From positions 62,001 to 126,000 of the IMG/VR virus record IMGVR_UViG_3300024358_000009: a DNA stretch of 64,000 bases. The stretch is one strand, 5' to 3'. Positions 1 through 64,000 of the stretch are shown here, one piece after another. The number at the start of each line of letters is the position of its first letter. Within the stretch, counting starts at the first letter, position 1. The position numbers were made by a program, and so were the translations under genes. The notes under the pieces were generated by a model, which saw only the letters and a program-made list of their open reading frames with translations, was not told the DNA's origin and ran no database searches.

Positions 1-1
1 A

Positions 2-739
2 AATTTAGAAAAATTTAAAAATGCCGGTTGTGAAATTATAGAAGCTGAAGATCAAGATGAACAGTTTTTTGTCATTAAAAATAGATTATGTATGGCTTTA
101 AGAAGAAGTCCGTGGGGTGAATCTTTATCGGATGAAGAAAAGATAAACAAAGTTAGAAAAGATATAACTACCAGAATAACATGCATTTTGGTAGTTAAAG
201 AAACAGAAAACAACATTGAAAACATTGTTAAAACTTTTAAATCTGCTATAGCACAAAAGATAAAGTTTCAAAATATACATTTTATTTTGGAAAAAAAATC
301 TAGTATTAAAATTGGCTCATTAATGAATGCTATTAAACCTATTGAGTGCGATATTCAATGGTTTGTTAAACAAATGGTTCATGACGACTTTTCTTTTAAG
401 GATGGAATAGATGAAATAGTTGAAAAAGAAAAGAGCGTATTTTCTGCTATATTCTTTTCTGGTTTTTCTATTCCAGAAGATTTTGTTCAATCTATAGATA
501 AAAGCATTAATGATGATTTAAACAGATTTATTATGCTTAAACCATACAAAGAAAATGGGTTAGTTTTTCAAAACAAATCTTTTAAAATCTTTGGTGGAAA
601 CAAAGACGCTATTAATGAAGAATTAAAAGTTAATTTTTCTTCGATTTTAGAAAAAGTTGATTTTATAGCAAAAGATCAAAATTTAACCAATTTGATTGGA
701 GACATAGAATCAATATGTCATTCGATAAAACAAGCGTAG
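2..739 (+). CDS. Hypothetical protein, 5'-truncated by the window edge
   Basis: The frame of ORF 92..739 stays open back to base 2 (NLEKFKNAGCEIIEAEDQDEQFFVIKNRLC-MALRR), so the true start lies upstream of the window. No family recognised. Confidence 0.6.
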   Translation, partial: NLEKFKNAGCEIIEAEDQDEQFFVIKNRLCMALRRSPWGESLSDEEKINKVRKDITTRITCILVVKETENNIENIVKTFKSAIAQKIKFQNIHFILEKKSSIKIGSLMNAIKPIECDIQWFVKQMVHDDFSFKDGIDEIVEKEKSVFSAIFFSGFSIPEDFVQSIDKSINDDLNRFIMLKPYKENGLVFQNKSFKIFGGNKDAINEELKVNFSSILEKVDFIAKDQNLTNLIGDIESICHSIKQA

Positions 740-1365
740 GTATATTTGTGTGTTTGGAAGAACGATCTTTATTTATAAAAGATTTTATCAAAAGTTTGTC
801 TCTAGCAGCAAATGATAACACTCATTTGCACATTGTAGATATAGATTCATCTTCTGATATAGATGAAAATATATTAGAGATGATTGGAGATATTCAATTT
901 GAAGATACTAAAGAAGAATTTGTTTCATCGAAAGGTAAGCATGGAAAATTAAATATAACTTTAACAAAGATGTGCAAGCGTAAAAAAGATATAGTTAAAA
1001 ATTATTATTTTTACGAATACATGACTAACTATGATTTAATAGGATTTTTTGAATCAAATGTAGTTTTTTACCCAGAAATATTAAAAAAGGCAGCTTCTTT
1101 ATTAAATAATGACAGCTTTATTTTTGGTTCTTGTTATTTTGATAATGATGTTTTAACTAAAAGTAATTTCAGGTATACAAATTATCAAAAGTCTTTTACA
1201 GTAGACACTTGTATCAATACGAATTTTTTTATAAATAAACTAGCAGCAGAAAGTATAAAGCCAGTTGAGTTTTTTCAAAAACAAAAGAACCCAATTTCAA
1301 TAATCGGCGAAAACTTTCTTTGCTATAAATTTTATGAAAAAGGCTTTATGGTAAAAGAACAATGA
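715..1365 (+). CDS. Divergent GT-A (GT2-like) protein, DxD apparently lost
   Basis: Starts with a hydrophobic beta strand (VGIFVC) and has HIVDIDSSS. YDLIGFFESNVVFYPEIL sits where GT2 enzymes have YIxFLDxDDxxxP. Overlaps both neighbours. Confidence 0.45.
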   Translation: MSFDKTSVGIFVCLEERSLFIKDFIKSLSLAANDNTHLHIVDIDSSSDIDENILEMIGDIQFEDTKEEFVSSKGKHGKLNITLTKMCKRKKDIVKNYYFYEYMTNYDLIGFFESNVVFYPEILKKAASLLNNDSFIFGSCYFDNDVLTKSNFRYTNYQKSFTVDTCINTNFFINKLAAESIKPVEFFQKQKNPISIIGENFLCYKFYEKGFMVKEQ

Positions 1366-2051
1366 GTATATGCGTTATAATACCAGCTGCCGGTATAGGC
1401 AAGCGTATGAAATCTCATGGTCCAAAAGCCAATATTCAAATAGATAAAAATAATACTGTAATAGATAGAATATTTTCTATTGTTAAAAGAAATTTTGAAA
1501 AAACAGAAAACATTGTTGTTGTTGGTTTTCAAAAAGAAAAATTAAATTTTAAAAATCAATCTGCAAAAATAGTATTTAATGAAAATTTTGAAAATACTAA
1601 TGTATCTAAATCAATTAATTTGGGAATATCTAATTCAAAAAGCAAAGATTGTTTGATTATATATGGCGATATAGTGTTCGATAAAAATATATTTAAAAAC
1701 TTTGATTCATCAACAAGTTGTATTTGGGTTGAAAAAAGCGAAAAAAGAAGTTCTGAGGTTGGAATAAATTTTGAAAATGGTATTGTTGAACACTTTAGTT
1801 ATGGAGTTTATCCAAAGTGGGCACACATAGTTTTTCTAAAAGAAAAAGACAAAGACATTTTTTTAAACATATCTAATAATGAAAAGACAAACAAATGGTT
1901 TGGTTTTGAGATTTTAAATAAGATGATAGATATGGGAGTTAAGTTTTCAATAAAAACAATAGAAGAAGTTGTTGAAATAGATACATATTTAGATATAAAC
2001 AAAGCAAAAAAGTTTGTGAGGAAAAATGAAAATACTTTGCAAGCAAGATAA
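1362..2051 (+). CDS. Sugar-phosphate nucleotidyltransferase (NTP_transferase/MobA-GlmU-LicC-like)
   Basis: N-terminal VIIPAAGIGKRMKSHGPK signature (GxGxR...PK), plus LIIYGDIVF and C-terminal EIDT. Confidence 0.85.
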   Translation: MSICVIIPAAGIGKRMKSHGPKANIQIDKNNTVIDRIFSIVKRNFEKTENIVVVGFQKEKLNFKNQSAKIVFNENFENTNVSKSINLGISNSKSKDCLIIYGDIVFDKNIFKNFDSSTSCIWVEKSEKRSSEVGINFENGIVEHFSYGVYPKWAHIVFLKEKDKDIFLNISNNEKTNKWFGFEILNKMIDMGVKFSIKTIEEVVEIDTYLDINKAKKFVRKNENTLQAR

Positions 2052-3036
2052 TGGCAAGTTTTATAGAAAATTATCGGCTTTTGGAAAAATATTTTCCGAT
2101 GTTGGTCATGAATTTGTTTTTTGGAATAATGAAAACAAGTCATCGTTTGACGCTTTTTATGAACAAAAACCAGATATATTTATTGCTGCTACATCGAGCA
2201 TAGATGAGTCATTGATTAAATGTATCAAAAAATATAGTGAAACAAAAATTATATTAGTTGGTTCTTTTATTTATAGAGATATTAAACATAAAAAATTTGC
2301 TACTGATAAAGAAATAGAACTAATTAAAAAACTAAAAGAAGAAACTGGCAAACCAGACATATTAATCGGAAATTGCACAGAAAAAACAATTTTCTGCATA
2401 AAAGAGTGGGAAAAGATTGGGTGTAAAATATTAGCTTCTCCATCAGCAGCCGATTTATATACTTCTATATATCCAAAAAAAGATGAAAAATTTATTTCTG
2501 ATATAAATTTTGTTGGTAATTTTACTGATTATAATTCAAAAAACTTAGAGAACATACTATACCCTTTGATAAATGATCCTAATTTAAGCGTTAAGATTTT
2601 TGGTAGAAAAGAGTGGCCAATAATTAATTATCTTGGTTTTATAAACAACAACTTTTTAAAAAATGTAATCTGTTCTGCAAAAATATGCCCAGTTATTTCT
2701 AGTTTGCATACTCAAGAATTTGGTTTTGATTGTCCTCAGTTTTTATTTGATGTTCTATCTTCTCACGGTTTTGCTGCTTGTGATTTTTCTGAAGATGCTA
2801 ATTTTTTGTTAAAAGACTATGTTGTTTTTGCTAAAAACACACAAGATCAACTTGAATATATTTATGACTATTTAAACAAAGATGATCAAAGAGTAGAAAT
2901 TTCTAACAATGCTTATAATTTTATTATGAATAATCATACATATCATCATCGTTTGATAGACATTTTAAAAGAAATTGATTTATCGGAAGTGGCAACAAGC
3001 GTAAATGATAAATTATTAAAGAGGAGAATTGCTTGA
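2026..3036 (+). CDS. CgeB-like GT-B glycosyltransferase (Glyco_trans_1_2)
   Basis: SDINFVG, LSVKIFG..W and a C-terminal AYNFIMNNHTYHHRL motif typical of CgeB-family proteins. Confidence 0.7.
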   Translation: MKILCKQDNGKFYRKLSAFGKIFSDVGHEFVFWNNENKSSFDAFYEQKPDIFIAATSSIDESLIKCIKKYSETKIILVGSFIYRDIKHKKFATDKEIELIKKLKEETGKPDILIGNCTEKTIFCIKEWEKIGCKILASPSAADLYTSIYPKKDEKFISDINFVGNFTDYNSKNLENILYPLINDPNLSVKIFGRKEWPIINYLGFINNNFLKNVICSAKICPVISSLHTQEFGFDCPQFLFDVLSSHGFAACDFSEDANFLLKDYVVFAKNTQDQLEYIYDYLNKDDQRVEISNNAYNFIMNNHTYHHRLIDILKEIDLSEVATSVNDKLLKRRIA

Positions 3037-3725
3037 TGTCTGTTTCTATATTATTAATTCCAGACAATAATAAAAAAAATTTAAAAAGATCTTTATATCA
3101 TATATCTAGATTTACTAATGAATTAATAAAGCAAGGTAATAAATTTGAACTGGTTGTGGTTGATGATGGAACATGTGATATAAATGAAGAAGTTGAAGCT
3201 TTTTCTATTACATATTTTTGGAAAACGATTAGACCTCATTATAATTCATTAGAAAAAATTGGAATAAATAAGTTATATAATTTTCATTTGTATTCTGAAT
3301 CTATAGGTTTTGAACATTGTTCATATGAAAAAATAATTAAAATTTCTGCAAGCACAATACCTTTTCAAGATACTTTAAAAAAACTATACGATTCAAGCTT
3401 AATTGATGGATGGAACTTAATAAATGTATATGGTATAGACCAGAGTATAGAAGATAGAATAGATTTATATGGAGTATTCTTTCCAAAAGAAACTATGGAA
3501 TTAAGTTTTTCCAATCCTATACAAACATCTTCATATACAAAATATGAAAGACCAATATTTGGAATTACTAATAAGAAATCGTATTGGTCTAATAATTTTA
3601 ACTACATAGAAAATAGCTATGCTCTTTCCTCTGTCGATTATTTTTTAAATGAAGAGAAAGAAATTAATTTAGATAAGTTTTCTATTTTAAAAAAAGACAT
3701 AGAAGTATTTAGCAATATTATATGA
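3036..3725 (+). CDS. Divergent GT2-like protein
   Basis: MSVSILL start and FELVVVDDGT motif. The second DxD position reads ISASTIP. Start is coupled to the upstream stop (TGATG). Confidence 0.5.
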   Translation: MSVSILLIPDNNKKNLKRSLYHISRFTNELIKQGNKFELVVVDDGTCDINEEVEAFSITYFWKTIRPHYNSLEKIGINKLYNFHLYSESIGFEHCSYEKIIKISASTIPFQDTLKKLYDSSLIDGWNLINVYGIDQSIEDRIDLYGVFFPKETMELSFSNPIQTSSYTKYERPIFGITNKKSYWSNNFNYIENSYALSSVDYFLNEEKEINLDKFSILKKDIEVFSNII

Positions 3726-4645
3726 TTATAACAAGAACTCCATTATCAATAAAAATATTAGGTTTTTTCACAGACCATAAAAATTGGTATGAAGAAAATA
3801 GTGGATCAACTATAGGTTTATGTTTAAACAAATATGTATATGTTTTAGGAAGATTTTTTAATAATTATGAAAAAAAGCAAGAAGATAACTGCGAATACAT
3901 CAAGGCGGTCAAAGCTTATTTAAAAATTATAAAAATAAGTTCAGAAGATATAAACATAGAATACTTTTGCGACTTGCCAAATAATTCAGGCTTATGTTTT
4001 AAACAGTCTTTAATTATTGGAATTTTAAAAACAATACTATGTCTTAAAAAGATTTACTTTTCTAATAAACAATTATCGTTAACCTGTAATGATATAATTA
4101 TAAATTATTTAAAAGAAGAATGTTTTATTTCGGATTCATTTTTTTGTACAAATGGTGGTTTAAATTATTCCAAAATAGATAAATTTGGTAATGTTTTATT
4201 AGCTGCCATTAAAGTAAACAAAGACCAAATTCAAGCTTTAATAAATCGCATAGGATTGTTTTATTTGGGCGATTTTCAAATAAAGCACGAAATACCAAAT
4301 AAACAAAAAAACAAAGAGATATGGTCAATTTTTAAGCATTGTGACGATGGCATATCAAATCTTTGTAATCAAATTGATATAAAATCTTTAATAAACAATA
4401 TTTCTTATTCGGCAAAAATAAAGAATACATCTTTCATATTACAAAAAGATTCAATTCATGATGAATTTGCAAATAAATGCACTTTTTCTAAAGTATCTAC
4501 TTATGATATAGATAGTGATGGAAAATTTGGGCTAATATATAACTCAGATGAAATAAAATCAAATAATTTAAATTTATTAAATTGTTTTAATAAAATTGAT
4601 TTTTCTTTAGATTTTTTTGGGAGTTCAATAATTTTATGCGAATAG
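3722..4645 (+). CDS. GHMP-kinase family protein (HddA/heptose-7-P kinase-like) with degenerate motifs
   Basis: MIITRTPLSIKILGFFTD...NKYVYV matches the HddA N-terminus (MIIsRTPLRIsffGGGTD). DLPNNSGLCFKQS corresponds to DLPxxSGLGSSS. Confidence 0.7.
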   Translation: MIITRTPLSIKILGFFTDHKNWYEENSGSTIGLCLNKYVYVLGRFFNNYEKKQEDNCEYIKAVKAYLKIIKISSEDINIEYFCDLPNNSGLCFKQSLIIGILKTILCLKKIYFSNKQLSLTCNDIIINYLKEECFISDSFFCTNGGLNYSKIDKFGNVLLAAIKVNKDQIQALINRIGLFYLGDFQIKHEIPNKQKNKEIWSIFKHCDDGISNLCNQIDIKSLINNISYSAKIKNTSFILQKDSIHDEFANKCTFSKVSTYDIDSDGKFGLIYNSDEIKSNNLNLLNCFNKIDFSLDFFGSSIILCE

Positions 4646-5106
4646 GTTTTGCAATAGAAAATGATTGTAATTCACAATTAATACATTCTATTTTTGAACA
4701 AACTAAATATTTTATAGGAGATGTAATACTTTTTTGCGAAAACAAAAGCAAGCCATTGTTAAATTATAACTTATCAACTTTTTCTATAGATGATTCTTTT
4801 TACTTCATAAATTCTCCATTAGTTGCTACTAATATTAAAACTGCTAATAGTATTTTAACGAATGGTTCTAATTCCAAAAAATACCTCTATCTTTATGACT
4901 TAGAATGGTATAAAAAAATAAATTCTTTGAGCTATGATTATTTTGAATCTATTTATAGAAATAGTAAAATCGATATTATTGTTGAAAATGAAGAATATGC
5001 AAAATTATTTTACAAGTGCTGGAATAGAGAACCTTGTTCTATCATACCAAATTTTGACTTAAACAAACTTTATAGGTTGTACTATGGACACACAAAAAAT
5101 AATTAA
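4636..5106 (+). CDS. Hypothetical protein, possibly a GT-B half-domain
   Basis: 156-aa ORF coupled to neighbours, with LVATNIKTA...YLYLYDLEW. Family assignment is tentative. Confidence 0.45.
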   Translation: MRIGFAIENDCNSQLIHSIFEQTKYFIGDVILFCENKSKPLLNYNLSTFSIDDSFYFINSPLVATNIKTANSILTNGSNSKKYLYLYDLEWYKKINSLSYDYFESIYRNSKIDIIVENEEYAKLFYKCWNREPCSIIPNFDLNKLYRLYYGHTKNN

Positions 5107-5854
5107 TTGTTACTTAAAAGAAAATATGTCCACCTATGAAATAGCTAGGAAATTTAAAACCTATCCTAATAAAATTAGGCGTGAGTTAATTAAAAATGGA
5201 ATTGAAATTAGAGATCATTCAGAAGCACAAGCTAAAGCTTTGCAGACTGGAATTGCCAAACATCCAACAAAAGGTAAAAAAATTAAGCAGGAAACAAAAG
5301 AAAAAATTGGCGAATCTATGATGAACTCTTGGAAAAATATGGATTCAAAAGAAAGAAAAAGGCGGTCTGAAATATCCAGAAAAAATTGGGAGGCAATGCC
5401 AGAGTCAAAGATAGAAGACATGAGATATGAAAGTTCTTTAGCTATTAGAAAAGCTTCCATTGAAGGAAGCAAAATGGAAAAATACTTAATGTCTGGCCTA
5501 ATACAGTTAGGTTATTCAACATCGATGCACTATCTTTTTGCAGAAAAACAGCATGTTGATTTATTTGTGTCTTTAAAGCTAAAACATTTTAAGGGAATAG
5601 CCATAGAAGTTGATGGGCCAACTCATTTTAAGCCAATTTGGGGAAAAGAGCATTTAAGTAAGCAACAAAAAAGTGATAATAAAAAAACCGGCCTTTTATT
5701 ATCTAATGGGTTCGTTTTAATTAGAGTGATTACAAAAGGTGAAGATTCTGATATTCGCATGAAAAAAACCTTGATCAAGATAGATGAGACGATACAATTA
5801 CTGAAGTCAGGAAGCAAAGAAAACTATTTTGAAATTTTTACTGAGGAGTTTTAA
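5084..5854 (+). CDS. DUF559/Vsr-like endonuclease with N-terminal HTH and NUMOD3-like basic repeats (putative homing endonuclease)
   Basis: MSTYEIARKFKTYPNKIRRELIKNGI (HTH-like), GKKIKQETKEKIGESM (NUMOD3-like), and C-terminal HVDLF...IAIEVDGPTHF...D..K...L...GF.LIRV. Confidence 0.75.
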   Translation: MDTQKIINCYLKENMSTYEIARKFKTYPNKIRRELIKNGIEIRDHSEAQAKALQTGIAKHPTKGKKIKQETKEKIGESMMNSWKNMDSKERKRRSEISRKNWEAMPESKIEDMRYESSLAIRKASIEGSKMEKYLMSGLIQLGYSTSMHYLFAEKQHVDLFVSLKLKHFKGIAIEVDGPTHFKPIWGKEHLSKQQKSDNKKTGLLLSNGFVLIRVITKGEDSDIRMKKTLIKIDETIQLLKSGSKENYFEIFTEEF

Positions 5855-6519
5855 TGTCTGAAAACGAAAAGCCAAGTTTTAATTCTCCAGAGTGGAACGA
5901 CTATGTTCTATCTTTATTCACTAACGAAGAATTAGTTGATGGAAATCCTACTGTAGATGGATTACGAAGAGTAACTGAATTAGTATTAGGCAAGATAGTC
6001 AGTACTAGGGTTGATATAATTCAATCGCCAACCATGTCAAATGGCTATTGCTGTGTTTTAAAGTATAAAATAAAAATTATTACTGAAGACGAAGAAAAAA
6101 ATATATTGTCTTATGAAGCTGCTGCTGATTGTAGTGCGTCAAATTGTGATGCTAGATTTGCAGTATTCGCTACAGCTGTGGCAGAAACAAGGGCTGAAGG
6201 AAGAGTTTTAAGAAAAGCTCTTAGACTTAGAAAAGTCATTGCAGCTGAAGAAGCTGCTGCCGTTCCTCATGAAGATTCACTTTCTGATGGAAAAATTACT
6301 CCTACTCAGATAAAATTTATTGAGGTGCTTTGTCAGAGGAATGATATTAATATTGTTAAGTATCTTTCTGCTGCAAAAGACTTTAAATTTACTGGACGAT
6401 TAGAAGACATTCCTTATAAGAGTGCTGTAACTGTTATAGCACACTTAAGCGAAATGCAGAGGAATAACGCTTCTATCTCCCCCAAGTTCAAGGGTTTTGA
6501 ACAAGAATGGAGAAAATGA
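5854..6519 (+). CDS. Putative Rad52/Sak-like single-strand annealing protein
   Basis: AVAETRAEGRVLRKAL helix resembles the (A/C)ETxAxGRAL motif of phage Rad52-like SSAPs. The C-terminal KITPTQIKFI helical domain is typical of SSAP tails. Confidence 0.5.
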   Translation: MSENEKPSFNSPEWNDYVLSLFTNEELVDGNPTVDGLRRVTELVLGKIVSTRVDIIQSPTMSNGYCCVLKYKIKIITEDEEKNILSYEAAADCSASNCDARFAVFATAVAETRAEGRVLRKALRLRKVIAAEEAAAVPHEDSLSDGKITPTQIKFIEVLCQRNDINIVKYLSAAKDFKFTGRLEDIPYKSAVTVIAHLSEMQRNNASISPKFKGFEQEWRK

Positions 6520-6887
6520 TGAAGGCTAATGTAAAAGTGCATTTTGGCACAATTGAAATTGATGGAGATAGCGTAAAAGATATCTTCAGGGAAATGGCAA
6601 ATGTCCATGAAATTTTCAATGAATCAAAATGTGGTTGTTGCGGTGGAACTGATATCAGGCCAAGTACTAGAAATGTAGAAAAGAACAAGAAAAATTATGA
6701 ATACTTTGAATTTGTATGCAACAATCCAAAGTGTAGGGCGAGATTAAACTTTGGCCAGCGTCAGGACGGCGGTGGCTTATTCCCAATTAGGCGATTAGAT
6801 GAAAATGGAAAACCAGATCGTGAAAATGGACAATATGGGCCTCATAATGGATGGTCAAAATATCGTGGAGAAGCAAAAGAAGAGTGA
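6516..6887 (+). CDS. Zn-ribbon protein
   Basis: CGCC and CNNPKC cysteine pairs. Start 6516 overlaps the upstream stop (ATGA). Confidence 0.6.
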   Translation: MMKANVKVHFGTIEIDGDSVKDIFREMANVHEIFNESKCGCCGGTDIRPSTRNVEKNKKNYEYFEFVCNNPKCRARLNFGQRQDGGGLFPIRRLDENGKPDRENGQYGPHNGWSKYRGEAKEE

Positions 6888-6961
6888 TTTTATATCAACT
6901 ATTTTGCTAACTAATAGCTATATTGCCGATAGGCTTAAAGCTATGACTGTGGATGATTTAA

Positions 6962-7001
6962 AAGGGGAGATTGAATGGTTTGAAAAAACCGATCTCCCCT
7001 T
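6962..7001 (-). terminator. Intrinsic terminator at the convergence of the + and - transcription units
   Basis: Perfect 10-bp inverted repeat aaggggagat...atctcccctt with an inner ggttt/aaacc stem, followed by TTTTAAAT on the minus strand, about 50 nt downstream of the last late gene. Confidence 0.7.
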
Positions 7002-7048
7002 CTCATCTGATATGAAATTGCTATTTGAAAATGAACTTAACAGCAGGA

Positions 7049-7717
7049 TTATAGATACTCAAGGCTTACATAAAGCCCATACTGAGTCTTAGATCCAATT
7101 CCGGTTGGAGAAGCACTTAAAGCAACATACCAATCGTGTCTTGTTCCAGATCCAGTAGTATTTCCAACTGGATTTAAACCACTAGTTCCTGGATTATTAC
7201 GCAAAGGTAAATATGTTCCAGTTTCAGTAACATTTGTCCAAGAACCAGATCCAGATCCAGAAACAGATTGGAATGGACTTGGATGAACTACTTCATAAGC
7301 AAATGTGCTAACACCGCTGGCTTTATTTGCAATACTATTACGATCATAAATAATAACTTTAGCGTTCTGTGTGCGAACAGATGTAGTTGGATGAGTAAAT
7401 CTAATATTTAATGTAGATAAATAATTTGGTATTCCAGTGACTGGAATAGATGTCGAGCTTCCTGGTGTTTCCTGACCCAAAATAGCAGATCCAGCTGCTG
7501 TCCATTTAACATTTCTAGCTTCATGACCTTGGGTAACACCAGAGCTATCAGTTACAAATGTTCTTTCCTGAAAACTATTTACTTGAACAGATGTACCAAA
7601 GCCATTTCCATAAAATCCAAGACCACTACCAACAGCAGCATTTATGTTAAAATCACCACTAATATCTGGAACACTAGTGCCTGGATTAACATAAAACGAT
7701 ATGCTTGGAGTACTCAT
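7049..7717 (-). CDS. Putative virion structural protein
   Basis: 222 aa, rich in Gly/Ser/Thr and beta-forming residues. Last gene of the morphogenesis operon, with RBS aggagag. Confidence 0.55.
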   Translation of the reverse strand: MSTPSISFYVNPGTSVPDISGDFNINAAVGSGLGFYGNGFGTSVQVNSFQERTFVTDSSGVTQGHEARNVKWTAAGSAILGQETPGSSTSIPVTGIPNYLSTLNIRFTHPTTSVRTQNAKVIIYDRNSIANKASGVSTFAYEVVHPSPFQSVSGSGSGSWTNVTETGTYLPLRNNPGTSGLNPVGNTTGSGTRHDWYVALSASPTGIGSKTQYGLYVSLEYL

Positions 7718-7746
7718 TATATTTCTCTCCTATTATTCATTAATAA

Positions 7747-8559
7747 TTACACCATTTTTGAATCTTCAAACCTTTGAATAGCCTCTAAAAGTTCATGTGA
7801 ATACATTTCTTTTGCAAAATGTTCAATTATTTCGCCACAATCTAATCCTAACTCATTCCATCCTATTAAATAATTAACAACTCTGTCAATAAGGTTTAAT
7901 TTATAAGGAACTCCATTTGGGCGACCAAATCTATGTAACCACATTAAAAATGGTAAACATAAGGTTCTACCACCTCTTTGTCTTACTTTTTCTTGAATAT
8001 AACCTTCTTCCGCACCAAAACCCTTAAACTTTCGATTAAAACCTGGCCAAGACGACTTTTTCATGCAAAACAAACCCATGCCTTGCATTGGTATGTCAAA
8101 CGGCTGTCCTGATTGTACTTTAGGATCTGTTCCCCAAACGCCATACATATGACCAGACCAAACTGGATTAAAATGAGTGGCTAAATTGTCCATATCATCA
8201 TAAATAAGTGGACCTTGTAGCAAATCTTTATCTGGCCTGTTTATTGCAATATAGTCTTTTAAATTTCTTATAGCGTTTGGATATAGTAAAATATGCGAAT
8301 CTATACATAAAACATATTCTTTAGTGGCTCGTTCAAAAACAAAATTTTTAGCTTCTGATGGAGTGTGAGCAGCAGACGGTTCATGGTAATACTTTACACG
8401 CATAGAATTGCAAGTTTCTTCAAGTGTTTTACAACCTCTTTCTTCAGTATCTATAATTAAGATTTCACAATCTGATATGTCTTGATACATACGCAGTGCT
8501 TGAGTTGTAAAATAACAACCATCAAAATCTTTATATGTAGGAAGACCGATTGTTAACAT
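7747..8559 (-). CDS. GT-A glycosyltransferase resembling polypeptide O-HexNAc transferases (GT27/GT60-like)
   Basis: LTIGLPTY, ILIID, EYVLCIDSHILL (DxH), and IPMQGMGLFCM...GFGAEE...KVRQRGG...LP...LHRFGR. Likely start at MLTIG (8559), just after the upstream stop. Confidence 0.8.
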   Translation of the reverse strand: MLTIGLPTYKDFDGCYFTTQALRMYQDISDCEILIIDTEERGCKTLEETCNSMRVKYYHEPSAAHTPSEAKNFVFERATKEYVLCIDSHILLYPNAIRNLKDYIAINRPDKDLLQGPLIYDDMDNLATHFNPVWSGHMYGVWGTDPKVQSGQPFDIPMQGMGLFCMKKSSWPGFNRKFKGFGAEEGYIQEKVRQRGGRTLCLPFLMWLHRFGRPNGVPYKLNLIDRVVNYLIGWNELGLDCGEIIEHFAKEMYSHELLEAIQRFEDSKMV

Positions 8560-8560
8560 T

Positions 8561-9718
8561 TTATATAAACTCATCTAAATAAAATTTTATCTCTTCATAA
8601 CCATTTGCTTGATGTTCTACTATGCCATCAAAATCAAATGTCATTGTAACAGCATTATTTAATGACACTATACATTCTGCTGTTCCTGATTGAACTAAAT
8701 TATTAGTTCCACCACAATTGTATGAATCTTCTATTATAAATTTAATAGTTTTTCCGTTATTAGTTATTAACCAAGGATTTCCATTTTGAGTTCCACTATA
8801 TGATACTTGCCAATCTAATGCTATGTTTTCACTAAATCCAAAATTTGCTTCATAATATGCATTTTTATGAAAAAGAGCATCCCGAGTTGTAAAATAAATT
8901 TTTATTCTAAATGTTTGAGAAATTAAATATGGAAAATTCTTATAAAATGTTTTAGATGGAGGACCACAAAAACAACCAAGATTTTTACCTACAGATCCTC
9001 CTATTGCAATAAGAGAACTTGGATTTTCGCAATTAGTTATTCCTCCTAAAACAATTGGGGCTTCATTTCCGTCTGAATTAATCGGAAATAAATTAGAAAT
9101 TTCATTTTTTACTTGTTTAAAATATGGATTTTGTTGATAGCTTCCACCTTTTCCAATTATATCTCCAATTTCTATTATTTTAGTAGAGCTTGAACTTTGA
9201 ACCAATTGATTAAATAATCCAACATCATATTCATATAATTCCAGATGACTTTTGCTTGTTATTCCATTTGGAAATTCTCTATCTGTTCCAATAATTGGTA
9301 TTGAATAGCTATATAGTGAATTATAATGAACAGAACTATCCATAGTATTTATTACTATAACAATTTCATTATTAGAATTTTGTATTTCTCTATATGAATC
9401 ATAAATCCAATCTTCCATATTATTTACATAATTATTTATTTGTACAACTTTTACATTACTTAAAAGATTTAAACTGTAAATAAAGCCTTTAAATAAATCT
9501 ATAGCATTTGGTTGCCATTGAGAATAACTAATACTTCCTGTATTGTCTATTATAATAATTATTTCTAATTTTAAATTTTTTGCTATAAGATTTCTGTTTG
9601 TTGCTACTGTAGTAGATTTATTATATAAATTTAAAAAAAGTAATTTTAAATCACAAAATGTAATTCTTGCTGTAGTTGGACCGCAACAACCACAACCATC
9701 AATTATTTCTATTGACAT
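8561..9718 (-). CDS. vWA-like domain protein with Cys clusters
   Basis: IIIIIDNTGSIS resembles a MIDAS DxSxS variant after a hydrophobic strand. Also GCGCCGP and GCFCGPP motifs. Confidence 0.5.
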   Translation of the reverse strand: MSIEIIDGCGCCGPTTARITFCDLKLLFLNLYNKSTTVATNRNLIAKNLKLEIIIIIDNTGSISYSQWQPNAIDLFKGFIYSLNLLSNVKVVQINNYVNNMEDWIYDSYREIQNSNNEIVIVINTMDSSVHYNSLYSYSIPIIGTDREFPNGITSKSHLELYEYDVGLFNQLVQSSSSTKIIEIGDIIGKGGSYQQNPYFKQVKNEISNLFPINSDGNEAPIVLGGITNCENPSSLIAIGGSVGKNLGCFCGPPSKTFYKNFPYLISQTFRIKIYFTTRDALFHKNAYYEANFGFSENIALDWQVSYSGTQNGNPWLITNNGKTIKFIIEDSYNCGGTNNLVQSGTAECIVSLNNAVTMTFDFDGIVEHQANGYEEIKFYLDEFI

Positions 9719-9720
9719 TA

Positions 9721-12700
9721 TTAAACGCTCGGCGTTGTCGTGGTTGGGGATAAAGTAGTTGTTTGTGTTTCAGCACCGCTTCCACTAGCAACAACTTCTT
9801 TTAAAATTCCATTTTTAAATTTCATAACTTTCTTTTGTATCACCAAACTATTTCCACTACAAGATACACTATGTACATAAGGAACATCTTCTGTTTCACC
9901 ACTAGGATCTATATCTATAGGCAAACCAAACCATGTATTTAAATTAGCGTCAAATAATCCCAATACATTATTAATTGAATTACTAGTTCTGTCATTCCAC
10001 TCTCTTCCAGATCCATTAAATATTTTTACTTTAACATATTCATTACCTTTAGTTACTAAACTTTGCAAGTCATTTATATAAATATATCCAGAGCCAAACT
10101 CGCCAGCTTTAATAGGGTCATCTTCTGGATCTATATAAAATGTGGCTATACTATTATTTGTCCAAACACCTCTGGCTTCATCCCAAACTAAATCTACTGG
10201 TCCTGTTTTAAATGAATTAGCTTGTTGAACGGTTGATTCTTTATCATCGTTTTCATTTGGATATGGTTCACTAATTCTATCATTAGTAACTTTTGGAACT
10301 GCTTGCAATGTATATCTATCAAATCCCCATCCAGATAACATTAAAGGGCCACGCAAAGCAAAAGGTTTGATATTTTCAGTATCCGCACTTTCTTTCAAGT
10401 GACATTGCCCATCATTAAAAGAATTTGCAAATATACTTTGAACATCAGAGTATACATTAAATGGATTTAAATTAATTGAATTTAACATAGCCATTTCATT
10501 TTCTGGTGCTGTTAAAACCGGCATATATATTTCTTGGGCTTCAAGTGATGCTGGTATATCACCCACAGAACCATAATAATTATAAAACGGCCTAATTAAA
10601 CCATCTAATGACATAGCTGCCATATTTGGTGCTTTTATACCATAATAACCAACTGAAAATCTTGATGCATCATCCTGATCGCCTGTTTCAATATTATTTG
10701 CAATAACTGGATTACCTTTGTCAGTTATTGAAGCACTGGTTTCTGAAAGAAAATATATATGAGGACTTTGCTTTTTTTTGTTAAGTTTGTTTGTCTGTTT
10801 TTTTGCACGAACAATAGCATCTCTTCCTGCTCTTGCAGATAAACCAAGTTCAGCTACTGAATAATCTGTCTGAGAAGATACTTCTAATATTCTTGATCTA
10901 GTATCTTTTAAGCCATCACTAAATGATTTTAACTGATTTATTCTAGTCTGATTTAAAGTTCCAAACTTTGGAGAAAATCTTCTAAATCTATATGTAGTTT
11001 GAAAACCAGATTTTGAATCAATATTAATGTTAATAGAACTTATAGAAACTCCAACAAACTGCATTATATTGCCAAACTCAGTATTAGGTAATCCAGTAAC
11101 TGTAATATCGCCCTCTTCATTAAATTGCAAAAAACTCAAATTACTAGCAACCTTTTGTTGTCCATATAAATTCATTAACTCTGTACTTCCCCAATTCCAA
11201 GGAGTTAAAGAACTATCTAATTCAACTTCAGTTTTTCCTGCACGACCTATAACTGACCAAGGACCATAACTTAATAAATAATCTCTTACTGGAATACCAG
11301 CTGCAACTGGATTATTGGGTGTATCCATAAATCTAGAAGCTCTGTCTTTAGCACCAATTGGAGTTTTTAACTTTACTGTTTTTTGACCAGCATCCATGGT
11401 GTCTGATTTTAAAACAGCCATCAATGTGTTCCATATTGGATATGGATATTTTTGGAACTCCATTCCATATGTATATACAGTTAGATCATTAGTTACAAAA
11501 GCTGGTGAATTTGTATATGGAATTCCTTGATTTCCTTGGTTAGCTGGAACTGCCAAAACCATTTCTGCTGCACCATCAGTTGGAACAACATATCCACCTA
11601 AATTCCAAGCTACAGAATTAGAAACTGGTTTATCAGATACTAAAAATGGTTTAAATCTAAGGTCGCTCGCATTAATAAATTTATTGTTTTGAAAACCTCC
11701 AGCAAATTGAATTTGTCCAGCTTCAAATTCTGGAAACCAAGCAGAAGAAACTGATTCTCTGCTAAATTGCCATTTATTACCTTCATTGCGAACATATATT
11801 TGATCACCAATAGAAAAAGCAAAACCCATTTCAGAATATGTTTCATTTAATGCGTCTAATAATAAAGTTCTGTTTTCTTCGTATTCTGATATACCAGAAA
11901 CACCGCCTCTTTCAGCAGCAAGAACTTTTCCAAATCCTGTATCACGATGAAGACCATTATTTCCTGGGTCACCACCCAAAACTAAATATAAATCATATCT
12001 AAACTTTTTTAAATATTCATCAAAGTCATTACCATCGTCATTAATTCCAACTTTAGCCTCATGAGCTATTTCTATTTCAAATAAAGTCGAAACTAAAACT
12101 GTAGTGCCTAATAAATAAGCCAGCTTATTATTTTTTATTAATACAGGAACAACATCTGTATAAACTTCATAAGTTAACCATTGATCTGATCTTCTAAGCC
12201 AACCATTATTTTCTTCTTCAGTAGAAGGTGAAAGTTTTCCATTATTTAATGCTCTTTTATGCAAAATAACTTTAGTGGGTTGTCCAAATATTGGATTACC
12301 GTTAAAATCTTTTCCGTAATACCTAGAACCTTTATTAGTTAATAAAATTTGTTCTAAGTTTGGACCAACTAACATCTTTGAAGTAACATTTTCTTTTGCC
12401 AGACTTATTCCTCTACTATAACTAGAAACATTATTTCCAAATCCACTGGTAACTAAATTTTGCAATGCTGTTACAGGAAATTGATTATAAGTAGAAACAA
12501 CTCTTACAGTTATTACAAAACCATTTAATTCTACAAAAAAGTCTAAAGCCAATTGAGAACATACACTACTAATCATAGATAATAAATCTGTTTGAAAATC
12601 TGGTATAGTTATACCAGTAAAGAATGGTATTTGACTTAAATCTACTGCATATCTAATGCCATTAAAAACCATAGGCCCACCATACATAGATGAACCAGAA

Positions 12701-13161
12701 GCTGGATTATTTGTAAATCTAGCTATAGCAAGACGAACTACATCAAAATACATTCCATTCGCTGTCATTTTTGAATCTGTAAATCCAAGAGCACCATAAG
12801 CATTTAAAACATTTGGTGCTCCAACAGGACCGGGATAATCTTTACAGATGATAGAATAATTAGCCAATATAAATCTTGGATCTATGATTTTCGCTTCAAA
12901 TAATGGATATCCACTTTGACTGCCTGTTTGATTAAAGCTTTCTAATACGCCTTGAAAAGAAAAACCAGTTGGTAAAGAAAAAATTCCTGGTGTTCCAACA
13001 ATTGCGGATAAATCAGGTGCAGCATCTGGACTAACACCTAAAGGAATATTGCCTGGATCTGCGACAAGATTAAATGTCATCGAGGATTCTTGAGATCCCC
13101 AACCACAATCAGATTTAATGCTAGTTACTGAATATCCACCAAATTGTATAGATCCTGACAA
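9721..13161 (-). CDS. Large tail tip/baseplate hub-like structural protein
   Basis: 1146 aa downstream of the TMP, TTG start with RBS ggag, Thr-rich C-terminus. Call is from synteny. Confidence 0.55.
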   Translation of the reverse strand: MSGSIQFGGYSVTSIKSDCGWGSQESSMTFNLVADPGNIPLGVSPDAAPDLSAIVGTPGIFSLPTGFSFQGVLESFNQTGSQSGYPLFEAKIIDPRFILANYSIICKDYPGPVGAPNVLNAYGALGFTDSKMTANGMYFDVVRLAIARFTNNPASGSSMYGGPMVFNGIRYAVDLSQIPFFTGITIPDFQTDLLSMISSVCSQLALDFFVELNGFVITVRVVSTYNQFPVTALQNLVTSGFGNNVSSYSRGISLAKENVTSKMLVGPNLEQILLTNKGSRYYGKDFNGNPIFGQPTKVILHKRALNNGKLSPSTEEENNGWLRRSDQWLTYEVYTDVVPVLIKNNKLAYLLGTTVLVSTLFEIEIAHEAKVGINDDGNDFDEYLKKFRYDLYLVLGGDPGNNGLHRDTGFGKVLAAERGGVSGISEYEENRTLLLDALNETYSEMGFAFSIGDQIYVRNEGNKWQFSRESVSSAWFPEFEAGQIQFAGGFQNNKFINASDLRFKPFLVSDKPVSNSVAWNLGGYVVPTDGAAEMVLAVPANQGNQGIPYTNSPAFVTNDLTVYTYGMEFQKYPYPIWNTLMAVLKSDTMDAGQKTVKLKTPIGAKDRASRFMDTPNNPVAAGIPVRDYLLSYGPWSVIGRAGKTEVELDSSLTPWNWGSTELMNLYGQQKVASNLSFLQFNEEGDITVTGLPNTEFGNIMQFVGVSISSININIDSKSGFQTTYRFRRFSPKFGTLNQTRINQLKSFSDGLKDTRSRILEVSSQTDYSVAELGLSARAGRDAIVRAKKQTNKLNKKKQSPHIYFLSETSASITDKGNPVIANNIETGDQDDASRFSVGYYGIKAPNMAAMSLDGLIRPFYNYYGSVGDIPASLEAQEIYMPVLTAPENEMAMLNSINLNPFNVYSDVQSIFANSFNDGQCHLKESADTENIKPFALRGPLMLSGWGFDRYTLQAVPKVTNDRISEPYPNENDDKESTVQQANSFKTGPVDLVWDEARGVWTNNSIATFYIDPEDDPIKAGEFGSGYIYINDLQSLVTKGNEYVKVKIFNGSGREWNDRTSNSINNVLGLFDANLNTWFGLPIDIDPSGETEDVPYVHSVSCSGNSLVIQKKVMKFKNGILKEVVASGSGAETQTTTLSPTTTTPSV

Positions 13162-13171
13162 TTTATTACTC

Positions 13172-14677
13172 CTATGTAGCTACTATATATTTTGCTGTAG
13201 CCGAATATCTTCCAGATGTATAACTGAAAGAATCCTCAAAAGATGTAAGCGTCGTTAATCCACCAGCTAAAGCTTGCATTATTCCATAAACAGTAGCTGC
13301 ATCTGGAGGAATATATCTGTTAGGTTGCTGCCTAATAAAATCTATTTGTACTGTACCCCCTCTTTCTGGAGCAGAATTAAGTGCTTGAACAACAGGACCA
13401 GCAACTCTTCCTAATACTGGAATAACAGCATACTGTCTTGGTGCACCAATATCTACTGGATTAGTTCTAGTTACAGTAGTATTAAAAGTTATAAAATCTT
13501 CAACATTAACTCCAGCTGGCAAAGATCTTTCTTGATATTCATATGCATATGTTATAGTTCCATTGTTTGTATTAATGCCAACACTTCTGCTGGTAGCTGA
13601 TCTTTCTGGGTCTGATCCTGGAATGCTATTAGATGAACCGAGTTGAGTTATATAATTTTTAACACGATTCATTAAATTTGGTTTAACTTCATTCCACTTT
13701 GCTTTTGCGTTATCAATTCTACTATTTGGGTCTGATGTTTTTAAACCTTTTATAGTACCGTTTATTTTTGCACTAAAAGGATTTTCTCCGCCAATTGATA
13801 TATCTACATTAAATTCTTCTGTTGCAGCACTTGTTCCTACTGGATCTGCTGTATTTTGAGTGTCATAAAGAATCCATGTTTCAGTAGCAGATACTTTACC
13901 ACCGCCTTCATCAGAAATAATGCTTACGCCATAGTCATATAGTTTAATATTAGGCCCAAATATATTTCCTTTAAAATAAGTATCTAAGTCTTCATTCTCA
14001 TCTGGACCAAGATCAGTTATTGTATCTCCATCTCCTTTTAATTTTGTTTCTATAGCTTTTTTAGCTTGGTCATATCCTTCTTTCCATTTATTTTCATTAA
14101 TATCAAAAAATCTTTTTGCAGAAAGACTAAGTGAGTGAGTTAGCTTAAATGTTCTTCCTGTGTCATCACCTTGATCAACTTGCCAACTTTCTTGAATTTG
14201 TTTTTCTAAAGCACTTTGAGTAGGTTGTTCACCTATAATTTTTGAACCTATACTAATAACATCAGCTTCTAATTGAACTGTATAGTCTACATAATCTGAC
14301 CAAGCACCTTCTTTAAAATCTATAGATCTAAATCTTGGTTTAAATTTGATTACAGATGGGCCACCATCCCAACCTTCTACTTCCATCCAACCTGGATCAG
14401 TATCTGATTTACCAGCATCTTGTTTAAAAAAATCTAATAACTCGCCCTGCTTTTCTTGTATTTTATTCTGTCTTTCATCTGGTTCTATGCCAGTATCTCT
14501 GGTTCTTCCCTCAGTACCACTATTCATTAAACCGCCCATATAAGAAAACAACTTGCCAGTAAGAGTAATGGCAAATGTAGTTCTTAATAGTGAGCCATCT
14601 TCTGCATAATCCTTGTTAGTAACTATACTTACTAATGGTGCTGGAACTATAGCTTTATCTTTATAAATAACTGGCAT
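13172..14677 (-). CDS. Tail tip/distal tail-like structural protein
   Basis: 501 aa between TMP-adjacent genes, with repeated beta modules (ESWQVD, ETWILYD, EEFNVD). Call is from synteny. Confidence 0.5.
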   Translation of the reverse strand: MPVIYKDKAIVPAPLVSIVTNKDYAEDGSLLRTTFAITLTGKLFSYMGGLMNSGTEGRTRDTGIEPDERQNKIQEKQGELLDFFKQDAGKSDTDPGWMEVEGWDGGPSVIKFKPRFRSIDFKEGAWSDYVDYTVQLEADVISIGSKIIGEQPTQSALEKQIQESWQVDQGDDTGRTFKLTHSLSLSAKRFFDINENKWKEGYDQAKKAIETKLKGDGDTITDLGPDENEDLDTYFKGNIFGPNIKLYDYGVSIISDEGGGKVSATETWILYDTQNTADPVGTSAATEEFNVDISIGGENPFSAKINGTIKGLKTSDPNSRIDNAKAKWNEVKPNLMNRVKNYITQLGSSNSIPGSDPERSATSRSVGINTNNGTITYAYEYQERSLPAGVNVEDFITFNTTVTRTNPVDIGAPRQYAVIPVLGRVAGPVVQALNSAPERGGTVQIDFIRQQPNRYIPPDAATVYGIMQALAGGLTTLTSFEDSFSYTSGRYSATAKYIVAT

Positions 14678-14678
14678 T

Positions 14679-17663
14679 TTATCTTCCTCTTACATACATA
14701 GTTATGCTACCGTTTTTTACACCTTCGGTAAATGGTATAGCCAAAAAGATATTGTTATTTAACTCAAGGTTATTAGCTGTATACAGTGTAAAAGGAGTTG
14801 CTGTAGAATAAGTGGTATAACCGCTTATATACATAGGTAAGGTTTTATCTAATCCAGGAACTTTTTCTATAAAAAGATTAATTCCTGAATTTATTGGCAT
14901 AGCACCAGTAAATGTCTCATCAGTTTTCATACTAAGTGTTAAAGTATTTGATTTTAATTCATAGCTATTCTTTAAAAACAATGATCTTGATGCATTTGAG
15001 CTAGGAAGATCTGACTTTAAAAACATGTTAACATTAGAGCTATATTTAAATGTGTCGTTTATTTTTATAAACAAGTTCATCACTTTATTAAATACAGTTC
15101 CATCTATATACAAACTCTTTCCTGCTATTATTTGAGATATTCCAATTCCGGCAGAATTGATAAATAAAGGTAAAGAATTAATTACACTGACTGGTTCTTG
15201 AGCTTTTAAAAATAGTGGAATTTTTATATTTCTTGGTTCGCCACTTATATATAAATCTTTAGCATTATTAATACTATTATAGCCCCTAACAAATAATGTT
15301 CTTGTTGGACTTGAACTTGGATTTAATTGAGTTGAATGACCAGTAACAAATAAGGTTGTATCTACATTAATAGCACCATAAACAAATAATGTTTTAGAGC
15401 CAACTATGTCTGGTGGCAATTGAGCAATTAATGCAAGTCCAGGATTCGGATTAGTGTTTATAGCTGGGGTTTTATAAATATCGTAACCTTTTATAAATAA
15501 AGTTGTGCTATTTATAGTTCTTGTATCTTCAACAATAGTAATTGGAGATGTATAAACTTTTAAATAAAAAGGAGTATTTTCATTACTTACTGAAACTAAA
15601 TCCCAATATACATTGTTTAATGCATAAGCTGCTGCTGGCTGTGAACCATAACCAGTTGCTAATCTAAAAAATGTAAACTTTGCAGTTCCAGATCCAGTTG
15701 ATGTTAAATCTAAATTTGGATTTCCGCCAACAAGTCTTGCTTTTGAAAATCTTGGTTTTGAAGATGTATAAGGATTTGATAATTGTCTATAAATTCCTTC
15801 ACGCCATGCTATAGAATTTAATCTTGGATCATTACTTACATTAGATTTAATCATAGATGTATAATAAACACCGTCTATTTTTGCTGTGTCAAAAAGTTCA
15901 TATTCTATATCCTCAGACCAAATTGCTGGATCTGACGATCCAACATTTTTTAAGTCAATTAATCCATTCGGCAAATCATTGCCTTCAATTTTTACTATAG
16001 TGGAAGACTGTGTTAAATAATTATCTATAACAAATTTATTGCTTGCGATTTCTATTGCGTTATTTGCTATGTCTACAGATTCATTTAAATTAATTGTTAC
16101 TTCAAAATTAACTGGATACTCATTAACAGTTTCTCTTTTCGCTTGAATGAAAACATCTGACTGACCCCATTGAACTGGATAATCATCATTAAATCCAAAA
16201 TATTGAATTCTATATGGATAATCAAATGTAGTTTTTACAATATCGTTTTTATAATATGTAGTTGATATATCAAATATATATTCATAAAAAGGCTCTAAGG
16301 TTTGTGCAGTAACCCAATATAAAGGAAATAAATCTGGTTGTTTTGGTTCTGAAGATGTGCTTGGACTTATAGCTATATAACTAATGCCGTCATAAAAAAC
16401 TATATCACGAATTGAATAATTAGAAGAAGATGACCAATCACCTTTCCAAGATGATAAATCAGAACTAAAAGAAGAAGAAAAAATCAATCTTATATCAAGT
16501 GATTCGCCTGTTGTTAGCGTACTCGATGTAAAATAAATATCTAAAGTGGCTTCTCCATTTACATAATTATATGTTGTTCTTGAATTGGTTGGAACAACAG
16601 AAATAGATTCTTGAGAAGATGGATTAACTTTTTGCCAAGATAGTATATAATTTAAATTATTTTGATATGCTAATTGAGAATCTACATCGTAACATCTAAT
16701 ACCTTCGGCATCCAACAAAGTTATTTTTATAGGTGGTTCTAAAAGAGGCACTTGTTGATAATTTTTAAGAAAGTAAGCTTGATTAGGAACATTATTTACT
16801 TTGATAAATTTTGGAGAAGAATAATTTCTGCCATTACCGTTATTGTATATTTTTGATAATTCTTCATCTGGTATATATACATTATAAATTCTTAACTCAT
16901 CTATGTTTAGATCAAATACAATATCATCATCTATACCTCCAAAATAAAATCTATCAATATAAGCATTTAATATTCCTGAATAAGAATAAAATGAATTGTC
17001 TATTAAACTTTCAAATTTATAATAAGTAAAACCGTAATATGTGTAAGAAAATTTAACAGGTGAGTATTCGCCAAATTTATTTCCATTTAAATAAAACTCT
17101 GTTTTGTAATAAATGCCAGCTTGTGCATCAGAAAATTGTTTTTGTCTTATAGTAAATAAATTCCAAGTGTTAGGCAAACAACTGTTAATACCACTGTTTA
17201 ATTCTATATCATTTAGTTTAGTTACTTGCCATGACCCATTTTCTAATGGCGTTCCTCTATAATGTTGTAAAATAACAAGAATAGAGTTATTTTCAGAGTC
17301 TTTTTGAATATAAATTGGATAATCTAGTGCTGATCCAGATGAGTATAATCTACCTATAACCGGAGATGATATTTCATCTTCCGTTAAGGTTTGAAACCAA
17401 AAAGATAATGTATACTCTTGTGCATATGCGTTCTGTTGAGAACCATATGGATTATACAAATAAAAGCCGAGAGATTGTCTGTCATATCTTGATCTAAAAC
17501 ATCTATTTAAATTAGTTAAGCCATCTTCAAAAGAAAAAGTTGGATCTGTAGTTGGAGATTGATAATTATATTGATATGTTCCATTATATGAAAGAACTCT
17601 AGATGCTAGAGGACCAGTATTAAATAAATTATCTTCACAAGCAAATCTATCTGTTAGTGCCAT
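14679..17663 (-). CDS. Tail-associated protein with LamG/ConA-like domain, CBM-like modules and C-terminal beta repeats
   Basis: YTLSFWF...WNLFTI...IDELRIYN....DEELSKIYN (LamG_3 pattern). WKGDWSSSSNYSIRDIVFYDGISYIA module. Repeated (L/M)(F/Y)(I/V)xG units. Confidence 0.7.
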   Translation of the reverse strand: MALTDRFACEDNLFNTGPLASRVLSYNGTYQYNYQSPTTDPTFSFEDGLTNLNRCFRSRYDRQSLGFYLYNPYGSQQNAYAQEYTLSFWFQTLTEDEISSPVIGRLYSSGSALDYPIYIQKDSENNSILVILQHYRGTPLENGSWQVTKLNDIELNSGINSCLPNTWNLFTIRQKQFSDAQAGIYYKTEFYLNGNKFGEYSPVKFSYTYYGFTYYKFESLIDNSFYSYSGILNAYIDRFYFGGIDDDIVFDLNIDELRIYNVYIPDEELSKIYNNGNGRNYSSPKFIKVNNVPNQAYFLKNYQQVPLLEPPIKITLLDAEGIRCYDVDSQLAYQNNLNYILSWQKVNPSSQESISVVPTNSRTTYNYVNGEATLDIYFTSSTLTTGESLDIRLIFSSSFSSDLSSWKGDWSSSSNYSIRDIVFYDGISYIAISPSTSSEPKQPDLFPLYWVTAQTLEPFYEYIFDISTTYYKNDIVKTTFDYPYRIQYFGFNDDYPVQWGQSDVFIQAKRETVNEYPVNFEVTINLNESVDIANNAIEIASNKFVIDNYLTQSSTIVKIEGNDLPNGLIDLKNVGSSDPAIWSEDIEYELFDTAKIDGVYYTSMIKSNVSNDPRLNSIAWREGIYRQLSNPYTSSKPRFSKARLVGGNPNLDLTSTGSGTAKFTFFRLATGYGSQPAAAYALNNVYWDLVSVSNENTPFYLKVYTSPITIVEDTRTINSTTLFIKGYDIYKTPAINTNPNPGLALIAQLPPDIVGSKTLFVYGAINVDTTLFVTGHSTQLNPSSSPTRTLFVRGYNSINNAKDLYISGEPRNIKIPLFLKAQEPVSVINSLPLFINSAGIGISQIIAGKSLYIDGTVFNKVMNLFIKINDTFKYSSNVNMFLKSDLPSSNASRSLFLKNSYELKSNTLTLSMKTDETFTGAMPINSGINLFIEKVPGLDKTLPMYISGYTTYSTATPFTLYTANNLELNNNIFLAIPFTEGVKNGSITMYVRGR

Positions 17664-20600
17664 TATGCTGTTCCTATATCTCTGAATATATCAGCTTGAG
17701 ATATCGCTCCGCCAGTAGTACTTTCTAAAGCCTTAACAATTTTAGACATAGTATTAGAAACAACTGTATTAACTTCACCAGCAAAATTAGGAGAATCTAT
17801 CTTAATATTAGCATTATTTTCAACGGTTATATTACCATTAATTTCTTCAGGAATATTTATTTTCGCCAAATCATTAATCGCTGATTGTAACCTAGTTATT
17901 GATTCTCCCATAGACTTAATACTACTATCAAATTTATTTACTCCGCCATCAAACATTTTTACAGAATCCGAGAAAGACTTTGTATCTATTTGATCTAACT
18001 TTTGTGCAGAAGAAGATTTAGTGACTTTATCAAATAACCTATCTCCTCCAGCTATTCCACCGTCAAAAAATCTTTGTTCATTTATGGCGTTTAAATTGCC
18101 ATATCCAATTGACTGAGCAGCTTGTGGATTTAATACAAACTCACCAGCACGAAGACGAGCCGGTATCATATCTCCATAACTAGCACCATTTACATATCCG
18201 CCAAAAGCAAAACCTTTTGGTTTATTTGCTGGATCTAACGAGTTTAAGAAAAATCTTTGATTAAAACCCAATCCTTGCTCTTCAGCTTGTCCGGCAGCCT
18301 GAAATGCTATGTCCGATCCTGGCAATGCATTAGCCATTTCGTCTGGAGTTAAATCTGGCATAAATCCCTTTCCTCTTATAAAATCGCCAGATATTTGCTT
18401 GTCCGTTATATCGCCAATAATATTTAGTCTATTTTTATTTTCTCTTCCGGCTGCTTCTTGAATAGAATCAACATCGCTACGCCTTAAAAAGATGGTTTGC
18501 GTTCCTATTTTGTTAAAAACAGTATCATCAAATCCTGTAACTCTTTGGAAATCATCGCTACCATAAAATCCTTTAATTTTTCTATTTTTCATATAATTAA
18601 TTATCGATGCTTTTATTTTTTCTGGAATAACTACATTGCCTTTAATTCCAACAATGTCTTTAAAATAACTTGGATCTATATCCTTTCTGTCTTTTAAGGC
18701 AGCTGGTTTATTCTTTTCATCTGCAAATGCTTTGATTTCAGCAAGATCAAAGTACTTTTCCGCTTCTTTAAAACTGTCTCCTTTATTTCTTTTTCCAAAT
18801 CTATCAAGGCTAACTAAACCACTTACAATTCCTGTATATCTCTTTTCTGCATTCACTAATCTTTGAATATCTCTAGCTTTTTCTATATTTTTTCTAGCTT
18901 CTTCTGGGGTTGTTTCAAAATCTTTGGCCATTCCTAAGTCAAGTTTATTATTATCGTTTGTTGGTAATCTCAACATTAATTTAAATATATCTACTTCTCT
19001 ATCTATAAGCTGAGGTCTAAACTGACTCCTTCTATCTTTTTCTTGTTTAACAACATTGAATCGTTCCATAGCTTTTTCATCTTTAACATTGTTAGCTTGT
19101 ATTGCATCTATATAATCCTTAAAAATATCAAATTCAGTATTAAATTGTTCTGATTTCACTATTCGTAAATTATCAAAACTCCACGAGTAAATATCAGTTT
19201 CCTCAAGTCTGTCTTTCTTTTCCTTGAATTTATTTGCAGCAACAGCTGTTAAGCCAGCTATATTTAAACCTGATTCAAGTGGATTAAAAGAAAAACCAGC
19301 AGCCACATCGCCACCTTCTGCACGATAAATAAGACCTCCATTTGCTCTAAAGCCAGCACCTAACCTTCTCTTTATGTCTTCCTCTTCTTCTTTTTTAGCC
19401 TGTTCTTTTTCTAATTTTTTAAAAGCATCATTTAATAAATCAAACTGATTTTTTTCTAAACCTTTTCCTCTGTTGCCAAAAGGTGGTTTTTGAGACTGCT
19501 CAGTTAATTGTTGCTGCTTTCTTGCTTGATTAGCTATCCATTCTCTTGTAAGTTGATCGCCAACCTCTTCATTAGTCATTCTTTGTTGACTAGGTGCTTT
19601 ACCACTAAATAAAGCATTTAATCTATCTTGTTGTTCCTTAGATTGTTCTTGCTCAAGAAATTTTTTACCGCCTTCAATTAATAATTGAAATTGATCTCTT
19701 GTTAATCTTTTATTTTTATCAAGTTCTTTATTTTTAGCTTCTCTTTCATAAAACCCTATTGGCAAAGAATAAGCTAAATCTCTTCCAATGGTTGGATCAT
19801 TTGCATACTGTTCTCTTAGTGTATAAGCTCTAAATAAAGGATGAAACGGACTATTTAATATATTTTGATCTTCTCTAGCTTGGAAGGCTTGTGCTAATAA
19901 CCCACCACCCTGACGATAAACTACTCCTCCAGCACTCAAACTCTTTAACAACCCCATATTCTTTTCTGTAGATGCTCTATTAACTACATATGAACCAGCT
20001 TCTAAATATTGAAATTCAGTGTCCGTTCCTCTACTTAATGGATGAGATTTTCCACTAGATTTAACAATGTTAACTCCACCGCCACCTTTTCTATAATTAA
20101 TATCATTCAAAAGAGATAGATTGTTTTTAGCAATTTGTGGTGGAATGACTGCTTCGCCTGGCGTAAGCATGGTTGGAATCATACCTCCGCCATTTCTTAA
20201 TAAGAGATTATTTCTAAATTTCTCCCGAAATCCATTATCATCAAGGTATTTTAAATAAGATCTAAGCCTCAAGCGTTCTTTTGAAACAAGATCTTTTTGT
20301 TCAAGTTCATTCAAAACATCTATACCACTAACACCGTTATGTCTTTCAGCTAGAAATTCTTTATGTTCTTTTGATTGTATCCAAGCTTCTTTAAGTTCAT
20401 AAATCTTGTCATACATTTCTTGTGAGTTTTGCGGAGCTTTCCATTCAAAAACTTCATCAACCTTTGGCTTTTCTTGTTGAATAGCAGCTGCGTTTGCTTT
20501 TTCTTTTGCTAATTCTGGTGGAATTTTAAGTTTAAATGGTTCGGGTGGAACCGAAGGTGTTATCAATTGTTGTGGAGCTTGAAGTTTGTCTTCAACAACT

Positions 20601-23600
20601 GGTTTTGGTTTGATTTGTACCTGTGCAGCATTTGCTTGATTTTTTCTAAAATTCTTTACTACTTCAGATCTAATAAAATTATTAATTTCAGAATTCATTT
20701 GTGAAATTAATTCATCTGCATCCTTTTTAGTTGCATCAAAATAAGGACGAGCATAACTAACCTTATCTGCATGTTTATAAATATTTGAATAATCACCAAC
20801 TAGTTTATAAGACTTTTCATAGTATGGGAATAACTTATCTTTTAACTTTGTAAGTCTTATATATTCTGGATTATTTTCGTCTAAACCATTATCGCTCATA
20901 AAGTCATTTAGACCTATTTGAGAAAATGGAATAGGCAAATCATTACGAAGATTTTTTAATTCATAATCATTTATTGTATAGTCAGTGTTTTTAAAACCCT
21001 TTTTAAGTGGATCTTCACCTTTTGATAAAGCATCACTAAAAGAATAATACTGCCTATAATTTCTTATAAGTTTTTCTAATTCTTTTGATACTAACTCTTC
21101 TCCAACTGGCATAGCCCCATCTTTTTTAACAGCTTCCGGTTTAGCTAATTCAGCCTTGTTTAAAACTCTCATCGCTATTAAATTAGTAGCTTCAGCAGTT
21201 AATTCAGAAGCTAATTTATCTCTACCCTGAAAAGATGTTAATGGATCATTTGGATCTTTAAAACGAAGTGCATTTCTAAATTGATAGTATTTACGCAAAA
21301 CACCAAGGGATGGAATTATAGAATCAATACCTTCTTTTTTATATTCATCTATAGATTTTTCGTTAAGATCAAATTTATCAAACTCCGCATAAATTCTTGG
21401 ATCATCTATGTCAGAACCTTTTTTCTTAACAGAAGCTATTGTTTTTGCTAATTCAACATGAAATCTTTGAGACAAAGTGTTTAAATTATCAGCACTTGGA
21501 TCTTTTGCTATTTGACTAATTTTCGTAGATAATTTAGCTCTATCTTCAACTATTTTTTCAGCATCATTTCTAGCTTCTTGATCTGCTATTCTCCTAGCTC
21601 TCTTCTCTTCAATTTCTTTTCTTTGTGCTTCCACTTTCGCTCTAGAAGGAATAACGAATTGACTTCTATCAACTTCTTCTATTCTGCCGGTTTTTGGGTC
21701 AACTTCAACAGCTGTAAGTTCTCCTAAATCACTAAAACTTTGATCGTAAATCGGGCCTATATTAGTAGTTCTACCTGTAAATTTTTTTGGTTTGCCATTC
21801 TCATCTATTACTATTTTACCATTCTTATCTTTTTCTATGTATTCTCTTTTTATGACAGATGGAGTATTTCCAGTTCTAGCATTTTCATCTAAGTGAAAAT
21901 TGCCATCTTTATCTTTTCTGGCAAATTGCACTTTTGGTTTTAATTGCTTTTTTTGAAAAGCTAAATTCTCATTTTCTCTAGCTCTAGCTAAAGGAATATT
22001 CATCAATGGCATTTGTCTTGTTGCATTTGGATCATTATGAAAAGCTATTTCATTTTCTGCATAAGTAGTTGTACCAGTAAGAATTTCATTAAAAACTTGT
22101 TGCTGTTTATTTTTAAAAAATTCTCTGTATTTTAAAGTTTGCTCAATTAAAGCTTTTGCTTCTTTATTTGGATCATTATTAAAATTATCAGCTTGAATGT
22201 CGGCGAGAAATCCAGATGCATTTTTATCTCTTGGACTTAAATTCATCATTTCTGCTTGCCACCGATTAACTCTTCTGCGATTCATTAACCAAAGATAAGC
22301 AGCGTCTTTATTTAAATCATTAAGATTAACTTTTGTAGATGAGAATGGATATCTTGGTGCAAAAGAATCTATTTTTAAAATATTATTTTTTTCTGAATTA
22401 CTAAGACCATTAAATACATCATTAATATTTTTAGCTGATGGTAAGTTATCGAATTTTTCAGAAGCACGAACATATAATTCCATCATGTATTCGTTTAGTA
22501 AGTCTTTATTATTGAAAACTTCATTAGCACTTAAATAATCAGAAACGGATCTCTCAAACTCATCTCTAAAATCTATTAATCCATACCTAACAGAATTTTT
22601 TAATTCAACATCTTTACTTGTTATACGATTTAAATAAGCTTTAAATTCAAAGTCTTTATATAATTCTGGATTTATTCTTTTAATGTTATACGGTGTTTTA
22701 CTTTCAGAAGTTGTTTTTTTACCTTTATCAATATAAAATGCCACTTCATTTTCAACGCCACCCATAGATCTGATAAGCGGATCTATTCTAGGATCGTTTC
22801 GTTCTGCCTTCTTGGGTCTTAATTGTATTCCTCCTTCAGCCTTATAATTAACTCCGCTATTAATAGCATTTAATAAAGGAAGATTATTACGAGTTGCATT
22901 TGCATTAACAATAAATTCATCATTAGCAATCATTGCTATGTTATCTTTACCTTTTGCCAGTCCTCCTTCTGAAAAATAACTTACTAATCCGCCAAAAGCT
23001 TTTTCTTCTGGTTGAATGGTTATTTTTTTAATTTTTTTGTTTATTTCTTCTAATTGATTAACTAAATTAATAAGTTCTTGCCCTATTCTTCCAAATGGAA
23101 TTTTTATATCTTTTAATTTTTCTAAATCATTAATAACCGATTCCATTTGATCGCTATCGCCAAAACCTGACTTCCTAGCCTCTCTTAAAATAGATTGTCT
23201 AATTCTATCTGGTATATTTTGTAACCCCAAAGAAGATTGCAAATTTTCTAAAGCTCTTATTTGTTCTGGGGATTTAAATTCTTCTTTTGTGCGATTTTGT
23301 ATGTTTCCAAAATCTCGTATGTCTGCTAGTGCTTTTTCAAATAAATTTTTATCAAAATAACGATTTGTTATTCGCAAATCCTTATCATATTTAGATGATA
23401 TTAATGAACTTTGTAATTTATTTAAGGCATCGATTACTCCTCCATCTTTAAAACCAGCTTTTTTTATAGATTCTTTATCAAATTCTTTAACTTCTAATAA
23501 ATTTTTCGCTCCAGATTGAGCATTTAATGCAGTTTGAAGATTTGGCCCTCTTTTAAATAAAGAAGCAAAATATCCCTGTTCTGTTTCACTCATGCGATCA

Positions 23601-26600
23601 GCTTGAACATTAAAAGCATCTTTATTTGATAAACCTAATTCTTTATATACATCTTCTAAATTTTTTACTGCTGTTAAATTTTCTCCGGCTCGAATATCTG
23701 CAAAATCTTTTCCTTTGTCTTTTCCTGCTATAATACCAATTTGATTTTCTAGCGAAGCTCTTTGTGCTTCTAATGGCTTTCTTTGTTCTACAGAAAATGT
23801 TTCTTTTAAATCTTTAATAAATTTATCAGCTATCTCCTGCATCCTTTTCGTAGAATCTTGACCATTTTTGATTGCGTCAGAATATAACTTAGCTGCCTCT
23901 TCTTGTCTTTTGGCTATAGCAAGCATATCGGCTCTTGCTTGATTTGACTTTTCTTCTTCTGTTTGAATGTTTAGTTGTGGATAAGCTCTTTTTAAAGCCA
24001 AATTTTGAATTTGTTCGCCTGTCTTTCCTCCAAACTCTGGAAGTCTTACATTTTTAAATGTTTCTGTAAATTGAACAAACTCTTTTCTTCTTTTTAAACT
24101 CAATCCAGATATATCAGCACCAGCAGCAACATCTTGTGCTATGCCTCTTCCACGCTCTAGTTCCTTAAGCTGTCTCTTGTCCATAGTAAACATAGATCTT
24201 GCAGCACTTAACTTAGCCTCTCTTTGCTGCTCTGCATCGGCTAACCTTCCTTGTGCCTCTGTCATAGAAATTGTTTCATCTCTTAGATTCTTTAAAGCAT
24301 CAGATAAATTAGAAATTCTATCTCTGATATTTTGATTGGCTAAAGCTAATTCCTGTGCTTTTTTTCTAGCGTTTTCATCAGCATTTGCCAAATCAGTAAA
24401 ACTACCTTTTAATTCTTCGTCAGACTTTTTCAATTCATCTCTGGCAACCATTAAATCTTTGAAAATTGCCTGTGGATCTAATATATCTGCCTTATTAACA
24501 TTGGTATTTTCTAAAAGTTGTCTTTGTCTAATCAATAAAGGCTGATTAATATCTTCAGTTTTTAGAAAATCGCTAATAGGTCTTCCTGTTTGTGCTGATT
24601 GTATTTCAGCTTCTATCTTTTTAACATTTAAAGATTTTTCATTTAAAACCACTAATTCATTCAAATATCTATTTTGTTCATCGGATATTCTTTTTAAACC
24701 GTTGATGTATTCTTGACCAACAGAATTAACAGCATTGGCTAATTGCTGATTTGTTTGATTAAATTGATTAGCGTACTGATCTAAAGCTTTTTTAGTTAAT
24801 GCAAAAGGATCAAAATCTTTGCTTTGTCGTGTTAGTGATTGTCTACTTTTTTCTAATAAATCTTCTATATTAGCTGCAAATCCTGAAAACTCTGGTGCTT
24901 TAAGATCTATTTTTTGTTCTTTTAATATTGCCTGTAGTTCTTTAAACATTCCTTCGCCAGCTATTGTGCCAAAATCTTTATCTCTAGCTACTTGCAATGC
25001 AGCTGGAAGTGCTGTGTATAACTTATTTAGATTTAAAGCATTATTTTTTTGTTCTTTTCCAGCATCTCCCAATATTCCAAAAGTTTGATCTAAAGCTGAT
25101 CCAAATAAATTTCCTGGAGTTCCAATTTTTAATCTTTCTGAAATAACAGGTGCTCTAAATTCAGATCTTCTATCCATAGCATCAACAAAATTTGTTGTGG
25201 CCCTGCTCATATTTTCAAAGTCTTGAACTGATAAAGCGACGGCATTACCAAAAAATTCTAAAGACAAAGCTAATTTTTCTACTGATGCAACTGCATTTCT
25301 TTGCACTTCAGCTAATCTATCTGATTCAATCTTTCCTTTTACTAAGTTAAAAGCAAATTTATTTAACTCATCTCCAGATTTTCTAGAAGCAGCACCCAAT
25401 ATTTCAAAAAATGCAACATCCTTCTTTAAATCGGCAAATATTTTTTCTGCATTGAACTCGCCCCCAACAGTTCTTTGTTCAACCCTAGATAACAAAATTT
25501 GTGTAAGTGGTTGTAATGCAGCACCAAATCTTTCACTTAATTTGTCAGCAACTATTTTATTTACATCTCCGCCTTCTGCTTTTGCTTGCTCTCTAGCTCT
25601 TGACTGAAGGACTTTAAAATCAGCAAGAACTCTTATTAAATCTGCTTCTGATCTAGCAGTAAATCTTCCTGCTTCAGCCACATCTCTTAAACTGTCATTA
25701 ACTTTGTCTGCCGATTTTTGAAAATTTAATTTTTCAATTTCAGCAGCTGCTTTTTTAGAAGCACTGATAAAACTGGCTATTCCAGCACCGGCTATAATTA
25801 AGCCAGAAGCTAATTGACCAAGACCTGGTATAACATTAACAGCTATTGCTGCTGTGGCTGCTGCACCTAAACCAGCTGAAATACCAGAGCCAATAATATT
25901 TGTTGTCCTAGAAGTTCTTCCAGCACTAACATCTTCGGCAGTTCCAGCTGCATTTTCTAAATAATTAGCACCAAATGAAGCAGCGACAGAGGCAGCACCG
26001 ATGATGCCTCTTCCGAGACTAGATCTTTGAAAACCTGCAAATGTTCCCCTTAAACCACCTCCAGCATTTCTAATTTCATCTCTTAAATTGGCAAAAGCAC
26101 TTTTAATAGATTCAGCAGCGGAGTTAAATGAAACTCTAAATCTTCCAAAAAACCCTTTACCCTGAGTTAAGTCTGTTGATATACCACGAAGATCATCTGA
26201 AACTTTTTTGCCAGATGTATTCATTTTTTGAATAACATCTTGCTCTAAAGACTCAAGACCAAATACACGGCCTTGTTTTTCTACGAAATTTGCATTTTGT
26301 TGAACTGCTTGTGCATATTTTTGAGTAGCAGCTTCTATCAAAATTTCTTTATCATTAATGCCAGTTATAATTTTAAGTTGATTGGCTATGGCTAATACGG
26401 CCTGTTGTTTAAACTTATTTTCTTCTTCTGTCAAAAGTCTTTGTTGTGTATATGTACCTATTGCTTGTTGTGCTTCTCTTGATGGAGCAATTTTGCCCAA
26501 TCTTTCTTCTGTTCTTGTGCTTAAAATATTGGCTAAGGACTCAGAACCTCTTCTGCCTTCTCCAACATTAAGAGGGGCTTTTTCTGCTGGTAAAAATCTA

Positions 26601-29593
26601 TAAACCTGTTCTCCAGTTGGTAATGCTTGAGCTTCTAATGTAGATGCTAAATTTGTTCTTTGAGTTTTTAATTCTTCCAATCTTTTTTCAGCAGTAATAA
26701 CGGCTGGATCTAAATTAGGATCTGCAAATGTAGAAGAAGTTCTTGCGGTTGCAACGGCAGAAGTTGTTGTTAATATTTTTTCATTTAATTTTTCGTACTT
26801 TCTCATTGTGGAAGTAGCAATGCCTTGTGCAGCTGACATAGCCTGAGAAGCACTGATATCTACTCTTTTTGCTCTTATTTGCTCATAAATAATATCTGTC
26901 AATATTTTAGTAGCTGCACTATACTGATCTTCTTCAGAGCCTGTTTGTGCAGAAACAAGTGTGCTTAAATCAAATTTTCTATTCTTAAAAATCTGACCTT
27001 GTTGTTGGGCGGTTATTAAAAGTCTAGGATCTATATCTCCACCAGCAGCAAATCCAACTCTTCCTCCTAATGCAAATTTTCCAAACTTATTCATTCTATC
27101 TAAGTTAGAAGAACCGATTGAAGAAGCAGAACTTGGGCTAAATACAAATTCGCCTGGAGTTAATAAAGAAGGAACTCTTCCTCCAGAAGCAAATCCTTTT
27201 CTTGCCATATTAGATAAATTATCTGCACCAATCTTTGATACAGAAGATTTTCTAATTACAAAAGAACCTTCTTCCAAATCCATTGGAACACTATCACTGT
27301 TACCAACTCCTGGAACTATGAATCCGCCATCAGCTTTTTTTCTTTTTTTAGGAAATGTAATAATATCAGAATTTTTTTCAAAATCGGCTGGTCTATTAAC
27401 TTTTGCTATATTAGCTATATCTTTTGCATAAACTCTTGATTCCTTATTTATAATATCAGCTGCTGAAACAACACTTCTTTTTAGTTCTACATAAACGCTT
27501 TTTTTATTTCCTAAAATTTTATTAATAGCTTCCTGATTAGGTTTTCCATTTTCATCTTTTATAAATTTTGATAAATTTTCAGATGTTGAAAAAGAATCAA
27601 TTGGGAAATTGGCTTCTGTAGATGCTTCTTTTGATTTTGTTCTTTTATTATAATAATATTCAAATATATATCCTTCTAATTGATTTTGTCCATTTGTGTC
27701 ACTATTAATTATTCCTTTTACTATTTCTGGACCTCTTGTTTTTCCGTATCTATCATTTATTTTTTTTCTATTTACAATATCTTTTGATTCATTAATTAAA
27801 TTTGTAGCTTCATTTTTAATCTTTTCACTTAACTTTGAATCGCCTATGCCTGGATTATAAGTAAAAACTGGTATATCAGTATCTTTGATAGAAATTTCTT
27901 GTCCATAAACATAAGCTTTAATAGCACTATCACTTTGAATTCTTCCATCTTTGACAGTTGCTTTTGGACTTTTTACTCCTTCTCCTGGTTTAAGTAATGT
28001 TACTTGTATTACATTTCTTAAATTTGGACTTTTTTTTCCAGACTGATAATCTTCTAAATTTATAACTCCACCAGCTGCAAATCTTTTTGGTATTACAACT
28101 TCACCTGGTTCAAGTAGTGCAGGAACAATATCTCCACTACCAGTTCCTGGTACTACTCCACCTCTTTTCATTTTTACAACGCCACCATCAGCAAATCTAT
28201 TTTGATTAAATATCTTTGGGTTTGGACTTGCCGTGATACCAGTGCTAAAGCCCTTTACAAACTGGCCTATTCCAGTAGCAACTTTTACAGCTGCCAAAGC
28301 ACCAACTAATGGTATCAATGGCTTTAAAGCATCTGCCAATTGAATTGCAGCACTAGCACCAGAAATAAATGTATCAAATAGTTTTTGAAAACCGGTAGAC
28401 TGAGTTATAGATCTAATTAAAGCATTAAATTCTTCCTTTAATTTTTGTAATTTAACCGCATAAGCTAATTGAGCCTGACCAGCATTTTGAGTTAATGATC
28501 CAGCACCAGCAATCGCCACATTAACAGCTTTTTGACTAACAGCAAATTCTTGAATAAGAGGTATGACTTTAGAAATTTGTCTATAACCACCAAGCTCTTC
28601 AACTATCTGTGCGAATTTTGGATCTGTAGTTGGAAGTCCAGATAAAGCAGCAGAGAGTCTTCGTATGGCTTCGTAAGGACCAACAAATTGCTGTTCTAAG
28701 TTAGCATTTCCTAAAGCTAAAGCTTCTTCTCTTGTATATCTAAGTTGAACACCAACTTCTTTAAGGGCATTTACAGTATTTCCACGCTGTATTCTTGTAA
28801 ATATAGTTCTAAGACCAGTACTGATAGTTTCAGCACTTTCTCTTGTTGTCTGCCTTACTGATGTAAATAAGCCTAGTAATTCATTAAGATCACCACCAGC
28901 AGCCTTAAAAGCACCACCAGTTTTACGAATGGCTTCTACAATGTCTCCAGCTTCAACAGCGAATTCGCCAGCAACTGCATTAACAGCACCTAAAGCTCCT
29001 TCTAAATTACTTGCACCAATTTTAAACTGATTGAGAATTGCAATTGCACCTTCAGTCGTATTAGTGAAATTTTCAAAGTTAGGAGCCAATGCTGCTTTAG
29101 CCAAAGCTTCCAAAGCAATTCTAGTATCTGCGATTGATAAGTTAGCTTGTTTTAATGTTACAGCTGCTTGAATTAAATCTTTGCTTGAAACGCCTAAAGA
29201 TGTAGATAGTCTAGTTACTTCATCAACAACACCTTGAATGGCAGAACCAGTATCTCCAGAAACCTGAACCAACTTAACCATCTGGCGATCAAAATCTATA
29301 GCCTCTTCTGTACCTTTTCTAATGGCATTAGATAATGAAATCATAGATCCAGCAGCTAAACTAAAAGCACCAAACCTTTTTGCTGCCAAACCAGCTTGAC
29401 GACCAAAGCTTTCTACGGATGTGATTGCACCTTCAATGTCAGCTTTAATTCTTTTGATTGAATCGGCATTAGCCATATTCAAATCAATATTGACCTTTTT
29501 ATTTCCTAATTGTTTATTTAAATCGTTAGATATCTTAGTAGCTGCCCCAGAAGCTAGGGCAACATTCATTATAGCTGTAATATTAAAGGCCAT
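17663..29593 (-). CDS. Tail tape measure protein, 3976 aa
   Basis: N-terminal TMP core (AIDFDRQMVKLVQVSGD...GEFAVEAGDIVEAI...AETISTGLRTIFTRI), long Ala/Gln/Lys helical regions, repeated GG..G..D.(V/I)P..L..GE(F/V)V motifs, and position downstream of tube and chaperones. Confidence 0.9.
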   Translation of the reverse strand: MAFNITAIMNVALASGAATKISNDLNKQLGNKKVNIDLNMANADSIKRIKADIEGAITSVESFGRQAGLAAKRFGAFSLAAGSMISLSNAIRKGTEEAIDFDRQMVKLVQVSGDTGSAIQGVVDEVTRLSTSLGVSSKDLIQAAVTLKQANLSIADTRIALEALAKAALAPNFENFTNTTEGAIAILNQFKIGASNLEGALGAVNAVAGEFAVEAGDIVEAIRKTGGAFKAAGGDLNELLGLFTSVRQTTRESAETISTGLRTIFTRIQRGNTVNALKEVGVQLRYTREEALALGNANLEQQFVGPYEAIRRLSAALSGLPTTDPKFAQIVEELGGYRQISKVIPLIQEFAVSQKAVNVAIAGAGSLTQNAGQAQLAYAVKLQKLKEEFNALIRSITQSTGFQKLFDTFISGASAAIQLADALKPLIPLVGALAAVKVATGIGQFVKGFSTGITASPNPKIFNQNRFADGGVVKMKRGGVVPGTGSGDIVPALLEPGEVVIPKRFAAGGVINLEDYQSGKKSPNLRNVIQVTLLKPGEGVKSPKATVKDGRIQSDSAIKAYVYGQEISIKDTDIPVFTYNPGIGDSKLSEKIKNEATNLINESKDIVNRKKINDRYGKTRGPEIVKGIINSDTNGQNQLEGYIFEYYYNKRTKSKEASTEANFPIDSFSTSENLSKFIKDENGKPNQEAINKILGNKKSVYVELKRSVVSAADIINKESRVYAKDIANIAKVNRPADFEKNSDIITFPKKRKKADGGFIVPGVGNSDSVPMDLEEGSFVIRKSSVSKIGADNLSNMARKGFASGGRVPSLLTPGEFVFSPSSASSIGSSNLDRMNKFGKFALGGRVGFAAGGDIDPRLLITAQQQGQIFKNRKFDLSTLVSAQTGSEEDQYSAATKILTDIIYEQIRAKRVDISASQAMSAAQGIATSTMRKYEKLNEKILTTTSAVATARTSSTFADPNLDPAVITAEKRLEELKTQRTNLASTLEAQALPTGEQVYRFLPAEKAPLNVGEGRRGSESLANILSTRTEERLGKIAPSREAQQAIGTYTQQRLLTEEENKFKQQAVLAIANQLKIITGINDKEILIEAATQKYAQAVQQNANFVEKQGRVFGLESLEQDVIQKMNTSGKKVSDDLRGISTDLTQGKGFFGRFRVSFNSAAESIKSAFANLRDEIRNAGGGLRGTFAGFQRSSLGRGIIGAASVAASFGANYLENAAGTAEDVSAGRTSRTTNIIGSGISAGLGAAATAAIAVNVIPGLGQLASGLIIAGAGIASFISASKKAAAEIEKLNFQKSADKVNDSLRDVAEAGRFTARSEADLIRVLADFKVLQSRAREQAKAEGGDVNKIVADKLSERFGAALQPLTQILLSRVEQRTVGGEFNAEKIFADLKKDVAFFEILGAASRKSGDELNKFAFNLVKGKIESDRLAEVQRNAVASVEKLALSLEFFGNAVALSVQDFENMSRATTNFVDAMDRRSEFRAPVISERLKIGTPGNLFGSALDQTFGILGDAGKEQKNNALNLNKLYTALPAALQVARDKDFGTIAGEGMFKELQAILKEQKIDLKAPEFSGFAANIEDLLEKSRQSLTRQSKDFDPFALTKKALDQYANQFNQTNQQLANAVNSVGQEYINGLKRISDEQNRYLNELVVLNEKSLNVKKIEAEIQSAQTGRPISDFLKTEDINQPLLIRQRQLLENTNVNKADILDPQAIFKDLMVARDELKKSDEELKGSFTDLANADENARKKAQELALANQNIRDRISNLSDALKNLRDETISMTEAQGRLADAEQQREAKLSAARSMFTMDKRQLKELERGRGIAQDVAAGADISGLSLKRRKEFVQFTETFKNVRLPEFGGKTGEQIQNLALKRAYPQLNIQTEEEKSNQARADMLAIAKRQEEAAKLYSDAIKNGQDSTKRMQEIADKFIKDLKETFSVEQRKPLEAQRASLENQIGIIAGKDKGKDFADIRAGENLTAVKNLEDVYKELGLSNKDAFNVQADRMSETEQGYFASLFKRGPNLQTALNAQSGAKNLLEVKEFDKESIKKAGFKDGGVIDALNKLQSSLISSKYDKDLRITNRYFDKNLFEKALADIRDFGNIQNRTKEEFKSPEQIRALENLQSSLGLQNIPDRIRQSILREARKSGFGDSDQMESVINDLEKLKDIKIPFGRIGQELINLVNQLEEINKKIKKITIQPEEKAFGGLVSYFSEGGLAKGKDNIAMIANDEFIVNANATRNNLPLLNAINSGVNYKAEGGIQLRPKKAERNDPRIDPLIRSMGGVENEVAFYIDKGKKTTSESKTPYNIKRINPELYKDFEFKAYLNRITSKDVELKNSVRYGLIDFRDEFERSVSDYLSANEVFNNKDLLNEYMMELYVRASEKFDNLPSAKNINDVFNGLSNSEKNNILKIDSFAPRYPFSSTKVNLNDLNKDAAYLWLMNRRRVNRWQAEMMNLSPRDKNASGFLADIQADNFNNDPNKEAKALIEQTLKYREFFKNKQQQVFNEILTGTTTYAENEIAFHNDPNATRQMPLMNIPLARARENENLAFQKKQLKPKVQFARKDKDGNFHLDENARTGNTPSVIKREYIEKDKNGKIVIDENGKPKKFTGRTTNIGPIYDQSFSDLGELTAVEVDPKTGRIEEVDRSQFVIPSRAKVEAQRKEIEEKRARRIADQEARNDAEKIVEDRAKLSTKISQIAKDPSADNLNTLSQRFHVELAKTIASVKKKGSDIDDPRIYAEFDKFDLNEKSIDEYKKEGIDSIIPSLGVLRKYYQFRNALRFKDPNDPLTSFQGRDKLASELTAEATNLIAMRVLNKAELAKPEAVKKDGAMPVGEELVSKELEKLIRNYRQYYSFSDALSKGEDPLKKGFKNTDYTINDYELKNLRNDLPIPFSQIGLNDFMSDNGLDENNPEYIRLTKLKDKLFPYYEKSYKLVGDYSNIYKHADKVSYARPYFDATKKDADELISQMNSEINNFIRSEVVKNFRKNQANAAQVQIKPKPVVEDKLQAPQQLITPSVPPEPFKLKIPPELAKEKANAAAIQQEKPKVDEVFEWKAPQNSQEMYDKIYELKEAWIQSKEHKEFLAERHNGVSGIDVLNELEQKDLVSKERLRLRSYLKYLDDNGFREKFRNNLLLRNGGGMIPTMLTPGEAVIPPQIAKNNLSLLNDINYRKGGGGVNIVKSSGKSHPLSRGTDTEFQYLEAGSYVVNRASTEKNMGLLKSLSAGGVVYRQGGGLLAQAFQAREDQNILNSPFHPLFRAYTLREQYANDPTIGRDLAYSLPIGFYEREAKNKELDKNKRLTRDQFQLLIEGGKKFLEQEQSKEQQDRLNALFSGKAPSQQRMTNEEVGDQLTREWIANQARKQQQLTEQSQKPPFGNRGKGLEKNQFDLLNDAFKKLEKEQAKKEEEEDIKRRLGAGFRANGGLIYRAEGGDVAAGFSFNPLESGLNIAGLTAVAANKFKEKKDRLEETDIYSWSFDNLRIVKSEQFNTEFDIFKDYIDAIQANNVKDEKAMERFNVVKQEKDRRSQFRPQLIDREVDIFKLMLRLPTNDNNKLDLGMAKDFETTPEEARKNIEKARDIQRLVNAEKRYTGIVSGLVSLDRFGKRNKGDSFKEAEKYFDLAEIKAFADEKNKPAALKDRKDIDPSYFKDIVGIKGNVVIPEKIKASIINYMKNRKIKGFYGSDDFQRVTGFDDTVFNKIGTQTIFLRRSDVDSIQEAAGRENKNRLNIIGDITDKQISGDFIRGKGFMPDLTPDEMANALPGSDIAFQAAGQAEEQGLGFNQRFFLNSLDPANKPKGFAFGGYVNGASYGDMIPARLRAGEFVLNPQAAQSIGYGNLNAINEQRFFDGGIAGGDRLFDKVTKSSSAQKLDQIDTKSFSDSVKMFDGGVNKFDSSIKSMGESITRLQSAINDLAKINIPEEINGNITVENNANIKIDSPNFAGEVNTVVSNTMSKIVKALESTTGGAISQADIFRDIGTA

Positions 29594-29615
29594 TGCTATC
29601 CTCTATAAAAAGAAA

Positions 29616-29651
29616 GGGAGCAATCTCTTATTTTAAGAAAAGACTGCTCCC
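29616..29651 (-). terminator. Hairpin with U-tract directly upstream of the TMP RBS
   Basis: Minus strand reads gggagcagtct-tttcttaaaataag-agattgctccc followed by tttcttttt, then agaggatagcaATG. Confidence 0.65.
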
Positions 29652-29661
29652 ATTAGACTAT

Positions 29662-29680
29662 CCTATTAAATATTACACCA
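29662..29680 (-). promoter_or_regulatory. TGGTGTA-N-ATAG motif, candidate late promoter
   Basis: Minus strand TGGTGTAATATTTAATAGG. The same core recurs in the gaps at 33066-33085 and 50902-50920. Confidence 0.45.
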
Positions 29681-29685
29681 ATTTT

Positions 29686-30501
29686 TTATTCTTTATCTTC
29701 CTCAATTGGCTTGCCTTCATCATCCAAAAATGGAGTGAATTCAACAATATAATTACCTTCTTCATCCACTAAATTTCCTTCAATATCAACAAGTTTTCCG
29801 TCTTCGTTGATATATCGACCATCTTCATTAACAAGACGGCCTTCAGAGTCAACTCTACGGCCCTTCTTATCAATATAATTTAGCTGATCATCAACAAACT
29901 TATACTTCTTCAAGAATTCGTTTTCTGGAAGACGCTTTTCATAATCTGGGTCAATTCCATAAAGCATCATAGCCAAGTTAGAAGCTGCTGGCCCGATAGC
30001 TGGATCAATTTCTTTTGCAAGAAAGTCCTCATAAGACTTAAAGTATGGCTTGCCAGTATCATTAAATACAGTGCATGCCGAAACAAAGAAATTAAACTGG
30101 GCGTTGTCTGCCTGACCTTCAGCCGTATTATTATCAAGGCCAATACGGTCAGAATTAAGTGTGCGTAGTTCGGCCCTATAACGCTTCATCTGTAGGGCTA
30201 CTTCTTTTGCCTCACTAAGCTTAATACCGCCAGACTTAATTTTTCGCTCAGACTCGGCGATCTTTTCCTGTAGATCACGAAGTTGTTTTTGCTTATTATC
30301 ATCCCAAAGCTTCTGCTCTCGCATAACGCTTTCTACTTTAGCACGAAGAATACCGCCGGACTCAACGGCATCACGAAAGGCTTTATTATAAACCTTTTGT
30401 CCTTCTTGCTTTTGCTTGACAGTTGGACGCTGAACTGCAAGTTCAACTTCCTTATTATCAAGCGTTACTTTAAAAGTCCTCTTATTGTCAGGTGCACTCA
30501 T
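29686..30501 (-). CDS. Putative tail assembly chaperone
   Basis: 271 aa immediately upstream of the TMP. Visibly higher GC, like the capsid and tube genes. C-terminal D(x)xG(R/K/N)x(V/I) repeats. Confidence 0.55.
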   Translation of the reverse strand: MSAPDNKRTFKVTLDNKEVELAVQRPTVKQKQEGQKVYNKAFRDAVESGGILRAKVESVMREQKLWDDNKQKQLRDLQEKIAESERKIKSGGIKLSEAKEVALQMKRYRAELRTLNSDRIGLDNNTAEGQADNAQFNFFVSACTVFNDTGKPYFKSYEDFLAKEIDPAIGPAASNLAMMLYGIDPDYEKRLPENEFLKKYKFVDDQLNYIDKKGRRVDSEGRLVNEDGRYINEDGKLVDIEGNLVDEEGNYIVEFTPFLDDEGKPIEEDKE

Positions 30502-30869
30502 GACGATCCTCCTTTAGAAAAATTTCGAGTGTAACCATCCCAAGAAACAGAGTATTGGTCTATCTCAGCTTCCATAGCCCTAAGCTGATTATTTCCGTTA
30601 TTTAATATTTCTGCTCTACACAATTCCCAAACATTTTTCCAGAACTTTTTATCAGCAATTAAATCTTCTTCATCGTCTGGGAAAATCTCCCAAAGTTCAC
30701 TGAAATGTTTTTCTACAGCAGAAAGAGCACCTATAAACGATGTTCGCATTTTTGTTTTAGAGACTTTTTTTAATTTATCCTTAGACAAAAAATAATGTTT
30801 TTGAGTTAACTTTTTTTCGTCTTCCTTATTGATCTTAGACGCTTTTTCAAAATTATCGTAAACTCCCAT
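30498..30869 (-). CDS. Hypothetical protein (tail assembly region)
   Basis: 123 aa, RBS gagg, ATGA overlap with the next gene. Confidence 0.6.
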   Translation of the reverse strand: MGVYDNFEKASKINKEDEKKLTQKHYFLSKDKLKKVSKTKMRTSFIGALSAVEKHFSELWEIFPDDEEDLIADKKFWKNVWELCRAEILNNGNNQLRAMEAEIDQYSVSWDGYTRNFSKGGSS

Positions 30870-30878
30870 GTTTTCCTC

Positions 30879-31904
30879 TCACATTGAGTTTTTCTTTAAT
30901 TGAACATCACGCCTAACATCGGCAAATTCAAGATCTGTAACTTCTCCCTTTTCCAAAATCGTCTTTTGCCTAGATCTTTTAATTGCCATAACTTCAGGAG
31001 TATTCATAGATTCTATCCGCTCTCTTTCTTTTTGTGAATGAGCAACTATGAAAATTTCTGAAGAATTTTTAACTTTGTCACTTAATGAACTATCTACTGA
31101 ATTTTGACCCTTCTTTAAATCTCTTTCTTTCTTTTGAGATATCATCCATCCATCTAAAGCATCATCATCTTGAACTAAATCATCTGGTGGAACTTCTGGA
31201 TGTTCAGCTATATTATCGTACAATTGACTCCAAGTTATTAAGGATCTCCGTTCGTCATCTAGATCAATGATAGGTATTCCAAAAATGGAACTTTCAGATT
31301 TTTTAACATTCCAATAACTTTTCCAAACAGAACTTTTAGCTAGTTGTCTTAGTTTTTCATCACCCAATTTACTTTGATTATAAAAAACAACCGCCTCATC
31401 TAATAAATCACTTCTGTTTTTCCAAAAAGAAGACTTGGTAAAAACCCTATCTCCATATTGATGATATAAACTACTGCCAACTAAATATTTAGTTTTTAAA
31501 GTAGATGCATAACCAGTAGCACTTATATGTATGTACGAATATTTTTCTGAAAATAAATTAACACGATCTATTTTTGCAACAAGAAGCACTTTCCTAATGA
31601 CAGCACTTTCTTTGTCTTTATAAAAATTTTTATATAAATTAACTTTTAGTTCTTCTATTTCCTTATTTAGTTTTTCAAGAAGTTCTTCTTTTTCATCATT
31701 CCAAATACCATGTTCTATTAACATATCATTAATTTCATGATCTGTATAAAGACCTTCTACACTAGCATCAACTAATGCTTCTTGATATATCTCTTCTGCT
31801 ATATATCTATCGTGTCTTTCTGGATGTTTAATTAAATAAATTTTATCTTTGTAATTAAATCTTATAAATCCAGCTATAATCCTAGCTATTAATAGTTCGT
31901 CCAA
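30879..31904 (-). CDS. Putative tail assembly chaperone-like protein
   Basis: 341 aa, TTG start with RBS aggagg, directly downstream of the tube gene. Contains YDNIAEHPEVPPDDLVQDDDALDGW. Confidence 0.5.
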   Translation of the reverse strand: MDELLIARIIAGFIRFNYKDKIYLIKHPERHDRYIAEEIYQEALVDASVEGLYTDHEINDMLIEHGIWNDEKEELLEKLNKEIEELKVNLYKNFYKDKESAVIRKVLLVAKIDRVNLFSEKYSYIHISATGYASTLKTKYLVGSSLYHQYGDRVFTKSSFWKNRSDLLDEAVVFYNQSKLGDEKLRQLAKSSVWKSYWNVKKSESSIFGIPIIDLDDERRSLITWSQLYDNIAEHPEVPPDDLVQDDDALDGWMISQKKERDLKKGQNSVDSSLSDKVKNSSEIFIVAHSQKERERIESMNTPEVMAIKRSRQKTILEKGEVTDLEFADVRRDVQLKKNSM

Positions 31905-31922
31905 AAGTCCTCCTAAAATAAA

Positions 31923-31954
31923 AAAACCAAGAGGATTTTAACCCCCTTGGTTTT
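31923..31954 (-). terminator. Intrinsic terminator downstream of the tail tube gene
   Basis: Minus strand aaaaccaaggggg-ttaaaa-tcctcttggtttt followed by more T, a 13-bp stem including G-U pairs. Confidence 0.75.
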
Positions 31955-31977
31955 ATTATAATCAGTTTTCCAAATTA

Positions 31978-33033
31978 TTACATAGGATCTGATGGATGTG
32001 TTACAGTAAAATCATTGAAGGTACGATAGCTATAAGTAACAGTTCCGTTACCGCCATCAGCACCACCGCCAGCATTGTTTACTGAAGTCAACTTACAGCT
32101 AGTTCCAAGATCTACTGCAAGACCTTCTTCAAATACAAGCTTAATAGATTGATCAGTAATGTTATCTTCAATTTCGTCGGCTTCTACTAAGTCACCAACT
32201 TTGTTCATAACTTCAAACTCAGCGGTAACTTCAACAGGGAACTTGACATAGCGGAAGTAAGGAGCCTTACGACCCAATTCAAGCATCTGTTCACGACCAA
32301 GATTTGCACTAACGCTAACAGATTGAACACTAGCTCTAAAGCAACCAAGAGCAGTATCAATTTCATTAACGCCATTGCTGCTAACACCTGGAATACCACC
32401 TTTTTTGGTAGCACCACTGTTGCAAGGAAGCAAGCTAGAAGCAAAAACAATATGCTGCCTACGATTAACACCACTGGCATTATTGTCAGTAGCTTTTTCT
32501 TCTGCACCAAGACCAGTTCCATCAGCAGTTGTTTGTGTATAACCTGTAAAATAACTTGCGTCACTAGCAGTGATTCTATGCCACTTCTTGTTATTAGCCA
32601 CTAAAGTCACGCTTTCGGTAGCATTTCCTTCAGTTGCAAGCTTATAAGAAATCTGGCTTACGAATGCACCAGAAACAATAACTTCAGAAAGTGGAGTACC
32701 ACTAGCTAAACCCTGAGTGTCATTATAAAACTGCATAGCAACTTTACACTTGGCATTGGATCGACCAACCAAAGTTGAGTCAGCACCTTCTTGAGTTGCC
32801 AAGCAATAAACTGGAGCAGTTCCATCAAGAACACGCTCAACAGTGATCTCAATATCAGGAACATTTTCAACGATTTGATAAAGAGCAAGTTGGCCAAGTT
32901 CAAAAATGTTTTCAAGATTAAAAGTGGTATTCATACCAACGCTTTGAACGCCATGTACGAATGCGTAATTGTCAGTTGCATCTGGAGAGATGCTGAGTGC
33001 TTCTACAGCATAAAACATTCTTCTATTTGCCAC
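31978..33033 (-). CDS. Major tail tube protein
   Basis: 351 aa, GTG start with RBS aggag, high-expression codon style, flanked by a promoter-like motif and a terminator. Beta-rich with VQSV...ELG motifs. Lies between neck genes and chaperones/TMP. Confidence 0.75.
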   Translation of the reverse strand: MANRRMFYAVEALSISPDATDNYAFVHGVQSVGMNTTFNLENIFELGQLALYQIVENVPDIEITVERVLDGTAPVYCLATQEGADSTLVGRSNAKCKVAMQFYNDTQGLASGTPLSEVIVSGAFVSQISYKLATEGNATESVTLVANNKKWHRITASDASYFTGYTQTTADGTGLGAEEKATDNNASGVNRRQHIVFASSLLPCNSGATKKGGIPGVSSNGVNEIDTALGCFRASVQSVSVSANLGREQMLELGRKAPYFRYVKFPVEVTAEFEVMNKVGDLVEADEIEDNITDQSIKLVFEEGLAVDLGTSCKLTSVNNAGGGADGGNGTVTYSYRTFNDFTVTHPSDPM

Positions 33034-33065
33034 GGTTATTCTCCTCTAAGCAGTTTAGGTAATTA

Positions 33066-33085
33066 CCTATATAAAAGTTACACCA
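33066..33085 (-). promoter_or_regulatory. TGGTGTA-N-TATAG motif upstream of the tube gene, candidate late promoter
   Basis: Minus strand TGGTGTAACTTTTATATAGG in a 63-nt intergenic gap. Confidence 0.5.
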
Positions 33086-33096
33086 AAATTGACATT

Positions 33097-34050
33097 TTAA
33101 GGCAAATCACTTTCACAAGTTAATCTTATCTCACATCCAACTAATGGATATGGCAAAAGAACCTCTCTAGACTTAACATTTTCAAATCTAATCTGTTTCC
33201 AAGCATAATCGCCACTAACCATAGCTGGATATTGAATTCCGCTACTAGAAACAGAACCGTCATAATTTAATGGGTATTTCTTATCATTTACCAATTTATA
33301 CCTATCAACGCCCATAATTCGTTTTTGCCATTGATATGTAACTATGTCATGTATTTGATTACGATCATAAGATGTTTCGCTCAATATAGTTATAATTACT
33401 TCTTGTTGATGTTTTCTGCTTAAATTGCCCAATTCTAATGGATAAAAGTTAACTTTTGGCATTGCCTCAATAATCATAGCTGGCAATTGCACTCTATTTT
33501 GAGACAAAACATCCCAAGTTCCAGATCCATTTTGTAAGAATTGAGGATCAGCTGCATTATAACTATTAAAAACTAATTGATTAAACCAAGGTTGATTTCC
33601 TTTTAAAATCTTAACGCTTCTATTAGAGTACTCACACTGGACTTTACTTCCAGAAGCTACTGGTGAATTAAAGATAATTTTTCCTTCTGGATATGATATT
33701 TTGTAACCAGAAGCACCAGTTTGACTGACTGGTATAAAATTATTATTTACATAAACACCGCTTATATTAATTGGCTGATTTGTATAACTAATACCTGTTT
33801 CCCAAACCCAATCAGATCTAACGCCTTCCCAAACTCTTCCAGAAGCATATCTTGGATCTCTAGCCATTCTTAATCTAGAAGGATCTGCCGAATGAGAAGC
33901 TATGCCACTAGGATTATTATTAATTCTATTATTAGAGAAAGCTCCAATATTTAACATCGCCCATTGTGCAAAAAAAGTGAGGGATGTTTCTAAATTTTCA
34001 GATGCTAATGGCTGGCCATAATGATTTACGCCATTAAATTCAGTTATCAT
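33097..34050 (-). CDS. Putative tail completion/terminator protein
   Basis: 317 aa immediately upstream of the tube gene. C-terminal RVQLPAMIIE...EVIITILSETSYDRNQIHDIV is consistent with tail-terminator folds. Call rests mainly on synteny. Confidence 0.5.
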   Translation of the reverse strand: MITEFNGVNHYGQPLASENLETSLTFFAQWAMLNIGAFSNNRINNNPSGIASHSADPSRLRMARDPRYASGRVWEGVRSDWVWETGISYTNQPINISGVYVNNNFIPVSQTGASGYKISYPEGKIIFNSPVASGSKVQCEYSNRSVKILKGNQPWFNQLVFNSYNAADPQFLQNGSGTWDVLSQNRVQLPAMIIEAMPKVNFYPLELGNLSRKHQQEVIITILSETSYDRNQIHDIVTYQWQKRIMGVDRYKLVNDKKYPLNYDGSVSSSGIQYPAMVSGDYAWKQIRFENVKSREVLLPYPLVGCEIRLTCESDLP

Positions 34051-34748
34051 GAAAATCTACCCTCTCTATTAATAATTTCATTTATCTGAGGTATAGCCCG
34101 ATCAAAAGACCTAGTTATCCAATTATCTTCTTCTGTTCCGCTAAACTCTGGGCTAATATTAAAACCATCTACACCTTTAAAGTATCCGCCATCGTAAAAT
34201 TTTGAATATTTAACTCTAGCTGCTATAGTTGTCGGTTGAACCATAAGGGCAAATCTACTTCGTGAGTTTTTCTGTATAGAGTTATAATATCTAACTTCAT
34301 AATTCTGTATAAGTATGCCAGAACCTTCTAATAATAACCACCTCAACCAAGGTATTGTTCCTGCTTTAGACTCATAACTTCCCAATGGATGATCTGCTAC
34401 TCCTTGTATACCTTCTCTGCGTAATAAATAAAGTGCCATTCCGCCCAAAGAATTTGCAGTAGCATCTTTTTTAACAAAGTTAATTTTACTAGTTATATAA
34501 CTGGCTATAGTAGGAATAATACTTTCTGGGTTTTCGACACCAAGATCTAATCTTAATCGCCCCCTAAGATCAGTTAAAGATTCAGCTTCTGGAGCAGTTT
34601 TAATGTAATAATCTATTATGCTAACTATAGAAGGTCTTATTCTTTTAATTAAATCACTTATATACTTAGATGTGATTTTTCTAAGTTCTTCTTTTAATCC
34701 TTTTTCAAGTTCTTTGCCGTCTAATGATATAGACCATTTATATTCCAT
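34047..34748 (-). CDS. Putative neck/tail completion protein
   Basis: 233 aa in the head-tail joining position, with IPWLRWLLLEG and DNWITRSF motifs. Confidence 0.45.
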   Translation of the reverse strand: MEYKWSISLDGKELEKGLKEELRKITSKYISDLIKRIRPSIVSIIDYYIKTAPEAESLTDLRGRLRLDLGVENPESIIPTIASYITSKINFVKKDATANSLGGMALYLLRREGIQGVADHPLGSYESKAGTIPWLRWLLLEGSGILIQNYEVRYYNSIQKNSRSRFALMVQPTTIAARVKYSKFYDGGYFKGVDGFNISPEFSGTEEDNWITRSFDRAIPQINEIINREGRFS

Positions 34749-34750
34749 AA

Positions 34751-35272
34751 CTAAGCACCAACTCTTGTCCAGTTAGCAACCCAGTATTTGCCTTGCACTA
34801 TATTACCTTGATCTATAGGTTCGCCCAAAAGTTCATATGTATATCTAATTAAGCCTTCAATATCTAACTGAAAGACCATCTTTCTTGTTTGCAAAACATC
34901 AGGAAGATCTTTCATGTAGCCTTTTGTTTGTATACTTCCGTCTGGCAATTGAATATGTGCTGGAAGTTTTTGAAAAAAATCTTTAGGAGAGTTAGCTACT
35001 AAAACTTTTATATCCTTAGTCATTGAATTAAAATGCAAACCGCTGCCATCACACATTGGACATGTAGATCCATTTTCAAACGGTATTGGGCCACCATTAG
35101 TCCATGTATTGGAAGATTTATTTCCTATTGGGTCGAATAGACAGTTTACGCAAGGAGAAGCAATAGGTGGATATATAAGTCTACAAGTTTTTCCAAGTTG
35201 ATCTATAAGATCATCTATGGCGAATTCCGCTATTTGTTTAATATCATCAGTTAATGAAAATATTTTTGCCAT
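34751..35272 (-). CDS. Putative head closure/stopper protein with two CxxC pairs
   Basis: 173 aa with CVNC and CPMC, and C-terminal YELLGEP...YWVANWTR. Call is from synteny. Confidence 0.45.
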   Translation of the reverse strand: MAKIFSLTDDIKQIAEFAIDDLIDQLGKTCRLIYPPIASPCVNCLFDPIGNKSSNTWTNGGPIPFENGSTCPMCDGSGLHFNSMTKDIKVLVANSPKDFFQKLPAHIQLPDGSIQTKGYMKDLPDVLQTRKMVFQLDIEGLIRYTYELLGEPIDQGNIVQGKYWVANWTRVGA

Positions 35273-36525
35273 TATTTTGTCCAGTATATTTTAATGGGTC
35301 TTGATCTAAATCTAGTGTCAGTAGAAGTTACACTTAAATTTGCTACAGCTATTTGATTTGGATTTATTCCATAATTACCAGATAAACTCAAAGATAAATC
35401 TTTAAACACTGCTATGCCATCGGTTGGAGTAACGGTAGTTGTTCCATTAAGAGAAACCGTTGGATTACCATAAATATTTTCAACTCCAGCAACACTGATT
35501 GATATTGTTCCTGTAATATTTTGATATGTCATATTGGCTTGACCATCAGCAGGAACATTAACTATAGATCCTGTAAAATTATCTCCATTGTCATAAACAT
35601 TGTCATATCCAGTTACAGCTTCTATAACTATTGGAATAGTAAATTGTTCGCCAGCTTTTTGTATTTGTGAGTTTTGTGGATAAATAACGGCATTAAGTCT
35701 GGCTGGTATACTTCTAGCTCTTGTATTTGTATAACCAAATATTCCTGTCGGAGAAGCTCTAAATGGGTGATGTGCAGCTGGAATACTATTCATTATGCTT
35801 AAATTATTAATGCTATTGTGAGAAATTAAAATATTGAATGTGGATGGATTTAAATAAGATTCCTGTGGTAATATTTTAAAATAACCAGATGATCCTAAAT
35901 TATCATACTGTAATGTTAAATAATAAACTTTATCAGCAGCTGGTATTCCCCATTTGTTTGCAGAAGTAACAGCACCAAAAGATGTGTATAATGTTGGTTT
36001 AAAAGTAGCACTATTATTTGATGAGTGCCAAGAACAGCTGAAACTGGTATTGCTTAATGAAATAACATTGTCTTCTTTATCAAAAAATTGAAAAAAGTAA
36101 GTTATAAATCCTTCGGTTGGATAATTAGCTGGCCCATTTATTTCTACTTCGTACTCTGAAGGAATCCTTCCGTTAATAGGTCTTTCATAAGGTAAACTAT
36201 TAATGGTTTTTGGTAAAACCTTAGTGACTAAATCTGTATAATTACTATGATAAAGTTTCATATAAGATGGATATATTACATTAGATAACTGGCAATTTGG
36301 GAGAATTGGAATCCACTTACTTAAATTATCACGCCAAATATAGATAATATTATTTAATGTGTTTTGCCACAACCCTCCTTGTTTATCGGCTAATGTTGGT
36401 GCTGTTGGTGCTCTAAATATTCTTTCTCTTTCAATTCTTTTCCACCCATTAAAATTACTAAAAATAAATAGATTGTTATCTACTTCATAAACTTCATTTT
36501 CTTGTGGATTAATTGGAAAAGGCAT
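35272..36525 (-). CDS. Fibre-associated protein (417 aa), MPFPINP paralogue
   Basis: True start is probably MPFPINP at 36525 (RBS gagg), not 36609. N-terminus is paralogous to the upstream 80-aa ORF, and the C-terminus is an Ig-like beta region. Confidence 0.6.
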   Translation of the reverse strand: MPFPINPQENEVYEVDNNLFIFSNFNGWKRIERERIFRAPTAPTLADKQGGLWQNTLNNIIYIWRDNLSKWIPILPNCQLSNVIYPSYMKLYHSNYTDLVTKVLPKTINSLPYERPINGRIPSEYEVEINGPANYPTEGFITYFFQFFDKEDNVISLSNTSFSCSWHSSNNSATFKPTLYTSFGAVTSANKWGIPAADKVYYLTLQYDNLGSSGYFKILPQESYLNPSTFNILISHNSINNLSIMNSIPAAHHPFRASPTGIFGYTNTRARSIPARLNAVIYPQNSQIQKAGEQFTIPIVIEAVTGYDNVYDNGDNFTGSIVNVPADGQANMTYQNITGTISISVAGVENIYGNPTVSLNGTTTVTPTDGIAVFKDLSLSLSGNYGINPNQIAVANLSVTSTDTRFRSRPIKIYWTK

Positions 36526-36532
36526 TTTAACC

Positions 36533-36775
36533 TCATGTACATTTAGTCGAAAAGTATGGTATCCAATTATTGTTTTCCCAAAAATAAATAACACCACCGT
36601 CTTCGTCAAACCAAATTGCTATTCTTGAAGAATCTATATTTTGAGTTGGTCGATCTGGTTGTGCAAAAAAATTGGTAGGTTCTTCTTGTACCCAGCCAAT
36701 ATCTTGTTTGTATCTAAAATATTTGTTTCCAATTACATGTATATCATCATTAACTGGATTTATAGGAAAAGGCAT
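36533..36775 (-). CDS. Small MPFPINP paralogue (80 aa)
   Basis: Shares MPFPINP...(F/Y)...GW and W.D....IYFW....WIP with the next gene. Confidence 0.6.
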   Translation of the reverse strand: MPFPINPVNDDIHVIGNKYFRYKQDIGWVQEEPTNFFAQPDRPTQNIDSSRIAIWFDEDGGVIYFWENNNWIPYFSTKCT

Positions 36776-36776
36776 A

Positions 36777-37586
36777 TTAGTTCCCCTTTAAATCGCTTAA
36801 TATAGTTCCTGGAGGTTCATAATTTGCAAAAACATAAAAATATCTAGGTCCAGTGTTTTGATAAGACAATTCATGATCAGCAAACCCAAAATTTTGAACT
36901 CTTGTTTCTGGTAATTGTGCAGTTTCTAAATAACTCCATTTCGGCCCTTTTTCCATTCCGTTAAAAATAGCTGCGTCAAAATTTATTGGGTTTCTTACTT
37001 CTAGGTTTCTTTTGTCAATTGAACCTGTATAACAATTATGTGCACCCAAAGGAATTCCCTCTGGTAGTTCAAACTTTAAATAGTTTACATTTGTTAAATC
37101 GGTCAAACTTTTCCATCTATCAAAAGGAAAACCATTAGTTGAAGCACTAATAAATTTTTCTAAACTTGGATCTCCTAATGTATAATAGTACTGTTTACTT
37201 TTTGGATCTTTTCCTGCGTTACATTCATATAAAAATGATATGTATAAAAAAGGTTTTTCTTCTAAATAATAAAATTTAAAATAAATACTTGTTTTAAATC
37301 CGACTTCCTTAACTAATTCCTCTGGACAACAACCAATAGGATGTCCTGATGAAAAATTTTGATCGTAAATCATAATATCGACATTTGATTTTCCATAATT
37401 TGAATTTTTTATATACTGTTTTGTCTGTGGAAACTCGTAGTAAAATTGATGATTAAAATCTCTTGGGTTAAAATTTAAATTTTTATTTTTTAAAAAAAGC
37501 CAAGATGGACTTTGTGATCTCCAATTGAATCTTGGATCTGTAAAGAAAAATCCAGCTGTTAAATTATAAACTTTGTTGTTTAACAT
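36777..37586 (-). CDS. Hypothetical protein
   Basis: 269-aa ORF coupled to both neighbours. No family recognised. Confidence 0.6.
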   Translation of the reverse strand: MLNNKVYNLTAGFFFTDPRFNWRSQSPSWLFLKNKNLNFNPRDFNHQFYYEFPQTKQYIKNSNYGKSNVDIMIYDQNFSSGHPIGCCPEELVKEVGFKTSIYFKFYYLEEKPFLYISFLYECNAGKDPKSKQYYYTLGDPSLEKFISASTNGFPFDRWKSLTDLTNVNYLKFELPEGIPLGAHNCYTGSIDKRNLEVRNPINFDAAIFNGMEKGPKWSYLETAQLPETRVQNFGFADHELSYQNTGPRYFYVFANYEPPGTILSDLKGN

Positions 37587-40500
37587 TATTTTCGTCCTGC
37601 TGCAACATAAGGTGGTTTATTTGGCTTGCCATTAAACTCTCCAGTTGCCCAATCTAAATAAGCTTGTTCTGCCGTAAGGTTTTTGCCTGGTATACTATAA
37701 AAACAAATATCTTTAGAGATGTTTTGCTCTCCGGTTACTTGATATTGTTTTTGCTCTCCTTTGACATTTACATTAACTGTATCTAATGAATTTCCTGGAA
37801 TAGATTGCAAGCATCCATCTTCATCTATGTATGTTTTGTATTTAATAGTCATTTGTGCACAAAAACCAACTTCTTTTGGTTGTTGTACAACTTCACCATT
37901 AACCAAAGCATTTTTAACATTTGATTTACAAAAATTACAAGGTTCAAGTTTGCCTCCAAAATTATCTATGTTTGTATCTGTGTAAGGAGGAGTTGCAAAT
38001 TTTTGTCCATTATAATCTCTTTGAACACAAGGAGGTTTTGGTTCATTACCACGCCTTAAATTATCTACAACTACAGCTGGATTGCCTGGTTGTGGTACTC
38101 CAGCTATACCTCCACCACCACCAAAACCACCACCACCTAAACCAAGACCTCCTAAACCACCTAATCCGCCTAAACCGCCTGGATAACCATATCCACCGCC
38201 AAAACCTCCTGGTCCTGGTCCTGGAGGCAAACAGTCTAAAAGACCTGGAGTTCCTCCATAAATAGCATGTTCACATATTTTTTTAATTCCACAAGCTGTA
38301 TTTATAAGTATAGATTTACAACATTTATTAACTATATTAGTTATAATTCCATAAACACCTCTTATATAAAAAGTATATACTTCTTCTCCTGGTGGACATG
38401 ATCCATTAACAGGATTAGTTCCGGTTGGTAATGGATTTGGTGGTTGTGGGCGTGTAGGACCAGTAACAGGATTTGTAGAATTAGTACCAATAACACCTGG
38501 GCCAACAGCATATGGTTCTGGTTTAACCAAAGGACTGTCTGGGTTAATAGCTAAAGCAGAAGAATTAAAATTATCATCTGGATCTTCAGCACCTTCTGGA
38601 TTTGCTAAATCTTGCGAAGGAACTATTTCTCCAGTAGGATTTCCATCTTCATCTACATAAGGTCTTCCAGTCGCAGGATCTATTTGTAAGTTATAAGTTA
38701 AATTATTAAAATTTGAAACAGTTGTACATTTTCCATAAGAAAGCATGAATGGATCAACATTTTTAATGTTTGCTGACCAATGAGACATAATGTCAGCTTG
38801 CGTAACTGGTGCTATATTAGATAAAGATGTTAATAATTCTCCCCATTGAGCAGCACTAATAACCATGCCCTGACCTTCTGCCATAGCTGAAGGAGAACCA
38901 TTAAATCCAATAAGATTTTCACCACAAGGACCATTCTTTTCTAGAATAGCTTGTTGTAATGAACCACTCATATTTGAACTACTGAATGGGCCTACAAGCG
39001 GAACATAATCGCCTTCGTTATATAATTCATTTGGCTTATTTATTGAAAAATATTTTTTAGGATCTGTTTCTTTTCCATGAAAGTAAGAAGAACATGCTTG
39101 TCCAACTAAACTAGCAGCACTATCAATAAACTTGCTTCCGTTATTTCTATTTAACCAAAGACCTTTTAACAAACACGGTCCAAAACCAAAGTTAACAGCT
39201 GAATTAGTTCCATTTAACATATTTCCTATTTCAAGCGTGTTATGATTACCTATAAGTGCTATAGTTCCATTTTTAAATCTATGTAAACCAACTTCTGATT
39301 CTGGATCTGGATAATAAACCTCACATCTTGGATTACAAATTGCACCAGCTACGAAATTTGGTAACCAACCAGTATCTCCAGATATATTTACAGAACCTCT
39401 ATAGTATGGGTCTGGTCCATAAAGAAAACCACGCTCATATGGATCGTTATAAAAACCAATAGTATTAAAAGTTACAACTAAGAAATTAGAATAACCATCT
39501 TCTTCATTACCTCTTCTTGTAAAAGCAGGACTTAATATAAAATAAGCTGTTTGTGCAGAAAATGTGTAGCCTTCTGGGGTTGTATATTTACTTGTTTTAC
39601 AACCAGTTTTTATGTGTTCATCAATTTTTATATTTAATGAATCAGTGATTGGATAAGAAGGTTTTCTACAATTTGTAGCATCTAAATGAGGAACTGGAAA
39701 AACATTGCTATTAGCTAAAACATTTGTTAACGCAAAATAATTTCTTTGTGCCTCTAATAATCCCATTGCAGACGCAGATATTGATGGTAACACAACGCCA
39801 AAATCTGGATTATTTTGTGCTGGAAAATCACCGCAATTAAAAAGATAAGATGTATCACTTCTGTCGGGACTTCTAATATCGTGAATATTTGTTCCATGAA
39901 CTGAATGTTTTAACTGAGTAAATCTTAACCAAGATCTTCCAATTCTACCCTTTTCTTTTTGTGAGTAGTTCCAATAACAAACGGTATTCGACATAACTGG
40001 ACCACCAGAATTATTTACTGGATCGCCAATGTCATTTTCAATAACTTTTCTTACATAACCACCAACAGTTATATAGATTTTACCATTTCTAAATGTAATT
40101 CCATCGGGCATTTTAAGAGCAGTACCAGAAGGACCAACGGTTGTAGTTGTTCCTCCCGGCCCTGTAGTTGTTGTAGTAGCTGTAGTCGTGGTTGTAGTTA
40201 CAACAGGAGGTAATGGAGGACGATTAATACTTATTTTTGTTGTTGTTGTTTGAGTATTTGGTGTTGTTGTAGTAGTTGTTATTAAACCTGTGCAATCTGG
40301 TTCTAATGTAATTCTTGTGGTATTATTATATTCAATATTTGTTCCGCCTATATGCCTTATTTCTTTTAACATACCTCTGATATTATATATATTTCCTATA
40401 GAGTATGCATCTAATGTTTGGTATATAGAAAGAGGGTTTTTAGGATTATAACTTGCAGCAACATAGAAAATCGGATTTGAATTTTGTCTTGTCAAAGTTG

Positions 40501-43500
40501 ATTCATGAACATAAAATTCTGGTTGAATATAACCATATTTTAAAAGCGATCTTCCATAAGGTAATTGTTTAAAAGAACATTCCCACCTAGATATAAAAGC
40601 TTTTTGTTGTTCTTCATTTTGATAAGGAACAATTTCTTTTATATTTTTATCATAAAATACTATACCAACTAAACAACCATGACTTGCATGCCAAGGATCT
40701 CTATTCAATACGACAGAATTAAGATATTGTTTTTGACTTGGATTTCTAATTATTATAGGAACAAATCTTTCATCTTTAAATATAGAGCCTGTTCCTGAAA
40801 GTTGATCGATTATTTGTTTTTGTGAATCATTTAATTGTGGATATGATTTTTTCCAAAAATAAAATGTTGTTCCTCCAGATTGATATTCTTCCTGTGTATC
40901 AAACCAAAGTTGTAATTGCCAAGTTATATAATGAAGACCTATATTTATATTTGATCTAGAAGAAAAACCTCTTAAAATAATACTTGTGTTTATAAATCTT
41001 TTTGTGTTTAAGTTGAAAAGACACTTTCTTGGAATGTTACAACTTTTTAAAAAGTCATAATATGGACCAGTTTCTTCAGGTGGATATTCATTGGTTAATG
41101 GATCTGTTAAAATAGAAATTGGTTTATAAGCAAAATAATATAAAGTTGGATCATTATTAGTAATAAAATCATTAGATGTTAATTTTTCAAATCTTCCATC
41201 TGGCAAATCTGTTACATAAATTCCAGTATAAGGACTAGTACTATATTGTTTATAATAATTTAAAAATAAATTTAATTCAGGACAACAATTATTTGCTGGT
41301 TTAGATAAATTATTTAAATTAAAACAATATTGAAAAGTTGATGTCAATTCTGCTTTAGCTAAATCGCATGGTGTAGGAGGTGCACTTGTAGTAGTGGTTG
41401 TAGTAGTGGTAGTGGTAGTTGTACAGATAGCTAAAGAAGCTGCCTGTAAAGCAGTTTCACATTCTTCCTGAGATGTGTATATTCCACTTCCATCAACTTC
41501 ACAAACACAATCAAAACAATCTAAAGCTTCGTTATAAACAGATTTCCAACTTGGACATGGAGTTGTACTAGTGGTAGTTGTTGTGGTTGTTGTAGTAGTC
41601 GTAGTCGGAGGAGTAATACTACTACATTCAACATGGTGAACATGAGCATTGCCATTAAAGAAACTGGTTATTACAAATTTATCGGTATCGGTGTTTTCAT
41701 TTTTTGGAAAGAATTCTATGTTATGAAATAAATAGTCTTCACCGAGATCATATTCATGCCAATTAAAACTATCAAATGTAAAATATATATATCTTTTATC
41801 AGTTAATGCTATCGCACCTATTCCATTTGAAACTACATCTATAAATTTTACTGGGGCATTAGCATTAATATTATTTATTATTACTGATTGCCACTGAGTA
41901 AAATTATTTGGATATGAAACTTTAAGATTACCATTATTATCTATTGCTAAATAATGCAAAGAATCAAAATCTATTCTTTTGTAAGTGGATTTGAGTGTTA
42001 TGCCTTGGTTTTGAGCTATTATAAATGTATTTGAATTTCCTTTTTTAACATAAACATCATCCGATGAACTTGTTGATAATATAAAAATATCACTATTATT
42101 TGTAATTGGTTCTAAATAAGCATCTCCATTAAATGTACCTTCAAAAATTTTACCACTTCCAAAATAACACTTATATACATTGTTGTTTTTAGTTAAAAAA
42201 TAGTTTTTTGTAACAGAAACTACATATTCTTCAGAAGTTTCAAAAATTAATTGTTCTGGAGGTAAAATACTTGGAGCAATAATCATAGAAGAATCTGTGT
42301 TTAAAACAGCTTCTATATTAAAATTAATATCAATAGGCGTATTAAAACTAGAATTATTTGGTGTGTTTATTAAGTTATAACCTAAATTATCAAAAAGATC
42401 ATATCTAATTTCTGTATCAAATAAATTAATGTCATTTGTTTTATAAAATGTCTCTAAATTTCCAAGTATATAAATAATGGCTGTTTTATTTGTATTATTA
42501 CCAATAGAAGATAAATAACCTTTTTTAATATATGGACTTGGAGAAGTAGCTTTTTCAACTTTTACTGTTTTCCAAGTTCCAAAACACTCTGGAGGTGCTT
42601 GAGTAGTTGTTGTAGTCGTTGTTGTGGTTGTTGTCGTTGTTGTCGTAGTAGTTGTGGTGGTATTTAAACTAGTAGTTGTTGTAGTTGTATTAAAATTATT
42701 TTGTAATACATGCACATCGCAAGAACATGATTCTGTTAAAAATTCAAAATTTGGAATTGACTGAAATTTATTGAAAGTTGTAACAAATTTAGGTTCTATT
42801 ATTGAAGTGTTATTTTTATTAGTTGGACTATTAAAACTTCTATACATAAAAGGAAATTTTTGATCATCAGTATTTCCAAAATAAACCGGAAGAGTTTGAT
42901 AAAGCAAAACAGTTTCTATGCCGGTTTTTAATGGAACAGAAAAATTATTTGAAACAAGAGATATTTTAAAGTTATCTAATCCTAGATCACCAAGTTCTGT
43001 TAAATTAGGTTCAAAAAGTTTTATATATGGTATTTTTATAATATTTAAACATTCAACTGGAGAACCAAAAAAAAGCACATCATTTAACTGATCGGTTAAG
43101 CTTTTTCCGGCTTCGCCAGGTTCATAAAATTCATAACATTGTTTTCGCAAAACAATATACAAACTGTGCCAATCAGCATCAGATGCAACATATTCCAAAT
43201 TACATTTATTATAATCGGTATCCAAAAGTATTTTATAATCTGTAGCGTTGTCATCGCCTTGCTCAAGAATAAATTTAGAAATACTTGGTGCAGTTCCTGA
43301 TGGAAGACCGTTATTTTGTAATAAATATTTAAATGTATAAAATTCAAATGGTGTAGCTACAAAGAAATTTGAAACAAAGGTTGTGTTTCCATTTATAATT
43401 TCGGTAGTACGATTTTCATGAATAAAAATAGAACCTTTAATGTCATATTTATCTTCAAATATTTTTACAAAGTTATAAGTTATAAAACCAGAAGCATTTT

Positions 43501-45529
43501 GTGTTAAAGTTCTGCATTTTGTTTGTGCTTCTTCTATTTCTTCAGTATTGGATTTAAAACCAACAAATGTTCCTGTATTAACTAGTCCTAATGACGCAGA
43601 AGGATTTGATGTAGAAAAATAACCTGTTAAAAATTCATTGTTATTAAATAATTTACCAGATAATACACATTGACCATCCCAAGCACCTTCTACTTGTTCT
43701 TGTGACCATCCAAAAATATCTGTCTGAACACTCTTATTTGCAAAAAAGTTTGGTATAAAAACTGATTTAATTGAGTTGTATAAATTTGGATCGTATTGTG
43801 GAGCGGTTGCGATTATATGCGTTCCATCGGCATATGTATTAGAAGATGTTTTTCTACCACCTGATAAAACATAAAATCTTGAATTAGAAGATACTATATT
43901 ACTGTAATAATCATTTATTTTTGAAGTATTTAAAGTAAATTTTGAATTAAAAGAACTAGGGGCAGCACTATCAGAATATAAATTAGATAAAAATCTATTT
44001 TGTATATATAACTGTCTTTCGTTCTGTGGAAAGATAGTATTTTTTAGATCATATTTATCTAATCGAACAAAGCCTATTGATGGAGGTCCAAAATAATTAT
44101 TTTCTATAATACTAGAAAATGTTAAAATTATACCGTTTCCAAACTTGCCTACAATAATATCAAAATCCCAATTGAAATTTCTATTAGAATTGTCTTTATG
44201 AGGAATGTAATAACTAGATGTTTTAAAGTTATGTCTAGTGTCATAAGTTGAAGCATTGAGATGTAAATTAAATCTATAGTCATTTAATTTTAATACTGCT
44301 GAATTACTTGTATAGTTTAAATCTTCAGATGTTATAAATACCGCAAATTCATTATTTTGTGGTGGATTATTAGGTCTTACAGTTGTTGTTGTAGTGGTTG
44401 TAGTTGTAGTGGTCGTGGTAGTTGTGGTTGTAGCAGTCGTAGTCGTTGGTGCTGTCTTTACATTAATTGGTATATTATGAATAATGTCTTGCAATGAATT
44501 GAATATAGAACCGTTTTGCCTAAGTTTTATAGAAGTTTTTACTGTGTCTAGTAAATAAGATCTTAAAATATATCCTAATGTTAATTTAAATGATGGTATT
44601 GAAGACACGCCATTAGTTACATCTCTAGAACCAAACGAAAATGTTTCAACAAAATCATTTTGGCCATTATCTATTACTTGTATAATTATTCCAGTAACTG
44701 CATTAGAAGCAGACATATTAAAATTATTAGCAAGTACTCCATTTTCATCTAAAAAAGATATATAAATATTATTTGTATTAACAAATGTTTCATATGCTTC
44801 TAAACTTAATTGATCATGTTGTGTGCTTGAATTTGCGATTGTAGCTGGATTAGTCATACTAGCTACAATTTGAGAAGCGACAGAACCTGGTCTTAAAACA
44901 GTAACTGGTGACCAATCTGGATCACTATTAGATATTTGTGCTGCATTATCTAAAGTCAAAGTAAATGTTAAATATACTATAATATTAGCATTATTCGCAA
45001 AAATAGATGGATCTGTTCCTATCCATTCTAATCTTAAAGAATTAGCATCTATAGTATAAGTAGAATTTGTGGATATAGATTTAGAAAATGTTCCACCAGA
45101 AGAATTTTTAATTAAAAAATTATTATTAGAAGAAGTAACTGTTAATGTGCCTACTGCTTTTATTGGTGATAAAGGTAATCCAGAATTTGTAAAAGTTAAT
45201 ACTATATTTTCTGAAATAAGAGATTTTCCAGAAGAATCTAAACTAATAGATGTGGGAATTCCAGCTGTTACACGAAGAGTATCTGGGTATACAGCAGTAG
45301 GACTTAATGTCGTTGTGGTAGTTGTTGTAGTAGTCGGAGCGGAATTAATAGATTTAATAGGAATCCACTGTTGTGAGTTTGGATTCCAAAAAAATGTAGC
45401 ATTGCTTGCTGTATTATACCAAAAAGCAGGTCTTTTTCTTTCAACTATTTTTGGTTCATTGGGCTGTCTATATACTAAAGAATCTCTAGAAGGATTAGAA
45501 ATTCCTGGCAATTCGTTAGGATTAGGCAT
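37586..45529 (-). CDS. Giant mucin-like adhesin/fibre protein (2647 aa) with poly-Thr linkers
   Basis: Six Thr-rich tracts separate globular, Cys-rich and beta-propeller-like segments. Gly-rich stretch near the C-terminus. Lies within the virion operon. Confidence 0.7.
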   Translation of the reverse strand: MPNPNELPGISNPSRDSLVYRQPNEPKIVERKRPAFWYNTASNATFFWNPNSQQWIPIKSINSAPTTTTTTTTTLSPTAVYPDTLRVTAGIPTSISLDSSGKSLISENIVLTFTNSGLPLSPIKAVGTLTVTSSNNNFLIKNSSGGTFSKSISTNSTYTIDANSLRLEWIGTDPSIFANNANIIVYLTFTLTLDNAAQISNSDPDWSPVTVLRPGSVASQIVASMTNPATIANSSTQHDQLSLEAYETFVNTNNIYISFLDENGVLANNFNMSASNAVTGIIIQVIDNGQNDFVETFSFGSRDVTNGVSSIPSFKLTLGYILRSYLLDTVKTSIKLRQNGSIFNSLQDIIHNIPINVKTAPTTTTATTTTTTTTTTTTTTTTTVRPNNPPQNNEFAVFITSEDLNYTSNSAVLKLNDYRFNLHLNASTYDTRHNFKTSSYYIPHKDNSNRNFNWDFDIIVGKFGNGIILTFSSIIENNYFGPPSIGFVRLDKYDLKNTIFPQNERQLYIQNRFLSNLYSDSAAPSSFNSKFTLNTSKINDYYSNIVSSNSRFYVLSGGRKTSSNTYADGTHIIATAPQYDPNLYNSIKSVFIPNFFANKSVQTDIFGWSQEQVEGAWDGQCVLSGKLFNNNEFLTGYFSTSNPSASLGLVNTGTFVGFKSNTEEIEEAQTKCRTLTQNASGFITYNFVKIFEDKYDIKGSIFIHENRTTEIINGNTTFVSNFFVATPFEFYTFKYLLQNNGLPSGTAPSISKFILEQGDDNATDYKILLDTDYNKCNLEYVASDADWHSLYIVLRKQCYEFYEPGEAGKSLTDQLNDVLFFGSPVECLNIIKIPYIKLFEPNLTELGDLGLDNFKISLVSNNFSVPLKTGIETVLLYQTLPVYFGNTDDQKFPFMYRSFNSPTNKNNTSIIEPKFVTTFNKFQSIPNFEFLTESCSCDVHVLQNNFNTTTTTTSLNTTTTTTTTTTTTTTTTTTTTQAPPECFGTWKTVKVEKATSPSPYIKKGYLSSIGNNTNKTAIIYILGNLETFYKTNDINLFDTEIRYDLFDNLGYNLINTPNNSSFNTPIDINFNIEAVLNTDSSMIIAPSILPPEQLIFETSEEYVVSVTKNYFLTKNNNVYKCYFGSGKIFEGTFNGDAYLEPITNNSDIFILSTSSSDDVYVKKGNSNTFIIAQNQGITLKSTYKRIDFDSLHYLAIDNNGNLKVSYPNNFTQWQSVIINNINANAPVKFIDVVSNGIGAIALTDKRYIYFTFDSFNWHEYDLGEDYLFHNIEFFPKNENTDTDKFVITSFFNGNAHVHHVECSSITPPTTTTTTTTTTTTSTTPCPSWKSVYNEALDCFDCVCEVDGSGIYTSQEECETALQAASLAICTTTTTTTTTTTTSAPPTPCDLAKAELTSTFQYCFNLNNLSKPANNCCPELNLFLNYYKQYSTSPYTGIYVTDLPDGRFEKLTSNDFITNNDPTLYYFAYKPISILTDPLTNEYPPEETGPYYDFLKSCNIPRKCLFNLNTKRFINTSIILRGFSSRSNINIGLHYITWQLQLWFDTQEEYQSGGTTFYFWKKSYPQLNDSQKQIIDQLSGTGSIFKDERFVPIIIRNPSQKQYLNSVVLNRDPWHASHGCLVGIVFYDKNIKEIVPYQNEEQQKAFISRWECSFKQLPYGRSLLKYGYIQPEFYVHESTLTRQNSNPIFYVAASYNPKNPLSIYQTLDAYSIGNIYNIRGMLKEIRHIGGTNIEYNNTTRITLEPDCTGLITTTTTTPNTQTTTTKISINRPPLPPVVTTTTTTATTTTTGPGGTTTTVGPSGTALKMPDGITFRNGKIYITVGGYVRKVIENDIGDPVNNSGGPVMSNTVCYWNYSQKEKGRIGRSWLRFTQLKHSVHGTNIHDIRSPDRSDTSYLFNCGDFPAQNNPDFGVVLPSISASAMGLLEAQRNYFALTNVLANSNVFPVPHLDATNCRKPSYPITDSLNIKIDEHIKTGCKTSKYTTPEGYTFSAQTAYFILSPAFTRRGNEEDGYSNFLVVTFNTIGFYNDPYERGFLYGPDPYYRGSVNISGDTGWLPNFVAGAICNPRCEVYYPDPESEVGLHRFKNGTIALIGNHNTLEIGNMLNGTNSAVNFGFGPCLLKGLWLNRNNGSKFIDSAASLVGQACSSYFHGKETDPKKYFSINKPNELYNEGDYVPLVGPFSSSNMSGSLQQAILEKNGPCGENLIGFNGSPSAMAEGQGMVISAAQWGELLTSLSNIAPVTQADIMSHWSANIKNVDPFMLSYGKCTTVSNFNNLTYNLQIDPATGRPYVDEDGNPTGEIVPSQDLANPEGAEDPDDNFNSSALAINPDSPLVKPEPYAVGPGVIGTNSTNPVTGPTRPQPPNPLPTGTNPVNGSCPPGEEVYTFYIRGVYGIITNIVNKCCKSILINTACGIKKICEHAIYGGTPGLLDCLPPGPGPGGFGGGYGYPGGLGGLGGLGGLGLGGGGFGGGGGIAGVPQPGNPAVVVDNLRRGNEPKPPCVQRDYNGQKFATPPYTDTNIDNFGGKLEPCNFCKSNVKNALVNGEVVQQPKEVGFCAQMTIKYKTYIDEDGCLQSIPGNSLDTVNVNVKGEQKQYQVTGEQNISKDICFYSIPGKNLTAEQAYLDWATGEFNGKPNKPPYVAAGRK

Positions 45530-48467
45530 ATGCGTTTCCTGAGAATGATACCCAATTAGAACCGTTATTATCAGTTATCCAAAAATATAATACAGAATTA
45601 GTAGTGTCATACCAAACAGCAAAAGAATTGCTTGGTGGATTTGACGGCCTACTAGGCTGTTGATAAAAGTTTACCACAGCTAGTCCTGGAGTTCCAGCAG
45701 ATCCTTGATAACCTTGAAATCCTTGTGGGCCAGTTGGGCCAGTAGGACCATTTTGGCCAGCTTGACCGGTTGGACCAGTTGGACCAACAGGACCAGATGA
45801 ACCATTAGATCCTGGAGTTCCTGGAGTTCCATTAGAACCATTAGCACCAAAAATATCACGCAAAGTAAAGGTTCTATTTTTTGAAGATTGTGTAGATTCA
45901 AGTATCAAAGTTGTAGAAGATTCATTTATAGGAATATCCCAAACAACTATGTTTTTAGTTCCTGCTAATGGGTCATTATTTTGAGTTGTAGCTACAGTAG
46001 AATTTGATCCTGTCGCTGTTCTAATAGCTAATAATTCTGGAGAAGATGTGAAATCAAAGAAGTATCTTTGACCCCTTATAATTGTGATCGGTTCTGTATT
46101 ACCAAGACCTTGTATTTCAATTAATGAAGAATTATTTGTTACTGTATATAAAGTTCCGCCTCTATCTCCTTGATAACCTTGAAAACCTTGAAAACCTCTT
46201 GGGCCAGCAGAGCCAATTAAGCCTTGTCTTCCTTGAGAACCTTGTGACCCAGCACCACCTTGAAAACCTTGAAAACCTTGTGGACCAGTAGAACCATTAG
46301 ATCCAGCATTACCTTGAAAACCTTGTGATCCTGTAGTTCCAACATTTCCTTGAAAACCTTGCGGACCAGTAGAACCAGAACTTCCAGATAAACCAGTAGA
46401 ACCTTGAAAACCTTGTGGGCCTGTAGAACCAGATGTTCCAGTAGACCCCTGAAATCCTTGAGGACCAGTAGATCCATTTGTACCATTTGTTCCAGCAGAT
46501 CCTTGGAAACCTTGACTTCCTTGGTTACCTTGAAAACCTTGATCTCCCTGAAAACCTCTAGATCCAGACGAGCCAACAAGTCCTTGTCTACCCTGAGATC
46601 CTTGCGGACCAGTTAAGCCAGTTAATCCTTGAAAACCCTGAAATCCTTGGGGTCCATTAGAACCACCGGTAGCACCAGCTTGTGCAACAGTAGCCCAATA
46701 TAAAGGATTTAAATCTGGCTGTTTTGGAGAAGAACTAGTACTTGCAAGTATAGCTATATAACTAGTGCCACCATAATAAACTACATCGTTAAGAGAGTAA
46801 TTAGTAGAAGATGACCAATCACCCTTCCAAGATATACCAGTATTACCTTGGATACCTTGAAAACCTTGAGATCCTTGAGGACCAGCAGCACCTTGAGAAC
46901 CTTGGGAACCATTATTTCCAGCAGCACCTTGAGAACCTTGAGATCCTTGGGAACCATTATTTCCAGAAGCACCTTGAGAACCTTGAGATCCTTGAGGGCC
47001 AGAAGATCCAGCAGCACCTTGACTGCCTTGACTGCCTTGTGAACCATTACTACCGGCAGAACCTTGTGCACCTTGAGAACCAGTAACTCCTACTGGACCT
47101 TGAGATCCTTGAGAACCTTGTGATCCAGAAGAACCAGTAGATCCTTGAGATCCTTGTGGACCAGAAGAACCTTGAAAACCTTGAGAACCTTGAGTTCCGG
47201 CAGATCCTTGATTTCCTTGAGATCCAGTAGATCCTTGATCTCCTTGAGAGCCTTGAGAACCTTGATTACCAGTAGACCCTTGATTTCCTTGAGATCCTTG
47301 TGGTCCAGTAGAACCAGTAAAACCTTGATTGCCTTGACTACCAGAAGAACCTTGTAAACCTTGAGATCCAGTAGAACCCTGTGGTCCAATGACACCAACT
47401 ACACCCTGAGAACCCTGAGAACCTTGAAAACCTTGAGTACCAGTAGATCCTTGAACACCTTGGACTCCGTTACCACCCTGCAAACCTTGCAAACCCTGAG
47501 AGCCTTGTGATCCTTGAGATCCTTGTAAACCTTGAACACCTTGATTGCCTTGAGGACCAGTATAATCGGTAACGGAAATAGATCTTATAATTGCAGGATT
47601 AGTTATTGATTGAACAACTATACCGCTAGAAGGAGCATCTAAAGGTATTTCATAAGTAATGATTTGACCTGTACTTCCAGAAGATTCATTATTATTAGAA
47701 CTAGTTCCAGCAACATTAGTAGTTAAACCATCTCCATTTCTAATAGCTACAAAGTTAGATGTTAATGCGGAAAAATCGAAAAAGAATTTTTGTCCACGAC
47801 AAACAGTTATTGGATCTGAATTGTTAGAAATGCCTTCAACGGCAAATTGATTACTTACTATAGAAAAAATAAATTTGGTTCCACCACTTATACCTTCAGA
47901 ACCCTGATATCCTTGTAGACCTTGAGATCCAGCCGAGCCTTGACCTCCTTGACTACCTTGACGACCTTGACTTCCTTGAGAACCTTGTGATCCTTGTGAA
48001 CCCTGCGTTCCTTGAGATCCTTGCGATCCCTGTGTTCCTTGTGATCCCTGAGATCCCTGACTACCTTGAACACCTTGCGAACCGGTATAACCTCTGTCTC
48101 CCTGAGAACCTTGTGATCCTTGAGAACCCTGAGATCCTTGCGAACCTTGTGAACCCTGAGAACCTTGATTACCTTGCGAACCTTGAGATCCAGAAGTTCC
48201 AGTTGATCCTTGGGAACCTTGTGATCCTTGAGATCCCTGAAAACCCTGACGACCTTGTGCTCCTTGTGCTCCTTGTGCACCAGTAGCACCGTCTCCAAAA
48301 GCTGCCCAATAAGTAGAAGCCGTTTCTGGATTTTGATTAGTAGATGACTGAATGGCTATATAAGTAGATGAATTATATTCAACTATATCGTTTGCAGTAT
48401 ATGATGCAGAAGAAGACCAAGTGCCCTTATAAAGAACACCTATAGAACCAGTATTAATTAACGGCAT
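45522..48467 (-). CDS. Collagen-like fibre protein (981 aa, GSQ-rich)
   Basis: Long (G-X-Q)n tracts, two W..W....Y...D.V.Y CBM-like modules, and two RGQ.(F/Y)FFDF domains. Confidence 0.85.
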   Translation of the reverse strand: MPLINTGSIGVLYKGTWSSSASYTANDIVEYNSSTYIAIQSSTNQNPETASTYWAAFGDGATGAQGAQGAQGRQGFQGSQGSQGSQGSTGTSGSQGSQGNQGSQGSQGSQGSQGSQGSQGSQGDRGYTGSQGVQGSQGSQGSQGTQGSQGSQGTQGSQGSQGSQGSQGRQGSQGGQGSAGSQGLQGYQGSEGISGGTKFIFSIVSNQFAVEGISNNSDPITVCRGQKFFFDFSALTSNFVAIRNGDGLTTNVAGTSSNNNESSGSTGQIITYEIPLDAPSSGIVVQSITNPAIIRSISVTDYTGPQGNQGVQGLQGSQGSQGSQGLQGLQGGNGVQGVQGSTGTQGFQGSQGSQGVVGVIGPQGSTGSQGLQGSSGSQGNQGFTGSTGPQGSQGNQGSTGNQGSQGSQGDQGSTGSQGNQGSAGTQGSQGFQGSSGPQGSQGSTGSSGSQGSQGSQGPVGVTGSQGAQGSAGSNGSQGSQGSQGAAGSSGPQGSQGSQGASGNNGSQGSQGSQGAAGNNGSQGSQGAAGPQGSQGFQGIQGNTGISWKGDWSSSTNYSLNDVVYYGGTSYIAILASTSSSPKQPDLNPLYWATVAQAGATGGSNGPQGFQGFQGLTGLTGPQGSQGRQGLVGSSGSRGFQGDQGFQGNQGSQGFQGSAGTNGTNGSTGPQGFQGSTGTSGSTGPQGFQGSTGLSGSSGSTGPQGFQGNVGTTGSQGFQGNAGSNGSTGPQGFQGFQGGAGSQGSQGRQGLIGSAGPRGFQGFQGYQGDRGGTLYTVTNNSSLIEIQGLGNTEPITIIRGQRYFFDFTSSPELLAIRTATGSNSTVATTQNNDPLAGTKNIVVWDIPINESSTTLILESTQSSKNRTFTLRDIFGANGSNGTPGTPGSNGSSGPVGPTGPTGQAGQNGPTGPTGPQGFQGYQGSAGTPGLAVVNFYQQPSRPSNPPSNSFAVWYDTTNSVLYFWITDNNGSNWVSFSGNAYA

Positions 48468-48470
48468 TTC

Positions 48471-48929
48471 TTATCCCTCTTTTGCAACAAATTCTTTTCC
48501 AGAAGATGCACATATTACACTAACAGCCCCATTTGGAATAAAACCACTTTCAAAACTTAATTGACCACCAGTAAGAACTGGGTATGAATTTGTATCTGTA
48601 GCAACACCATCTATATTTACATACATAACTGTATCGGACAAATTAACAAATAATAAATAATTTCTTTGTGGTCTTGCAGCAAAAACAGTTTGAGCCACAT
48701 TGGCTTGAGTTATAGTTCCAGAGCCATCTGTTAAAGTACCAAAAGTTGAAGCGTCTACATAATTAATGCCAAAAGTTTCTTCTATGGCTGGTTGTGGTAA
48801 GTCTTGATATATTTTTGCACCACCAAGATAAGTTCCTCTATCAGTACTTTCAACTCCTGGTGGAGTTTGAATATAAGCACCGCCATAAACAAAATTTCCA
48901 CTACCATCAATCCTATTTAAATCTGCCAT
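48471..48929 (-). CDS. Hypothetical virion protein
   Basis: 152 aa with RBS gaggtg and a beta-rich C-terminal domain (RNYLLFVNLSDTVMYVNIDG). Confidence 0.55.
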   Translation of the reverse strand: MADLNRIDGSGNFVYGGAYIQTPPGVESTDRGTYLGGAKIYQDLPQPAIEETFGINYVDASTFGTLTDGSGTITQANVAQTVFAARPQRNYLLFVNLSDTVMYVNIDGVATDTNSYPVLTGGQLSFESGFIPNGAVSVICASSGKEFVAKEG

Positions 48930-48937
48930 TTCTCACC

Positions 48938-49468
48938 TCATCTAAAATATGAATTTCCACCTTGATTATTTGGATAGTATGTCTGATCACTGTAACCAGC
49001 AAATACTCTAAATGGTGCTATGATAGCTGCTCCAGCTATAACGCCACTTCTACCAGTTTGATAGTCTAATTTAGCTTCGTCATAAACGGCACACCAACCT
49101 TTTTCAATAAGTTTTAGTCTGCCGTCCATTGATCCACGCAAATCTATAGAAGAACTACCATCTCTAATAGCTATGCCTTGACGAACACTTGTTCTTGCTT
49201 CAGATCTTTCAATAATGCAAGCTGCTTTAAAACATACTAAATTTATAAAGTTTTCATCTCTAGATACATTACGAACAGTAGGATCTGGACTTATTGTTAG
49301 TCCTTGAATATCAACACTATAGTTTACAGGAAAGTCTATATCTGTAATAACAATTTGTGCAGCAACTGCTAATGTCTGAACTAATCTACCATCAGTATAA
49401 TTTGGATTTGCTGAAAGATCATCTATCAAAACTCGCAGCAAAGTTGTCATTTCTGACTGCCACAACAT
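48938..49468 (-). CDS. Putative head-tail adaptor
   Basis: Likely start MLWQSEM (49468, RBS gagg). LLRVLIDD...YTDGRL and IRDGSSSIDL patterns recall gp6/gp15-like adaptors. Call also rests on synteny. Confidence 0.5.
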   Translation of the reverse strand: MLWQSEMTTLLRVLIDDLSANPNYTDGRLVQTLAVAAQIVITDIDFPVNYSVDIQGLTISPDPTVRNVSRDENFINLVCFKAACIIERSEARTSVRQGIAIRDGSSSIDLRGSMDGRLKLIEKGWCAVYDEAKLDYQTGRSGVIAGAAIIAPFRVFAGYSDQTYYPNNQGGNSYFR

Positions 49469-49476
49469 AGATAACC

Positions 49477-49797
49477 TCAAGCAAAAGGAGTAATCTTTAT
49501 CGTACCAACAAATAAAGTAGAAATATGGTTGTTAGGAAATAAAGCTCTTATTTCAAAAAACCATCTTCCATAACCCATTTGTTGTAATTGATTTTCAGTC
49601 AAAACTAACGAAAGTTCTGTTGGAGAAACAACCGTCATATTTACTGAAATATCTCTTACAATAAATATTACACCAGCATTAGTTATATATGTGCTTTCAT
49701 CTAATGTAAAAGTATCTGTAATCGGAATGTAATTGGAATCTAATATTTTTTGCAAAAAAACATTTTTAATTATAGTTTTATTTAATAAATTTGCCAT
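49477..49797 (-). CDS. Small beta-sandwich (BppU-like) protein
   Basis: Likely start MANLLNK (49797). LSLVLTENQLQQMGYGRWFFEIRA...LFVGTIKITP. Confidence 0.45.
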   Translation of the reverse strand: MANLLNKTIIKNVFLQKILDSNYIPITDTFTLDESTYITNAGVIFIVRDISVNMTVVSPTELSLVLTENQLQQMGYGRWFFEIRALFPNNHISTLFVGTIKITPFA

Positions 49798-49798
49798 T

Positions 49799-50446
49799 TT
49801 AGTCGCCAAAAGGTGGAACAATTATCATATTTGCCACCAATAGCGTTAATACATGACCATTATATAAAGTGGCTTTAACTTCATAAGACCAACGACCAGC
49901 ACCTATAATAGCAAGTTCAGCAGAAGAAAGTTCTAGTCTAAGAACAGTATCATTTATAATAGTGAAGTTTTTAGTAAATGTTTCTTTGCCAGCAATAATA
50001 AACTGAACAATAGCACCTGATAAAGTAGGCCATTGAGAAGATGTTAAATCTATAGACCTTCCTTCAGCAGCAAAATAATCATCTATTAATCTTAACTCTA
50101 TTGGTTCTGTTATGTCTGCTGGAACAGGACTCTGTTGGGTTATAACAGAAACACCACCAGCACCAGCCCTAGTACTTACTTTGACATCTACATATTCTAA
50201 TTCTTCTGGATTTATAGCTAAAAAACCAATTATTTCAGTTCCAGATTTAAACTTAACGCCACCTCTAAAGTTTTGTGGATAAGCTGAATATGTCCATAAA
50301 TAATTACCATTTCCTATTTCAACAAAACCTATTGATATAGGTAATGTTATATCTGTTCCATTAGTATCTACTAAAGTGGCTGTTAAATTAGTCAAGCCAA
50401 TATATCTTTTGCCTAAATCTAAAGATATAGAAGCTTGATAAGACAT
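49799..50446 (-). CDS. Beta-sandwich (BppU-like) protein
   Basis: C-terminal LRLELSSAELAIIGAGRWSYEVKA...LLVANMIIVP is paralogous to the adjacent 49477 gene. Confidence 0.5.
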   Translation of the reverse strand: MSYQASISLDLGKRYIGLTNLTATLVDTNGTDITLPISIGFVEIGNGNYLWTYSAYPQNFRGGVKFKSGTEIIGFLAINPEELEYVDVKVSTRAGAGGVSVITQQSPVPADITEPIELRLIDDYFAAEGRSIDLTSSQWPTLSGAIVQFIIAGKETFTKNFTIINDTVLRLELSSAELAIIGAGRWSYEVKATLYNGHVLTLLVANMIIVPPFGD

Positions 50447-50607
50447 TAAACAACCTCATAATTTATTTTTTGTTCTGATTCACTTGAAATAGTAGAATCA
50501 GAATACACATGACCAAATACAATATATTCATTAAGCATTAAGCTTTCTGAAATTTGTACAATGCCACTGTTTGCTAAAATCTCAAAATTAACTTCTTGCT
50601 GGCTCAT
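50446..50607 (-). CDS. Small ORF missing from the ORF track (53 aa)
   Basis: MSQQEVNFEILANSGIVQISESLMLNEYIVFGHVYSDSTISSESEQKINYEVV*. Preceded by aagggaag, and its stop overlaps the next start (TAATG). Confidence 0.6.
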   Translation of the reverse strand: MSQQEVNFEILANSGIVQISESLMLNEYIVFGHVYSDSTISSESEQKINYEVV

Positions 50608-50878
50608 TTTCTTCCCTTATTTGTCTTTTTAAAGCTTGTATCTCTCTTGTATTTAAAAGAACTTGATTAAGAATTTCAAGGCTTTTATTCTGAGTATTTA
50701 CTACAGTTTCTATTCCAGCTTCAAGTTTATCTAAAAACTCCAAATGCCTTTCCTGCATTGGTAAAATAACTTTTTCACCCAACCACATGCCTGATTTATA
50801 TGCACACCATACAAAAAACACTAAAAATGAGAAAGAAACGCCAAATCTTTCAACTAACTGAATAAATTGGTCGCTCAT
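50588..50878 (-). CDS. Holin-like single-TM membrane protein
   Basis: 96 aa with one hydrophobic segment (FGVSFSFLVFFVWCAY) followed by a coiled-coil, RBS gagg. No endolysin seen in the window. Confidence 0.45.
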   Translation of the reverse strand: MSDQFIQLVERFGVSFSFLVFFVWCAYKSGMWLGEKVILPMQERHLEFLDKLEAGIETVVNTQNKSLEILNQVLLNTREIQALKRQIREENEPARS

Positions 50879-50901
50879 TTGATTATCCTCTTAAGAAGTT
50901 G

Positions 50902-50920
50902 TGCAAATTTATATACACCA
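50902..50920 (-). promoter_or_regulatory. TGGTGTA motif upstream of the holin-like gene
   Basis: Minus strand TGGTGTATATAAATTTGCA in a 42-nt gap. Confidence 0.4.
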
Positions 50921-51046
50921 TTATAGAATACCTTTATTTTTACCTATCTTATCAATTGCATATAAAAACATACCTACAGATTGAGCCACTTCTGGATCAG
51001 CAGCAGCTTCTGCATAAATATCATCTATATTTTTATACACCGTCAA
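50921..51046 (-). pseudogene. Unannotated 41-codon ORF or C-terminal gene remnant
   Basis: Reads (L)TVYKNIDDIYAEAAADPEVAQSVGMFLYAIDKIGKNKGIL*. It is protein-like and has only TTG/GTG starts overlapping the upstream gene end, with no clear RBS. Confidence 0.5.
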
Positions 51047-51545
51047 TTTCTTCTATACTTGTGGCATTTTCAACAGCTTTTCTTCTACTTGCAAACACAC
51101 TTGACAGTTGTGCCCTAGCAGAACCATACTGTAATAATAATTGTACCATTTCGTTTATAGAAGTAAAACTTATAGCTGTATTATCTAAGGCTATAATTTG
51201 AGGTAGTGGCAAATTTAAAGCAGCAGCTTCTTTTGCAAGAGCGAATACGCCAGATATAAGAGCCACATCATTGGCTGATAAACCAAGACTAAATCCTTGA
51301 TTAGAATTCCAACCTTGAGCAATGGCAGCTTCCCATTCCTCATCAATCTTGGCCAATTTTTCAAGTTTCTTTTCTTGTAGTGGCCATTCACTAATAACTT
51401 GTTGTGCAGCTTGTTTTTGCTGGTCTGTGGAAATATCTGGGTCTTTATAAACTATTCCTATAAGTCCATCTTCTTGAAAATAAACATTTTCAATAGGGCA
51501 AACTGCCATTACTTTTTCGTTCAAAATTTGCATATTGTTATTCAT
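51033..51545 (-). CDS. Tail fibre assembly/chaperone-like protein (DUF4376-like C-terminus)
   Basis: Follows the fibre gene. Contains KKLEKLAKIDEEW...IIALDNTAISF...MVQLLLQYG...RRKAVENATSIEEI. Confidence 0.6.
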   Translation of the reverse strand: MNNNMQILNEKVMAVCPIENVYFQEDGLIGIVYKDPDISTDQQKQAAQQVISEWPLQEKKLEKLAKIDEEWEAAIAQGWNSNQGFSLGLSANDVALISGVFALAKEAAALNLPLPQIIALDNTAISFTSINEMVQLLLQYGSARAQLSSVFASRRKAVENATSIEEIDGV

Positions 51546-51552
51546 GTTTCAC

Positions 51553-54500
51553 CTAGCACCACAAAACAATTCCACAATTCACTCCATACCAATTTGCTGT
51601 TGATGATGCGTTTTGAATAGGGGTTACATAATGGTAACCAATACTGCTGGTATATCCATGTGTTGAAATAGTTCTTACAACATATCCTGAGATTTGCGAA
51701 TCAGTATAAGCTGTTCCAAAAAATGATGTTGTAGAATCCAATCCGAAACCAGCTTGAGCAGTTGATCCGGCAGCACCGGTTCCAACAGCCAATACCCCAG
51801 TTATTAAAACTGGAGACTCATTAAGTCCATTAATAAAATTAAGTCTGGTAACGCTTGCTCCACCATTCCATTCTCTACTTGCACCACTCCATGCAAAATT
51901 AAGTGAAAAAGCGGTAACAAAACCATGCCTTAAAATTCTGTTGTGATTGTTCCATAGGTAACGATTGGCAGCAGAATCTTCAGTTGTAGTTGCAGCAGTT
52001 GCCCTAAATGTTCCAAGATACCTTCTGCTTAAATCTGTTGTTTTTACATAAACACCATTTTGAAAAGATATTGCAGAACTTCTTGAAGAAGTAGTACCCC
52101 ATGCTACTGGAGGGTCTAATGCTAATGTTCCAGAACTTAAATAACCAAATACATCATACAATGTTCCAGAAGATAATCCTGAAAGTGCTAATGTTTTTTC
52201 TGTGAAAGAACAATTTACCCAAGAAGAAGATGATGTGTTATATAAACTTATTTTATCACCATTATAAGGTGTGTAGTAGACATTAGATGCTGATGTGACA
52301 TCAGAAGTTGTTACTGGTGTACCAGATGTTAATGTCAATCTTCCACCTGAAAATAATCCTTGTACTTCCCAACTAGGTGCTGCTGTTCCGTTAGAACGCA
52401 AGACCTGACCAGATGTTCCAGCAGCAAGAAATGAAGTCGCTCCTGAACCTGTGTTGTAGGGAATCTGTCCTGCACCACCGCCAAGCAAATTGGTAATTCC
52501 GTTTGTCCAGCTTAAGTTTCCGCTACCATCTGTTTTTAAAACATAGTTGTTGGTTCCAGCAGTAGTAGGCAATGTTAATGTGTAATTGGTGGCTATAGTT
52601 GCTGGAGATTGCATGGCAACATAATTGCTGCTATCAGCGTCTGCAAATCTTATGTCTGTCTGTGCATTTAGGTAAAGATTTCCGGTGGCATCAAAATAAC
52701 TGTATACAGTAGTTCCTAGATAATCTCTGAACTCTAGTAATGGGTATGTCTGACCACTTGCACCAAAAATTCCAAAAACACCAAATGCAGCATTATTGCT
52801 GTAAAGAGCTAATTGATCATAAGCTGATGAGCCATATGAAAAGGAGGAAGTAGCTGTAAAACCAGCAGAACCATCATTGTATTGAATATCTCCAGTAGAG
52901 CCAGCAGCACTTGCACCAGCAGCACTAGTCCAAGATAATGTTCCTGCACCATTAGTTGATAAAACTTGTCCAGATGTTCCATCGGCTGTTGGATAAGATA
53001 ATCCAGCAGCAACAAGAGTACCAATAGTAGCTTGTCCAGCTATTCCAGCACCACCAGCAACAATTAATGATCCAGTACCAGTAGTTGTACTAGCAGTAGT
53101 ATCATTGATAGTAGTAGCACCAGTTGGACCGATAGAAAACAGAGTTGCTGTTGTACTATCTTTTAATATAACTAAATTTCCAGTTTGTGATGCAACAGCA
53201 TTTATCGTTAAAGTATTGTCTGTTGTTACAGTTTCAGTAATCGTTAATCCACTTAAAGTTCCAACACTAGTTATAGAACTAGTATTCATCCAACTTGGTG
53301 CTGAAGTTCCATTGCTTTTTAAAATTTGACCACTTGTGCCAGCAGCAAGAAATGATGTAGCACCAGAGCCAGTATTATATGGAAGTTGTCCTGCACCACC
53401 GCCAGCAATATTTGTTGCAGATGTAGCATTACCGCTTAATGAAGCAGTTATAGTTCCAGCCGAAAAATTTCCCGAAGCATCTCTTTGTACTACATATGAA
53501 GCAGTATTTGTTGAACTGGAATTAATTCCTATTGTTCCAGTTGATGTAATAGTTCCACCAGTAATTGGCGAATTTGTGGCAATCGAAGTTACTGTTCCAT
53601 TACCTGTACCAGCACCGATAGAAGTTCTAAATGTAGATGCAGACTCTGCTGTAACAGTATTGTCTGCATTAACTTTTAAAAATGTTACTGCTGAAGGATT
53701 TGTTAGCGTAAATAAATTACTTCCTACTGTTGTACCACCAAGACTAGTTCTTCCTGTAGCAGCTACTAAATTTGTTGAGCCACCATCCCATTGACGGCGT
53801 TCAGAATATGCGGAATCCCAGTTGGTCTGACTTGCCGAAGTTGGTAGTGCATAGCCAGTATCCATCGCAATAGCGATTGTTCCACTAGATGTAATCGGAG
53901 AATTTGTAACTTTCATTCCTGTTGGAACAGATACGCCAACAGATGTTACAGTTCCACCTGAAGATGGAGACGAGTTAGTAATTGTAAACGAAGGGTAAGT
54001 ACCAGTAACCGATATGCCAGTTCCAGCAGTCAATGTTACAGTCTGATCTGGTGAACTATTGGTAATAGTGAAATTTGGATAAGTACCGGAAGTAGAAATT
54101 CCTGTTCCAGCAGTCAAAACAACAGTTTGATCTGGTGATGAATTAGTTATCACACCAGTCGTATTATTGTATGAAATACCAGTTCCAGCAGAAAGAGCGG
54201 ACCTAGCCCTAGTATCTGTGTAATAAAGATTTGAGCCTTCACTTATACTAGATGTTGATCCAGCTACATTTTCCCAAACTTTAGAAGAACTATTGTATTG
54301 AATAATATCATTATCAGCTAAAGTTCCACTATTAATGCTGACATTATGTAATTCTTCTAACTCATAACCATTTTGTATATTTACTAATATAGAACCTTGA
54401 TTAACACTTACATTTACTACAGTTCCAATAAATACAGCATGATCTGGAGCAGTTGGTTTAGTAGTAGTTAAACCACCAGCAGTAGTTGGCGATAACCACA

Positions 54501-57500
54501 ATGTATTTCCAGCAGAAAAGCTAGAAGTGTTTACATTTTCTAAAAGTCCTTGAGCTACAACAAAACCATCAGCATTATGATTTATTGTTTCTGCAACAAG
54601 GGCATATGTTTTACTAGAATCAGTCTCTGTATTTGCTTGTGCTAATGCTACTGTTGGTGTGCTACCACTTGCACCGTTTACATAAACAACTTGTTTTGGA
54701 CTTAATGTAGATCCAGTAGAATTTTTAACTTTAGTTCTAAAATTTAATACTTCTTTAAATTCTAATTCACCAAAACCATCTGTGCTTAAAAACTGTCCAC
54801 CTATTCCATCAGAAGGTGGTAATGTCCAAATTGTGTTTGCAGAAATTGAATCAGGAGCTTTAAATCCAACATAATTACTTCCATTAGCCACCAACTCTAA
54901 AAAACGAAGTTCGCTAGTATTTCCAGCAGAAGAACCATATGGGGCGATGCTTATTTGACCAGAGCTATATGTGAATTCAGCAGTTCCATCAAATGATCCT
55001 GCGTTATTATATTGTAATTCTCCAGAACTTCCTCCTGGCGTAACAGTAGCTGGATCGCCTTGAAACCCTTGGTTACCCTGATCACCTTGGAAACCCTGAT
55101 TACCTTGGTCACCTTGGAACCCTTGGAACCCTTGGTCACCTTGGAAACCCTGATCACCTTGATCACCTTGGAACCCTTGGTTACCCTGATCACCTTGGAA
55201 ACCCTGATTACCTTGGTCACCTTGGAACCCTTGGAACCCTTGGTCACCTTGGAATCCTTGGTTACCTTGGTCACCTTGGTTACCCTGATCGCCTTGAAAC
55301 CCTTGGTTACCCTGATAACCTTGGAACCCTTGGTTACCTTGGTCACCTTGGAAACCCTGATTACCTTGGTCACCTTGGAAACCTTGATTACCTTGGTCAC
55401 CTTGAAACCCTTGGTTACCCTGATCACCTTGGAATCCTTGGTTACCTTGGTCACCTTGGTCACCTTGGAAACCTTGACTACCTTGGTTACCTTGTAATCC
55501 TTGATTGCCTTGGAAACCTTGGTTACCAGTATCGCCTTTATCACCAGTTCTAGCGAAAGTTAATAAAACTTCATCTTGATCAGAAAAAGAACCACTACCA
55601 GAAAGATAAGAAACATCTATATCAAAATAACTTGGACTAGAATCAGATAAAGAATTTATTGCGTATATAGCAAAAACATTTGGTGAAAACTTTTTAGATA
55701 TCTTTACATGACCTTTAATAGTACTTGTTGAATCATCTATTGTATTTAAATAGATAGACAAATCTATATTTGCATTGTTTGGATTATCATCAATTAATAA
55801 ATGTGTTGCAGAAGAAATATCAGAATTATTAAATCTTATATAATTATCGCCTGGATCGCTTATAGATGTATTTAATCCATCAAATTTATACTCAACAGTT
55901 ACACCGCCGAAATTTCCATCATTACCTTGTGAGCCTTGCGATCCTTGAATTCCTTGTAAACCTTGTAATCCCTGATTACCCTGTAAGCCTTGAGTGCCTT
56001 GATAACCTTGAGATCCACGATCAACAATCATATCCCAAAAATATTCTTCTGGTGCATTTCCAGCAGAACCAATCGTAATCATCATTACCCATAATTGGCC
56101 GTTATAGGAAACTGCATCTCCAGCATTATAAACTATGCCACTATTATAAGTACCAACATAATTAAATGGTTGTGATCCTTGATAACCTTGATTGCCTTGG
56201 TAACCTTGAAAACCTTGATCACCCTGAAAACCTTGTTCGCCTTGATAGCCTTGAAACCCTTGGTTACCTTGATCACCCTTGCTTAATACTAAATCCCAAT
56301 TGCCTGGATAAGCAGGAGGAATGTATCCTGCTGCACCAATGTAATTACTCATTACATAAAGAGAACCATCATAAGTTACTGCTTGACCAACAGAATATGT
56401 GACTCCATTATTATAAGCACCAAGATAATTAAAAGGTTGAGAACCTTGATCGCCTTGGAACCCTTGGTTACCCTGATCACCTTGGAACCCTTGATTACCT
56501 TGGTCACCTTGAAAACCTTGGTTACCCTGATCACCTTGGAACCCTTGATTACCTTGGTCACCTTGAGAACCTTGGTTACCCTGATCACCTTGGAACCCTT
56601 GGTTGCCTTGGTCACCTTGAGAACCTTGGTTACCTTGATCACCTTGGAACCCTTGATTACCTTGGTTACCTTGGAACCCTTGGTTGCCTTGGTTACCTTG
56701 AAAACCTTGTCTACCTTGAAAACCTTGGAACCCTTGGTTGCCTTGGTTACCTTGAAAACCTTGTCTACCTTGAAAACCTTGAAAACCCTGTATACCTTGA
56801 AAACCCTGCGGTCCTTGATTACCAGCATTATTTGGTTCAAAAATAGTATGTATAATTCCATTACTGTCTAAAACAAAACCTTTCTTATCTACAACATTTA
56901 TAGCAAATTCATTTATTTGCATATCGCCAGAATTTGGTATAGATCCAGCTATGTAAGATCTTTTTGGTTTTATTGCTATATAAGGATCTTGTGTTGTATG
57001 CGTAGGTGCTACTGTTGTAGTAGTAGTCGTTGTAGTTGTGGTTGTGGTCGTAGTAGTTGTAGTTGTAGTAGATTGATTATATGCAGTTATTGATACATTA
57101 AAATTAACATTACTAATCCAAGAACTTGAATAAAAATCAAAATAAAAAGTAGATCCAGTAGGAACAACAAAACTTTCATTAAAACTTAAATTTATTGGAT
57201 ATACATATGGTTCTGGAGGTTGACTAAAATTTGTATATGTACTATCTGAAATTGGATAATTAAAACTACCTTTATAAACTAAACCACTACCAGATATATT
57301 TAATGTTACGAATGGTGGATATGCATCTCCTGTTTCTGGATCATAAGAAAGTATCTCTATAGTTACATTTGAAGATGGCGTTATTGGAGGTTCAAGTGGA
57401 GAATGAATTGGACCTGGTCCAGATGGAGAAAGAACCATAGAAAATGAATCAGAACTAGCATATGGCCAATCTGTACTTGGACCACCAATAGAACTAAATG

Positions 57501-58299
57501 ATGTTTGATAATTTAAATAAGATCTAAACTTAACAACAGATTGTTGAGGTGATTGCGTTGTAGTTGTGGTTGTTGTAGTAGGATTTGGATTGATATAGCA
57601 ATCAAGTTTTGCAAATTGATCACCGCTAAATGTAATTAATTCAGTTATTATATATGTTCCACTTATATCTCCAAAACCACCACTTAAAATAATAAAATCA
57701 TTAAATGATAATATATCTCCAACTTGTAAATCATAAGTAGTCCATGTAGAACCATTAAAAAAATTAATTGCCGGACCAACACCAACCATACTAGCTGTCA
57801 AAAGTTGATAAGGGCCACCAGTAAAATAAAATCCGTTATTTGAAGTTATTGAAGCTCCACTAGGGGTATTACTAGCAGAAGAGCTTGAAACATCTATGCT
57901 CCAATTGGCAAAACAATCTCCTGAGTTATCTGGAACAAAATAAAAACTACCACTAGAACCCACTTCAATTCCATTAGCAATAATTGAAATTTGTGATCCA
58001 GCATCAATATATATAGGAAAAGAAAAAGAAAAAACATGAGGAAGCATTGAAGCTGTTTCATTAATATAATCTATAGTTCCATTAGGACCATAGACTCTTA
58101 ATATTAAAGAAGCACCAGTAAATTGAGCAAAAGCTGAGTATTGGGCTAATAAATAACCAGACTCTGATGCATTAAAAGAAAATACAAAATAACCTGGATT
58201 TGGTTGATTGTTTGCCTGATAAACTAAATATGGATCTTGATATGTTCCAGAGCCTGTATATGTAGCATTTATTATAGATTGATCGATTGTAAATGACAC
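51553..58299 (-). CDS. Long tail fibre with collagen tracts and poly-Thr linkers (about 2248 aa)
   Basis: Likely GTG start at 58299 (RBS ggagga, overlapping the upstream TAG). Contains (GNQGFQGDQ)n, two Thr tracts, CBM-like modules and repeated GQ.L.(S/T)(N/D)G.G.LSW fibre motifs. Confidence 0.85.
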   Translation of the reverse strand: MSFTIDQSIINATYTGSGTYQDPYLVYQANNQPNPGYFVFSFNASESGYLLAQYSAFAQFTGASLILRVYGPNGTIDYINETASMLPHVFSFSFPIYIDAGSQISIIANGIEVGSSGSFYFVPDNSGDCFANWSIDVSSSSASNTPSGASITSNNGFYFTGGPYQLLTASMVGVGPAINFFNGSTWTTYDLQVGDILSFNDFIILSGGFGDISGTYIITELITFSGDQFAKLDCYINPNPTTTTTTTTQSPQQSVVKFRSYLNYQTSFSSIGGPSTDWPYASSDSFSMVLSPSGPGPIHSPLEPPITPSSNVTIEILSYDPETGDAYPPFVTLNISGSGLVYKGSFNYPISDSTYTNFSQPPEPYVYPINLSFNESFVVPTGSTFYFDFYSSSWISNVNFNVSITAYNQSTTTTTTTTTTTTTTTTTTTVAPTHTTQDPYIAIKPKRSYIAGSIPNSGDMQINEFAINVVDKKGFVLDSNGIIHTIFEPNNAGNQGPQGFQGIQGFQGFQGRQGFQGNQGNQGFQGFQGRQGFQGNQGNQGFQGNQGNQGFQGDQGNQGSQGDQGNQGFQGDQGNQGSQGDQGNQGFQGDQGNQGFQGDQGNQGFQGDQGNQGFQGDQGSQPFNYLGAYNNGVTYSVGQAVTYDGSLYVMSNYIGAAGYIPPAYPGNWDLVLSKGDQGNQGFQGYQGEQGFQGDQGFQGYQGNQGYQGSQPFNYVGTYNSGIVYNAGDAVSYNGQLWVMMITIGSAGNAPEEYFWDMIVDRGSQGYQGTQGLQGNQGLQGLQGIQGSQGSQGNDGNFGGVTVEYKFDGLNTSISDPGDNYIRFNNSDISSATHLLIDDNPNNANIDLSIYLNTIDDSTSTIKGHVKISKKFSPNVFAIYAINSLSDSSPSYFDIDVSYLSGSGSFSDQDEVLLTFARTGDKGDTGNQGFQGNQGLQGNQGSQGFQGDQGDQGNQGFQGDQGNQGFQGDQGNQGFQGDQGNQGFQGDQGNQGFQGYQGNQGFQGDQGNQGDQGNQGFQGDQGFQGFQGDQGNQGFQGDQGNQGFQGDQGDQGFQGDQGFQGFQGDQGNQGFQGDQGNQGFQGDPATVTPGGSSGELQYNNAGSFDGTAEFTYSSGQISIAPYGSSAGNTSELRFLELVANGSNYVGFKAPDSISANTIWTLPPSDGIGGQFLSTDGFGELEFKEVLNFRTKVKNSTGSTLSPKQVVYVNGASGSTPTVALAQANTETDSSKTYALVAETINHNADGFVVAQGLLENVNTSSFSAGNTLWLSPTTAGGLTTTKPTAPDHAVFIGTVVNVSVNQGSILVNIQNGYELEELHNVSINSGTLADNDIIQYNSSSKVWENVAGSTSSISEGSNLYYTDTRARSALSAGTGISYNNTTGVITNSSPDQTVVLTAGTGISTSGTYPNFTITNSSPDQTVTLTAGTGISVTGTYPSFTITNSSPSSGGTVTSVGVSVPTGMKVTNSPITSSGTIAIAMDTGYALPTSASQTNWDSAYSERRQWDGGSTNLVAATGRTSLGGTTVGSNLFTLTNPSAVTFLKVNADNTVTAESASTFRTSIGAGTGNGTVTSIATNSPITGGTITSTGTIGINSSSTNTASYVVQRDASGNFSAGTITASLSGNATSATNIAGGGAGQLPYNTGSGATSFLAAGTSGQILKSNGTSAPSWMNTSSITSVGTLSGLTITETVTTDNTLTINAVASQTGNLVILKDSTTATLFSIGPTGATTINDTTASTTTGTGSLIVAGGAGIAGQATIGTLVAAGLSYPTADGTSGQVLSTNGAGTLSWTSAAGASAAGSTGDIQYNDGSAGFTATSSFSYGSSAYDQLALYSNNAAFGVFGIFGASGQTYPLLEFRDYLGTTVYSYFDATGNLYLNAQTDIRFADADSSNYVAMQSPATIATNYTLTLPTTAGTNNYVLKTDGSGNLSWTNGITNLLGGGAGQIPYNTGSGATSFLAAGTSGQVLRSNGTAAPSWEVQGLFSGGRLTLTSGTPVTTSDVTSASNVYYTPYNGDKISLYNTSSSSWVNCSFTEKTLALSGLSSGTLYDVFGYLSSGTLALDPPVAWGTTSSRSSAISFQNGVYVKTTDLSRRYLGTFRATAATTTEDSAANRYLWNNHNRILRHGFVTAFSLNFAWSGASREWNGGASVTRLNFINGLNESPVLITGVLAVGTGAAGSTAQAGFGLDSTTSFFGTAYTDSQISGYVVRTISTHGYTSSIGYHYVTPIQNASSTANWYGVNCGIVLWC
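55057..55530. repeat. Imperfect 9/27-nt tandem repeat encoding GNQGFQGDQ
   Basis: Recurring accttggaaaccctgattaccttggtc-type units. A second array lies at about 56440-56820. Confidence 0.9.
56440..56820. repeat. Second collagen-coding tandem array of the 2250-aa fibre
   Basis: Same 9/27-nt units (accttggttaccctgatcaccttggaa). Confidence 0.9.
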
Positions 58300-60359
58300 T
58301 ACCAAGTTCCTCCATCTACATCAACCCAAACAAGTTGATTAGAACTATTGTATGTTAATATTTGTCCGGTAGATCCACCAGATGGAAAACTTGCTTCACT
58401 GCCTTGAAATCCTTGATCTCCTTGATAACCCTGATCACCTTGATAACCCTGTTCTCCTTGATAACCCTGATAACCTTGTTCTCCTTGGTATCCCTGAAAC
58501 CCTTGTGAGCCAGCAGTAAGAATTATATCTTCTTTTGCCCAATGATTTATAGAATTTGGATCATATCTATATACCCATAAAATTAATGGATCTGTGTCAT
58601 CTGGAGCAAATGCCCATTGATAAACTTCTGGAGGACCACTCGGATAAGTTGTTAAAAGATGAGTTTCGTTTTCAAAAGTTCCTATAAATTCTGAATAATG
58701 ACCATCAATACCTTGATAACCTTGAGAGCCTTGATAACCTTGTGTTCCTTGAAATCCTTGATTACCTTGAAGACCTTGATTACCCTGTAAACCTTGATTT
58801 CCCTGCAATCCTTGATTACCTTGAAGTCCTTGGTTGCCTTGATTACCTTGATGACCTTGAAAACCAATAGAGCCAACAAGACCTTGTCTACCTTGACTGC
58901 CTTGAAGACCTTGATATCCTTGTAAGCCCTGATAACCTTGTGGTCCACGAATCGGGCCAACATTATCCCAATAAACAGGGCTAGTGCCTGTGTATACAAC
59001 TCCGTCTCCAATAGCAGCAGTTCCATTGTCTGGATTAGGACAAGATTGACTAGCAGATCCTTGTGCTGTAGATGTAAGTAACCACATATCTCCAATAGTG
59101 GCAGTTCCAGTTTGATTATTGAAAATATTTTGCCAAGTATCAGAACCTTTTATTTCAACTCCAGCACCTGTTTGTCCTTGATTGCCTTGACTTCCTTGAT
59201 AACCTTGTAAACCTTGACTACCTTGATTACCTTGCAAACCTTGATTGCCCTGTAATCCTTGATTACCTTGAAAACCTTGATTACCCTGAAAGCCTTGACT
59301 ACCTTGAAGTCCTTGATTTCCCTGAAGTCCTTGATTACCTTGAAGACCTTGATTTCCTTGAAATCCTTGTAAACCTTGATTACCTTGAAGACCTTGAAAA
59401 CCTTGACGACCCTGAAGACCTTGTAAACCTTGATTTCCTTGTAAGCCTTGATGACCTTGTGTTCCTTGATTACCAATATCACCAACAAGGAGTAAAGATA
59501 TTGTAATTTGTTGGTTGTTACTTAGTGAAAACCCAGAAGATGTATTAACATGTTCTATGTTAAACGAAGCATAAGTACTATTAACTGTATTTGAAGATGT
59601 TATTTTAAAAATAGAAAATTTAGAATTATCATTAATTGGTTGAATAACTATATATGATTTTACAAAATTAGTAGAATCATCTAATAAAGAATAAATAGAA
59701 CTAATATTATTAGAATTTATATCTAGACCACTAAATAAGGCTATTGTCGCAAGAGAAAAATTAGAGTTATTTAATCTAAACTGTTCTGGAGTTGGAACAC
59801 CAGATGTTAATGTACTAAATAAATAATTTATATGTAATGAACTAACGCCTTGATAGCCTTGAGATCCAACTTGTCCAGTTATATTAACATCCCAAACATT
59901 ACTACTTCCAGTGCCAACTACATAATCCACATCAACAACTATGCTCGATGTGTTTGGATCAGTAGATAATATAAGACCTTCTAAAAAATGAGATGTATTA
60001 TTATTATCTACTATCCTTACTCTAATACCAGCCCTAATAGCATCTATAGATAATACAGAAAGAGTTTTTAGTCCAATAGTTTTGGATATAGTTGATAAAG
60101 ATGATGTAGCACCGAAAGAAATGCCTATTGAACCTTGATCACCTTGAAAACCAATAAAACCTTGGTTTCCTTGATTACCTTGATTACCTTGATTTCCTTG
60201 ATTGCCTTGTGAACCCTGAATACCTTGAAGACCTTGAGAACCAGTAACAACTCCTGGAATAAAGTTAGTGCCATCAAATTTAATGACATTTCCAGAAGAA
60301 GGAACACCTACAAAATCGTCTTGATCTTGTATTCTTGATGGTCTTTTGCTGAAATGCAT
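58299..60359 (-). CDS. Collagen-like fibre protein (686 aa, GLQ/GNQ-rich)
   Basis: Four (G-X-Q)n tracts separated by globular knobs. Confidence 0.85.
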   Translation of the reverse strand: MHFSKRPSRIQDQDDFVGVPSSGNVIKFDGTNFIPGVVTGSQGLQGIQGSQGNQGNQGNQGNQGNQGFIGFQGDQGSIGISFGATSSLSTISKTIGLKTLSVLSIDAIRAGIRVRIVDNNNTSHFLEGLILSTDPNTSSIVVDVDYVVGTGSSNVWDVNITGQVGSQGYQGVSSLHINYLFSTLTSGVPTPEQFRLNNSNFSLATIALFSGLDINSNNISSIYSLLDDSTNFVKSYIVIQPINDNSKFSIFKITSSNTVNSTYASFNIEHVNTSSGFSLSNNQQITISLLLVGDIGNQGTQGHQGLQGNQGLQGLQGRQGFQGLQGNQGLQGFQGNQGLQGNQGLQGNQGLQGSQGFQGNQGFQGNQGLQGNQGLQGNQGSQGLQGYQGSQGNQGQTGAGVEIKGSDTWQNIFNNQTGTATIGDMWLLTSTAQGSASQSCPNPDNGTAAIGDGVVYTGTSPVYWDNVGPIRGPQGYQGLQGYQGLQGSQGRQGLVGSIGFQGHQGNQGNQGLQGNQGLQGNQGLQGNQGLQGNQGFQGTQGYQGSQGYQGIDGHYSEFIGTFENETHLLTTYPSGPPEVYQWAFAPDDTDPLILWVYRYDPNSINHWAKEDIILTAGSQGFQGYQGEQGYQGYQGEQGYQGDQGYQGDQGFQGSEASFPSGGSTGQILTYNSSNQLVWVDVDGGTW

Positions 60360-60362
60360 TTT

Positions 60363-60926
60363 TTATTCCAAAAATTTTGGTGTTATTCCATTTATACAAC
60401 CGTCTATATAGAATACACCACAAAAAGCAGCTATTTGTTTTGCTGTAGATTCAGTATTTTGCATTAAGTCTGAGTAATTAACTATTAATTTTCTGCCTGA
60501 AAAATTATTAAAAATATTTTCAGCTGTATTATACTGTTTTTCTATAGTATCTGGAAAAGCTTGATCGCCCATAAGCATAGAATATTCAATATTGGCTTTG
60601 TTTATATTTCTTTTTGCCCATATTATACTAGTTTGTATTGAAGTTTCTGATATGAACTTATTCCATGCATCTTTTTTTAGAAATTCAAATGATCTTGTTC
60701 CAATTTTTCCTTGTTGAACTGTTTTTAGTTTTAAATCCCAGTAATTTTTTGGATTTGTATAAATATATCTTGTGTACTTATCATTGAAACTTCCTGTTGG
60801 ATACCAGTCTGGATTATCATTTGCATTCTCTCTTTCTCCCATATTTATGCCAAGAGAGTTTAATATTTTGGCTATAACGCTAGTTCCAGATCTATAAGAA
60901 CCAATTATAATTGTGCAATCTTTCAT
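60363..60926 (-). CDS. Sulfotransferase family protein
   Basis: N-terminal IIIGSYRSGTSVIAKILNSLG matches the PAPS 5'-phosphosulfate-binding loop. C-terminal LIVNYSDLMQNTESTAKQIAAFCG is typical of Sulfotransfer_3. Confidence 0.8.
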   Translation of the reverse strand: MKDCTIIIGSYRSGTSVIAKILNSLGINMGERENANDNPDWYPTGSFNDKYTRYIYTNPKNYWDLKLKTVQQGKIGTRSFEFLKKDAWNKFISETSIQTSIIWAKRNINKANIEYSMLMGDQAFPDTIEKQYNTAENIFNNFSGRKLIVNYSDLMQNTESTAKQIAAFCGVFYIDGCINGITPKFLE

Positions 60927-61858
60927 TCTAAATCCTCGTTTCGTTCTTTGAAATAATTCTCAATTGATTTTAAAAAGTCTTTATTGTCGCCTACATATCT
61001 ATACAAACCTTGATCGTTAACTAAGTCTTTAGAAACATTAAAATTAGTATCTTTTAAAATTTTTTGTCTTTCTATATATTTTCTATTAACTTTATCGCCA
61101 TGATTTAAATGAAAAATAGGTTGATCTATATAATCAAAATTTATTTCTACATTAGATTTGTTATTTAGTATATCTTTTAAAAAACAAATAACGCTATCTT
61201 GTTTTCTTTTTATAAAAGGTATTTCTATGTCTAGGCTTAAATTAAGCCATTTAAAAAGATTAATAGTGTCTCCGCCACCTATAATGCATTTATCATATAA
61301 TGGATTATTCAAAAGTGTTTCTTTCTTTGTAATCCATGCCATTCCTGGGTTACCAAAAGTATAATCACTTGAATTAAAAGTTTTAATGTAATTTTCTTTT
61401 CCGTCTGATTTAATTATTTGCGATGAAACACTCGGAGTGCTATGACTATAAAAGCCATGATTTCTATAATGATTTTTTGGTAAATAATAAACATCAGAAA
61501 ATGGTTGTATAAATAAATTTTCTTTTTGATCCAATTTATTTTTTGCTTCTTGCACCCAATTATCATCACTAAATAAAACATCACCATCAATAAAAGCTAT
61601 ATACTTAATAGAATCTGGCATTTTTTCGGCTAGATAATTTATAACTCTTTCCTTTTGCCAAAGTAATTGATCTGACTTTAAAGCAAAAAGACCTTGCATA
61701 TTTAAGTCAAAACTATTATTTGTAGAAATTTCTATAGGAACAATTACACATTCATATTTAAGCATATGATTATAACAAACATTAAAATTTCTAAATAAAG
61801 ATATTCTTTTAAAATGATTCCAATAATACATTATTATTGCAGTATCTAAATTTTTCAT
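60923..61858 (-). CDS. GT-A glycosyltransferase-like protein (WQKER type)
   Basis: LLWQKERVIN, YIAFIDGDVLF (intact DxD), IIGGGD and IFHLNHG. Confidence 0.7.
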   Translation of the reverse strand: MKNLDTAIIMYYWNHFKRISLFRNFNVCYNHMLKYECVIVPIEISTNNSFDLNMQGLFALKSDQLLWQKERVINYLAEKMPDSIKYIAFIDGDVLFSDDNWVQEAKNKLDQKENLFIQPFSDVYYLPKNHYRNHGFYSHSTPSVSSQIIKSDGKENYIKTFNSSDYTFGNPGMAWITKKETLLNNPLYDKCIIGGGDTINLFKWLNLSLDIEIPFIKRKQDSVICFLKDILNNKSNVEINFDYIDQPIFHLNHGDKVNRKYIERQKILKDTNFNVSKDLVNDQGLYRYVGDNKDFLKSIENYFKERNEDLE

Positions 61859-62859
61859 GCTTTTACCTTAATTTCTTGTGAATAAGGAATAAGTTGCATT
61901 TGATTTAATTCAGCTTCTTTTGAAGCTATGGATTGACCAAAAAATACTGTGTTTGGAAAATAAGCTAAATATTTTGTAAACATAAGTTTATCTATATCAT
62001 CGTATGATGAATAAACAAAACAATAAGATTCATCTTCTGGATTAAATTTTTCTGGATCTACAAACTCAACTCTTTTTTCTAATCCAAATCTTTCTAACCA
62101 AATTTTTGTGCCAATAAAATTTATTTTAGTTTTAATTGGAAAAGCTATAATTTTACAAGCCGATTGTGCCAAGACAATAAGTTCTGCTGGAGATGAACCT
62201 ACATAAACAACTTTTTTTTGATCAGCTAATTGATAAAGTTTTAAATAATCATCGGCTATAAAAGATTGATCTATTCCGTCTGGAAGAATTAAAGGAAAAT
62301 CAAGTTCATCAAAATCAATTTTTTTATTATCAAAAAGTAAATTTAACTTAGGCCAAAAACAAACTAGGCTATAATAACGCATAAAAGAATTTATGCTTTC
62401 TGTTATACTATTTTTTACTTCAAAATTTTTATATAGATCTTTTATGTATCTAGATGAAAATAAAAATGGACCAAATGTATTTTTTTCTAAAAAATTTGTA
62501 ATGTTATAGTCAGGGCTTCTAGATTGAAAAATTGGTCCTACATAAAGTTTTAAAATTGCTACATCTATTTGATATCTAATTAATGGTTTCCATGTAGACA
62601 GATTATTATAAAAAAATTTAGAAAGTTTTTGTTTTCCGTCTAAAAATAAAAAATATTCATAAGAGTCTAAAGATGAAGCTTCATATAAGAAACTTTCAAA
62701 CAAATCTCTTCTGTTTTTTCCATTTATATATACTACTTTTCCGCCAAAGTCAGTTTCTTCTAAATTGCTTTTGTTTCTTGCGTTGTCAAAAACTACCAAA
62801 TTGCTAAATGGTTTTGTTCCAACTTTTATTTCTGATACTCTAGGACTGCATATTTCCAT
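61855..62859 (-). CDS. Divergent GT-like/Rossmann (methyltransferase-like) fusion
   Basis: Likely start MEICSPR at 62859 (RBS aggagg). YEYFLFLDG recalls GT-A, and KKVVYVGS recalls a degenerate SAM-binding motif I. Confidence 0.4.
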   Translation of the reverse strand: MEICSPRVSEIKVGTKPFSNLVVFDNARNKSNLEETDFGGKVVYINGKNRRDLFESFLYEASSLDSYEYFLFLDGKQKLSKFFYNNLSTWKPLIRYQIDVAILKLYVGPIFQSRSPDYNITNFLEKNTFGPFLFSSRYIKDLYKNFEVKNSITESINSFMRYYSLVCFWPKLNLLFDNKKIDFDELDFPLILPDGIDQSFIADDYLKLYQLADQKKVVYVGSSPAELIVLAQSACKIIAFPIKTKINFIGTKIWLERFGLEKRVEFVDPEKFNPEDESYCFVYSSYDDIDKLMFTKYLAYFPNTVFFGQSIASKEAELNQMQLIPYSQEIKVKA

Positions 62860-62907
62860 AGTATATCCTCCTACTAATATATTATATAAAAAATCCATCA
62901 ATGCAAC

Positions 62908-62938
62908 AAAAAAGGGCAGAGCTTTCGCTCCACCCTTT
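62908..62938 (-). terminator. Intrinsic terminator downstream of the major capsid gene
   Basis: Minus strand aaagggtggagc-GAAA-gctctgcccttt followed by tttg: a 12-bp stem with GNRA tetraloop and U-tract. Confidence 0.85.
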
Positions 62939-62963
62939 ATTGATTTTTATATTGGAAGCTTTA

Positions 62964-63953
62964 TTAGAAAGCACCCAAAAGAACACGACGATTATCGAGA
63001 ACTGCAAAGCCATGTTCGCCGAAACCGTACATGCCCATTCTACGCTGACGATGGAAAGTAGGATCTTCAAAGATCTCAATTTCCTGACGAACAGGCATTA
63101 CAAAGCTGTCACGCTTCTCAAGGTCAAGACCAACAACCAACTCGCTCTTGCCAGACAAAGATCCAGACAAGGTAGAGGTATAGTACAGCTGGTATTCCTG
63201 ACCAACGCCAAGTTCATCGATCTCATGGAGATTTACGCCAAAGATCTGTGCCAAACCATTTTCTGGAGATACAAAGATCTCACGGCGGGTAAAGTCGTCA
63301 ACCTCATCAATATCCCAAGTGCGAATGTCTTCCATCGCCTCTGGAGATACATAAAGGTCAGTCAACTTACCACGATTAATCGAGGTGCTGTTACCACCAG
63401 CATTTCTACGCATTACGGTCTTCATCAAGGCAATAAGCCTCTTGCTGAAGTATCCAGAGGTAGCAACGCTGTCAGTTACAAGCAAGTTGCGACCCTTACC
63501 AGCAGCAATGATAACATGCCAGCCATCATTGTTATTCTTGCGGGTAAAAGAAGCTTCGAGAACTTGCATTGCACGACCTACGATATCCCAACGAGCATCA
63601 CGAAGATACTTGAGGGAGAAGTCGATGGAAGCACCAACTTCATAAGTCTGAACAGTCAAATAATCGCCTTCTACATGGCGTTCAGGAATACGACCCTGTG
63701 AAGGAATAGTATAAGCGATGAAATCCTTCTCAGAACCAGGAGCCAAGAAATCCAATGGGAATTCTACGGAAGTACCTGGTTGGAAAACAACCTGTTCAAA
63801 GATGTTTCCAAGAATATCGCCCTTCAAAACGCCCTGACGCAAAGGAAGAGTAAGAGCCTTTGCAAGTTCTTTCTGAGCAGCTACAGCAACTTCATAATTG
63901 TTGCTACCAGCCTGTTCAGCAAGTTTTACCATTTCTGGAGTTGGAGTCTTCAT
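62964..63953 (-). CDS. Major capsid protein (HK97-fold type)
   Basis: 329 aa with strong RBS gagaggag, high-expression codon bias and its own terminator. Motifs YEVGASIDFSLKYLRDARWDIVGRAMQVLEASF and RMGMYGFGEHGFAVLDNRRVLLG fit a capsid P-domain. Confidence 0.85.
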   Translation of the reverse strand: MKTPTPEMVKLAEQAGSNNYEVAVAAQKELAKALTLPLRQGVLKGDILGNIFEQVVFQPGTSVEFPLDFLAPGSEKDFIAYTIPSQGRIPERHVEGDYLTVQTYEVGASIDFSLKYLRDARWDIVGRAMQVLEASFTRKNNNDGWHVIIAAGKGRNLLVTDSVATSGYFSKRLIALMKTVMRRNAGGNSTSINRGKLTDLYVSPEAMEDIRTWDIDEVDDFTRREIFVSPENGLAQIFGVNLHEIDELGVGQEYQLYYTSTLSGSLSGKSELVVGLDLEKRDSFVMPVRQEIEIFEDPTFHRQRRMGMYGFGEHGFAVLDNRRVLLGAF

Positions 63954-63975
63954 AATTCTATTATCTCCTCTCTAA

Positions 63976-64000
63976 TTATACGATTGGAAGGTCAATGAAT
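63976..64000 (-). CDS. 3' end of the gene upstream of MCP (partial, possibly head decoration)
   Basis: Reads ...FIDLPIV* ending 23 nt before the MCP start. Confidence 0.45.

What the first reader, a model, noticed from the sequence alone, without database searches (positions are those of the whole stretch)
7747..8559. Candidate phage-encoded mucin-type O-glycosylation system: a polypeptide-HexNAc-transferase-like GT in the virion operon with poly-Thr fibre substrates
Seen in sequence: this GT-A has CIDSH (DxH instead of DxD) and the string IPMQGMGLFCM..GFGAEE..KVRQRGG..LP..LHRFGR. It is co-transcribed with structural genes that carry long Thr tracts (37586-45529, 51553-58299, C-terminus of 9721-13161). 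Established: DxH plus the P.M.GGLF..WGGE..GG..P...GH.FR (Gal/GalNAc-T) motif characterises eukaryotic ppGalNAc-Ts (GT27). IDSH also occurs in GT60 enzymes (Dictyostelium Gnt1, Trypanosoma OGNT), and the trypanosome enzymes prime Thr-rich mucins. Inference: the phage O-glycosylates its own fibre linkers, producing mucin-like stalks that are stiffened, protease-resistant or shielded.
Basis: partly seen in the sequence, partly recalled or inferred. Interest (0 to 1): 0.88.

Follow-up and report, generated by a model that had tools for sequence, protein, structure and literature searches.

The report
Phage enzyme for sugar-coating poly-threonine fibres
A small soluble glycosyltransferase at the end of this phage's tail operon folds like the animal enzymes that start mucin glycosylation, and in many phages and bacteria its relatives sit beside threonine-rich proteins, so it probably adds sugars to the phage's own poly-threonine fibre segments, although nobody has tested this.

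Summary
Window 7747-8559/8574 (-) encodes a 270/275-aa soluble GT-A enzyme with every quoted string. D92-x-H94, E190 and H214-R-F-x-R218 are invariant across its family. The 2647-aa and 2250-aa proteins carry poly-Thr runs of up to T20, written with mixed codons.

Three results support the interpretation:
- **Fold:** the AlphaFold model (pLDDT 95) has ppGalNAc-T (GT27) catalytic domains as its 48 best PDB neighbours.
- **Phage context:** in 44 non-redundant viral loci, the gene just upstream of the GT is Thr-rich in 39%, against 1.2% for distant genes and 0/27 for another phage GT-A family. A reverse search starting from the Thr-rich partners finds the GT 15-17 bp downstream.
- **Bacterial context:** 31 of 78 loci place 1-3 small genes (TAT-like signal plus poly-Thr tail) just upstream of a multidomain GT homologue.

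Not supported: membership of GT27 or GT60, which fails the sequence tests. There is no lectin domain or membrane anchor, and the sugar and anomer are unknown. E190 hints at an inverting enzyme. In this phage the long tracts lie 30-50 kb from the GT.

Verdict: a probable Thr-tract protein O-glycosyltransferase, from a GT27-like prokaryotic/phage family I could not find described. All evidence is computational.

The parts
7747..8574 (-). GT-A glycosyltransferase. 275 aa from the first ATG; 270 aa from the likelier ATG at 8559. D92-S-H94, E189-E190 and H214-R-F-G-R218 are the conserved catalytic-type residues. Soluble.
7049..7717 (-). 222-aa S/T/G-rich protein, last gene of the array. It is the conserved neighbour of the GT throughout this phage lineage. 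Function unknown.
   Evidence: No Pfam, PHROG or PDB match.
8561..9718 (-). 385-aa protein immediately upstream. Its stop overlaps or abuts the GT start. Function unknown (weak VWA hit, E 0.1).
9721..13161 (-). 1146-aa tail-tip protein. Its C-terminal tail (about 9724-9774) is S/T-rich (TTTLSPTTTTP) and is conserved in the closest relatives. It is the nearest candidate acceptor.
17663..29593 (-). 3976-aa tape-measure protein. It marks the array as the tail module.
   Evidence: PF10145, E 7e-23; homologue in L007.
37586..45529 (-). 2647-aa protein with eight poly-Thr tracts (T6-T20), flanked by P/A/S. Proposed main acceptor.
51553..58305 (-). 2250-aa fibre protein with T8 and T19 tracts, collagen triple-helix repeats and a CBM5/12 domain. 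Proposed acceptor.
45522..48467 (-). 981-aa collagen-repeat and CBM5/12 fibre protein. Ser-rich (16%), with no poly-Thr.
58299..60359 (-). 686-aa collagen-repeat fibre protein.
60363..60926 (-). 187-aa sulfotransferase-like protein next to the fibre genes. Possible glycan or protein modifier.
   Evidence: PF13469, E 2.7e-7; partial match.
60923..61858 (-). 311-aa divergent GT-A-like protein with invariant DxD, GGGD and H..H. Possible second glycosyltransferase.
1362..3036 (+). Two overlapping genes on the opposite strand: a MobA/IspD-like nucleotidyltransferase (1362-2051) and a Glyco_trans_1_2 protein (2026-3036). Possible donor activation or glycan extension. Conserved in relatives.

Best explanation
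The gene encodes a soluble, metal-dependent GT-A protein O-glycosyltransferase. During infection it would work in the host cytoplasm. It would transfer a sugar from a nucleotide sugar onto threonine (and perhaps serine) hydroxyls of Thr-rich, disordered segments in the phage's own tail and fibre proteins. The candidates are the poly-Thr linkers of the 2647-aa and 2250-aa proteins and the Thr-rich C-terminal tail of the 1146-aa tail-tip protein. Modification would happen before or during virion assembly and would yield mucin-like glycosylated stalks. Other glycan genes in the window may extend or decorate the first sugar: a second GT-A-like protein, a sulfotransferase-like protein, a GT-B-like protein and a nucleotidyltransferase.

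Shown: the fold, the conserved residues, solubility, position in the tail module, and a specific genomic linkage between this GT family and Thr-rich proteins in both phages and bacteria.

Inferred: that the Thr tract is the acceptor, which proteins are modified in this phage, the donor sugar, the anomeric configuration (E190 suggests inverting, so beta), and the biological benefit.
For: 1. Fold and residues.
- The AF2 model has pLDDT 95.4.
- The 48 best PDB neighbours by Foldseek are all ppGalNAc-T catalytic domains (E 2e-13 to 1e-10, TMq 0.61-0.77). The first other enzyme, TarP, ranks 49 with TMq 0.55.
- A second GT-A from the same window, run the same way, gave only generic GT-A hits. The GT27 result is therefore not automatic for any GT-A.
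- DxH, E190 and H214-R-F-x-R are invariant.
- 15 of 48 members give weak PF02709 (Gal/GalNAc-T motif domain) matches. In the four individually scanned members that matched, these fall at residues about 170-210.

2. Phage context.
- In 44 non-redundant viral loci, the gene immediately upstream on the same strand is Thr-rich (at least 10 T in 20 aa) in 17 of 44. For genes four or more positions away the figure is 7 of 563 (Fisher p 4e-16, not corrected for phylogeny).
- The partners are unrelated proteins of 94-1600 aa. They fall in about 9 of 14 context groups and on both halves of the GT tree. The window's clade is sister to Thr-rich-linked clades.
- Reverse test: of 37 Thr-rich ORFs ending in C..CNKLG[FY], 27 have the GT 15-17 bp (one 330 bp) downstream. 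None of 7 chance matches to the pattern has a GT.
- Control family: 0 of 27 loci at rank -1, and 2 of 432 genes overall.
- The Thr-rich ORFs use mixed Thr codons, and all other reading frames are closed.

3. Bacterial context.
- 471 species genomes carry homologues.
- 31 of 78 loci have same-strand Thr-rich ORFs within 3 kb upstream. There are 38 such ORFs there, against 7 in the other kb bins and 4 on the opposite strand.
- Many of these are 70-130-aa proteins with a TAT-like signal and a poly-Thr tail, in 1-3 tandem copies.
- The bacterial GTs are fused to further GT2 or GT25 domains, a methyltransferase, a PqqD-like peptide-binding domain or TatA/B-like segments.

4. This phage.
- The GT has no membrane segment or signal peptide.
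- It lies at the distal end of the tail module.
- The genome carries unusually long poly-Thr tracts in fibre-like proteins.
Against: - There is no biochemical evidence of any kind.
- In the window's own lineage the adjacent genes (385 aa and 222 aa) are not Thr-rich, and the long tracts are 30-50 kb away.
- Several GT-bearing lineages show no S/T-rich gene within 5-10 kb.
- In loci anchored on a conserved neighbour gene, 3 same-strand and 6 opposite-strand GTs lack a Thr-rich ORF beside them.
- The adjacency counts are not independent phylogenetically.
- Sequence similarity to GT27 is insignificant.
- The N-terminal half looks like any GT2, including the prophage wall-teichoic-acid enzyme TarP (E 2e-7).
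- Genomic linkage does not prove an enzyme-substrate relationship.
Confidence: 0.6

Rival explanations
1. It is a protein glycosyltransferase with a different acceptor: the conserved 222-aa neighbour, the 385-aa protein, or the collagen-like fibres (as in collagen or BclA-type glycosylation). The poly-Thr tracts would be unmodified linkers.
For: In the window's lineage the 222-aa S/T/G-rich protein is always adjacent to the GT. Three fibre proteins carry collagen repeats. Some bacterial homologues are fused to a GT25 domain, the Pfam family that also includes collagen galactosyltransferases.
Against: The 222-aa family is confined to one lineage, whereas the GT is about 50% identical across lineages whose common neighbour type is a Thr-rich protein. 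No collagen genes are seen next to the GT in other lineages.
Confidence: 0.12
2. It modifies a host cell-envelope glycan (teichoic acid, LPS, capsule) during infection. That could block superinfection or alter the receptor, as prophage TarP or seroconversion enzymes do. The Thr-rich neighbours would simply be variable fibre genes sharing an accessory-gene hotspot.
For: The best sequence-level PDB match is TarP (E 2e-7 for the N-terminal half). A cytidylyltransferase-like gene and a GT-B-like gene lie nearby on the other strand. The gene sits at an operon end, where accessory genes collect.
Against: Structurally TarP ranks below 48 GT27 entries (TMq 0.55 against about 0.7). The enzyme has no membrane or lipid-carrier features. 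The hotspot idea does not explain three things: the 15-17 bp spacing to unrelated Thr-rich proteins across lineages, the absence of such neighbours around another phage GT-A family, and the same linkage in bacterial chromosomes with TAT-signal poly-Thr proteins.
Confidence: 0.12
3. This is the strict form of the reader's idea. The enzyme is a true retaining polypeptide alpha-GalNAc (or alpha-GlcNAc) transferase, so a prokaryotic or phage member of GT27 or GT60 that makes genuine mucin-type Tn-like structures.
For: DxH plus a C-terminal His, GT27 as the nearest fold, and weak PF02709 signals.
Against: PF11397 (GT60) matched 0 of 48 members, and the GT27 sequence matches are insignificant. There is no lectin domain. 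The invariant E190 aligns with the Asp of the GGED motif of chondroitin polymerase K4CP. From textbook knowledge, that position is the catalytic base in inverting GT2/GT7 enzymes and is Asn in GT27.
Confidence: 0.1
4. It glycosylates DNA or a small molecule (hypermodified bases, a secondary metabolite).
For: In one relative (L003) the GT lies among nucleotide-metabolism genes (thymidylate synthase, DHFR, dCMP deaminase). There are weak NCBIfam hits to the mycofactocin GT.
Against: That context occurs in a single lineage. The fold neighbours are protein-modifying enzymes. The strong linkage to Thr-rich proteins would be left unexplained.
Confidence: 0.04

Closest known systems
Eukaryotic polypeptide GalNAc-transferases (CAZy GT27, for example human GalNAc-T2)
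   Same: Nearest solved fold: the top 48 Foldseek hits, TMq up to 0.77. Shares the D-x-H metal motif and a C-terminal His-x-Phe-Arg-like motif in the same register. The proposed acceptor is dense Thr tracts in disordered segments.
   Different: Only about 14% identity and no significant sequence match. About 270 aa, with no ricin lectin domain, no membrane anchor and no secretory-pathway location. It has Glu, not Asn, after the GGE motif, so it may be inverting. The donor is unknown.
Cytoplasmic GT60 enzymes (Dictyostelium Gnt1, trypanosome OGNT)
   Same: Soluble or cytoplasm-facing DxH GT-A enzymes that start O-glycosylation of proteins. The trypanosome enzymes act on Thr-rich mucins (textbook knowledge, not tested here).
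   Different: The Pfam model for the family (PF11397) matches none of 48 members, even at E 10.
Mycobacteriophage virion glycosylation (Freeman et al. 2023, as summarised in PMC12619734)
   Same: Phage-encoded glycosyltransferases are proposed or shown to modify the phage's own structural proteins. The C-terminal tail of a virion protein is one candidate site here too (1146-aa protein).
   Different: The enzyme family is unrelated: tblastn of this GT finds nothing in 50,697 GenBank phage records. The acceptors here would be long poly-Thr linkers in giant fibres. The hosts are uncultured aquatic bacteria.
TarP, the prophage-encoded wall-teichoic-acid beta-GlcNAc transferase (GT2)
   Same: Best sequence-level PDB match for the nucleotide-binding half (E 2e-7). 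It is a phage-borne soluble GT-A.
   Different: Lower structural similarity (TMq 0.55, rank 49). TarP has DxD rather than DxH in the aligned position, and its polyol-phosphate acceptor has no counterpart in the gene neighbourhoods seen here.
Serine-rich-repeat adhesin glycosylation (GtfA/GtfB with the accessory Sec system)
   Same: This is an analogy for the bacterial homologues: glycosylation of a low-complexity Ser/Thr tract in the cytoplasm, followed by export through a dedicated or folded-protein route (here a TAT-like signal).
   Different: The enzymes have a different fold (GT-B, GT4), the export pathway differs, and the substrates here are much smaller.

Membership tests
GT27 (ppGalNAc-T) | GT-A catalytic domain structurally matching ppGalNAc-T | tested here: met
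   The top 48 Foldseek PDB hits are all GT27, E 2e-13 to 1e-10, TMq 0.61-0.77.
GT27 (ppGalNAc-T) | D-x-H manganese-binding motif | tested here: met
   D92 and H94 are invariant in 48 homologues.
GT27 (ppGalNAc-T) | Gal/GalNAc-T motif domain (Pfam PF02709) with a third metal-ligand His | tested here: inconclusive
   H214 is invariant. PF02709 matched 15 of 48 members; the four shown map to residues about 170-210 at 11-16 bits, below the 23-bit cut-off.
GT27 (ppGalNAc-T) | Significant sequence similarity to family members | tested here: not met
   Profile search against the PDB: GalNAc-T2 and T7 at E 0.24-1.3. The single-sequence search found none.
GT27 (ppGalNAc-T) | C-terminal ricin-type lectin domain and type II membrane anchor | tested here: not met
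   The protein is 275 aa with only PF00535. Maximum 19-aa hydropathy is 0.78.
GT27 (ppGalNAc-T) | Retaining transfer of alpha-GalNAc from UDP-GalNAc to Ser/Thr | not testable with these tools
   This needs an enzyme assay and NMR. The invariant E190 at the GT2 base position hints otherwise.
GT60 (Gnt1/OGNT) | Match to the family model PF11397 | tested here: not met
   0 of 48 members matched at E up to 10.
GT2-type GT-A (Pfam PF00535) | N-terminal nucleotide-binding half matches PF00535 above the gathering score | tested here: met
   32.8 bits against a 23.3-bit cut-off. 48 of 48 members match.
GT2-type GT-A (Pfam PF00535) | Carboxylate catalytic base in the (G)GE-D/E motif, indicating an inverting mechanism | tested here: inconclusive
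   E190 is invariant and aligns with the Asp of GGED in chondroitin polymerase. The mechanism itself was not tested.
Phage virion self-glycosylation systems (mycobacteriophage type) | GT encoded within or at the end of the virion structural operon | tested here: met
   Same-strand array: tape measure (17663-29593), then 994, 501, 1146 and 385-aa genes, then the GT, then the 222-aa gene. The same order is seen in the 55%-identical relative L007.
Phage virion self-glycosylation systems (mycobacteriophage type) | Homology of the GT to the known phage enzymes | tested here: not met
   No tblastn match in 50,697 GenBank phage records at E 1e-5. No PHROG match.
Phage virion self-glycosylation systems (mycobacteriophage type) | Glycans demonstrably attached to virion proteins | not testable with these tools
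   This needs glycoproteomics of virions or of co-expressed proteins.

The most novel reading that the evidence does not exclude
This GT family (about 1,300 50%-identity clusters, in phages and in at least 471 bacterial species) would be a prokaryotic 'proto-mucin' machinery. A soluble enzyme with a ppGalNAc-T-like fold would densely O-glycosylate poly-Thr tracts in the cytoplasm. In phages it would build glycosylated fibre stalks and small Thr-rich virion-associated proteins. In bacteria it would modify small poly-Thr proteins that are then exported by the TAT pathway. The family would be a prokaryotic sister or forerunner of the eukaryotic GT27 enzymes.
Probability: 0.3. Interest if true: 0.9.

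Novelty: new variant of a known kind. Interest (0 to 1): 0.78.

Why it matters
- **A second way for phages to glycosylate themselves.** If confirmed, this would differ from the mycobacteriophage case and would be widespread in aquatic phages. It bears on virion stability, host recognition and how phages are seen by immune systems or grazers.
- **Evolution of mucin glycosylation.** It would place a ppGalNAc-T-like fold with the DxH signature in bacteria and their viruses. That makes the long-discussed origin of mucin-type O-glycosylation directly testable.
- **A new bacterial system.** It points to an undescribed bacterial system of TAT-signal poly-Thr proteins with multidomain GTs. The carriers include cable bacteria and cultured strains of Bradyrhizobium and Oricola.
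- **A possible tool.** A 270-aa soluble enzyme that decorates simple poly-Thr tags in the bacterial cytoplasm would be attractive for glyco-engineering.

Tried and rejected
- **PHROGs.** Searches of the GT and its neighbours, and of the structural genes, gave nothing useful. A PHROG scan of a relative's module identified only replication genes.
- **NCBIfam.** No specific family, only weak generic GT2 hits.
- **GenBank phages.** tblastn found no match, so no cultured relative is available for comparison.
- **PDB sequence searches.** Searches with the whole protein and with the C-terminal half alone gave only noise beyond TarP.
- **Promoter and terminator scan.** Chance-level counts, so co-transcription is unresolved.
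- **Relatives of the 2647-aa fibre.** The IMG/VR search found only identical copies. The question of whether GT-less relatives lack tracts could not be answered for this phage.
- **Failed queries.** A tighter pattern worked.
- **Anchoring on the conserved neighbour gene.** This test of joint presence and absence was blurred by the 4-kb flanks. It also showed that the coupling is not absolute.
- **PDB profile searches.** Searches for the 222-aa neighbour and for the 311-aa protein found nothing.
- **Literature.** Searches found no paper linking a GT27-like phage enzyme with poly-Thr proteins. Freeman et al. 2023 itself was not held.
- **Ideas considered and set aside.** A GtrB-type lipid-carrier GT (no membrane segments) and a DNA glycosyltransferase (supported by one lineage's context only).
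Full report
**What is at the site**

Window 7747-8574 (-) is an ORF of 275 aa.
- The second ATG, at 8559, lies one base after the stop of the upstream gene. It matches where homologues start and the 270-aa database entry.
- Every quoted string is present.
- Pfam places the N-terminal half in Glycos_transf_2 (PF00535, E 8e-8, above the cut-off).
- PHROGs and NCBIfam give no specific family.
- The protein has no hydrophobic segment.

**Genomic setting**

The gene lies near the end of a 56-kb minus-strand array. In transcription order (high to low coordinates) the array contains:
- a divergent GT-A-like gene and a sulfotransferase-like gene (60923-61858 and 60363-60926);
- three collagen-repeat fibre proteins, two of them with CBM5/12 domains;
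- a 2647-aa protein;
- a 3976-aa tape-measure protein (PF10145, E 7e-23);
- genes of 994, 501, 1146 and 385 aa, then the GT, then a final 222-aa gene.

The same order (tape measure, several genes, then the GT) is kept in a relative whose GT is 55% identical (L007). 'Tail/virion operon' is therefore justified. Co-transcription itself could not be shown.

**The poly-Thr tracts are real**

- The 2647-aa protein has eight tracts, up to T20. The 2250-aa protein has T8 and T19.
- The tracts use all four Thr codons and are bounded by Pro, Ala or Ser, as linkers are.
- The 1146-aa protein, two genes upstream of the GT, ends in a short Thr-rich tail. The tail is conserved in the closest relatives.

**What the enzyme looks like**

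- The family is large and sharply delimited. It has 960+ hits in the 90%-identity clusters. In the 50%-identity library there are 1,286 representatives at E 1e-30 or better out of 1.84 billion proteins, most of them multidomain.
- Across 48 members at 44-84% identity, these residues are invariant: D92-x-H94, Q120-G-P, G187, E190 and H214-R-F-x-R218.
- An AlphaFold model built from this alignment is confident (pLDDT 95.4, pTM 0.92).
- Foldseek against the PDB returns ppGalNAc-T catalytic domains as the 48 best hits (E 2e-13 to 1e-10, TMq 0.61-0.77). The first other enzyme is TarP at rank 49, with TMq 0.55.
- As an unplanned control, a second GT-A-like protein from the same window was modelled equally well (pLDDT 93). 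It gave only weak generic GT-A hits.

By sequence the picture is weaker.
- The profile matches TarP, TarS, K4CP and PglI over the nucleotide-binding half (E 2e-7 to 4e-3).
- Only GalNAc-T2 and T7 align through the C-terminal motif region, and their E-values are insignificant (0.24-1.3).
- PF02709 matches 15 of 48 members. In the four members I scanned individually that matched, the match falls at residues about 170-210 and is below threshold.
- PF11397 (GT60) matches none.
- The K4CP alignment puts family E190 opposite the Asp of GGED. From textbook knowledge, that residue is the catalytic base of inverting GT2/GT7 enzymes and is Asn in GT27. The enzyme may therefore be inverting. This point is an inference.

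**Comparative genomics in phages**

The GT has no relative among 50,697 GenBank phages but more than 523 in IMG/VR.

- In many fetched loci, an ORF with poly-Thr runs ends a few bases before the GT start, on the same strand.
- After collapsing to 44 loci with GTs under 90% identical, the gene at rank -1 is Thr-rich (at least 10 T in 20 aa) in 17 of 44. For genes four or more positions away the figure is 7 of 563 (Fisher p 4e-16, not phylogeny-corrected).
- The partner proteins are mutually unrelated and range from 94 to about 1600 aa. Some carry Calx-beta-like repeats, some are TPST, TTQ or TTTE repeats, and some are pure poly-T.
- They occur in about nine of fourteen distinct gene-order contexts and on both halves of the GT tree. 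The window's clade is sister to two Thr-rich-linked clades.
- The Thr-rich frames are the only open frames, and they use mixed Thr codons.
- One large lineage has hypervariable Thr-rich proteins that share a C-terminal C-x3-4-C-N-K-L-G-[FY] end.
- Searching IMG/VR for DNA encoding that ending gave 44 matches. Thirty-seven are Thr-rich ORFs. In 27 of these the GT starts 15-17 bp (one 330 bp) downstream. Three are an upstream paralogue 4.5 kb before the GT, and seven are the same paralogue type with no GT found in the fetched locus, mostly because too little downstream sequence was fetched. The seven chance matches have no GT.
- Around a different phage GT-A family, 0 of 27 non-redundant loci have a Thr-rich gene at rank -1, and only 2 of 432 genes are Thr-rich overall.

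**Comparative genomics in bacteria**

An independent data set points the same way.
- 471 species genomes carry homologues at 46-54% identity. They include Thermomicrobiales and other Chloroflexota, Hyphomicrobiales, Bradyrhizobium, Oricola, Desulfobulbaceae (including cable bacteria), Arenicellales, Gemmataceae and Bryobacteraceae.
- In 31 of 78 loci there are same-strand Thr-rich ORFs within 3 kb upstream of the GT domain. That is 38 ORFs, against 7 in all other kb bins and 4 on the opposite strand.
- Many are 70-130-aa proteins with a TAT-like signal (RRxFLK, a hydrophobic stretch, then PAHAA) followed by a poly-Thr tail, in one to three tandem copies. Chloroflexota versions add a Cys-rich module.
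- The bacterial GTs are fused to extra GT2 or GT25 domains, a methyltransferase, an ATP-grasp domain, a PqqD-like peptide-binding domain or TatA/B-like segments.
- This pattern fits cytoplasmic glycosylation of a Thr tract, elaboration of the glycan, and export by a route that accepts bulky or folded cargo.
- All these small proteins are annotated as hypothetical.

**Limits**

- No experiment exists.
- In the window's own lineage the GT's neighbours are the 385-aa and 222-aa proteins. The 222-aa family is its constant companion and has no recognisable fold by sequence.
- The long tracts are 30-50 kb away, and I could not examine whole genomes of relatives.
- Several lineages show no S/T-rich gene within 5-10 kb of the GT.
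- In loci anchored on a conserved neighbour gene, the counts were as follows:
  - 28 with both a Thr-rich ORF and the GT;
  - 3 same-strand and 6 opposite-strand GTs without a Thr-rich ORF;
  - 21 with a Thr-rich ORF but the GT out of view, mostly because the flank was truncated;
  - 13 with neither.
- In one case the partner is poly-Ser (L316).
- The linkage is therefore strong but not obligatory, and the counts are not phylogenetically independent.

**Conclusion**

The best reading is a soluble protein O-glycosyltransferase acting on Thr-rich disordered segments of the phage's own tail and fibre proteins (confidence about 0.6).
- It works like a polypeptide glycosyltransferase and looks most like GT27.
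- It is not a GT27 or GT60 member by sequence or architecture.
- 'Mucin-type' in the strict alpha-GalNAc sense is unsupported.
- The main rivals are a different protein acceptor and host envelope glycan modification of the TarP type (about 0.12 each).
- I found no description of this family or of its linkage to poly-Thr proteins.
- The known precedent for phage self-glycosylation, in mycobacteriophages (as summarised in PMC12619734), uses unrelated enzymes.

Noticed in passing
window 60363-60926 (-) and 60923-61858 (-): A sulfotransferase-like gene (PF13469, E 2.7e-7, partial match) overlaps the end of a 311-aa divergent GT-A-like gene. That gene has invariant DxD, GGGD and H..H, an AF2 pLDDT of 93, and only generic GT-A structural hits. 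Both lie directly beside the collagen-repeat and poly-Thr fibre genes.
   Followed up: partly
window 1362-2051 (+) and 2026-3036 (+): A MobA/IspD-like nucleotidyltransferase (E 4e-9) and a Glyco_trans_1_2 protein (E 2e-12) lie on the opposite strand. Both are conserved in relatives (L007, L011). They could make an activated donor or extend a glycan.
   Followed up: no
window 45522-48467, 51553-58305, 58299-60359 (-): Three fibre proteins carry long collagen triple-helix repeats (G-x-Q-type triplets; PF01391, E down to 3e-90). Two of them also have CBM5/12 carbohydrate-binding modules.
   Followed up: partly
L010 versus L012 (IMG/VR contig 3300024509_000007, 221 kb): The same contig holds two copies of the module (1146-aa, 385-aa, GT, 222-aa and following genes) about 147 kb apart; the two GT copies are 79% identical at the protein level and the 222-aa proteins 86%. 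This is either a real duplication of the tail-tip module or a chimeric assembly of two related phages of about 145 kb.
   Followed up: no
L038-L046, L052, L067, L075, L077-L082, L087 and L089-L128: The hypervariable Thr-rich proteins just upstream of the GT share a conserved C-terminal end, C-x3-4-C-N-K-L-G-[FY]-COOH, preceded by a Pro-rich segment and a final Thr run. Its role is unknown. It could be a docking or assembly signal.
   Followed up: partly
L130-L204 (bacterial genomes), for example L158:4106-4898, L186:4158-4896, L141:4116-4902: One to three tandem small genes encode a TAT-like signal plus a poly-Thr tail, upstream of multidomain homologues of the GT. Carriers include cable bacteria (Ca. 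Electrothrix YB6, Ca. Electronema PJ), Bradyrhizobium diazoefficiens and Oricola indica. All are annotated as hypothetical.
   Followed up: partly
L007:1-2261 (relative's tape-measure protein): The 3828-aa tape-measure homologue in a related phage carries an ART-PolyVal (ADP-ribosyltransferase-like) Pfam hit in addition to PhageMin_Tail. The window's own 3976-aa protein showed only PhageMin_Tail.
   Followed up: no
L316:4811-5167: In one phage the small ORF directly upstream of the GT has a poly-Ser run (S11) instead of poly-Thr. This suggests Ser may also be an acceptor.
   Followed up: no
window 8561-9718 (-): The 385-aa protein upstream of the GT begins with a Cys cluster (CGCCGP) and gives a weak VWA-domain hit (E 0.1). 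It is confined to the window's closest relatives.
   Followed up: no

Follow-up and report, generated by a model that had tools for sequence, protein, structure and literature searches.

A long-tailed river phage with a genome of about 206 kb encodes its tail tape measure protein (TMP) in a single gene with a product of 3976 residues. The gene is a member of a large family of giant TMPs, drawn from metagenomes, that follow a common plan. Our preferred reading, to which we give a probability of roughly 60%, is that of a giant TMP in which copies of a conserved motif bound fast-changing slots, the first of which serves for effectors. The motif itself is already present in known TMPs, and it is its multi-copy layout that is new.

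A giant tape measure protein

The gene lies on the minus strand of the window, i.e. the whole stretch of 64,000 nucleotides analysed here (positions 62,001 to 126,000 of IMG/VR record IMGVR_UViG_3300024358_000009), and is a single open reading frame (ORF) without stops under translation table 11 (Table 1). The phage is known from metagenomes alone. An initial annotation, made by a model from the sequence without database searches, had called the product a TMP, and this was confirmed by matches to PF10145 (aa 125-336, E 7e-23, 81.9 bits against a cut-off of 33.2), to the TP901-type tape measure family TIGR01760 (65.2 bits against a cut-off of 28.8) and to PHROG 4211 (E 4e-25) and PHROG 28. The protein is indeed, as had also been remarked, far longer than typical TMPs, though this is not without precedent since 120 metagenomic relatives span 2193-6291 aa. 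Gene order and gene sizes around it (341, 123 and 271 aa upstream; 994, 501 and 1146 aa downstream) recur in the locus of the closest relative, P0003, and none of the proteins encoded by these flanking genes had a significant family match.

That an ORF of this size is an artefact of assembly or annotation, either several genes fused into a chimera or the outcome of a wrong genetic code, is highly improbable. Nothing was found in favour of it, the unitig breaks seen in three runs (at 22175-22204, 22591-22620 and 22961-22990) being minor population variants. An identical protein is recorded from another contig, of 149 kb, translation of the neighbouring genes under table 11 is normal, and the architecture is common to 120 relatives. 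Contigs of four riverine runs, which may be the source of the assembly, are moreover identical over 18000-23900, one of them spanning all of it without differences.

Table 1. Features of the giant tape measure protein gene, from the N-terminus (nt, position in the window; all on the minus strand).
Feature	Residues (aa)	Position (nt)	Strand	Evidence or remark
P0001, whole ORF, tail tape measure protein	3976 in all	17663..29593	-	PF10145, PHROG 4211/28, TIGR01760
B0, TP901-type tape measure core, ends in hydrophobic segment aa 422-444	1-465	28199..29593	-	PF10145 aa 125-336
R1, repeat copy 1, directly after core	466-525	28019-28198	-	regex + HMM + family profile
B1, slot-1 block	526-751	27341..28018	-	E/D/ExK signature; 39% identity to P0003
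B1 domain core	631-729	27407-27703	-	conserved E645, D666, E703, K705
R2+R3, tandem pair	752-853	27035..27340	-	85% identity to P0003
R2, repeat copy	752-807	27173-27340	-	regex + HMM + family profile
R3, repeat copy	799-853	27035-27199	-	regex + HMM + family profile
B2, classical helical tape-measure region	854-2196	23006..27034	-	helical periodicity
R4, most degenerate copy	2197-2260	22814-23005	-	HMM + family profile
B3, orphan block, 9% aromatic residues, not amphipathic-helical	2261-3127	20213..22813	-	no database match
R5+R6, tandem pair	3128-3233	19895..20212	-	62% identity to P0003; isolated island of DNA similarity
R5, repeat copy	3128-3176	20066-20212	-	regex + HMM + family profile
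R6, repeat copy	3172-3233	19895-20080	-	regex + HMM + family profile
B4, lineage-specific block	3234-3794	18212..19894	-	self match only in word search
R7, last copy, positional counterpart of lambda gpH 732-787	3795-3850	18044-18211	-	HMM + family profile
B5, helical C-terminal tail	3851-3976	17666..18043	-	amphipathic-helix z 3.8; 71% identity to P0003

A motif shared with ordinary tape measure proteins

The protein contains exactly seven copies of a motif of about 55 aa, which were located in three ways, with a regular expression, with an HMM made from the copies and with an independent profile built from 102 copies of the family. About seven repeats had been expected from the initial reading of the sequence, and each of the copies overlaps one of the positions given there. 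When applied to the whole 206-kb genome, the family profile recovered the same seven copies (E 7e-24 to 8e-12) and none outside the TMP ORF. The consensus, FAxGG-x-VPGxGxxDTVPAMLTPGEFV...IGxxNLxxMN...AxGG, is flanked by glycines that are among its most conserved positions (G4 and G52 are invariant, and G51 is conserved in at least 90%). The short F/Y-x-x-GG linkers noticed together with the repeats are not a chance occurrence either, 14 [FYL]xxGG linkers being observed against 3.1 expected and a maximum of 10 in 1000 shuffles. No copy had a Pfam or NCBIfam match, even at E<=10, and for aa 455-865 AF2 gave a poor model (pLDDT 44), in which the repeats of this region appear only as a short strand and two helices. 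The notion of a chain of duplicated tape-measure units was rejected at the sequence level, internal similarity being limited to the repeats.

These repeats are copies of a conserved C-proximal motif of ordinary TMPs, homologous to the single one in lambda gpH. Motif profile A1, when compared with PDB sequences, matched residues 732-787 of lambda gpH (8iyk_H, E 6.6e-8), with the GG, GEFV, IGxxNL and GG columns in alignment. The motif profile also matched Douge gp16 twice (963-1033 and 1411-1460 of 1699 aa, E 1e-13), TMP PHROGs and named phages, and, once, the 1158-aa chain 8rk3 (1015-1087, E 9e-4), which we take to be JBD30 gp46. In lambda gpH as in the present protein, the motif has Gly-rich flanks and is followed by a short tail, the end of which sits in the tail tip in lambda and presumably does so here. 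However, gpH has one copy in 853 aa versus seven in 3976 aa here, is without inserted non-helical blocks, and has a core from another TMP family (PF09718 gives no match on the present repeats). Douge gp16 (two copies) and JBD30 gp46 (one copy) share the same motif, but copies are far fewer and no ADP-ribosyltransferase or signature domain has been reported between them. Our literature searches returned no description of the motif in tape-measure papers, and it goes without discussion in those on the Douge and JBD30 TMPs, of which the last 33-42 residues alone were resolved, in the baseplate (PMC13033339, PMC11445458).

Between the copies, helical and non-helical-looking blocks

By a crude measure of 100-degree periodicity, the amphipathic-helix signal is strong in the core, B2 and B5 (z 3.4-6.4, with 6.4 in the core), versus z -0.2 to 2.1 in B1, B3 and B4, which are also richer in aromatic residues than the bona fide TMP parts. 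The claim that the blocks between the repeats look non-helical is thus correct for B1, B3 and B4 but not for B2, which is helical. The helix-former content of B3 and B4a (45-54%) is close to that of the core. Two hydrophobic segments were picked out by a similarly crude method, one at aa 422-444 and the other, a Gly-zipper segment of B2, at aa 1233-1279 (nt 25757-25897). B2 further contains an isolated GFKDGG linker at aa 2048, and extra FRANGG/YRAEGG linkers are found in B4 near aa 3416-3428. By analogy with the resolved C-termini of the lambda, Douge and JBD30 TMPs (PMC12617516, PMC13033339, PMC11445458), B5 presumably anchors in the tail tip.

Outside the core, Pfam, NCBIfam and PHROG scans of every block revealed no domain at a significant level. 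For B3, there were 0 matches at E<=1e-3 among 1.84 billion protein representatives, while an ESM Atlas feature search with B3 and B1 gave no usable match. A search with B4 at database scale matched only the protein itself, and B4b (aa 3585-3794) has weak matches in the closest relatives. Up to aa 1970, B2 shows 33-46% identity with the closest relatives, and none beyond that point.

Conserved copies and fast-changing slots

The repeat copies are under strong purifying selection, and the content of the slots that they bound changes at a much higher pace than the remainder of the genome. When compared with P0003, identity is 92% in the core, 59-85% in the repeats and 71% in the C-terminal tail, and the blocks are 38-46% identical or unalignable. 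Five of the six neighbouring proteins that were fully compared are 75-91% identical, the exception being the 994-aa downstream protein at 41%. The initial annotation had named the comparison of the blocks among related phages as a check, and they prove to be hypervariable against this genomic background. DNA similarity begins and ends at the repeats. HSP ends were found near repeats in 212 of 357 cases, versus 53 expected, and block lengths differ even between close relatives (1157 vs 1465 aa; 351 vs 220 aa).

The repeats had also been thought to act as recombination-friendly spacers, which was not upheld. Homologous recombination between copies inside the gene is unlikely because DNA matches between them are too short, extending over only 26-33 nt at 67-88% identity. 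Since B3 is without relatives and B4 has only the weak matches of B4b, there is likewise no sign of block exchange in the sampled phages.

The family comprises 267 relatives, and the same layout was found in all 120 of those that were examined. All 120 contain the motif, in 2-9 copies, the HMM of the seven copies giving 593 matches in these proteins vs 4 in shuffled sequences, and all 119 relatives share the conserved TP901-type core. The median start of the first copy is at aa 484, a median of 123 aa follows the last copy, and longer proteins have more copies (rho 0.79), roughly one per 1000 aa. The common plan consists of a conserved TP901-type N-terminal core, a classical helical and putatively membrane-active middle (B2 in the present protein), 2-9 copies of the Gly-flanked motif and a C-terminal module, likewise conserved, in which the last of these copies is joined to a helical tail of about 125 aa.

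The correlation between copy number and length is what would be seen for a structural element, and it counts against cargo. It raises the possibility, which we regard as rather doubtful, that the protein is a purely structural tape measure for a very long tail, in which the motif copies are periodic elements (contacts with the tube lumen or with a chaperone, or a means of trimer registration), the blocks are low-constraint, fast-drifting length filler and insertions of ADP-ribosyltransferases are exceptions. The absence of relatives for B3, and of all but weak ones in the closest kin for B4, together with the lack of a domain match in either, fits such filler equally well. The helix-former content of B3 and B4a, so similar to that of the core, points the same way, as does the finding that no more than about 16 of the 120 relatives have an ADP-ribosyltransferase domain. 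That an extremely long tail is possible is known from Thermus phage P74-26, whose tail of nearly 1 μm is the longest known (PMC10034513). However, B1, B3 and B4 are without the amphipathic periodicity of TMPs and are richer in aromatic residues, block lengths are unstable between close relatives, and slot 1 is occupied in 57 relatives by a conserved signature domain that is not helical and in others by enzymes.

A probable effector slot beside the N-terminal core

In the giant TMP family, the slot beside the N-terminal core is an effector slot. After the first motif copy, ART-PolyVal (PF18760) and ADPrib_exo_Tox (PF03496) domains are found in relatives, which account for the ADP-ribosyltransferases mentioned above. 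A domain with an E/D/ExK signature is found in 57 of the 120, always in slot 1, and its signature could be aligned in 56 sequences, in which the D is invariant and the G, E and K are conserved in at least 90%. The order of the residues in B1 (E645 ... D666 ... E703xK705) fits that of PD-(D/E)xK nucleases. B1 holds this family-specific domain, which is putatively nuclease-like by its signature. The AF2 model of its core (pLDDT 64) has only two strands, compared with the alpha-beta-beta-beta-alpha-beta core of the nuclease fold, and gave no fold match (best E 1.9 with Foldseek, best Z 3.9 with VIA-align). Among the 56 members, there was no Pfam match apart from Tox-REase-7 at E 0.075, a profile of the domain matched nothing in the PDB and no stand-alone homologues were found; a match of LPD14 to B1 was below the cut-off (19-20 bits vs 27). 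Literature searches returned no fusion of a tape measure with an ADP-ribosyltransferase.

The proposal that the protein is a polyvalent cargo carrier is therefore partly supported, because slot 1 of relatives holds ADP-ribosyltransferases and the blocks of this protein are without a significant domain. It stands for that slot in the family and is weak for the present protein taken by itself. How such cargo might travel is suggested by what has been established for other TMPs, namely that they are ejected ahead of the DNA and anchored by their C-terminus (PMC12617516, PMC13033339, PMC11445458), lambda gpH being ejected to form a trans-envelope channel (PMC12617516). Because TMPs exit the tail before the DNA does, the embedded blocks would reach the host envelope or cell and may be delivered there as cargo, and the N-proximal slot would exit last, beside the DNA end. 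A point against this scenario, besides those raised above, would be the fit of such domains in the tail. Three to six chains with folded domains are difficult to accommodate in a tail-tube lumen that is a few nanometres wide.

Two further known systems come close to this arrangement. To our knowledge, the enzyme inserts in TMPs known so far act on the cell wall. T5 pb2, which is cleaved near its C-terminus (PMC12617516), and the TMPs with peptidoglycan hydrolases resemble the giant TMPs in that a catalytic domain is taken into the host envelope by a tape measure, but the relatives described here carry ADP-ribosyltransferases, in a slot bounded by motif copies. The second system is that of the polyvalent proteins, for which head-associated domains such as MuF are the usual anchor. 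Like the giant TMPs, these are giant virion-delivered polypeptides with effector domains, and the ART-PolyVal domain of relatives is shared with them (Iyer et al. 2017, PMC5512222). LPD14, for which B1 gave its sub-threshold match, is another of the domains associated with polyvalent proteins. They are described as being delivered together with the DNA and injected via the phage tail, the word 'tape' being absent from the paper (PMC5512222). The difference is that the carrier is here a TMP, in which no embedded processing peptidase was found. ART-PolyVal is absent from the present protein and was seen only in relatives, and nothing significant was found in it beyond PF10145, in place of the several unrelated effector or enzymatic domains by which polyvalent proteins are defined and with no confirmed effector domain.

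The comparison also brings up processing. The motif with its [FY]xxGG flanks could be a proteolytic site, at which the TMP would be cut during maturation or ejection and the blocks released separately. Lambda gpH, whose C-terminal fragment is gpHC, is cut in a Gly-rich region around aa 690-730, just upstream of its motif copy, although the site and the protease are stated as unknown (PMC12617516), and by analogy this lends circumstantial support to a processing-site role for the motif. The conservation of the flanking glycines and the enrichment of the linkers are consistent with it, and processing is thought to occur in the polyvalent proteins of Iyer et al. (PMC5512222). However, Pfam scans found no peptidase domain in the 3976-aa protein, no JAB or NlpC/P60 (lambda gpK-like) gene was found in the 206-kb genome, and the whole 55-aa unit is strongly conserved, which suggests that it is more than a site of cleavage. 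It is unlikely that the motif is the recognition or cleavage element of TMP processing, including that of lambda gpH to gpH*, and that giant TMPs are tail-borne polyproteins. If they were, their pieces, including ADP-ribosyltransferases and the nuclease-like domain, would be cut apart and delivered just ahead of the DNA, which would amount to a second, tail-lumen route for the delivery of polyvalent effectors.

Implications

Taken singly, this protein yields a modest gain, in the form of a clearly bounded domain map and of two large blocks that are orphans. The reading that we favour, of a giant TMP with motif copies around fast-changing slots and effectors in the first, has a wider bearing because TMPs enter the host before any other phage protein. 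A motif that is multiplied up to nine-fold and kept while the intervening sequence turns over becomes a candidate element for processing, or for the docking or ordering of the chain within the tube, and the family would provide evidence that the tail lumen can be a delivery route for host-takeover enzymes.

The open reading frame and its neighbourhood

The gene under study is a single ORF of 3976 aa, in a 206,326-bp IMG/VR virus record rated complete by CheckV, and the same DNA is present in about 20 riverine metagenome runs. Contigs from four of these runs, possibly the ones from which the record was assembled, are identical across 18000-23900 (the whole stretch is covered by one contig) and an identical 3976-aa protein is also recorded from a 149-kb contig, so the ORF is real. 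In line with the initial annotation, matches to PF10145 (residues 125-336, E 7e-23), TIGR01760 and tape-measure PHROGs 4211 and 28 identify the predicted product as the tail tape measure protein (TMP) of the phage. Gene order and gene sizes around it are the same in the locus of its closest relative, P0003 (upstream 341, 123 and 271 aa; downstream 994, 501 and 1146 aa), and five of the six fully compared neighbour proteins are 75-91% identical between the two phages.

The exception is the 994-aa protein encoded directly downstream, which has weak tail-fibre and CBM_5_12 matches and probably touches the host as a distal tail or tip protein, evolving as fast as the inner blocks of the TMP. Just upstream, the 123- and 271-aa ORFs overlap by 4 nt, have exactly equal lengths in the P0003 locus and no family matches, and are candidates for a tail assembly chaperone pair. 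Three large ORFs upstream of the tail module encode collagen triple-helix repeats, two of them also CBM_5_12 carbohydrate-binding modules; their products probably form long fibres on the tail or head. A second giant protein in the same strand block (2647 aa) lacks the tape-measure motif, and Pfam gave it no match at E<=1e-3.

Segments of the TMP, with identity to P0003 (closest among the relatives listed) measured segment by segment, and neighbouring ORFs in the window
Feature	TMP residues	Window (strand)	Identity to P0003 counterpart
TMP gene		17663-29593 (-)	
Core	1-465		92%
R1	466-525		78%
B1 (slot 1)	526-751		39%
R2	752-807		85% (R2R3 pair)
R3	799-853		85% (R2R3 pair)
B2	854-2196		38-46%
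Stretch including R4	1971-3127		no collinear match
R4	2197-2260		
R5	3128-3176		62% (R5R6 pair)
R6	3172-3233		62% (R5R6 pair)
First part of B4	3234-3584		no match
R7	3795-3850		59%
B5 (C-terminal tail)	3851-3976		71%
994-aa ORF		14679-17663 (-)	41%
271-aa ORF		29686-30501 (-)	
123-aa ORF		30498-30869 (-)	
2647-aa ORF		37586-45529 (-)	
981-aa collagen-repeat ORF		45522-48467 (-)	
2250-aa collagen-repeat ORF		51553-58305 (-)	
686-aa collagen-repeat ORF		58299-60359 (-)	

An old tape measure motif in multiple copies

Seven motif copies (R1-R7) were located, each overlapped by one of the seven repeats initially annotated. The family consensus is FAxGGxVPGxGxxDTVPAMLTPGEFVxxKxAAxxIGxxNLxxMNxxxxAxGG, in which the flanking glycines rank among the most conserved columns. 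A 102-copy profile run against the whole 206-kb genome gave exactly seven matches, all within the TMP ORF (E 7e-24 to 8e-12), while an HMM of the seven copies found 593 copies in 120 relatives versus 4 matches in shuffled sequences. The short [FYL]xxGG linkers, also noticed from the start, are indeed enriched (14 observed versus 3.1 expected; maximum 10 in 1000 shuffles).

Pfam and NCBIfam models gave no match to the repeat. Among solved TMPs, the repeat profile matches lambda gpH (residues 732-787, E 7e-8), mycobacteriophage Douge gp16 twice (963-1033 and 1411-1460, E 1e-13) and the 1158-aa chain 8rk3 (1015-1087, E 9e-4), which we take to be JBD30 gp46. Since it also matches several tape-measure PHROGs and TMP or TMP-like virion proteins of named Rhodococcus, Pseudomonas, Ralstonia and cyanophages, the motif is an old, widespread element near the C-terminus of ordinary TMPs and not a new signal. 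It is also found in a 1565-aa virion protein of Synechococcus phage S-CREM2 (OR473000.1, 2855-7552), annotated 'endolysin' and encoded beside cyanomyophage baseplate hub genes, and is thus not limited to siphophage tape measures.

A word search returned 267 relatives; in the 120 listed, to which the figures here apply, length ranges from 2193 to 6291 aa (on contigs up to 226 kb) and every protein has 2-9 copies. The first copy lies directly behind the core (median start residue 484) and the last, as in lambda, lies close to the C-terminus (median distance 123 residues). Internal similarity is restricted to the repeats, so that no series of duplicated TMP units can be recognised in the protein. 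Longer proteins have more copies (rho 0.79), a scaling that fits the main rival reading, in which the role of the motif is purely structural. A candidate role as processing signal, already raised in the initial annotation, has circumstantial support in the invariant flanking glycines and in the cleavage of lambda gpH in a Gly-rich region just upstream of the motif (~residue 690-730), a cut to which PMC12617516 assigns neither an exact site nor a protease. However, no peptidase was found in the 3976-aa protein, nor any JAB or NlpC/P60 gene in the genome. In the lambda, Douge and JBD30 maps the TMP is resolved only in its last 32-42 residues, in the tail tip, and the motif region is disordered (PMC12617516, PMC13033339, PMC11445458).

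Constrained repeats and hypervariable slots

DNA similarity to the P0003 locus spans aa 1-533, 749-1120, 1758-1893, 3134-3222 and 3791-3974, most of these islands therefore beginning or ending at a repeat. Of 357 internal HSP ends counted across all relatives, 212 lie no more than 20 residues from a repeat, where 53 would be expected; non-independence of the relatives inflates this count. Judged from these alignments, the repeats are islands of constraint bounding hypervariable slots. The notion that they serve as recombination-friendly spacers inside the gene did not hold, as DNA matches between copies there extend over just 26-33 nt (67-88% identical). Related phages could still exchange sequence at the conserved copies.

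Slot 1, between R1 and R2, spans 145-1813 aa and 20 sequence clusters across the family. In relatives it contains ART-PolyVal (PF18760, E 7e-25) or ADPrib_exo_Tox (PF03496), and 57 of the 120, the 3976-aa protein counted (E645, D666, E703, K705), share a putative nuclease-like domain whose conserved signature, G..FE / P.D / (E/D).K, resembles that of PD-(D/E)xK nucleases. Further analyses did not confirm the resemblance: Pfam gave no match for any of 56 members and the word search gave no stand-alone homologues; an AF2 model of the B1 domain core (pLDDT 64, two strands only) had no match with Foldseek or VIA-align.

The inter-repeat blocks, initially described as non-helical-looking, are of two kinds, as judged from composition and hydrophobic-moment periodicity only. 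B2 is ordinary TMP sequence: its amphipathic-helix periodicity is strong and it includes a Gly-zipper hydrophobic segment (1233-1279), whereas B3 (867 aa) and B4 (561 aa) fit the description, being without such periodicity and higher in aromatic residues. Neither has domain matches in Pfam or PHROG scans; a search with B3 against 1.84 billion representatives gave no relative at E<=1e-3, and B4 matches only itself at database scale, its last part (aa 3585-3794) matching the closest relatives weakly. In three of the four riverine runs contigs end at 22175-22204, 22591-22620 and 22961-22990, positions in part of B3 (B3a) and in the linker N-terminal to R4, and alternative continuations of low depth may point to population variants at a repeat or close to it.

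A cargo carrier?

The proposal that the TMP is a polyvalent cargo carrier is weak for the 3976-aa protein itself, which offers a single signature domain, still unconfirmed, plus B3 and B4, orphan blocks that could equally be fast-drifting filler. Literature searches found no paper on a TMP-ADP-ribosyltransferase fusion or on the motif, and tape measures are mentioned nowhere in the polyvalent-protein paper (Iyer et al. 2017, PMC5512222). Overall, however, the proposal is partly right: at the family level the TMP does act as a carrier, with enzymes defined in polyvalent proteins in the relatives' motif-bounded slot beside the N-terminal core. TMPs are expelled ahead of the DNA with their C-terminus at the tail tip (PMC12617516, PMC13033339, PMC11445458), so that this N-proximal slot would leave last, beside the DNA end.

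What the first reader, a model, noticed from the sequence alone, without database searches (positions are those of the whole stretch)
37586..45529. 2647-aa mucin-like virion protein: six poly-Thr tracts maintained at the protein level
Thr runs lie at about 45308-45334, 44381-44446, 42601-42690, 41563-41607, 41387-41424 and 40135-40282, some about 20 residues long. They use mixed ACA/ACT/ACC/ACG codons, so they are not slippage microsatellites and appear selected as Thr. They link globular blocks, including a possible beta-propeller (Asp-box-like TFDSFNW, about 41700-42560) and Cys-rich units (CPSW..DCFDCVC..SQEECETA..C). This beads-on-a-string layout resembles eukaryotic mucins and adhesins.
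Basis: partly seen in the sequence, partly recalled or inferred. Interest (0 to 1): 0.72.

Follow-up and report, generated by a model that had tools for sequence, protein, structure and literature searches.

The report
Giant modular phage fibre, poly-Thr linkers
A 2,647-residue protein of an uncultured river phage is a chain of unrelated globular modules joined by runs of threonine; relatives shuffle, split and fuse the same modules, which fits a fast-evolving host-recognition fibre, while sugar coating like a mucin remains untested.

Summary
Window 37586-45529 (-) is one open 2,647-aa frame with six Thr tracts at the stated places. The tracts use more mixed codons than the rest of the gene, and their lengths are identical in the assemblies of four runs.

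The gene lies in the structural operon of a tailed phage of about 149 kb from river metagenomes. It sits between collagen-like fibre genes and the tape-measure gene. No Pfam, PHROG, NCBIfam, PDB or phage-database match was found.

Two related phage lineages settle the architecture:
- A 64-aa N-terminal segment is conserved (52-53% identity to the target).
- Modules A, B and the 45-aa Cys-rich unit recur in a different order.
- Module E is a separate 534-aa gene in the relatives.
- The slot holds two giant genes in the relatives and one here.
- Junctions carry poly-Thr, (TP)n, SPTG or Pro-rich linkers of varying length.
- Flanking structural genes are 62-91% identical, against 26-53% for this gene.

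Best reading: a virion-anchored, hypervariable, multi-module adhesin or receptor-binding fibre with flexible Thr linkers.

The mucin-like reading (O-glycosylated tracts) is untested. Glycosyltransferase and sulfotransferase-like genes inside the structural operon give indirect support. An Asp-box is absent, and the beta-propeller call for block C rests on weak leads. Both structure predictions failed.

The parts
37586..45529 (-). Whole gene (g138, P0001), 2,647 aa, one open frame
   Evidence: Identical in IMG/VR, JGI and Logan assemblies.
45338..45529 (-). N-terminal conserved segment, aa 1-64, proposed virion anchor. It carries the motif P..P...[AG].W[YQ][ND]T.N..[YF].W....W[IV].
   Evidence: 52-53% identical to the giant-1 proteins of the two relatives, which are 66% identical to each other. 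The motif is also found in g136 at aa 63-102 and at the C-terminus of collagen-like g139.
45308..45334 (-). Thr linker 1 (T9, aa 66-74)
44447..45307 (-). Module A, aa 75-361
   Evidence: Homologous (32-34% identity) to P0006 aa 671-863 and P0004 aa 954-1161, that is, at a different position in the relatives.
44381..44446 (-). Thr linker 2 (T4-A-T17, aa 362-383)
42689..44380 (-). Module B, aa 384-947
   Evidence: 26-29% identical to P0006 aa 1074-1589 and to aa 106-638 of the SECOND giant gene of G002 (P0008). No other homologue found.
42602..42688 (-). Thr linker 3 (T6-SLN-T20, aa 948-976)
41606..42601 (-). Module C, aa 977-1308, an orphan all-beta domain, possibly beta-propeller-like
   Evidence: No homologue anywhere. 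Weak propeller leads only.
41570..41605 (-). Thr linker 4 (T12, aa 1309-1320)
   Evidence: A T18 tract sits at the same junction in relative G001.
41423..41569 (-). Cys-rich mini-domain, aa 1321-1369, 6 Cys
   Evidence: Conserved in P0006 aa 998-1040 (36% identity, phmmer 4e-7). A look-alike with no significant score (phmmer E 0.43) sits in P0004 from about aa 788.
41387..41422 (-). Thr linker 5 (T12, aa 1370-1381)
40280..41386 (-). Module D, aa 1382-1750, orphan
   Evidence: No homologue in relatives or in the phage's own proteome.
40139..40279 (-). Composite Thr/Pro/Gly-rich linker 6, aa 1751-1797
38510..40138 (-). Module E, aa 1798-2340, with 8 conserved Cys
   Evidence: Identity is 39-42% to stand-alone 534-535-aa genes in relatives, where the gene sits between the g145-like and g143-like genes. 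It was the only true hit among 1.84 billion representative proteins.
38075..38509 (-). Pro-rich stretch, Cys-rich stretch and a 45-aa Gly-rich stretch (58% Gly), aa 2341-2485
   Evidence: Weak positional resemblance to the C-terminal end of giant-2 in both relatives.
37589..38074 (-). C-terminal domain, aa 2486-2647
   Evidence: Only a weak alignment to the C-termini of the relatives' giant-2 proteins.
45522..48467 (-). Upstream neighbour g139, a 981-aa collagen-like fibre whose C-terminus carries the shared W-motif
51553..58305 (-). g147, a 2,250-aa collagen-like fibre that also uses T8 and T19 linkers
35272..37586 (-). Downstream neighbours g137 (269 aa) and g136 (445 aa), part of the same hypervariable island. 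g136 carries the W-motif.
   Evidence: Identity to the relatives is 44% for g137 and 32-34% for g136, against 62-91% for the flanking genes. Motif.
60363..61858 (-). g149 (sulfotransferase-like) and g150 (GT2-like), at the head of the fibre gene block. Candidate modifying enzymes.
   Evidence: Pfam PF13469 at 2.7e-7 (above its cut-off) and PF00535 at 3e-3 (below its cut-off). Both are conserved in the same place in G001.
7747..8574 (-). g123, a family-2 glycosyltransferase at the distal end of the tail gene block
   Evidence: PF00535 at 8e-8, above the cut-off.

Best explanation
The gene encodes a giant, hypervariable, multi-module adhesin or receptor-binding fibre of an uncultured tailed phage from river water, with a genome of about 149 kb.

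Proposed mechanism:
- The conserved 64-residue N-terminal segment docks the protein on the particle or on the neighbouring collagen-like fibre (inferred).
- The rest projects outward as seven or eight independently folding, mostly beta-rich and Cys-containing modules.
- The modules are separated by short hydrophilic Thr linkers of 9-47 residues. Fully extended, each would span about 3-16 nm, so each module can search the host surface on its own (inferred).
- Modules are gained, lost, reordered, fused and split between related phages. This is how the lineage changes binding specificity (shown at the sequence level; the functional consequence is inferred).
- The Thr runs are kept as protein-level linkers and are written in mixed codons. 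That coding style is what selection against replication slippage would produce (shown as a statistic; the cause is inferred).
- The linkers may additionally be O-glycosylated in the cytoplasm by the phage's own glycosyltransferases (speculative).
For: - Position: the gene sits in one co-directional structural operon. The order is TerL, portal, major head protein, collagen-like fibres, this gene, nine smaller genes, then a 3,976-aa tape-measure-like gene.
- Hypervariable island: flanking structural genes are 62-91% identical to the two relatives. This gene is 26-53% identical and g136/g137 are 32-44%.
- Conserved N-terminus with shuffled modules, and a fission/fusion event: there are two giant genes in the relatives and one here, and module E is a separate gene in the relatives.
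- Low-complexity linkers occur at every module junction in all three lineages.
- The N-terminal motif is shared with two other proteins of the block.
- Codon mixing in the tracts.
- Tract lengths are identical in the assemblies of four runs.
- The gene is present at 96-100% of sampled words in river metatranscriptome libraries.
Against: - There is no direct evidence that the protein is in the virion.
- No module matches any known fibre, receptor-binding or carbohydrate-binding family.
- Both structure predictions failed, with pLDDT 29 and 42.
- The gene lies upstream of the tape-measure gene, whereas siphovirus receptor-binding genes usually lie downstream of it. It could therefore be a head, neck or collar appendage and not a tail fibre.
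- Oligomeric state is unknown. Classic fibres are trimers, and a poly-Thr chain of beads may be monomeric.
- Only three lineages are known, so the comparative sample is small.
Confidence: 0.6

Rival explanations
1. True mucin-like glycoprotein. The Thr tracts exist mainly to be densely O-glycosylated, and perhaps sulfated, by phage enzymes. This would give a hydrated, protease-resistant, sticky or shielding coat on the particle.
For: - The genome carries at least three GT2-type and four or more GT1-type glycosyltransferase hits above Pfam cut-offs.
- It also carries an NTP-transferase, a nucleotide-sugar epimerase/dehydratase and a sulfotransferase-like gene.
- Two of these genes (g149, g150) sit at the head of the fibre gene block and are conserved there in a relative.
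- Virion glycosylation by phage enzymes has a precedent in mycobacteriophages: Freeman et al. 2023, as cited in PMC12582341. I could not read the primary paper.
Against: - Thr runs make up only 4% of the protein and act as short junction linkers.
- Homologous junctions in relatives use Pro-rich or SPTG linkers or none, so a dense Thr array is not conserved.
- No glycosyltransferase has been linked to this substrate. The enzymes could just as well modify host surface glycans, DNA or the collagen-like fibres.
- The N-terminus shows no signal peptide when read directly.
Confidence: 0.2
2. A multi-enzyme scaffold of the cellulosome or CAZyme type, virion-borne or released at lysis. The modules would degrade or bind host capsule, EPS or particulate polysaccharide. 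Ser/Thr-rich linkers are typical of such proteins.
For: - In a survey of prokaryotic low-complexity regions, Ser/Thr-rich regions were enriched in proteins that bind or process polysaccharides, whereas phage low-complexity regions were enriched in Ala, Gly and Pro (PMC6821194).
- Weak language-model leads point to NHL, SMP-30 and BNR-type propellers for modules E and C.
- Module E exists as a free-standing gene in the relatives.
Against: - No catalytic or carbohydrate-binding family was recognised by Pfam, NCBIfam or PDB profiles.
- The Atlas scores of 0.80-0.90 lie within the range that shuffled proteins reach.
Confidence: 0.12
3. Assembly or annotation artefact: two or three genes wrongly joined, or a chimeric contig.
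For: - The 206-kb record itself looks chimeric at its ends.
- The relatives have two giant genes plus a separate module E gene.
Against: - The same uninterrupted 7,944-nt frame, with 0-1 mismatch, occurs in at least four IMG/VR records and in a 149-kb JGI contig. The index lists it in 67 blocks of the collection.
- Logan contigs from four runs span it without indels.
- The chimeric-looking part of the record lies outside this region.
Confidence: 0.02

Closest known systems
Phage receptor-binding fibres and side fibres with a conserved N-terminal anchor and exchangeable distal modules (for example T-even long tail fibres, lambda Stf, T5 pb1; from general knowledge)
   Same: It is encoded in the structural operon. 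The N-terminus is conserved and the distal part is variable and mosaic. It is far more diverged than the flanking genes. It lies next to collagen-like fibre genes.
   Different: It has no detectable homology to any fibre family. It sits upstream of the tape-measure gene. Its modules are joined by homopolymeric Thr linkers and not by a continuous trimeric shaft. Trimerisation has not been shown.
Eukaryotic mucins and bacterial serine-rich-repeat adhesins
   Same: It has hydroxy-amino-acid tracts flanked by Cys-containing globular units. Dedicated glycosyltransferase genes lie nearby, and serine-rich-repeat adhesins are glycosylated in the cytoplasm (general knowledge).
   Different: The tracts are short (9-47 aa, 4% of the protein) and not hundreds to thousands of residues. 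There is no signal peptide or accessory secretion system. Glycosylation has not been shown.
Multi-modular glycoside hydrolases and cellulosomal scaffoldins with Pro/Thr/Ser linkers
   Same: It shows the same beads-on-a-string logic, the same kind of linker chemistry and the same ease of domain shuffling (PMC6821194).
   Different: No catalytic, CBM, cohesin or dockerin domain is recognisable. The protein is phage-encoded and has no secretion signal.
Glycosylated collagen-like fibrils of giant viruses, and glycosylated mycobacteriophage virions
   Same: The virus encodes its own glycosyltransferases together with collagen-like structural proteins.
   Different: Those systems modify capsid, tube or fibril proteins. 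No poly-Thr multi-module protein is known there, to my knowledge.

Membership tests
Mucin (PTS-domain glycoprotein) | Long Pro/Thr/Ser tandem-repeat domain that dominates the protein | tested here: not met
   105 residues lie in Thr runs, which is 4.0% of the protein. The six linkers are 10-47 aa long.
Mucin (PTS-domain glycoprotein) | Dense O-glycosylation of the tracts | not testable with these tools
   Only indirect evidence is available: glycosyltransferase and sulfotransferase-like genes in the genome.
Mucin (PTS-domain glycoprotein) | Secretory signal peptide | tested here: not met
   The N-terminus, read directly, is polar and Pro/Asn-rich with no hydrophobic stretch. No predictor was run.
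Sialidase/BNR beta-propeller | Repeated Asp-box SxDxGxTW | tested here: not met
   There are zero matches. The relaxed 7-residue pattern occurs once, which is chance level (p = 0.49). There is no Pfam BNR hit.
Beta-propeller fold (any superfamily), block C | Confident model or significant structural match to a propeller | tested here: inconclusive
   The AF2 model has pLDDT 42 and pTM 0.37, with about 20 short strands. The top Foldseek hits are almost all propellers, but at E >= 3e-3 and TM 0.2-0.29. Atlas scores are 0.83-0.90 to DUF6242_C, BNR and WD40-like clusters.
Phage receptor-binding / tail-fibre protein | Encoded within the virion structural gene block | tested here: met
   It lies between the major head protein and collagen-like fibre genes on one side and the tape-measure gene on the other.
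Phage receptor-binding / tail-fibre protein | Much higher divergence and mosaicism than neighbouring structural genes, with a conserved attachment end | tested here: met
   26-53% identity against 62-91% for the flanking genes. The N-terminal 64 aa are conserved and the modules are reordered.
Phage receptor-binding / tail-fibre protein | Homology or fold match to a known fibre or receptor-binding domain | tested here: not met
   There are no PHROG, Pfam, NCBIfam, PDB or phage tblastn hits.
Phage receptor-binding / tail-fibre protein | Presence in the virion and a role in adsorption | not testable with these tools
   The phage is uncultured and its host is unknown.
Collagen-like phage fibre | Long G-X-Y repeat arrays | tested here: not met
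   This protein has none apart from four GGL triplets in its 45-aa Gly-rich stretch. The neighbours g139, g147 and g148 do have them.
CAZyme/cellulosome-type modular protein | Recognisable catalytic or carbohydrate-binding module | tested here: not met
   Pfam finds no family even at E <= 1.

The most novel reading that the evidence does not exclude
The phage builds a genuine viral mucin analogue. Its own cytoplasmic glycosyltransferases, and possibly the sulfotransferase-like enzyme encoded at the head of the fibre gene block, would decorate the poly-Thr linkers of the two giant fibre proteins (g138 and g147). The virion would then carry flexible, protease-resistant, glycan-coated tentacles made of fold families not yet described.
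Probability: 0.2. Interest if true: 0.8.

Novelty: new variant of a known kind. Interest (0 to 1): 0.5.

Why it matters
If the reading is right, this phage lineage solves host recognition with a monomer-like chain of exchangeable modules on homopolymeric Thr tethers. That design is known from cellulosomes and adhesins but is not a described phage fibre architecture.

The three lineages capture fusion, fission and reordering of modules in progress. This gives a clean natural example of how linkers make domain shuffling possible.

Every module is an orphan. Only one true hit was found for module E among 1.84 billion representative proteins, so the protein holds several probably new folds.

Glycosyltransferase and sulfotransferase-like genes located inside a structural operon make virion glycosylation testable in a phage that is not an actinobacteriophage.

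Tried and rejected
Searches that found nothing:
- Pfam, PHROGs and NCBIfam on the whole protein and on the relatives' giant proteins gave no hits, apart from an FN3 domain in one relative.
- tblastn against 50,697 phage records found nothing. The C-terminus of the collagen-like neighbour also found nothing.
- Word-indexed homology searches on the full length, on module B and on module C found nothing.
- An exhaustive phmmer search with module E found one true relative and one low-complexity false hit.
- PDB profile searches with module E and with the N-terminal motif gave nothing significant.
- Pairwise hhalign comparisons of orphan modules C and D with each other and with the propeller-looking modules of the relatives gave nothing significant.
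- A metagenome-contig scan with the N-terminal profile returned only the same lineages.

Predictions that failed or were too weak:
- AF2 on module E with a 4-sequence alignment gave pLDDT 28.9, which is unusable.
- AF2 on module C from a single sequence gave pLDDT 42.3. I used it only as a weak lead.
- Atlas feature searches gave scores near 0.80 for module E (in the noise), a weak lead for module C, and nothing for module B.

Other dead ends:
- Host inference from the nucleotide-sugar epimerase was uninformative, with 41-50% identity to many phyla.
- Literature searches for poly-Thr linkers in phages found no precedent.

Rejected ideas:
- Slippage microsatellite: the codons are mixed and the tract lengths are stable.
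- Asp-box sialidase: the motif is absent.
- Mis-assembly: the frame is identical in many independent assemblies.

I did not run complex prediction, because no specific binding pair is claimed.

Full report
**1. The observation**

Window 37586-45529 on the minus strand is a single ATG-initiated frame of 2,647 codons. It is by far the longest frame there on either strand.

- aa 66-74
- aa 362-383
- aa 948-976
- aa 1309-1320
- aa 1370-1381
- a composite Thr-rich stretch at aa 1751-1797

With Thr at 10.9%, runs of nine or more are not expected by chance (about 6e-6 expected).

The codon claim is correct and stronger than stated. Inside the tracts the rare codons ACC and ACG are 2.4-fold enriched relative to the other Thr codons of the same gene (Fisher p = 0.01). 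Neighbouring codons are identical less often than expected, 25 of 93 against 38.4 +/- 5.1 (p about 0.005). Third-position GC over the modules is only 0.05-0.19. Tandem Repeats Finder sees only imperfect repeats at the tracts.

Contigs from four public runs, two labelled DNA and two metatranscriptomic, cover the gene with no substitution or indel, so tract lengths are the same in all four. Assembled contigs drop rare variants, so minor length variants cannot be excluded.

In the whole genome only this protein and the 2,250-aa collagen-like fibre g147 contain any homopolymer of six or more residues.

**2. Genomic setting**

The window is bases 62001-126000 of a 206,326-bp IMG/VR virus record. 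GC content is 31.7%.

The first 59 kb and the last 57 kb of the record are collinear and 74-85% identical. Another sample contains the gene on a 149,443-bp contig. The real genome is therefore probably about 149 kb, and the record is a run-on of two related strains. The gene itself lies outside the duplicated part.

Runs that hold the gene are riverine metagenomes and metatranscriptomes.

On the minus strand the order is:
- large terminase, portal and a major head protein (weak hit)
- a GT2-like gene and a sulfotransferase-like gene
- collagen-like fibres of 686 and 2,250 aa
- seven small genes
- a collagen-like fibre of 981 aa
- the target
- nine smaller genes (123-445 aa)
- a 3,976-aa tape-measure-like gene
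- further large tail genes

The terminase is only 21-25% identical to those of Bacillus Staley-like and C. difficile phiCD211-like siphoviruses. This is a deep-branching tailed phage with an unknown host.

**3. Homology**

The protein has no Pfam, PHROG or NCBIfam family, no tblastn hit in 50,697 phage records and no PDB sequence relative. Word-indexed searches found nothing.

An exhaustive phmmer search with residues 1798-2440 against 1.84 billion representative proteins found a single real relative, a 534-aa protein at 41% identity.

Profile-guided scans of IMG/VR then recovered two related phage lineages, G001 and G002. A metagenome scan added nothing new.

**4. What the relatives show**

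The structural block is syntenic. Most of its genes are 62-91% identical to the target phage, for example g132 at 91%, g129 at 91% and g143 at 90%. The target is only 26-53% identical where it can be aligned at all, and its downstream neighbours g137 and g136 are 44% and 32-34% identical. The target therefore sits in a hypervariable island inside a conserved operon.

Within the island the following holds.

(a) The first 64 residues are conserved in all three lineages (52-53% identity to the target, 66% between the two relatives).

(b) Module A directly follows the anchor here but lies at about residue 670 or 950 in the relatives.

(c) Module B follows A here. It lies at about residue 1074 of giant-1 in G001 and at about residue 106 of a second giant gene in G002.

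(d) The 45-residue Cys-rich unit recurs in G001, again immediately after a poly-Thr run (T18 there, T12 here), with a look-alike in G002 that does not reach significance.

(e) Module E starts directly after the last linker. In both relatives and in an unrelated Logan contig it is a free-standing 534-535-aa gene located between the g145-like and g143-like genes.

(f) The relatives have two consecutive giant genes: 2,060 + 1,536 aa in G001 and 1,573 + 3,275 aa in G002. Here there is one. The Cys-rich and Gly-rich C-terminal end of the target weakly resembles the end of their second gene.

(g) Modules C and D have no relative anywhere.

**5. The linkers compared**

Every module junction in every lineage carries a low-complexity hydrophilic spacer, but not the same one:

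| Junction | This phage | G001 | G002 |
|---|---|---|---|
| After the anchor | T9 | degenerate T/P/S | T8 |
| Before module A | T9 | Pro-rich | T10 + T4 |
| Before module B | T22 | short P/T stretch | T7 |

Other linkers in the relatives are (TP)7, SPTG repeats and GPGGP arrays.

Codon mixing also varies between lineages. Adjacent identical codons number 2 of 17 in G001 and 19 of 30 in G002 giant-1.

So what is conserved is a flexible Thr/Pro-type tether at each junction, not a defined Thr array. The tracts do vary among relatives, but they are not unconstrained: they stay at junctions, stay hydrophilic, and in this phage are encoded in a mixed-codon way.

**6. Structure**

AF2 on module E with the four available sequences failed (pLDDT 28.9).

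AF2 on module C from a single sequence gave pLDDT 42 and pTM 0.37, with about twenty short strands. Foldseek then listed almost only beta-propellers (WD40, YWTD, YCF48, sortilin, NHL), but at E >= 3e-3 and TM 0.2-0.29. The language-model search pointed to DUF6242_C, BNR and WD40-like clusters at 0.83-0.90.

There is no Asp-box.

**7. Glycan genes**

The genome encodes several glycosyltransferases that score above their Pfam cut-offs:
- GT2 in g123 at the end of the tail block, and elsewhere in the genome.
- GT1-type genes at four or more places.
- A Glyco_trans_1_2 gene and an NTP-transferase gene on the plus strand at the start of the window.
- A nucleotide-sugar epimerase/dehydratase next to the terminase.

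Directly upstream of the fibre genes lie a sulfotransferase-like gene (PF13469, 2.7e-7) and a weak GT2-like gene. Both are conserved at that place in G001.

This makes modification of virion fibres plausible, and phage virion glycosylation has a precedent in mycobacteriophages (cited in PMC12582341). Nothing links these enzymes to the Thr tracts specifically.

In a published survey, phage low-complexity regions were enriched in Ala, Gly and Pro, and Ser/Thr-rich regions were associated with polysaccharide-binding or -processing proteins (PMC6821194). Poly-Thr linkers in a phage structural gene are therefore unusual.

**8. Interpretation**

The best-supported reading is a virion-anchored, rapidly evolving, multi-module adhesin or receptor-binding appendage, with the Thr runs acting as flexible tethers (confidence about 0.6).

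Shown:
- the gene and its tracts
- codon mixing in the tracts
- modularity, shuffling, fusion and fission
- the hypervariable island
- the glycan genes nearby

Inferred:
- incorporation into the virion
- anchoring through the N-terminal segment
- a binding function
- selection against slippage

Speculative: O-glycosylation of the tracts.

Where the protein sits on the particle (head, neck or tail) cannot be decided. The gene lies upstream of the tape-measure gene, which is atypical for tail-tip receptor-binding proteins.

**9. Novelty and score**

Modular, mosaic phage fibres and Ser/Thr/Pro linkers are both known kinds of thing. Their combination in an all-orphan 2,647-aa phage protein, with a documented fusion/fission series and glycan-modifying genes in the same operon, is a new variant.

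Interest is moderate (0.5). It would rise sharply if the tracts prove to be glycosylated.

Noticed in passing
whole record G000 (window = G000 62001-126000); G000 283-58947 versus 149670-206319: The first ~59 kb and last ~57 kb of the 206-kb record are collinear and 74-85% identical. A 149,443-bp contig with the same gene exists in another sample. The record is probably a run-on or chimera of two related strains, so its classification as a complete 206-kb genome looks wrong.
   Followed up: partly
window 17663-29593 (-): This is a 3,976-aa ORF whose N-terminal 430 residues match tape-measure PHROGs. If most of it acts as a ruler, the tail would be exceptionally long. The rest of the protein is unannotated.
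   Followed up: no
window 60363-61858 (-), 7747-8574 (-), 1362-3036 (+): Sulfotransferase-like, GT2-like, GT2, NTP-transferase and Glyco_trans_1_2 genes lie inside or next to the structural operon. More GT1 hits lie just upstream of the window. Their substrate is unknown.
   Followed up: partly
window 51553-58305 (-): The 2,250-aa fibre g147 combines N-terminal globular units joined by T8 and T19 linkers, long GxQ-type collagen-like arrays and a Ser/Thr/Gly-rich C-terminal part. It is the only other protein in the genome with poly-Thr.
   Followed up: partly
window 35272-36609 (-) aa 63-102; 45522-48467 (-) aa 934-974; 45338-45529 (-): A short Trp-rich motif (P..P...W[YQ][ND]T.N..[YF].W....W[IV]) is shared by the N-terminus of the giant protein, by g136 and by the C-terminus of collagen-like g139 and its G001 homologue. 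It has no PDB or Pfam match. It may be a common docking or assembly element.
   Followed up: partly
L022:16180-20205 (+) and L029:10146-19973 (-): The second giant genes of the relatives carry long GPGGP-type Gly/Pro arrays, SPTG linkers, repeated ~45-aa 'GGxGY...NG.V..I.I.N.G.GY' units and one FN3 domain. None of these is present in the target.
   Followed up: no
window 5084-5854 (+): An HNH/homing-endonuclease-like ORF lies among the glycan genes.
   Followed up: no
window 41384-41423 and 44399-44431, reads laid: Other contigs of 0.4-6.3 kb from the same river samples match only the Thr-coding stretches, with 3-4 mismatches. Other genes in the community therefore carry similar mixed-codon poly-Thr tracts, probably the related phages.
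   Followed up: no
window 40000-46000: GC skew turns positive and GC content drops to 27-32% over the part of the gene that encodes modules A-D, unlike the rest of the minus-strand operon. This may reflect amino-acid composition or foreign origin of these modules.
   Followed up: no

Follow-up and report, generated by a model that had tools for sequence, protein, structure and literature searches.

The window analysed here, a stretch of 64,000 nucleotides, belongs to the 206-kb genome of a large, uncultured river phage. Three abutting genes on its minus strand, hereafter the cassette, occupy the interval from the terminator of the capsid gene to the first collagen-like fibre gene (Table 1). 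An earlier note, made from the sequence alone, had placed exactly such a trio of enzyme genes here, and the arrangement holds. ORF1 begins with an ATG at 62859, ahead of which lies the ribosome-binding site taggagga, and stops at 61855. The ORF1/ORF2 and ORF2/ORF3 junctions are both ATGA start/stop overlaps, and only 3 bases lie between ORF3 and the 686-aa fibre gene, a gene that lacks its own Shine-Dalgarno sequence. Within 58000-64000, the hairpin of the capsid gene is the sole terminator-like site.

Table 1 Features of the cassette and its surroundings (positions in the window).
Feature	Position	Strand	Basis or remark
Major capsid protein gene, 329 aa	62964..63953	-	Upstream neighbour of the cassette; PHROG match and RNA-library depth
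Intrinsic terminator of the capsid gene	62903..62938	-	12-bp stem 62938-62911, then T run
ORF1, 334 aa, GT-A-like and class-I methyltransferase-like fusion	61855..62859	-	Fold
ORF2, 311 aa, GT-A glycosyltransferase	60923..61858	-	Fold and DxD
ORF3, 187 aa, short sulfotransferase	60363..60926	-	Pfam, motif, predicted structure
First collagen-like fibre gene, 686 aa	58299..60359	-	Pfam Collagen and PHROG tail fibre
Second, giant collagen-like fibre gene, 2250 aa	51553..58305	-	PHROG tail fibre; poly-Thr tracts
GT2 glycosyltransferase by the far end of the minus-strand block	7747..8574	-	Pfam Glycos_transf_2

The cassette ORFs are real genes rather than chance reading frames, because their proteins have same-length homologues (49-97% identity) in which the motifs are invariant and because dN/dS against the alleles of the relative L008 is 0.32-0.43. 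Third-position GC content (GC3) is 12-17% in cassette and fibre genes alike, and 40% in the capsid gene; given the match to the fibre genes, a recent foreign origin of the cassette is not supported. Among GenBank phages the region had no DNA match and the capsid protein no protein match, and no annotated relative was found.

The capsid protein itself has 106 relatives in viral contigs, and its matches to PHROG major head proteins are weak (E 1.5e-5 and 7e-5). In metatranscriptome assemblies, the depth of RNA-library contigs is 760-2770 over the capsid gene versus 8-45 downstream. This 25- to 300-fold fall occurs at the capsid terminator, where the high-depth RNA-library contigs end (62941/62943), and depth in a DNA run is flat across the same site. 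The capsid transcript stops at its terminator. One common low RNA-library depth, which could represent DNA carry-over, extends over the cassette and the fibre gene.

Profile searches support both fibre genes: the 686-aa product matches Collagen in Pfam (E 2.9e-43) and tail fibre in PHROG (E 1e-71), and the 2250-aa product matches PHROG tail fibre (E 7e-95) and carries two poly-Thr tracts, one 8 and the other 19 residues long. Their repeats are of the G-X-Q type, virtually without Pro, and Lys makes up 0-0.3% of residues (none in the 686-aa fibre). The C-terminal repeats of the 686-aa fibre place Tyr, which accounts for 4% of the collagen residues, beside Asp or Glu. Relative to its homologues, the N-terminal 40 aa of this fibre are 88% conserved and the middle part only 57%. 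Possible acceptor sites on the fibres are the poly-Thr tracts and the Ser, Thr and Tyr residues within the G-X-Q repeats.

Among the cassette enzymes, ORF2 can be assigned with confidence as a GT-A glycosyltransferase of a widespread bacterial family, with relatives in at least 406 bacterial loci from many phyla. Its structural model is of high quality (pLDDT 93.2, pTM 0.92), and its Foldseek and VIA matches are all GT-A enzymes (Z 12-14, spanning residues 1-250/300), including the Leptospira glycosyltransferase 6p61, K4CP, B4GALNT1, SpsA and GalNAc-T2. The DxD motif that the earlier note had pointed out is D91-G-D93 (bases 61588-61580), located after the strand 86-91 and invariant in 40 sequences, as are the further motifs LWQKE..N, GGGD (194-197) and HLxHG (250-254), in which H250, H253 and G254 could provide a third ligand. 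No Pfam or NCBIfam model covers this family. Against Pfam Glycos_transf_2 (PF00535), ORF2 scores 18.0 bits, below the cut-off of 23.3, and only 3 of the 40 family members reach E<=0.01. The profile confirmation envisaged in the earlier note was obtained for the sulfotransferase (see below) and not for this enzyme.

ORF1 can be described at the level of fold only, as a GT-A-like/methyltransferase-like fusion with incomplete canonical catalytic motifs. Its predicted GT-A-like N-domain (residues ~14-192; bases 62820-62284) most resembles POMGNT1 (Z 12.0), COLGALT1 (11.7) and GnT-I (11.0), and its class-I methyltransferase-like C-domain (residues ~188-334; bases 62298-61858) resembles MeT1 (Z 12.7), COMT and CbiT, in an AlphaFold model of moderate confidence (pLDDT 75.5). 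Neighbours in AFDB and the ESM Atlas are GT2 plus Methyltransf_24/FkbM fusions, and language-model neighbours are likewise GT2 plus Methyltransf_24 fusions (scores 0.87-0.90); Pfam, PHROG and NCBIfam gave no match. The fusion claimed in the earlier note thus stands as a fold, without a canonical DxD or a clear SAM-binding motif. Specifically, the residues that follow strand 69-72 are LDG, LEK, LDN or VEN depending on the allele, so that the acid there is only of the form [DE]-x-x; motif I is Y-[VIL]-G-S-S and not GxGxG; and no conserved acid was found among the alleles after beta-2 (strand 236-239). Only 6 homologues are known to us, all within this phage lineage.

ORF3 is supported as a short sulfotransferase, putatively PAPS-dependent, by Pfam, motif and predicted structure. 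With 31.5 bits (E 2.7e-7) it exceeds the Sulfotransfer_3 (PF13469) cut-off of 27, in an alignment confined to residues 126-171. The 5'-PSB loop GSYRSGTS, which had led the earlier note to propose this activity, corresponds to residues 9-16 (bases 60902-60879) and is invariant in 7 close alleles; its G9, R12, G14, T15 and S16 are kept across 62 family members. The loop, D49, R78 and R106 are invariant across alleles just 53-69% identical. The ESM Atlas model (pTM 0.81) has sulfotransferase-type clusters as all ten of its listed structural neighbours (TM by query 0.71-0.82). In the 3'-PB region (R106 to E114, bases 60611-60585), Arg106 is invariant and the expected Ser eight residues on is missing from ORF3: this position is at least 90% Ser in the family and an invariant Glu114 in ORF3 and 6 close alleles. 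A shifted alignment to S116 of ORF3 is possible, but S116 is not conserved.

The wider ORF3 family is mostly viral, comprises proteins of 180-230 aa and matches Sulfotransfer_3 in 52 of its 62 members. Against the PDB, a narrow ORF3 profile found no sulfotransferase; such matches appear only with the broader family profile, which retrieves 2zq5, 2z6v, SULT1A, the CurM sulfotransferase and TPST1/2. The 2zq5 and 2z6v chains are deposited as uncharacterised proteins; we take them to be Stf-type mycobacterial sulfotransferases. ORF3 shares with Sulfotransfer_3, TPST and Stf-type enzymes the P-loop-like 5'-PSB motif, the 3'-PB Arg and the overall fold. It differs from them in its size, a minimal core of 187 aa versus 276-414 aa in solved sulfotransferases, and in the Glu that its clade carries for the 3'-PB Ser. 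No APS kinase gene was found in this phage genome, which rules out phage-made PAPS; sulfation by ORF3 would therefore depend on PAPS from the host.

ORF3-family genes recur near virion genes in other phages. One is flanked by fibre-repeat and LamG proteins (L088), one follows a virion structural protein (L090) and one lies directly 3' of a P22-type capsid gene, together with an NTP-transferase and more sulfotransferase-like genes (L099). About 6 of 9 sulfotransferase loci adjoin structural genes, an adjacency that is suggestive only; the narrower sulfotransferase alignment yielded just 11 loci, too few for an enrichment test. DegT and NTP-transferase genes accompany ORF3 relatives, and in one phage (L092) the family member directly follows a phage APS kinase (PF01583, E 4e-38), a gene context indicative of genuine use of PAPS by this family.

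The distribution and tempo of the cassette set it apart from the capsid gene. Nucleotide identity to L008 is ~83% along the backbone and the capsid gene; a drop to 62-68% marks the capsid/cassette boundary, and identity remains low through the fibre. Over the same comparison, dN/dS is about tenfold higher in the cassette than in the capsid gene (0.04), and dS is only 1.5- to 2.3-fold above that of the capsid gene. Given this modest dS and the ~10x difference in dN/dS, a pure module swap becomes a weaker account of the identity drop, most of which is explained by relaxed or diversifying protein evolution. On the synteny to which the earlier note had appealed, the cassette is present in the closest relatives only, and is missing from sister clades with capsids 72-80% identical. 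The fibres of these clades are equally collagen-like and poly-Thr-rich, so that the cassette is dispensable for such fibres, and poly-Thr or collagen content is rejected as its correlate. In two sister lineages (L067/L072), the slot between capsid and fibre genes holds a TPR-FkbM methyltransferase and a GT25-like protein instead. The fibre-like fast tempo and these swapped enzymes suggest that the cassette is part of a host-range module. Acquisition of the glycosyltransferase and sulfotransferase as a unit from bacteria is not supported: an ORF3-family gene lies nearby in 1 of 80 ORF2-family bacterial loci, and an ORF1 relative in 0 of 80.

The glycosyltransferase at 7747, also singled out in the earlier note, is a true GT2 (Glycos_transf_2, E 8.1e-8, 32.8 bits versus a cut-off of 23.3). 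The idea that it and the cassette bracket the morphogenesis operon with glyco-enzymes loses its meaning in light of seven GT2-like places in the 206-kb genome, three of them above the cut-off.

Building on the established gene order, folds, motifs, evolutionary behaviour and transcript boundary, we tentatively read the cassette as a phage-encoded cytoplasmic glycan-tailoring set that most likely decorates the fibres and possibly other virion proteins, an interpretation that we hold at slightly less than even confidence. It is favoured by the tight coupling to fibre genes, the fibre-like tempo, the presence of the same short sulfotransferase family next to capsid or fibre genes of unrelated phages, the native codon usage, the low RNA-library depth shared with the fibre, the variable slot in sister lineages and the solubility of the enzymes, which have no hydrophobic segment (maximum KD19 0.9-1.4) and likewise no signal peptide. 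It is weakened by the sister clades that do without the cassette, the envelope-glycan contexts of ORF2 cellular relatives, the motif gaps of ORF1, Glu114 in ORF3, the missing APS kinase and the possible DNA carry-over. The cassette enzymes would be made together with the fibre proteins and would act before or during assembly. ORF2, as a metal-dependent GT-A enzyme, would use a nucleotide sugar to glycosylate the acceptor; ORF1 might extend the glycan through its GT-A-like domain and/or cap it by O-methylation through its COMT/MeT1-like domain; and ORF3 would transfer sulfate from host-made PAPS to a sugar hydroxyl, or possibly to tyrosine. The outcome would be charged, capped glycans on collagen-like, Thr-rich fibres. 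In this scheme we infer which molecule is the acceptor, in what order the steps follow and that ORF1 and ORF3 are catalytically competent.

A serious rival to virion decoration, if on balance an unlikely one, is that, late in infection, the cassette remodels glycans of the host envelope (LPS, capsule or glycoprotein receptors). The enzymes would then work on lipid-linked or cytoplasmic glycan intermediates, and the purpose could be to mask the fibre receptor, saving progeny from infected cells and debris, or to block superinfection. Cellular relatives of ORF2 often stand in tandem arrays and have GT2 genes, a Methyltransf_24 gene or an ABC-2 exporter close by, with one locus (L084) combining GT2 genes and an ABC-2 exporter. 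Remodelling would also fit the accessory nature of the cassette, missing as it is in sister clades, and, should the enzymes have to be specific for the very glycan that serves the fibre as receptor, it would account equally well for their co-divergence with the fibre. Against this speak the lack of membrane segments and signal peptides in the enzymes and the absence of flippase or GtrA/B-type partners. Receptor-modifying enzymes are, moreover, typical of temperate phages, in which they are expressed from the prophage, and envelope remodelling leaves unexplained both the coupling to fibre genes and the recurrence beside capsid genes in other phages.

Two further alternatives depart from the idea of a glycan-tailoring set. 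It is improbable, in our view, that at least one cassette protein is no longer an enzyme, the ORF1 domains having degenerated and ORF3 being unable to bind PAPS, and serves instead as a chaperone or adaptor in fibre assembly, or that its target is DNA or a small molecule with no connection to the virion. The incomplete DxD and SAM-binding motifs and the modest model of ORF1, the invariant Glu114 in place of the 3'-PB Ser in the ORF3 clade, the fairly high dN/dS and the many other glycosyltransferase-like genes dispersed in non-structural regions of the phage would all be in keeping with such a loss or change of function. Yet ORF2 retains all family-invariant catalytic residues, the ORF3 loop and its D49, R78 and R106 withstand the strong divergence of the alleles, and an ORF3 relative adjoins an APS kinase; DNA-modifying glycosyltransferases, for their part, normally accompany replication genes and are not placed after a capsid gene. 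We give still less credence to ORF3 being a protein tyrosine O-sulfation enzyme of the TPST/RaxST type that modifies the Tyr-rich, acid-flanked G-Y-Q repeats of the fibre independently of both glycosyltransferases. TPST1/2 are the only solved structures to align with the family profile over its full extent (positions 4-185, E ~1e-6), the family loop G-x-P-R-S-G-T-S presumably resembles the TPST 5'-PSB motif, and the 686-aa fibre offers terminal Tyr-Asp/Glu repeats rich in Tyr. The top-scoring PDB matches, however, are 2zq5, 2z6v and small-molecule SULTs, neither fold nor motifs specify the acceptor, and sugars are indicated by the operon that ORF3 forms with two sugar-handling enzymes and by the NTP-transferase and DegT genes of its relatives.

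Decoration of the virion by its own genes has precedents. The PBCV-1 protein A064R (two glycosyltransferase domains and a methyltransferase domain), together with A061L, builds and methylates the glycan of the capsid protein (PMC9614988). ORF1 is similarly a virus-encoded, soluble multidomain protein with GT-A and class-I methyltransferase domains, and just as A064R is made by the virus for its own structural protein, so, we propose, is the cassette; gene variation underlies antigenic surface classes in PBCV-1 and takes the form of hyper-divergent alleles here. Unlike A064R, ORF1 has two domains and not three, lacks a canonical DxD and shows no detectable sequence homology to it, and the present system has a bacterial host, includes a sulfotransferase and would act on a putative acceptor. 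Among giant viruses, Mimivirus L230 glycosylates viral collagen-like proteins via hydroxylysine, a 12-gene glyco-cluster of Moumouvirus australiensis includes two sulfate-metabolism genes, and viral glycan sulfation has been suggested from gene content (PMC9614988). The phage shares with these viruses collagen-like structural proteins alongside virus-encoded glyco-enzymes. Collagen glycosylation of the animal or Mimivirus hydroxylysine type is nevertheless rejected for the G-X-Q repeats with their 0-0.3% Lys, and the likeness of ORF1 to COLGALT1 is one of the generic GT-A fold only, at a Z score in line with other GT-A matches.

Capsid and tail-tube glycosylation has been reported for mycobacteriophages of the Che8/Corndog/Myrna type (Freeman et al. 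2023, as cited in PMC12619734). By that second-hand account, these too are tailed phages whose own glycosyltransferase genes yield products that glycosylate virion proteins; the targets it names are the C-termini of capsid and tail-tube proteins, whereas the neighbours here are collagen-like fibres, and the enzyme families differ. A full-text literature search found no functional study of a phage sulfotransferase and no described sulfation of phage particles. We know of no sulfotransferase reported in connection with mycobacteriophage virion glycosylation.

Self-particle glycosylation by viruses is thus established in chloroviruses and mimiviruses and reported for a few mycobacteriophages. A bolder reading, which we consider rather unlikely, is that phage enzymes act in the cytoplasm to furnish fibres or capsids with glycans that are sulfated and O-methylated, or with sulfotyrosine, and that the ~190-aa sulfotransferases, encoded beside capsid or fibre genes and in one case beside an APS kinase in many uncultured phages, represent a general, undescribed virion-sulfation system tuning adsorption or surface charge. 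A sulfated phage virion would, if this holds, be a first. The bacterial GT-A family without a Pfam model, the minimal, mostly viral sulfotransferases and the orphan GT-A/methyltransferase fusion are all groups amenable to assay. Sulfation might change surface charge, mimic sulfated polysaccharides or protect from proteases and, provided that abundant freshwater jumbo phages do carry glyco-sulfated fibres, it would add a new chemical layer to phage-host recognition.

The three-gene cassette between the major capsid gene and the collagen-like fibre genes follows the only terminator-like site within positions 58000-64000, and both of its internal junctions (ORF1/ORF2 and ORF2/ORF3) are ATGA overlaps. 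The coordinates and motifs of the earlier note are exact, with GSYRSGTS at residues 9-16 of ORF3 and DGD at residues 91-93 of ORF2. Judged from sequence, the three ORFs are real genes: each has alleles of equal length (49-97% identity) in which many residues never vary, and dN/dS is below 1. Third-position G+C content (GC3) is 40% in the capsid gene versus 12-17% in every neighbouring gene. The window spans bases 62001-126000 of a virus record that comprises 206,326 bp and is rated complete by CheckV; G+C content is about 33%. Its DNA recurs in many river metagenome runs and six river metatranscriptome runs. Among the GenBank phages searched, no DNA relative of the region and no relative of the capsid protein was found; a related capsid gene occurs in at least 106 IMG/VR contigs (50-100% identity).

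Features from the capsid gene to the fibres, in window coordinates
Feature	Coordinates	Strand	Remarks
Major capsid gene	63953-62964	minus	
Terminator	62938-62911	minus	12-bp hairpin, then T run
ORF1 (334 aa)	62859 (ATG) to 61855 (stop)	minus	taggagga ribosome-binding site precedes ATG
ORF2 (311 aa)	61858-60923	minus	
ORF3 (187 aa)	60926-60363	minus	
686-aa collagen-like fibre gene	60359-58299	minus	three bases past ORF3
2250-aa fibre gene	58305-51553	minus	poly-Thr tracts of 8 and 19
2647-aa protein	37586-45529		nine poly-Thr tracts of 5-20 residues

The proposed identity of ORF3 as a sulfotransferase is supported by the Pfam model Sulfotransfer_3, which it matches at 31.5 bits (cut-off 27), although over no more than its C-terminal 46 residues, and which 52 of the 62 members of its family alignment also match. 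Its ESM Atlas model has a pTM of 0.81; all ten structural neighbours among the matches listed are sulfotransferase-containing clusters (TM 0.71-0.82), and many feature-based near neighbours are viral clusters of 187-216 aa. An exhaustive profile search recovered 226 representative relatives at E<=0.001, mostly of 180-230 aa. The family profile matches SULT1A, the CurM sulfotransferase and two solved structures, 2zq5 and 2z6v, whose deposited names call them uncharacterised but which we take to be mycobacterial Stf-type sulfotransferases. Positions conserved in the family are the 5'-PSB loop, D49, G76 together with K/R78, and R106, followed at a distance of eight residues by a Ser. In ORF3 and six close alleles an invariant Glu114 stands at this Ser position, so that ORF3 departs from a defining part of the 3'-phosphate-binding motif.

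ORF2, described earlier as a DxD glycosyltransferase, holds up as a predicted GT-A enzyme: its Pfam GT2 match is below threshold, and its very confident model (pLDDT 93.2, from 40 homologues) has only GT-A glycosyltransferases as structural matches (Z 12-14). Invariant residues are LWQKE..N, D91xD93, G194-G-G-D197, H250..H253-G254, R259 and R264. No Pfam or NCBIfam model was found for this family, which occupies at least 406 bacterial loci in many phyla, frequently as tandem arrays. These arrays reach six matching ORF pieces in bacterial loci (L112-L191, L084, L086), some being split ORFs, hence fewer paralogs than pieces. An unannotated protein of 430-506 aa is a repeated neighbour of the bacterial genes.

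ORF1 is an orphan: its six homologues all belong to this phage lineage, and it has no profile matches in Pfam, PHROG or NCBIfam. Its two-domain model (pLDDT 75.5) supports the suggested glycosyltransferase/methyltransferase-like fusion at the level of fold: residues 14-192 adopt a predicted GT-A fold (POMGNT1, Z 12.0; COLGALT1, 11.7; GnT-I, 11.0), residues 188-334 a class-I methyltransferase fold (sugar O-methyltransferase MeT1, Z 12.7; also COMT and CbiT), and both its AFDB clusters and its language-model neighbours are fusions of GT2 with Methyltransf_24/FkbM. The motifs are incomplete, with a single acid at the DxD position, Y-x-G-S-S as motif I and no acid past beta-2, and catalytic activity of either modelled domain is uncertain.

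The cassette is limited to relatives whose capsid protein is at least 93% identical (L002-L022). Where the capsid is 72-80% identical (L023:4713-4964, L032, L039 and others), the slot holds a single 83-aa Cys-rich ORF with a weak, below-cut-off match to DUF6171 (E 1.2e-4), and the fibre gene begins about 390 bases past the capsid gene. In two loci with capsids 63-64% identical (L067:11776-15441 and L072:12200-15808), the slot contains a collagen-like protein and, flanked by fibre-like genes, three further genes. These encode an unknown protein of 325-346 aa, a 630-aa protein that joins TPR to an FkbM methyltransferase (E 3e-15), and a GT25-like protein of 251-261 aa whose match is below cut-off (E 0.002); this is a different tailoring set at the same place. 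Cargo in the capsid-to-fibre slot is thus variable and repeatedly includes glycan-tailoring enzymes.

Compared with L008 (capsid protein 97% identical), the ORF1, ORF2 and ORF3 proteins are 49, 58 and 55% identical, and the fibre is 88% identical at its N-terminus and 57% in its body. Nucleotide identity is 75-91% in the capsid gene and the 10 kb preceding it. Precisely where the capsid gene gives way to the cassette it drops to 62-68%, and through the fibre it remains at 66-74%. With dN/dS of 0.32-0.43 (capsid gene 0.04) and dS of 0.86-1.28 (capsid gene 0.56), the cassette is under constraint yet evolves fast, as the fibre does. Cassette and fibre genes do not differ in GC3, which argues against a recent foreign origin.

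In three metatranscriptome assemblies, contig depth is 760-2770 on the capsid gene versus 8-45 on cassette and fibre, a 25- to 300-fold excess of capsid over downstream genes in RNA libraries, these being assembler depths without a silent control, of which the low part may be DNA carry-over; DNA run depth is flat (88-117) over the same region. The high-depth RNA contigs stop at 62941/62943, immediately before the hairpin. Together with the drop in depth, this points to a terminator of very high efficiency or to processing of the 3' end. The common low depth places the cassette at the fibres' low level. One metatranscriptome contig (run X17, 61677-62858) runs into adapter sequence a single base short of the ORF1 ATG; at depth 11, this is a weak hint that a transcript may begin, or be processed, at the start codon. 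In all four runs, including DNA, a contig goes back 1019 bases (59318 to 58300, 1479 letters between), most likely because the repetitive stretch that codes for collagen in the 686-aa fibre gene assembles ambiguously or varies in length.

Elsewhere, ORF3-family genes are flanked by genes for a fibre-repeat and a LamG protein, close to a GT1 gene (L088), follow a virion structural protein (L090), or lie beside structural genes in the company of a methyltransferase, a DegT aminotransferase and a second P-loop protein (L093/L094). The arrangement of capsid gene then sulfotransferase recurs in an unrelated phage (L099:4571-10981: portal, scaffold-like protein, P22-type capsid, ORF3-family sulfotransferase, NTP-transferase and Sulfotransfer_1-like gene, with a further Sulfotransfer_1-like gene upstream at 3130-3939). 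In L092 (7225-8612), a phage APS kinase (PF01583, E 4e-38) directly precedes the sulfotransferase, which is followed by a conserved 191-aa protein (also in L090) and a 1853-aa protein; PAPS thus seems to be provided by the phage itself. These contexts, nine loci and too few for statistics, support real PAPS use in the sulfotransferase family and a link to virion genes. In the present phage genome, neither an APS kinase gene nor a second sulfotransferase besides ORF3 was found.

Our leading, still tentative reading is that the cassette performs cytoplasmic tailoring of virion glycans, most likely those of the fibre, with methylation and sulfation. No hydrophobic segment was found in ORF1, ORF2 or ORF3. 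Precedents include PBCV-1 A064R (GT+GT+MTase), Mimivirus L230, whose substrates are collagen-like proteins of the virus, and a Moumouvirus glyco-cluster that includes sulfate-metabolism genes (PMC9614988), as well as virion glycosylation in mycobacteriophage, as cited in PMC12619734. Full-text literature searches yielded no functional work on a phage sulfotransferase. A less likely but serious alternative is that the cassette remodels glycans of the host envelope: bacterial ORF2-family genes accompany GT2 genes and an ABC-2 exporter, or elsewhere have a Methyltransf_24 gene immediately upstream.

That catalysis has been lost in part, or that the substrate has nothing to do with the virion, is improbable; the reduced motifs of ORF1 and Glu114 of ORF3 speak for it, the 5'-PSB loop, D49, R78 and R106, invariant across ORF3 alleles, against it. 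Direct tyrosine sulfation of the fibres is the least probable: the full-length match of TPST1/2 to the ORF3-family profile favours it, and the company of two glycosyltransferase-like genes speaks against it. Collagen glycosylation through hydroxylysine is ruled out, as the G-X-Q repeats of the fibres contain neither Lys nor Pro. For virion glycan tailoring, poly-Thr mucin-like linkers would be natural O-glycosylation sites; poly-Thr tracts also occur in relatives without the cassette.

The phage genome has seven GT2-like places; those outside the window lie at G000:C1 18210-18611 and 168092-168520 and at four weaker places, with two above the Pfam cut-off. Glycosyltransferase genes are in general abundant in this jumbo phage.
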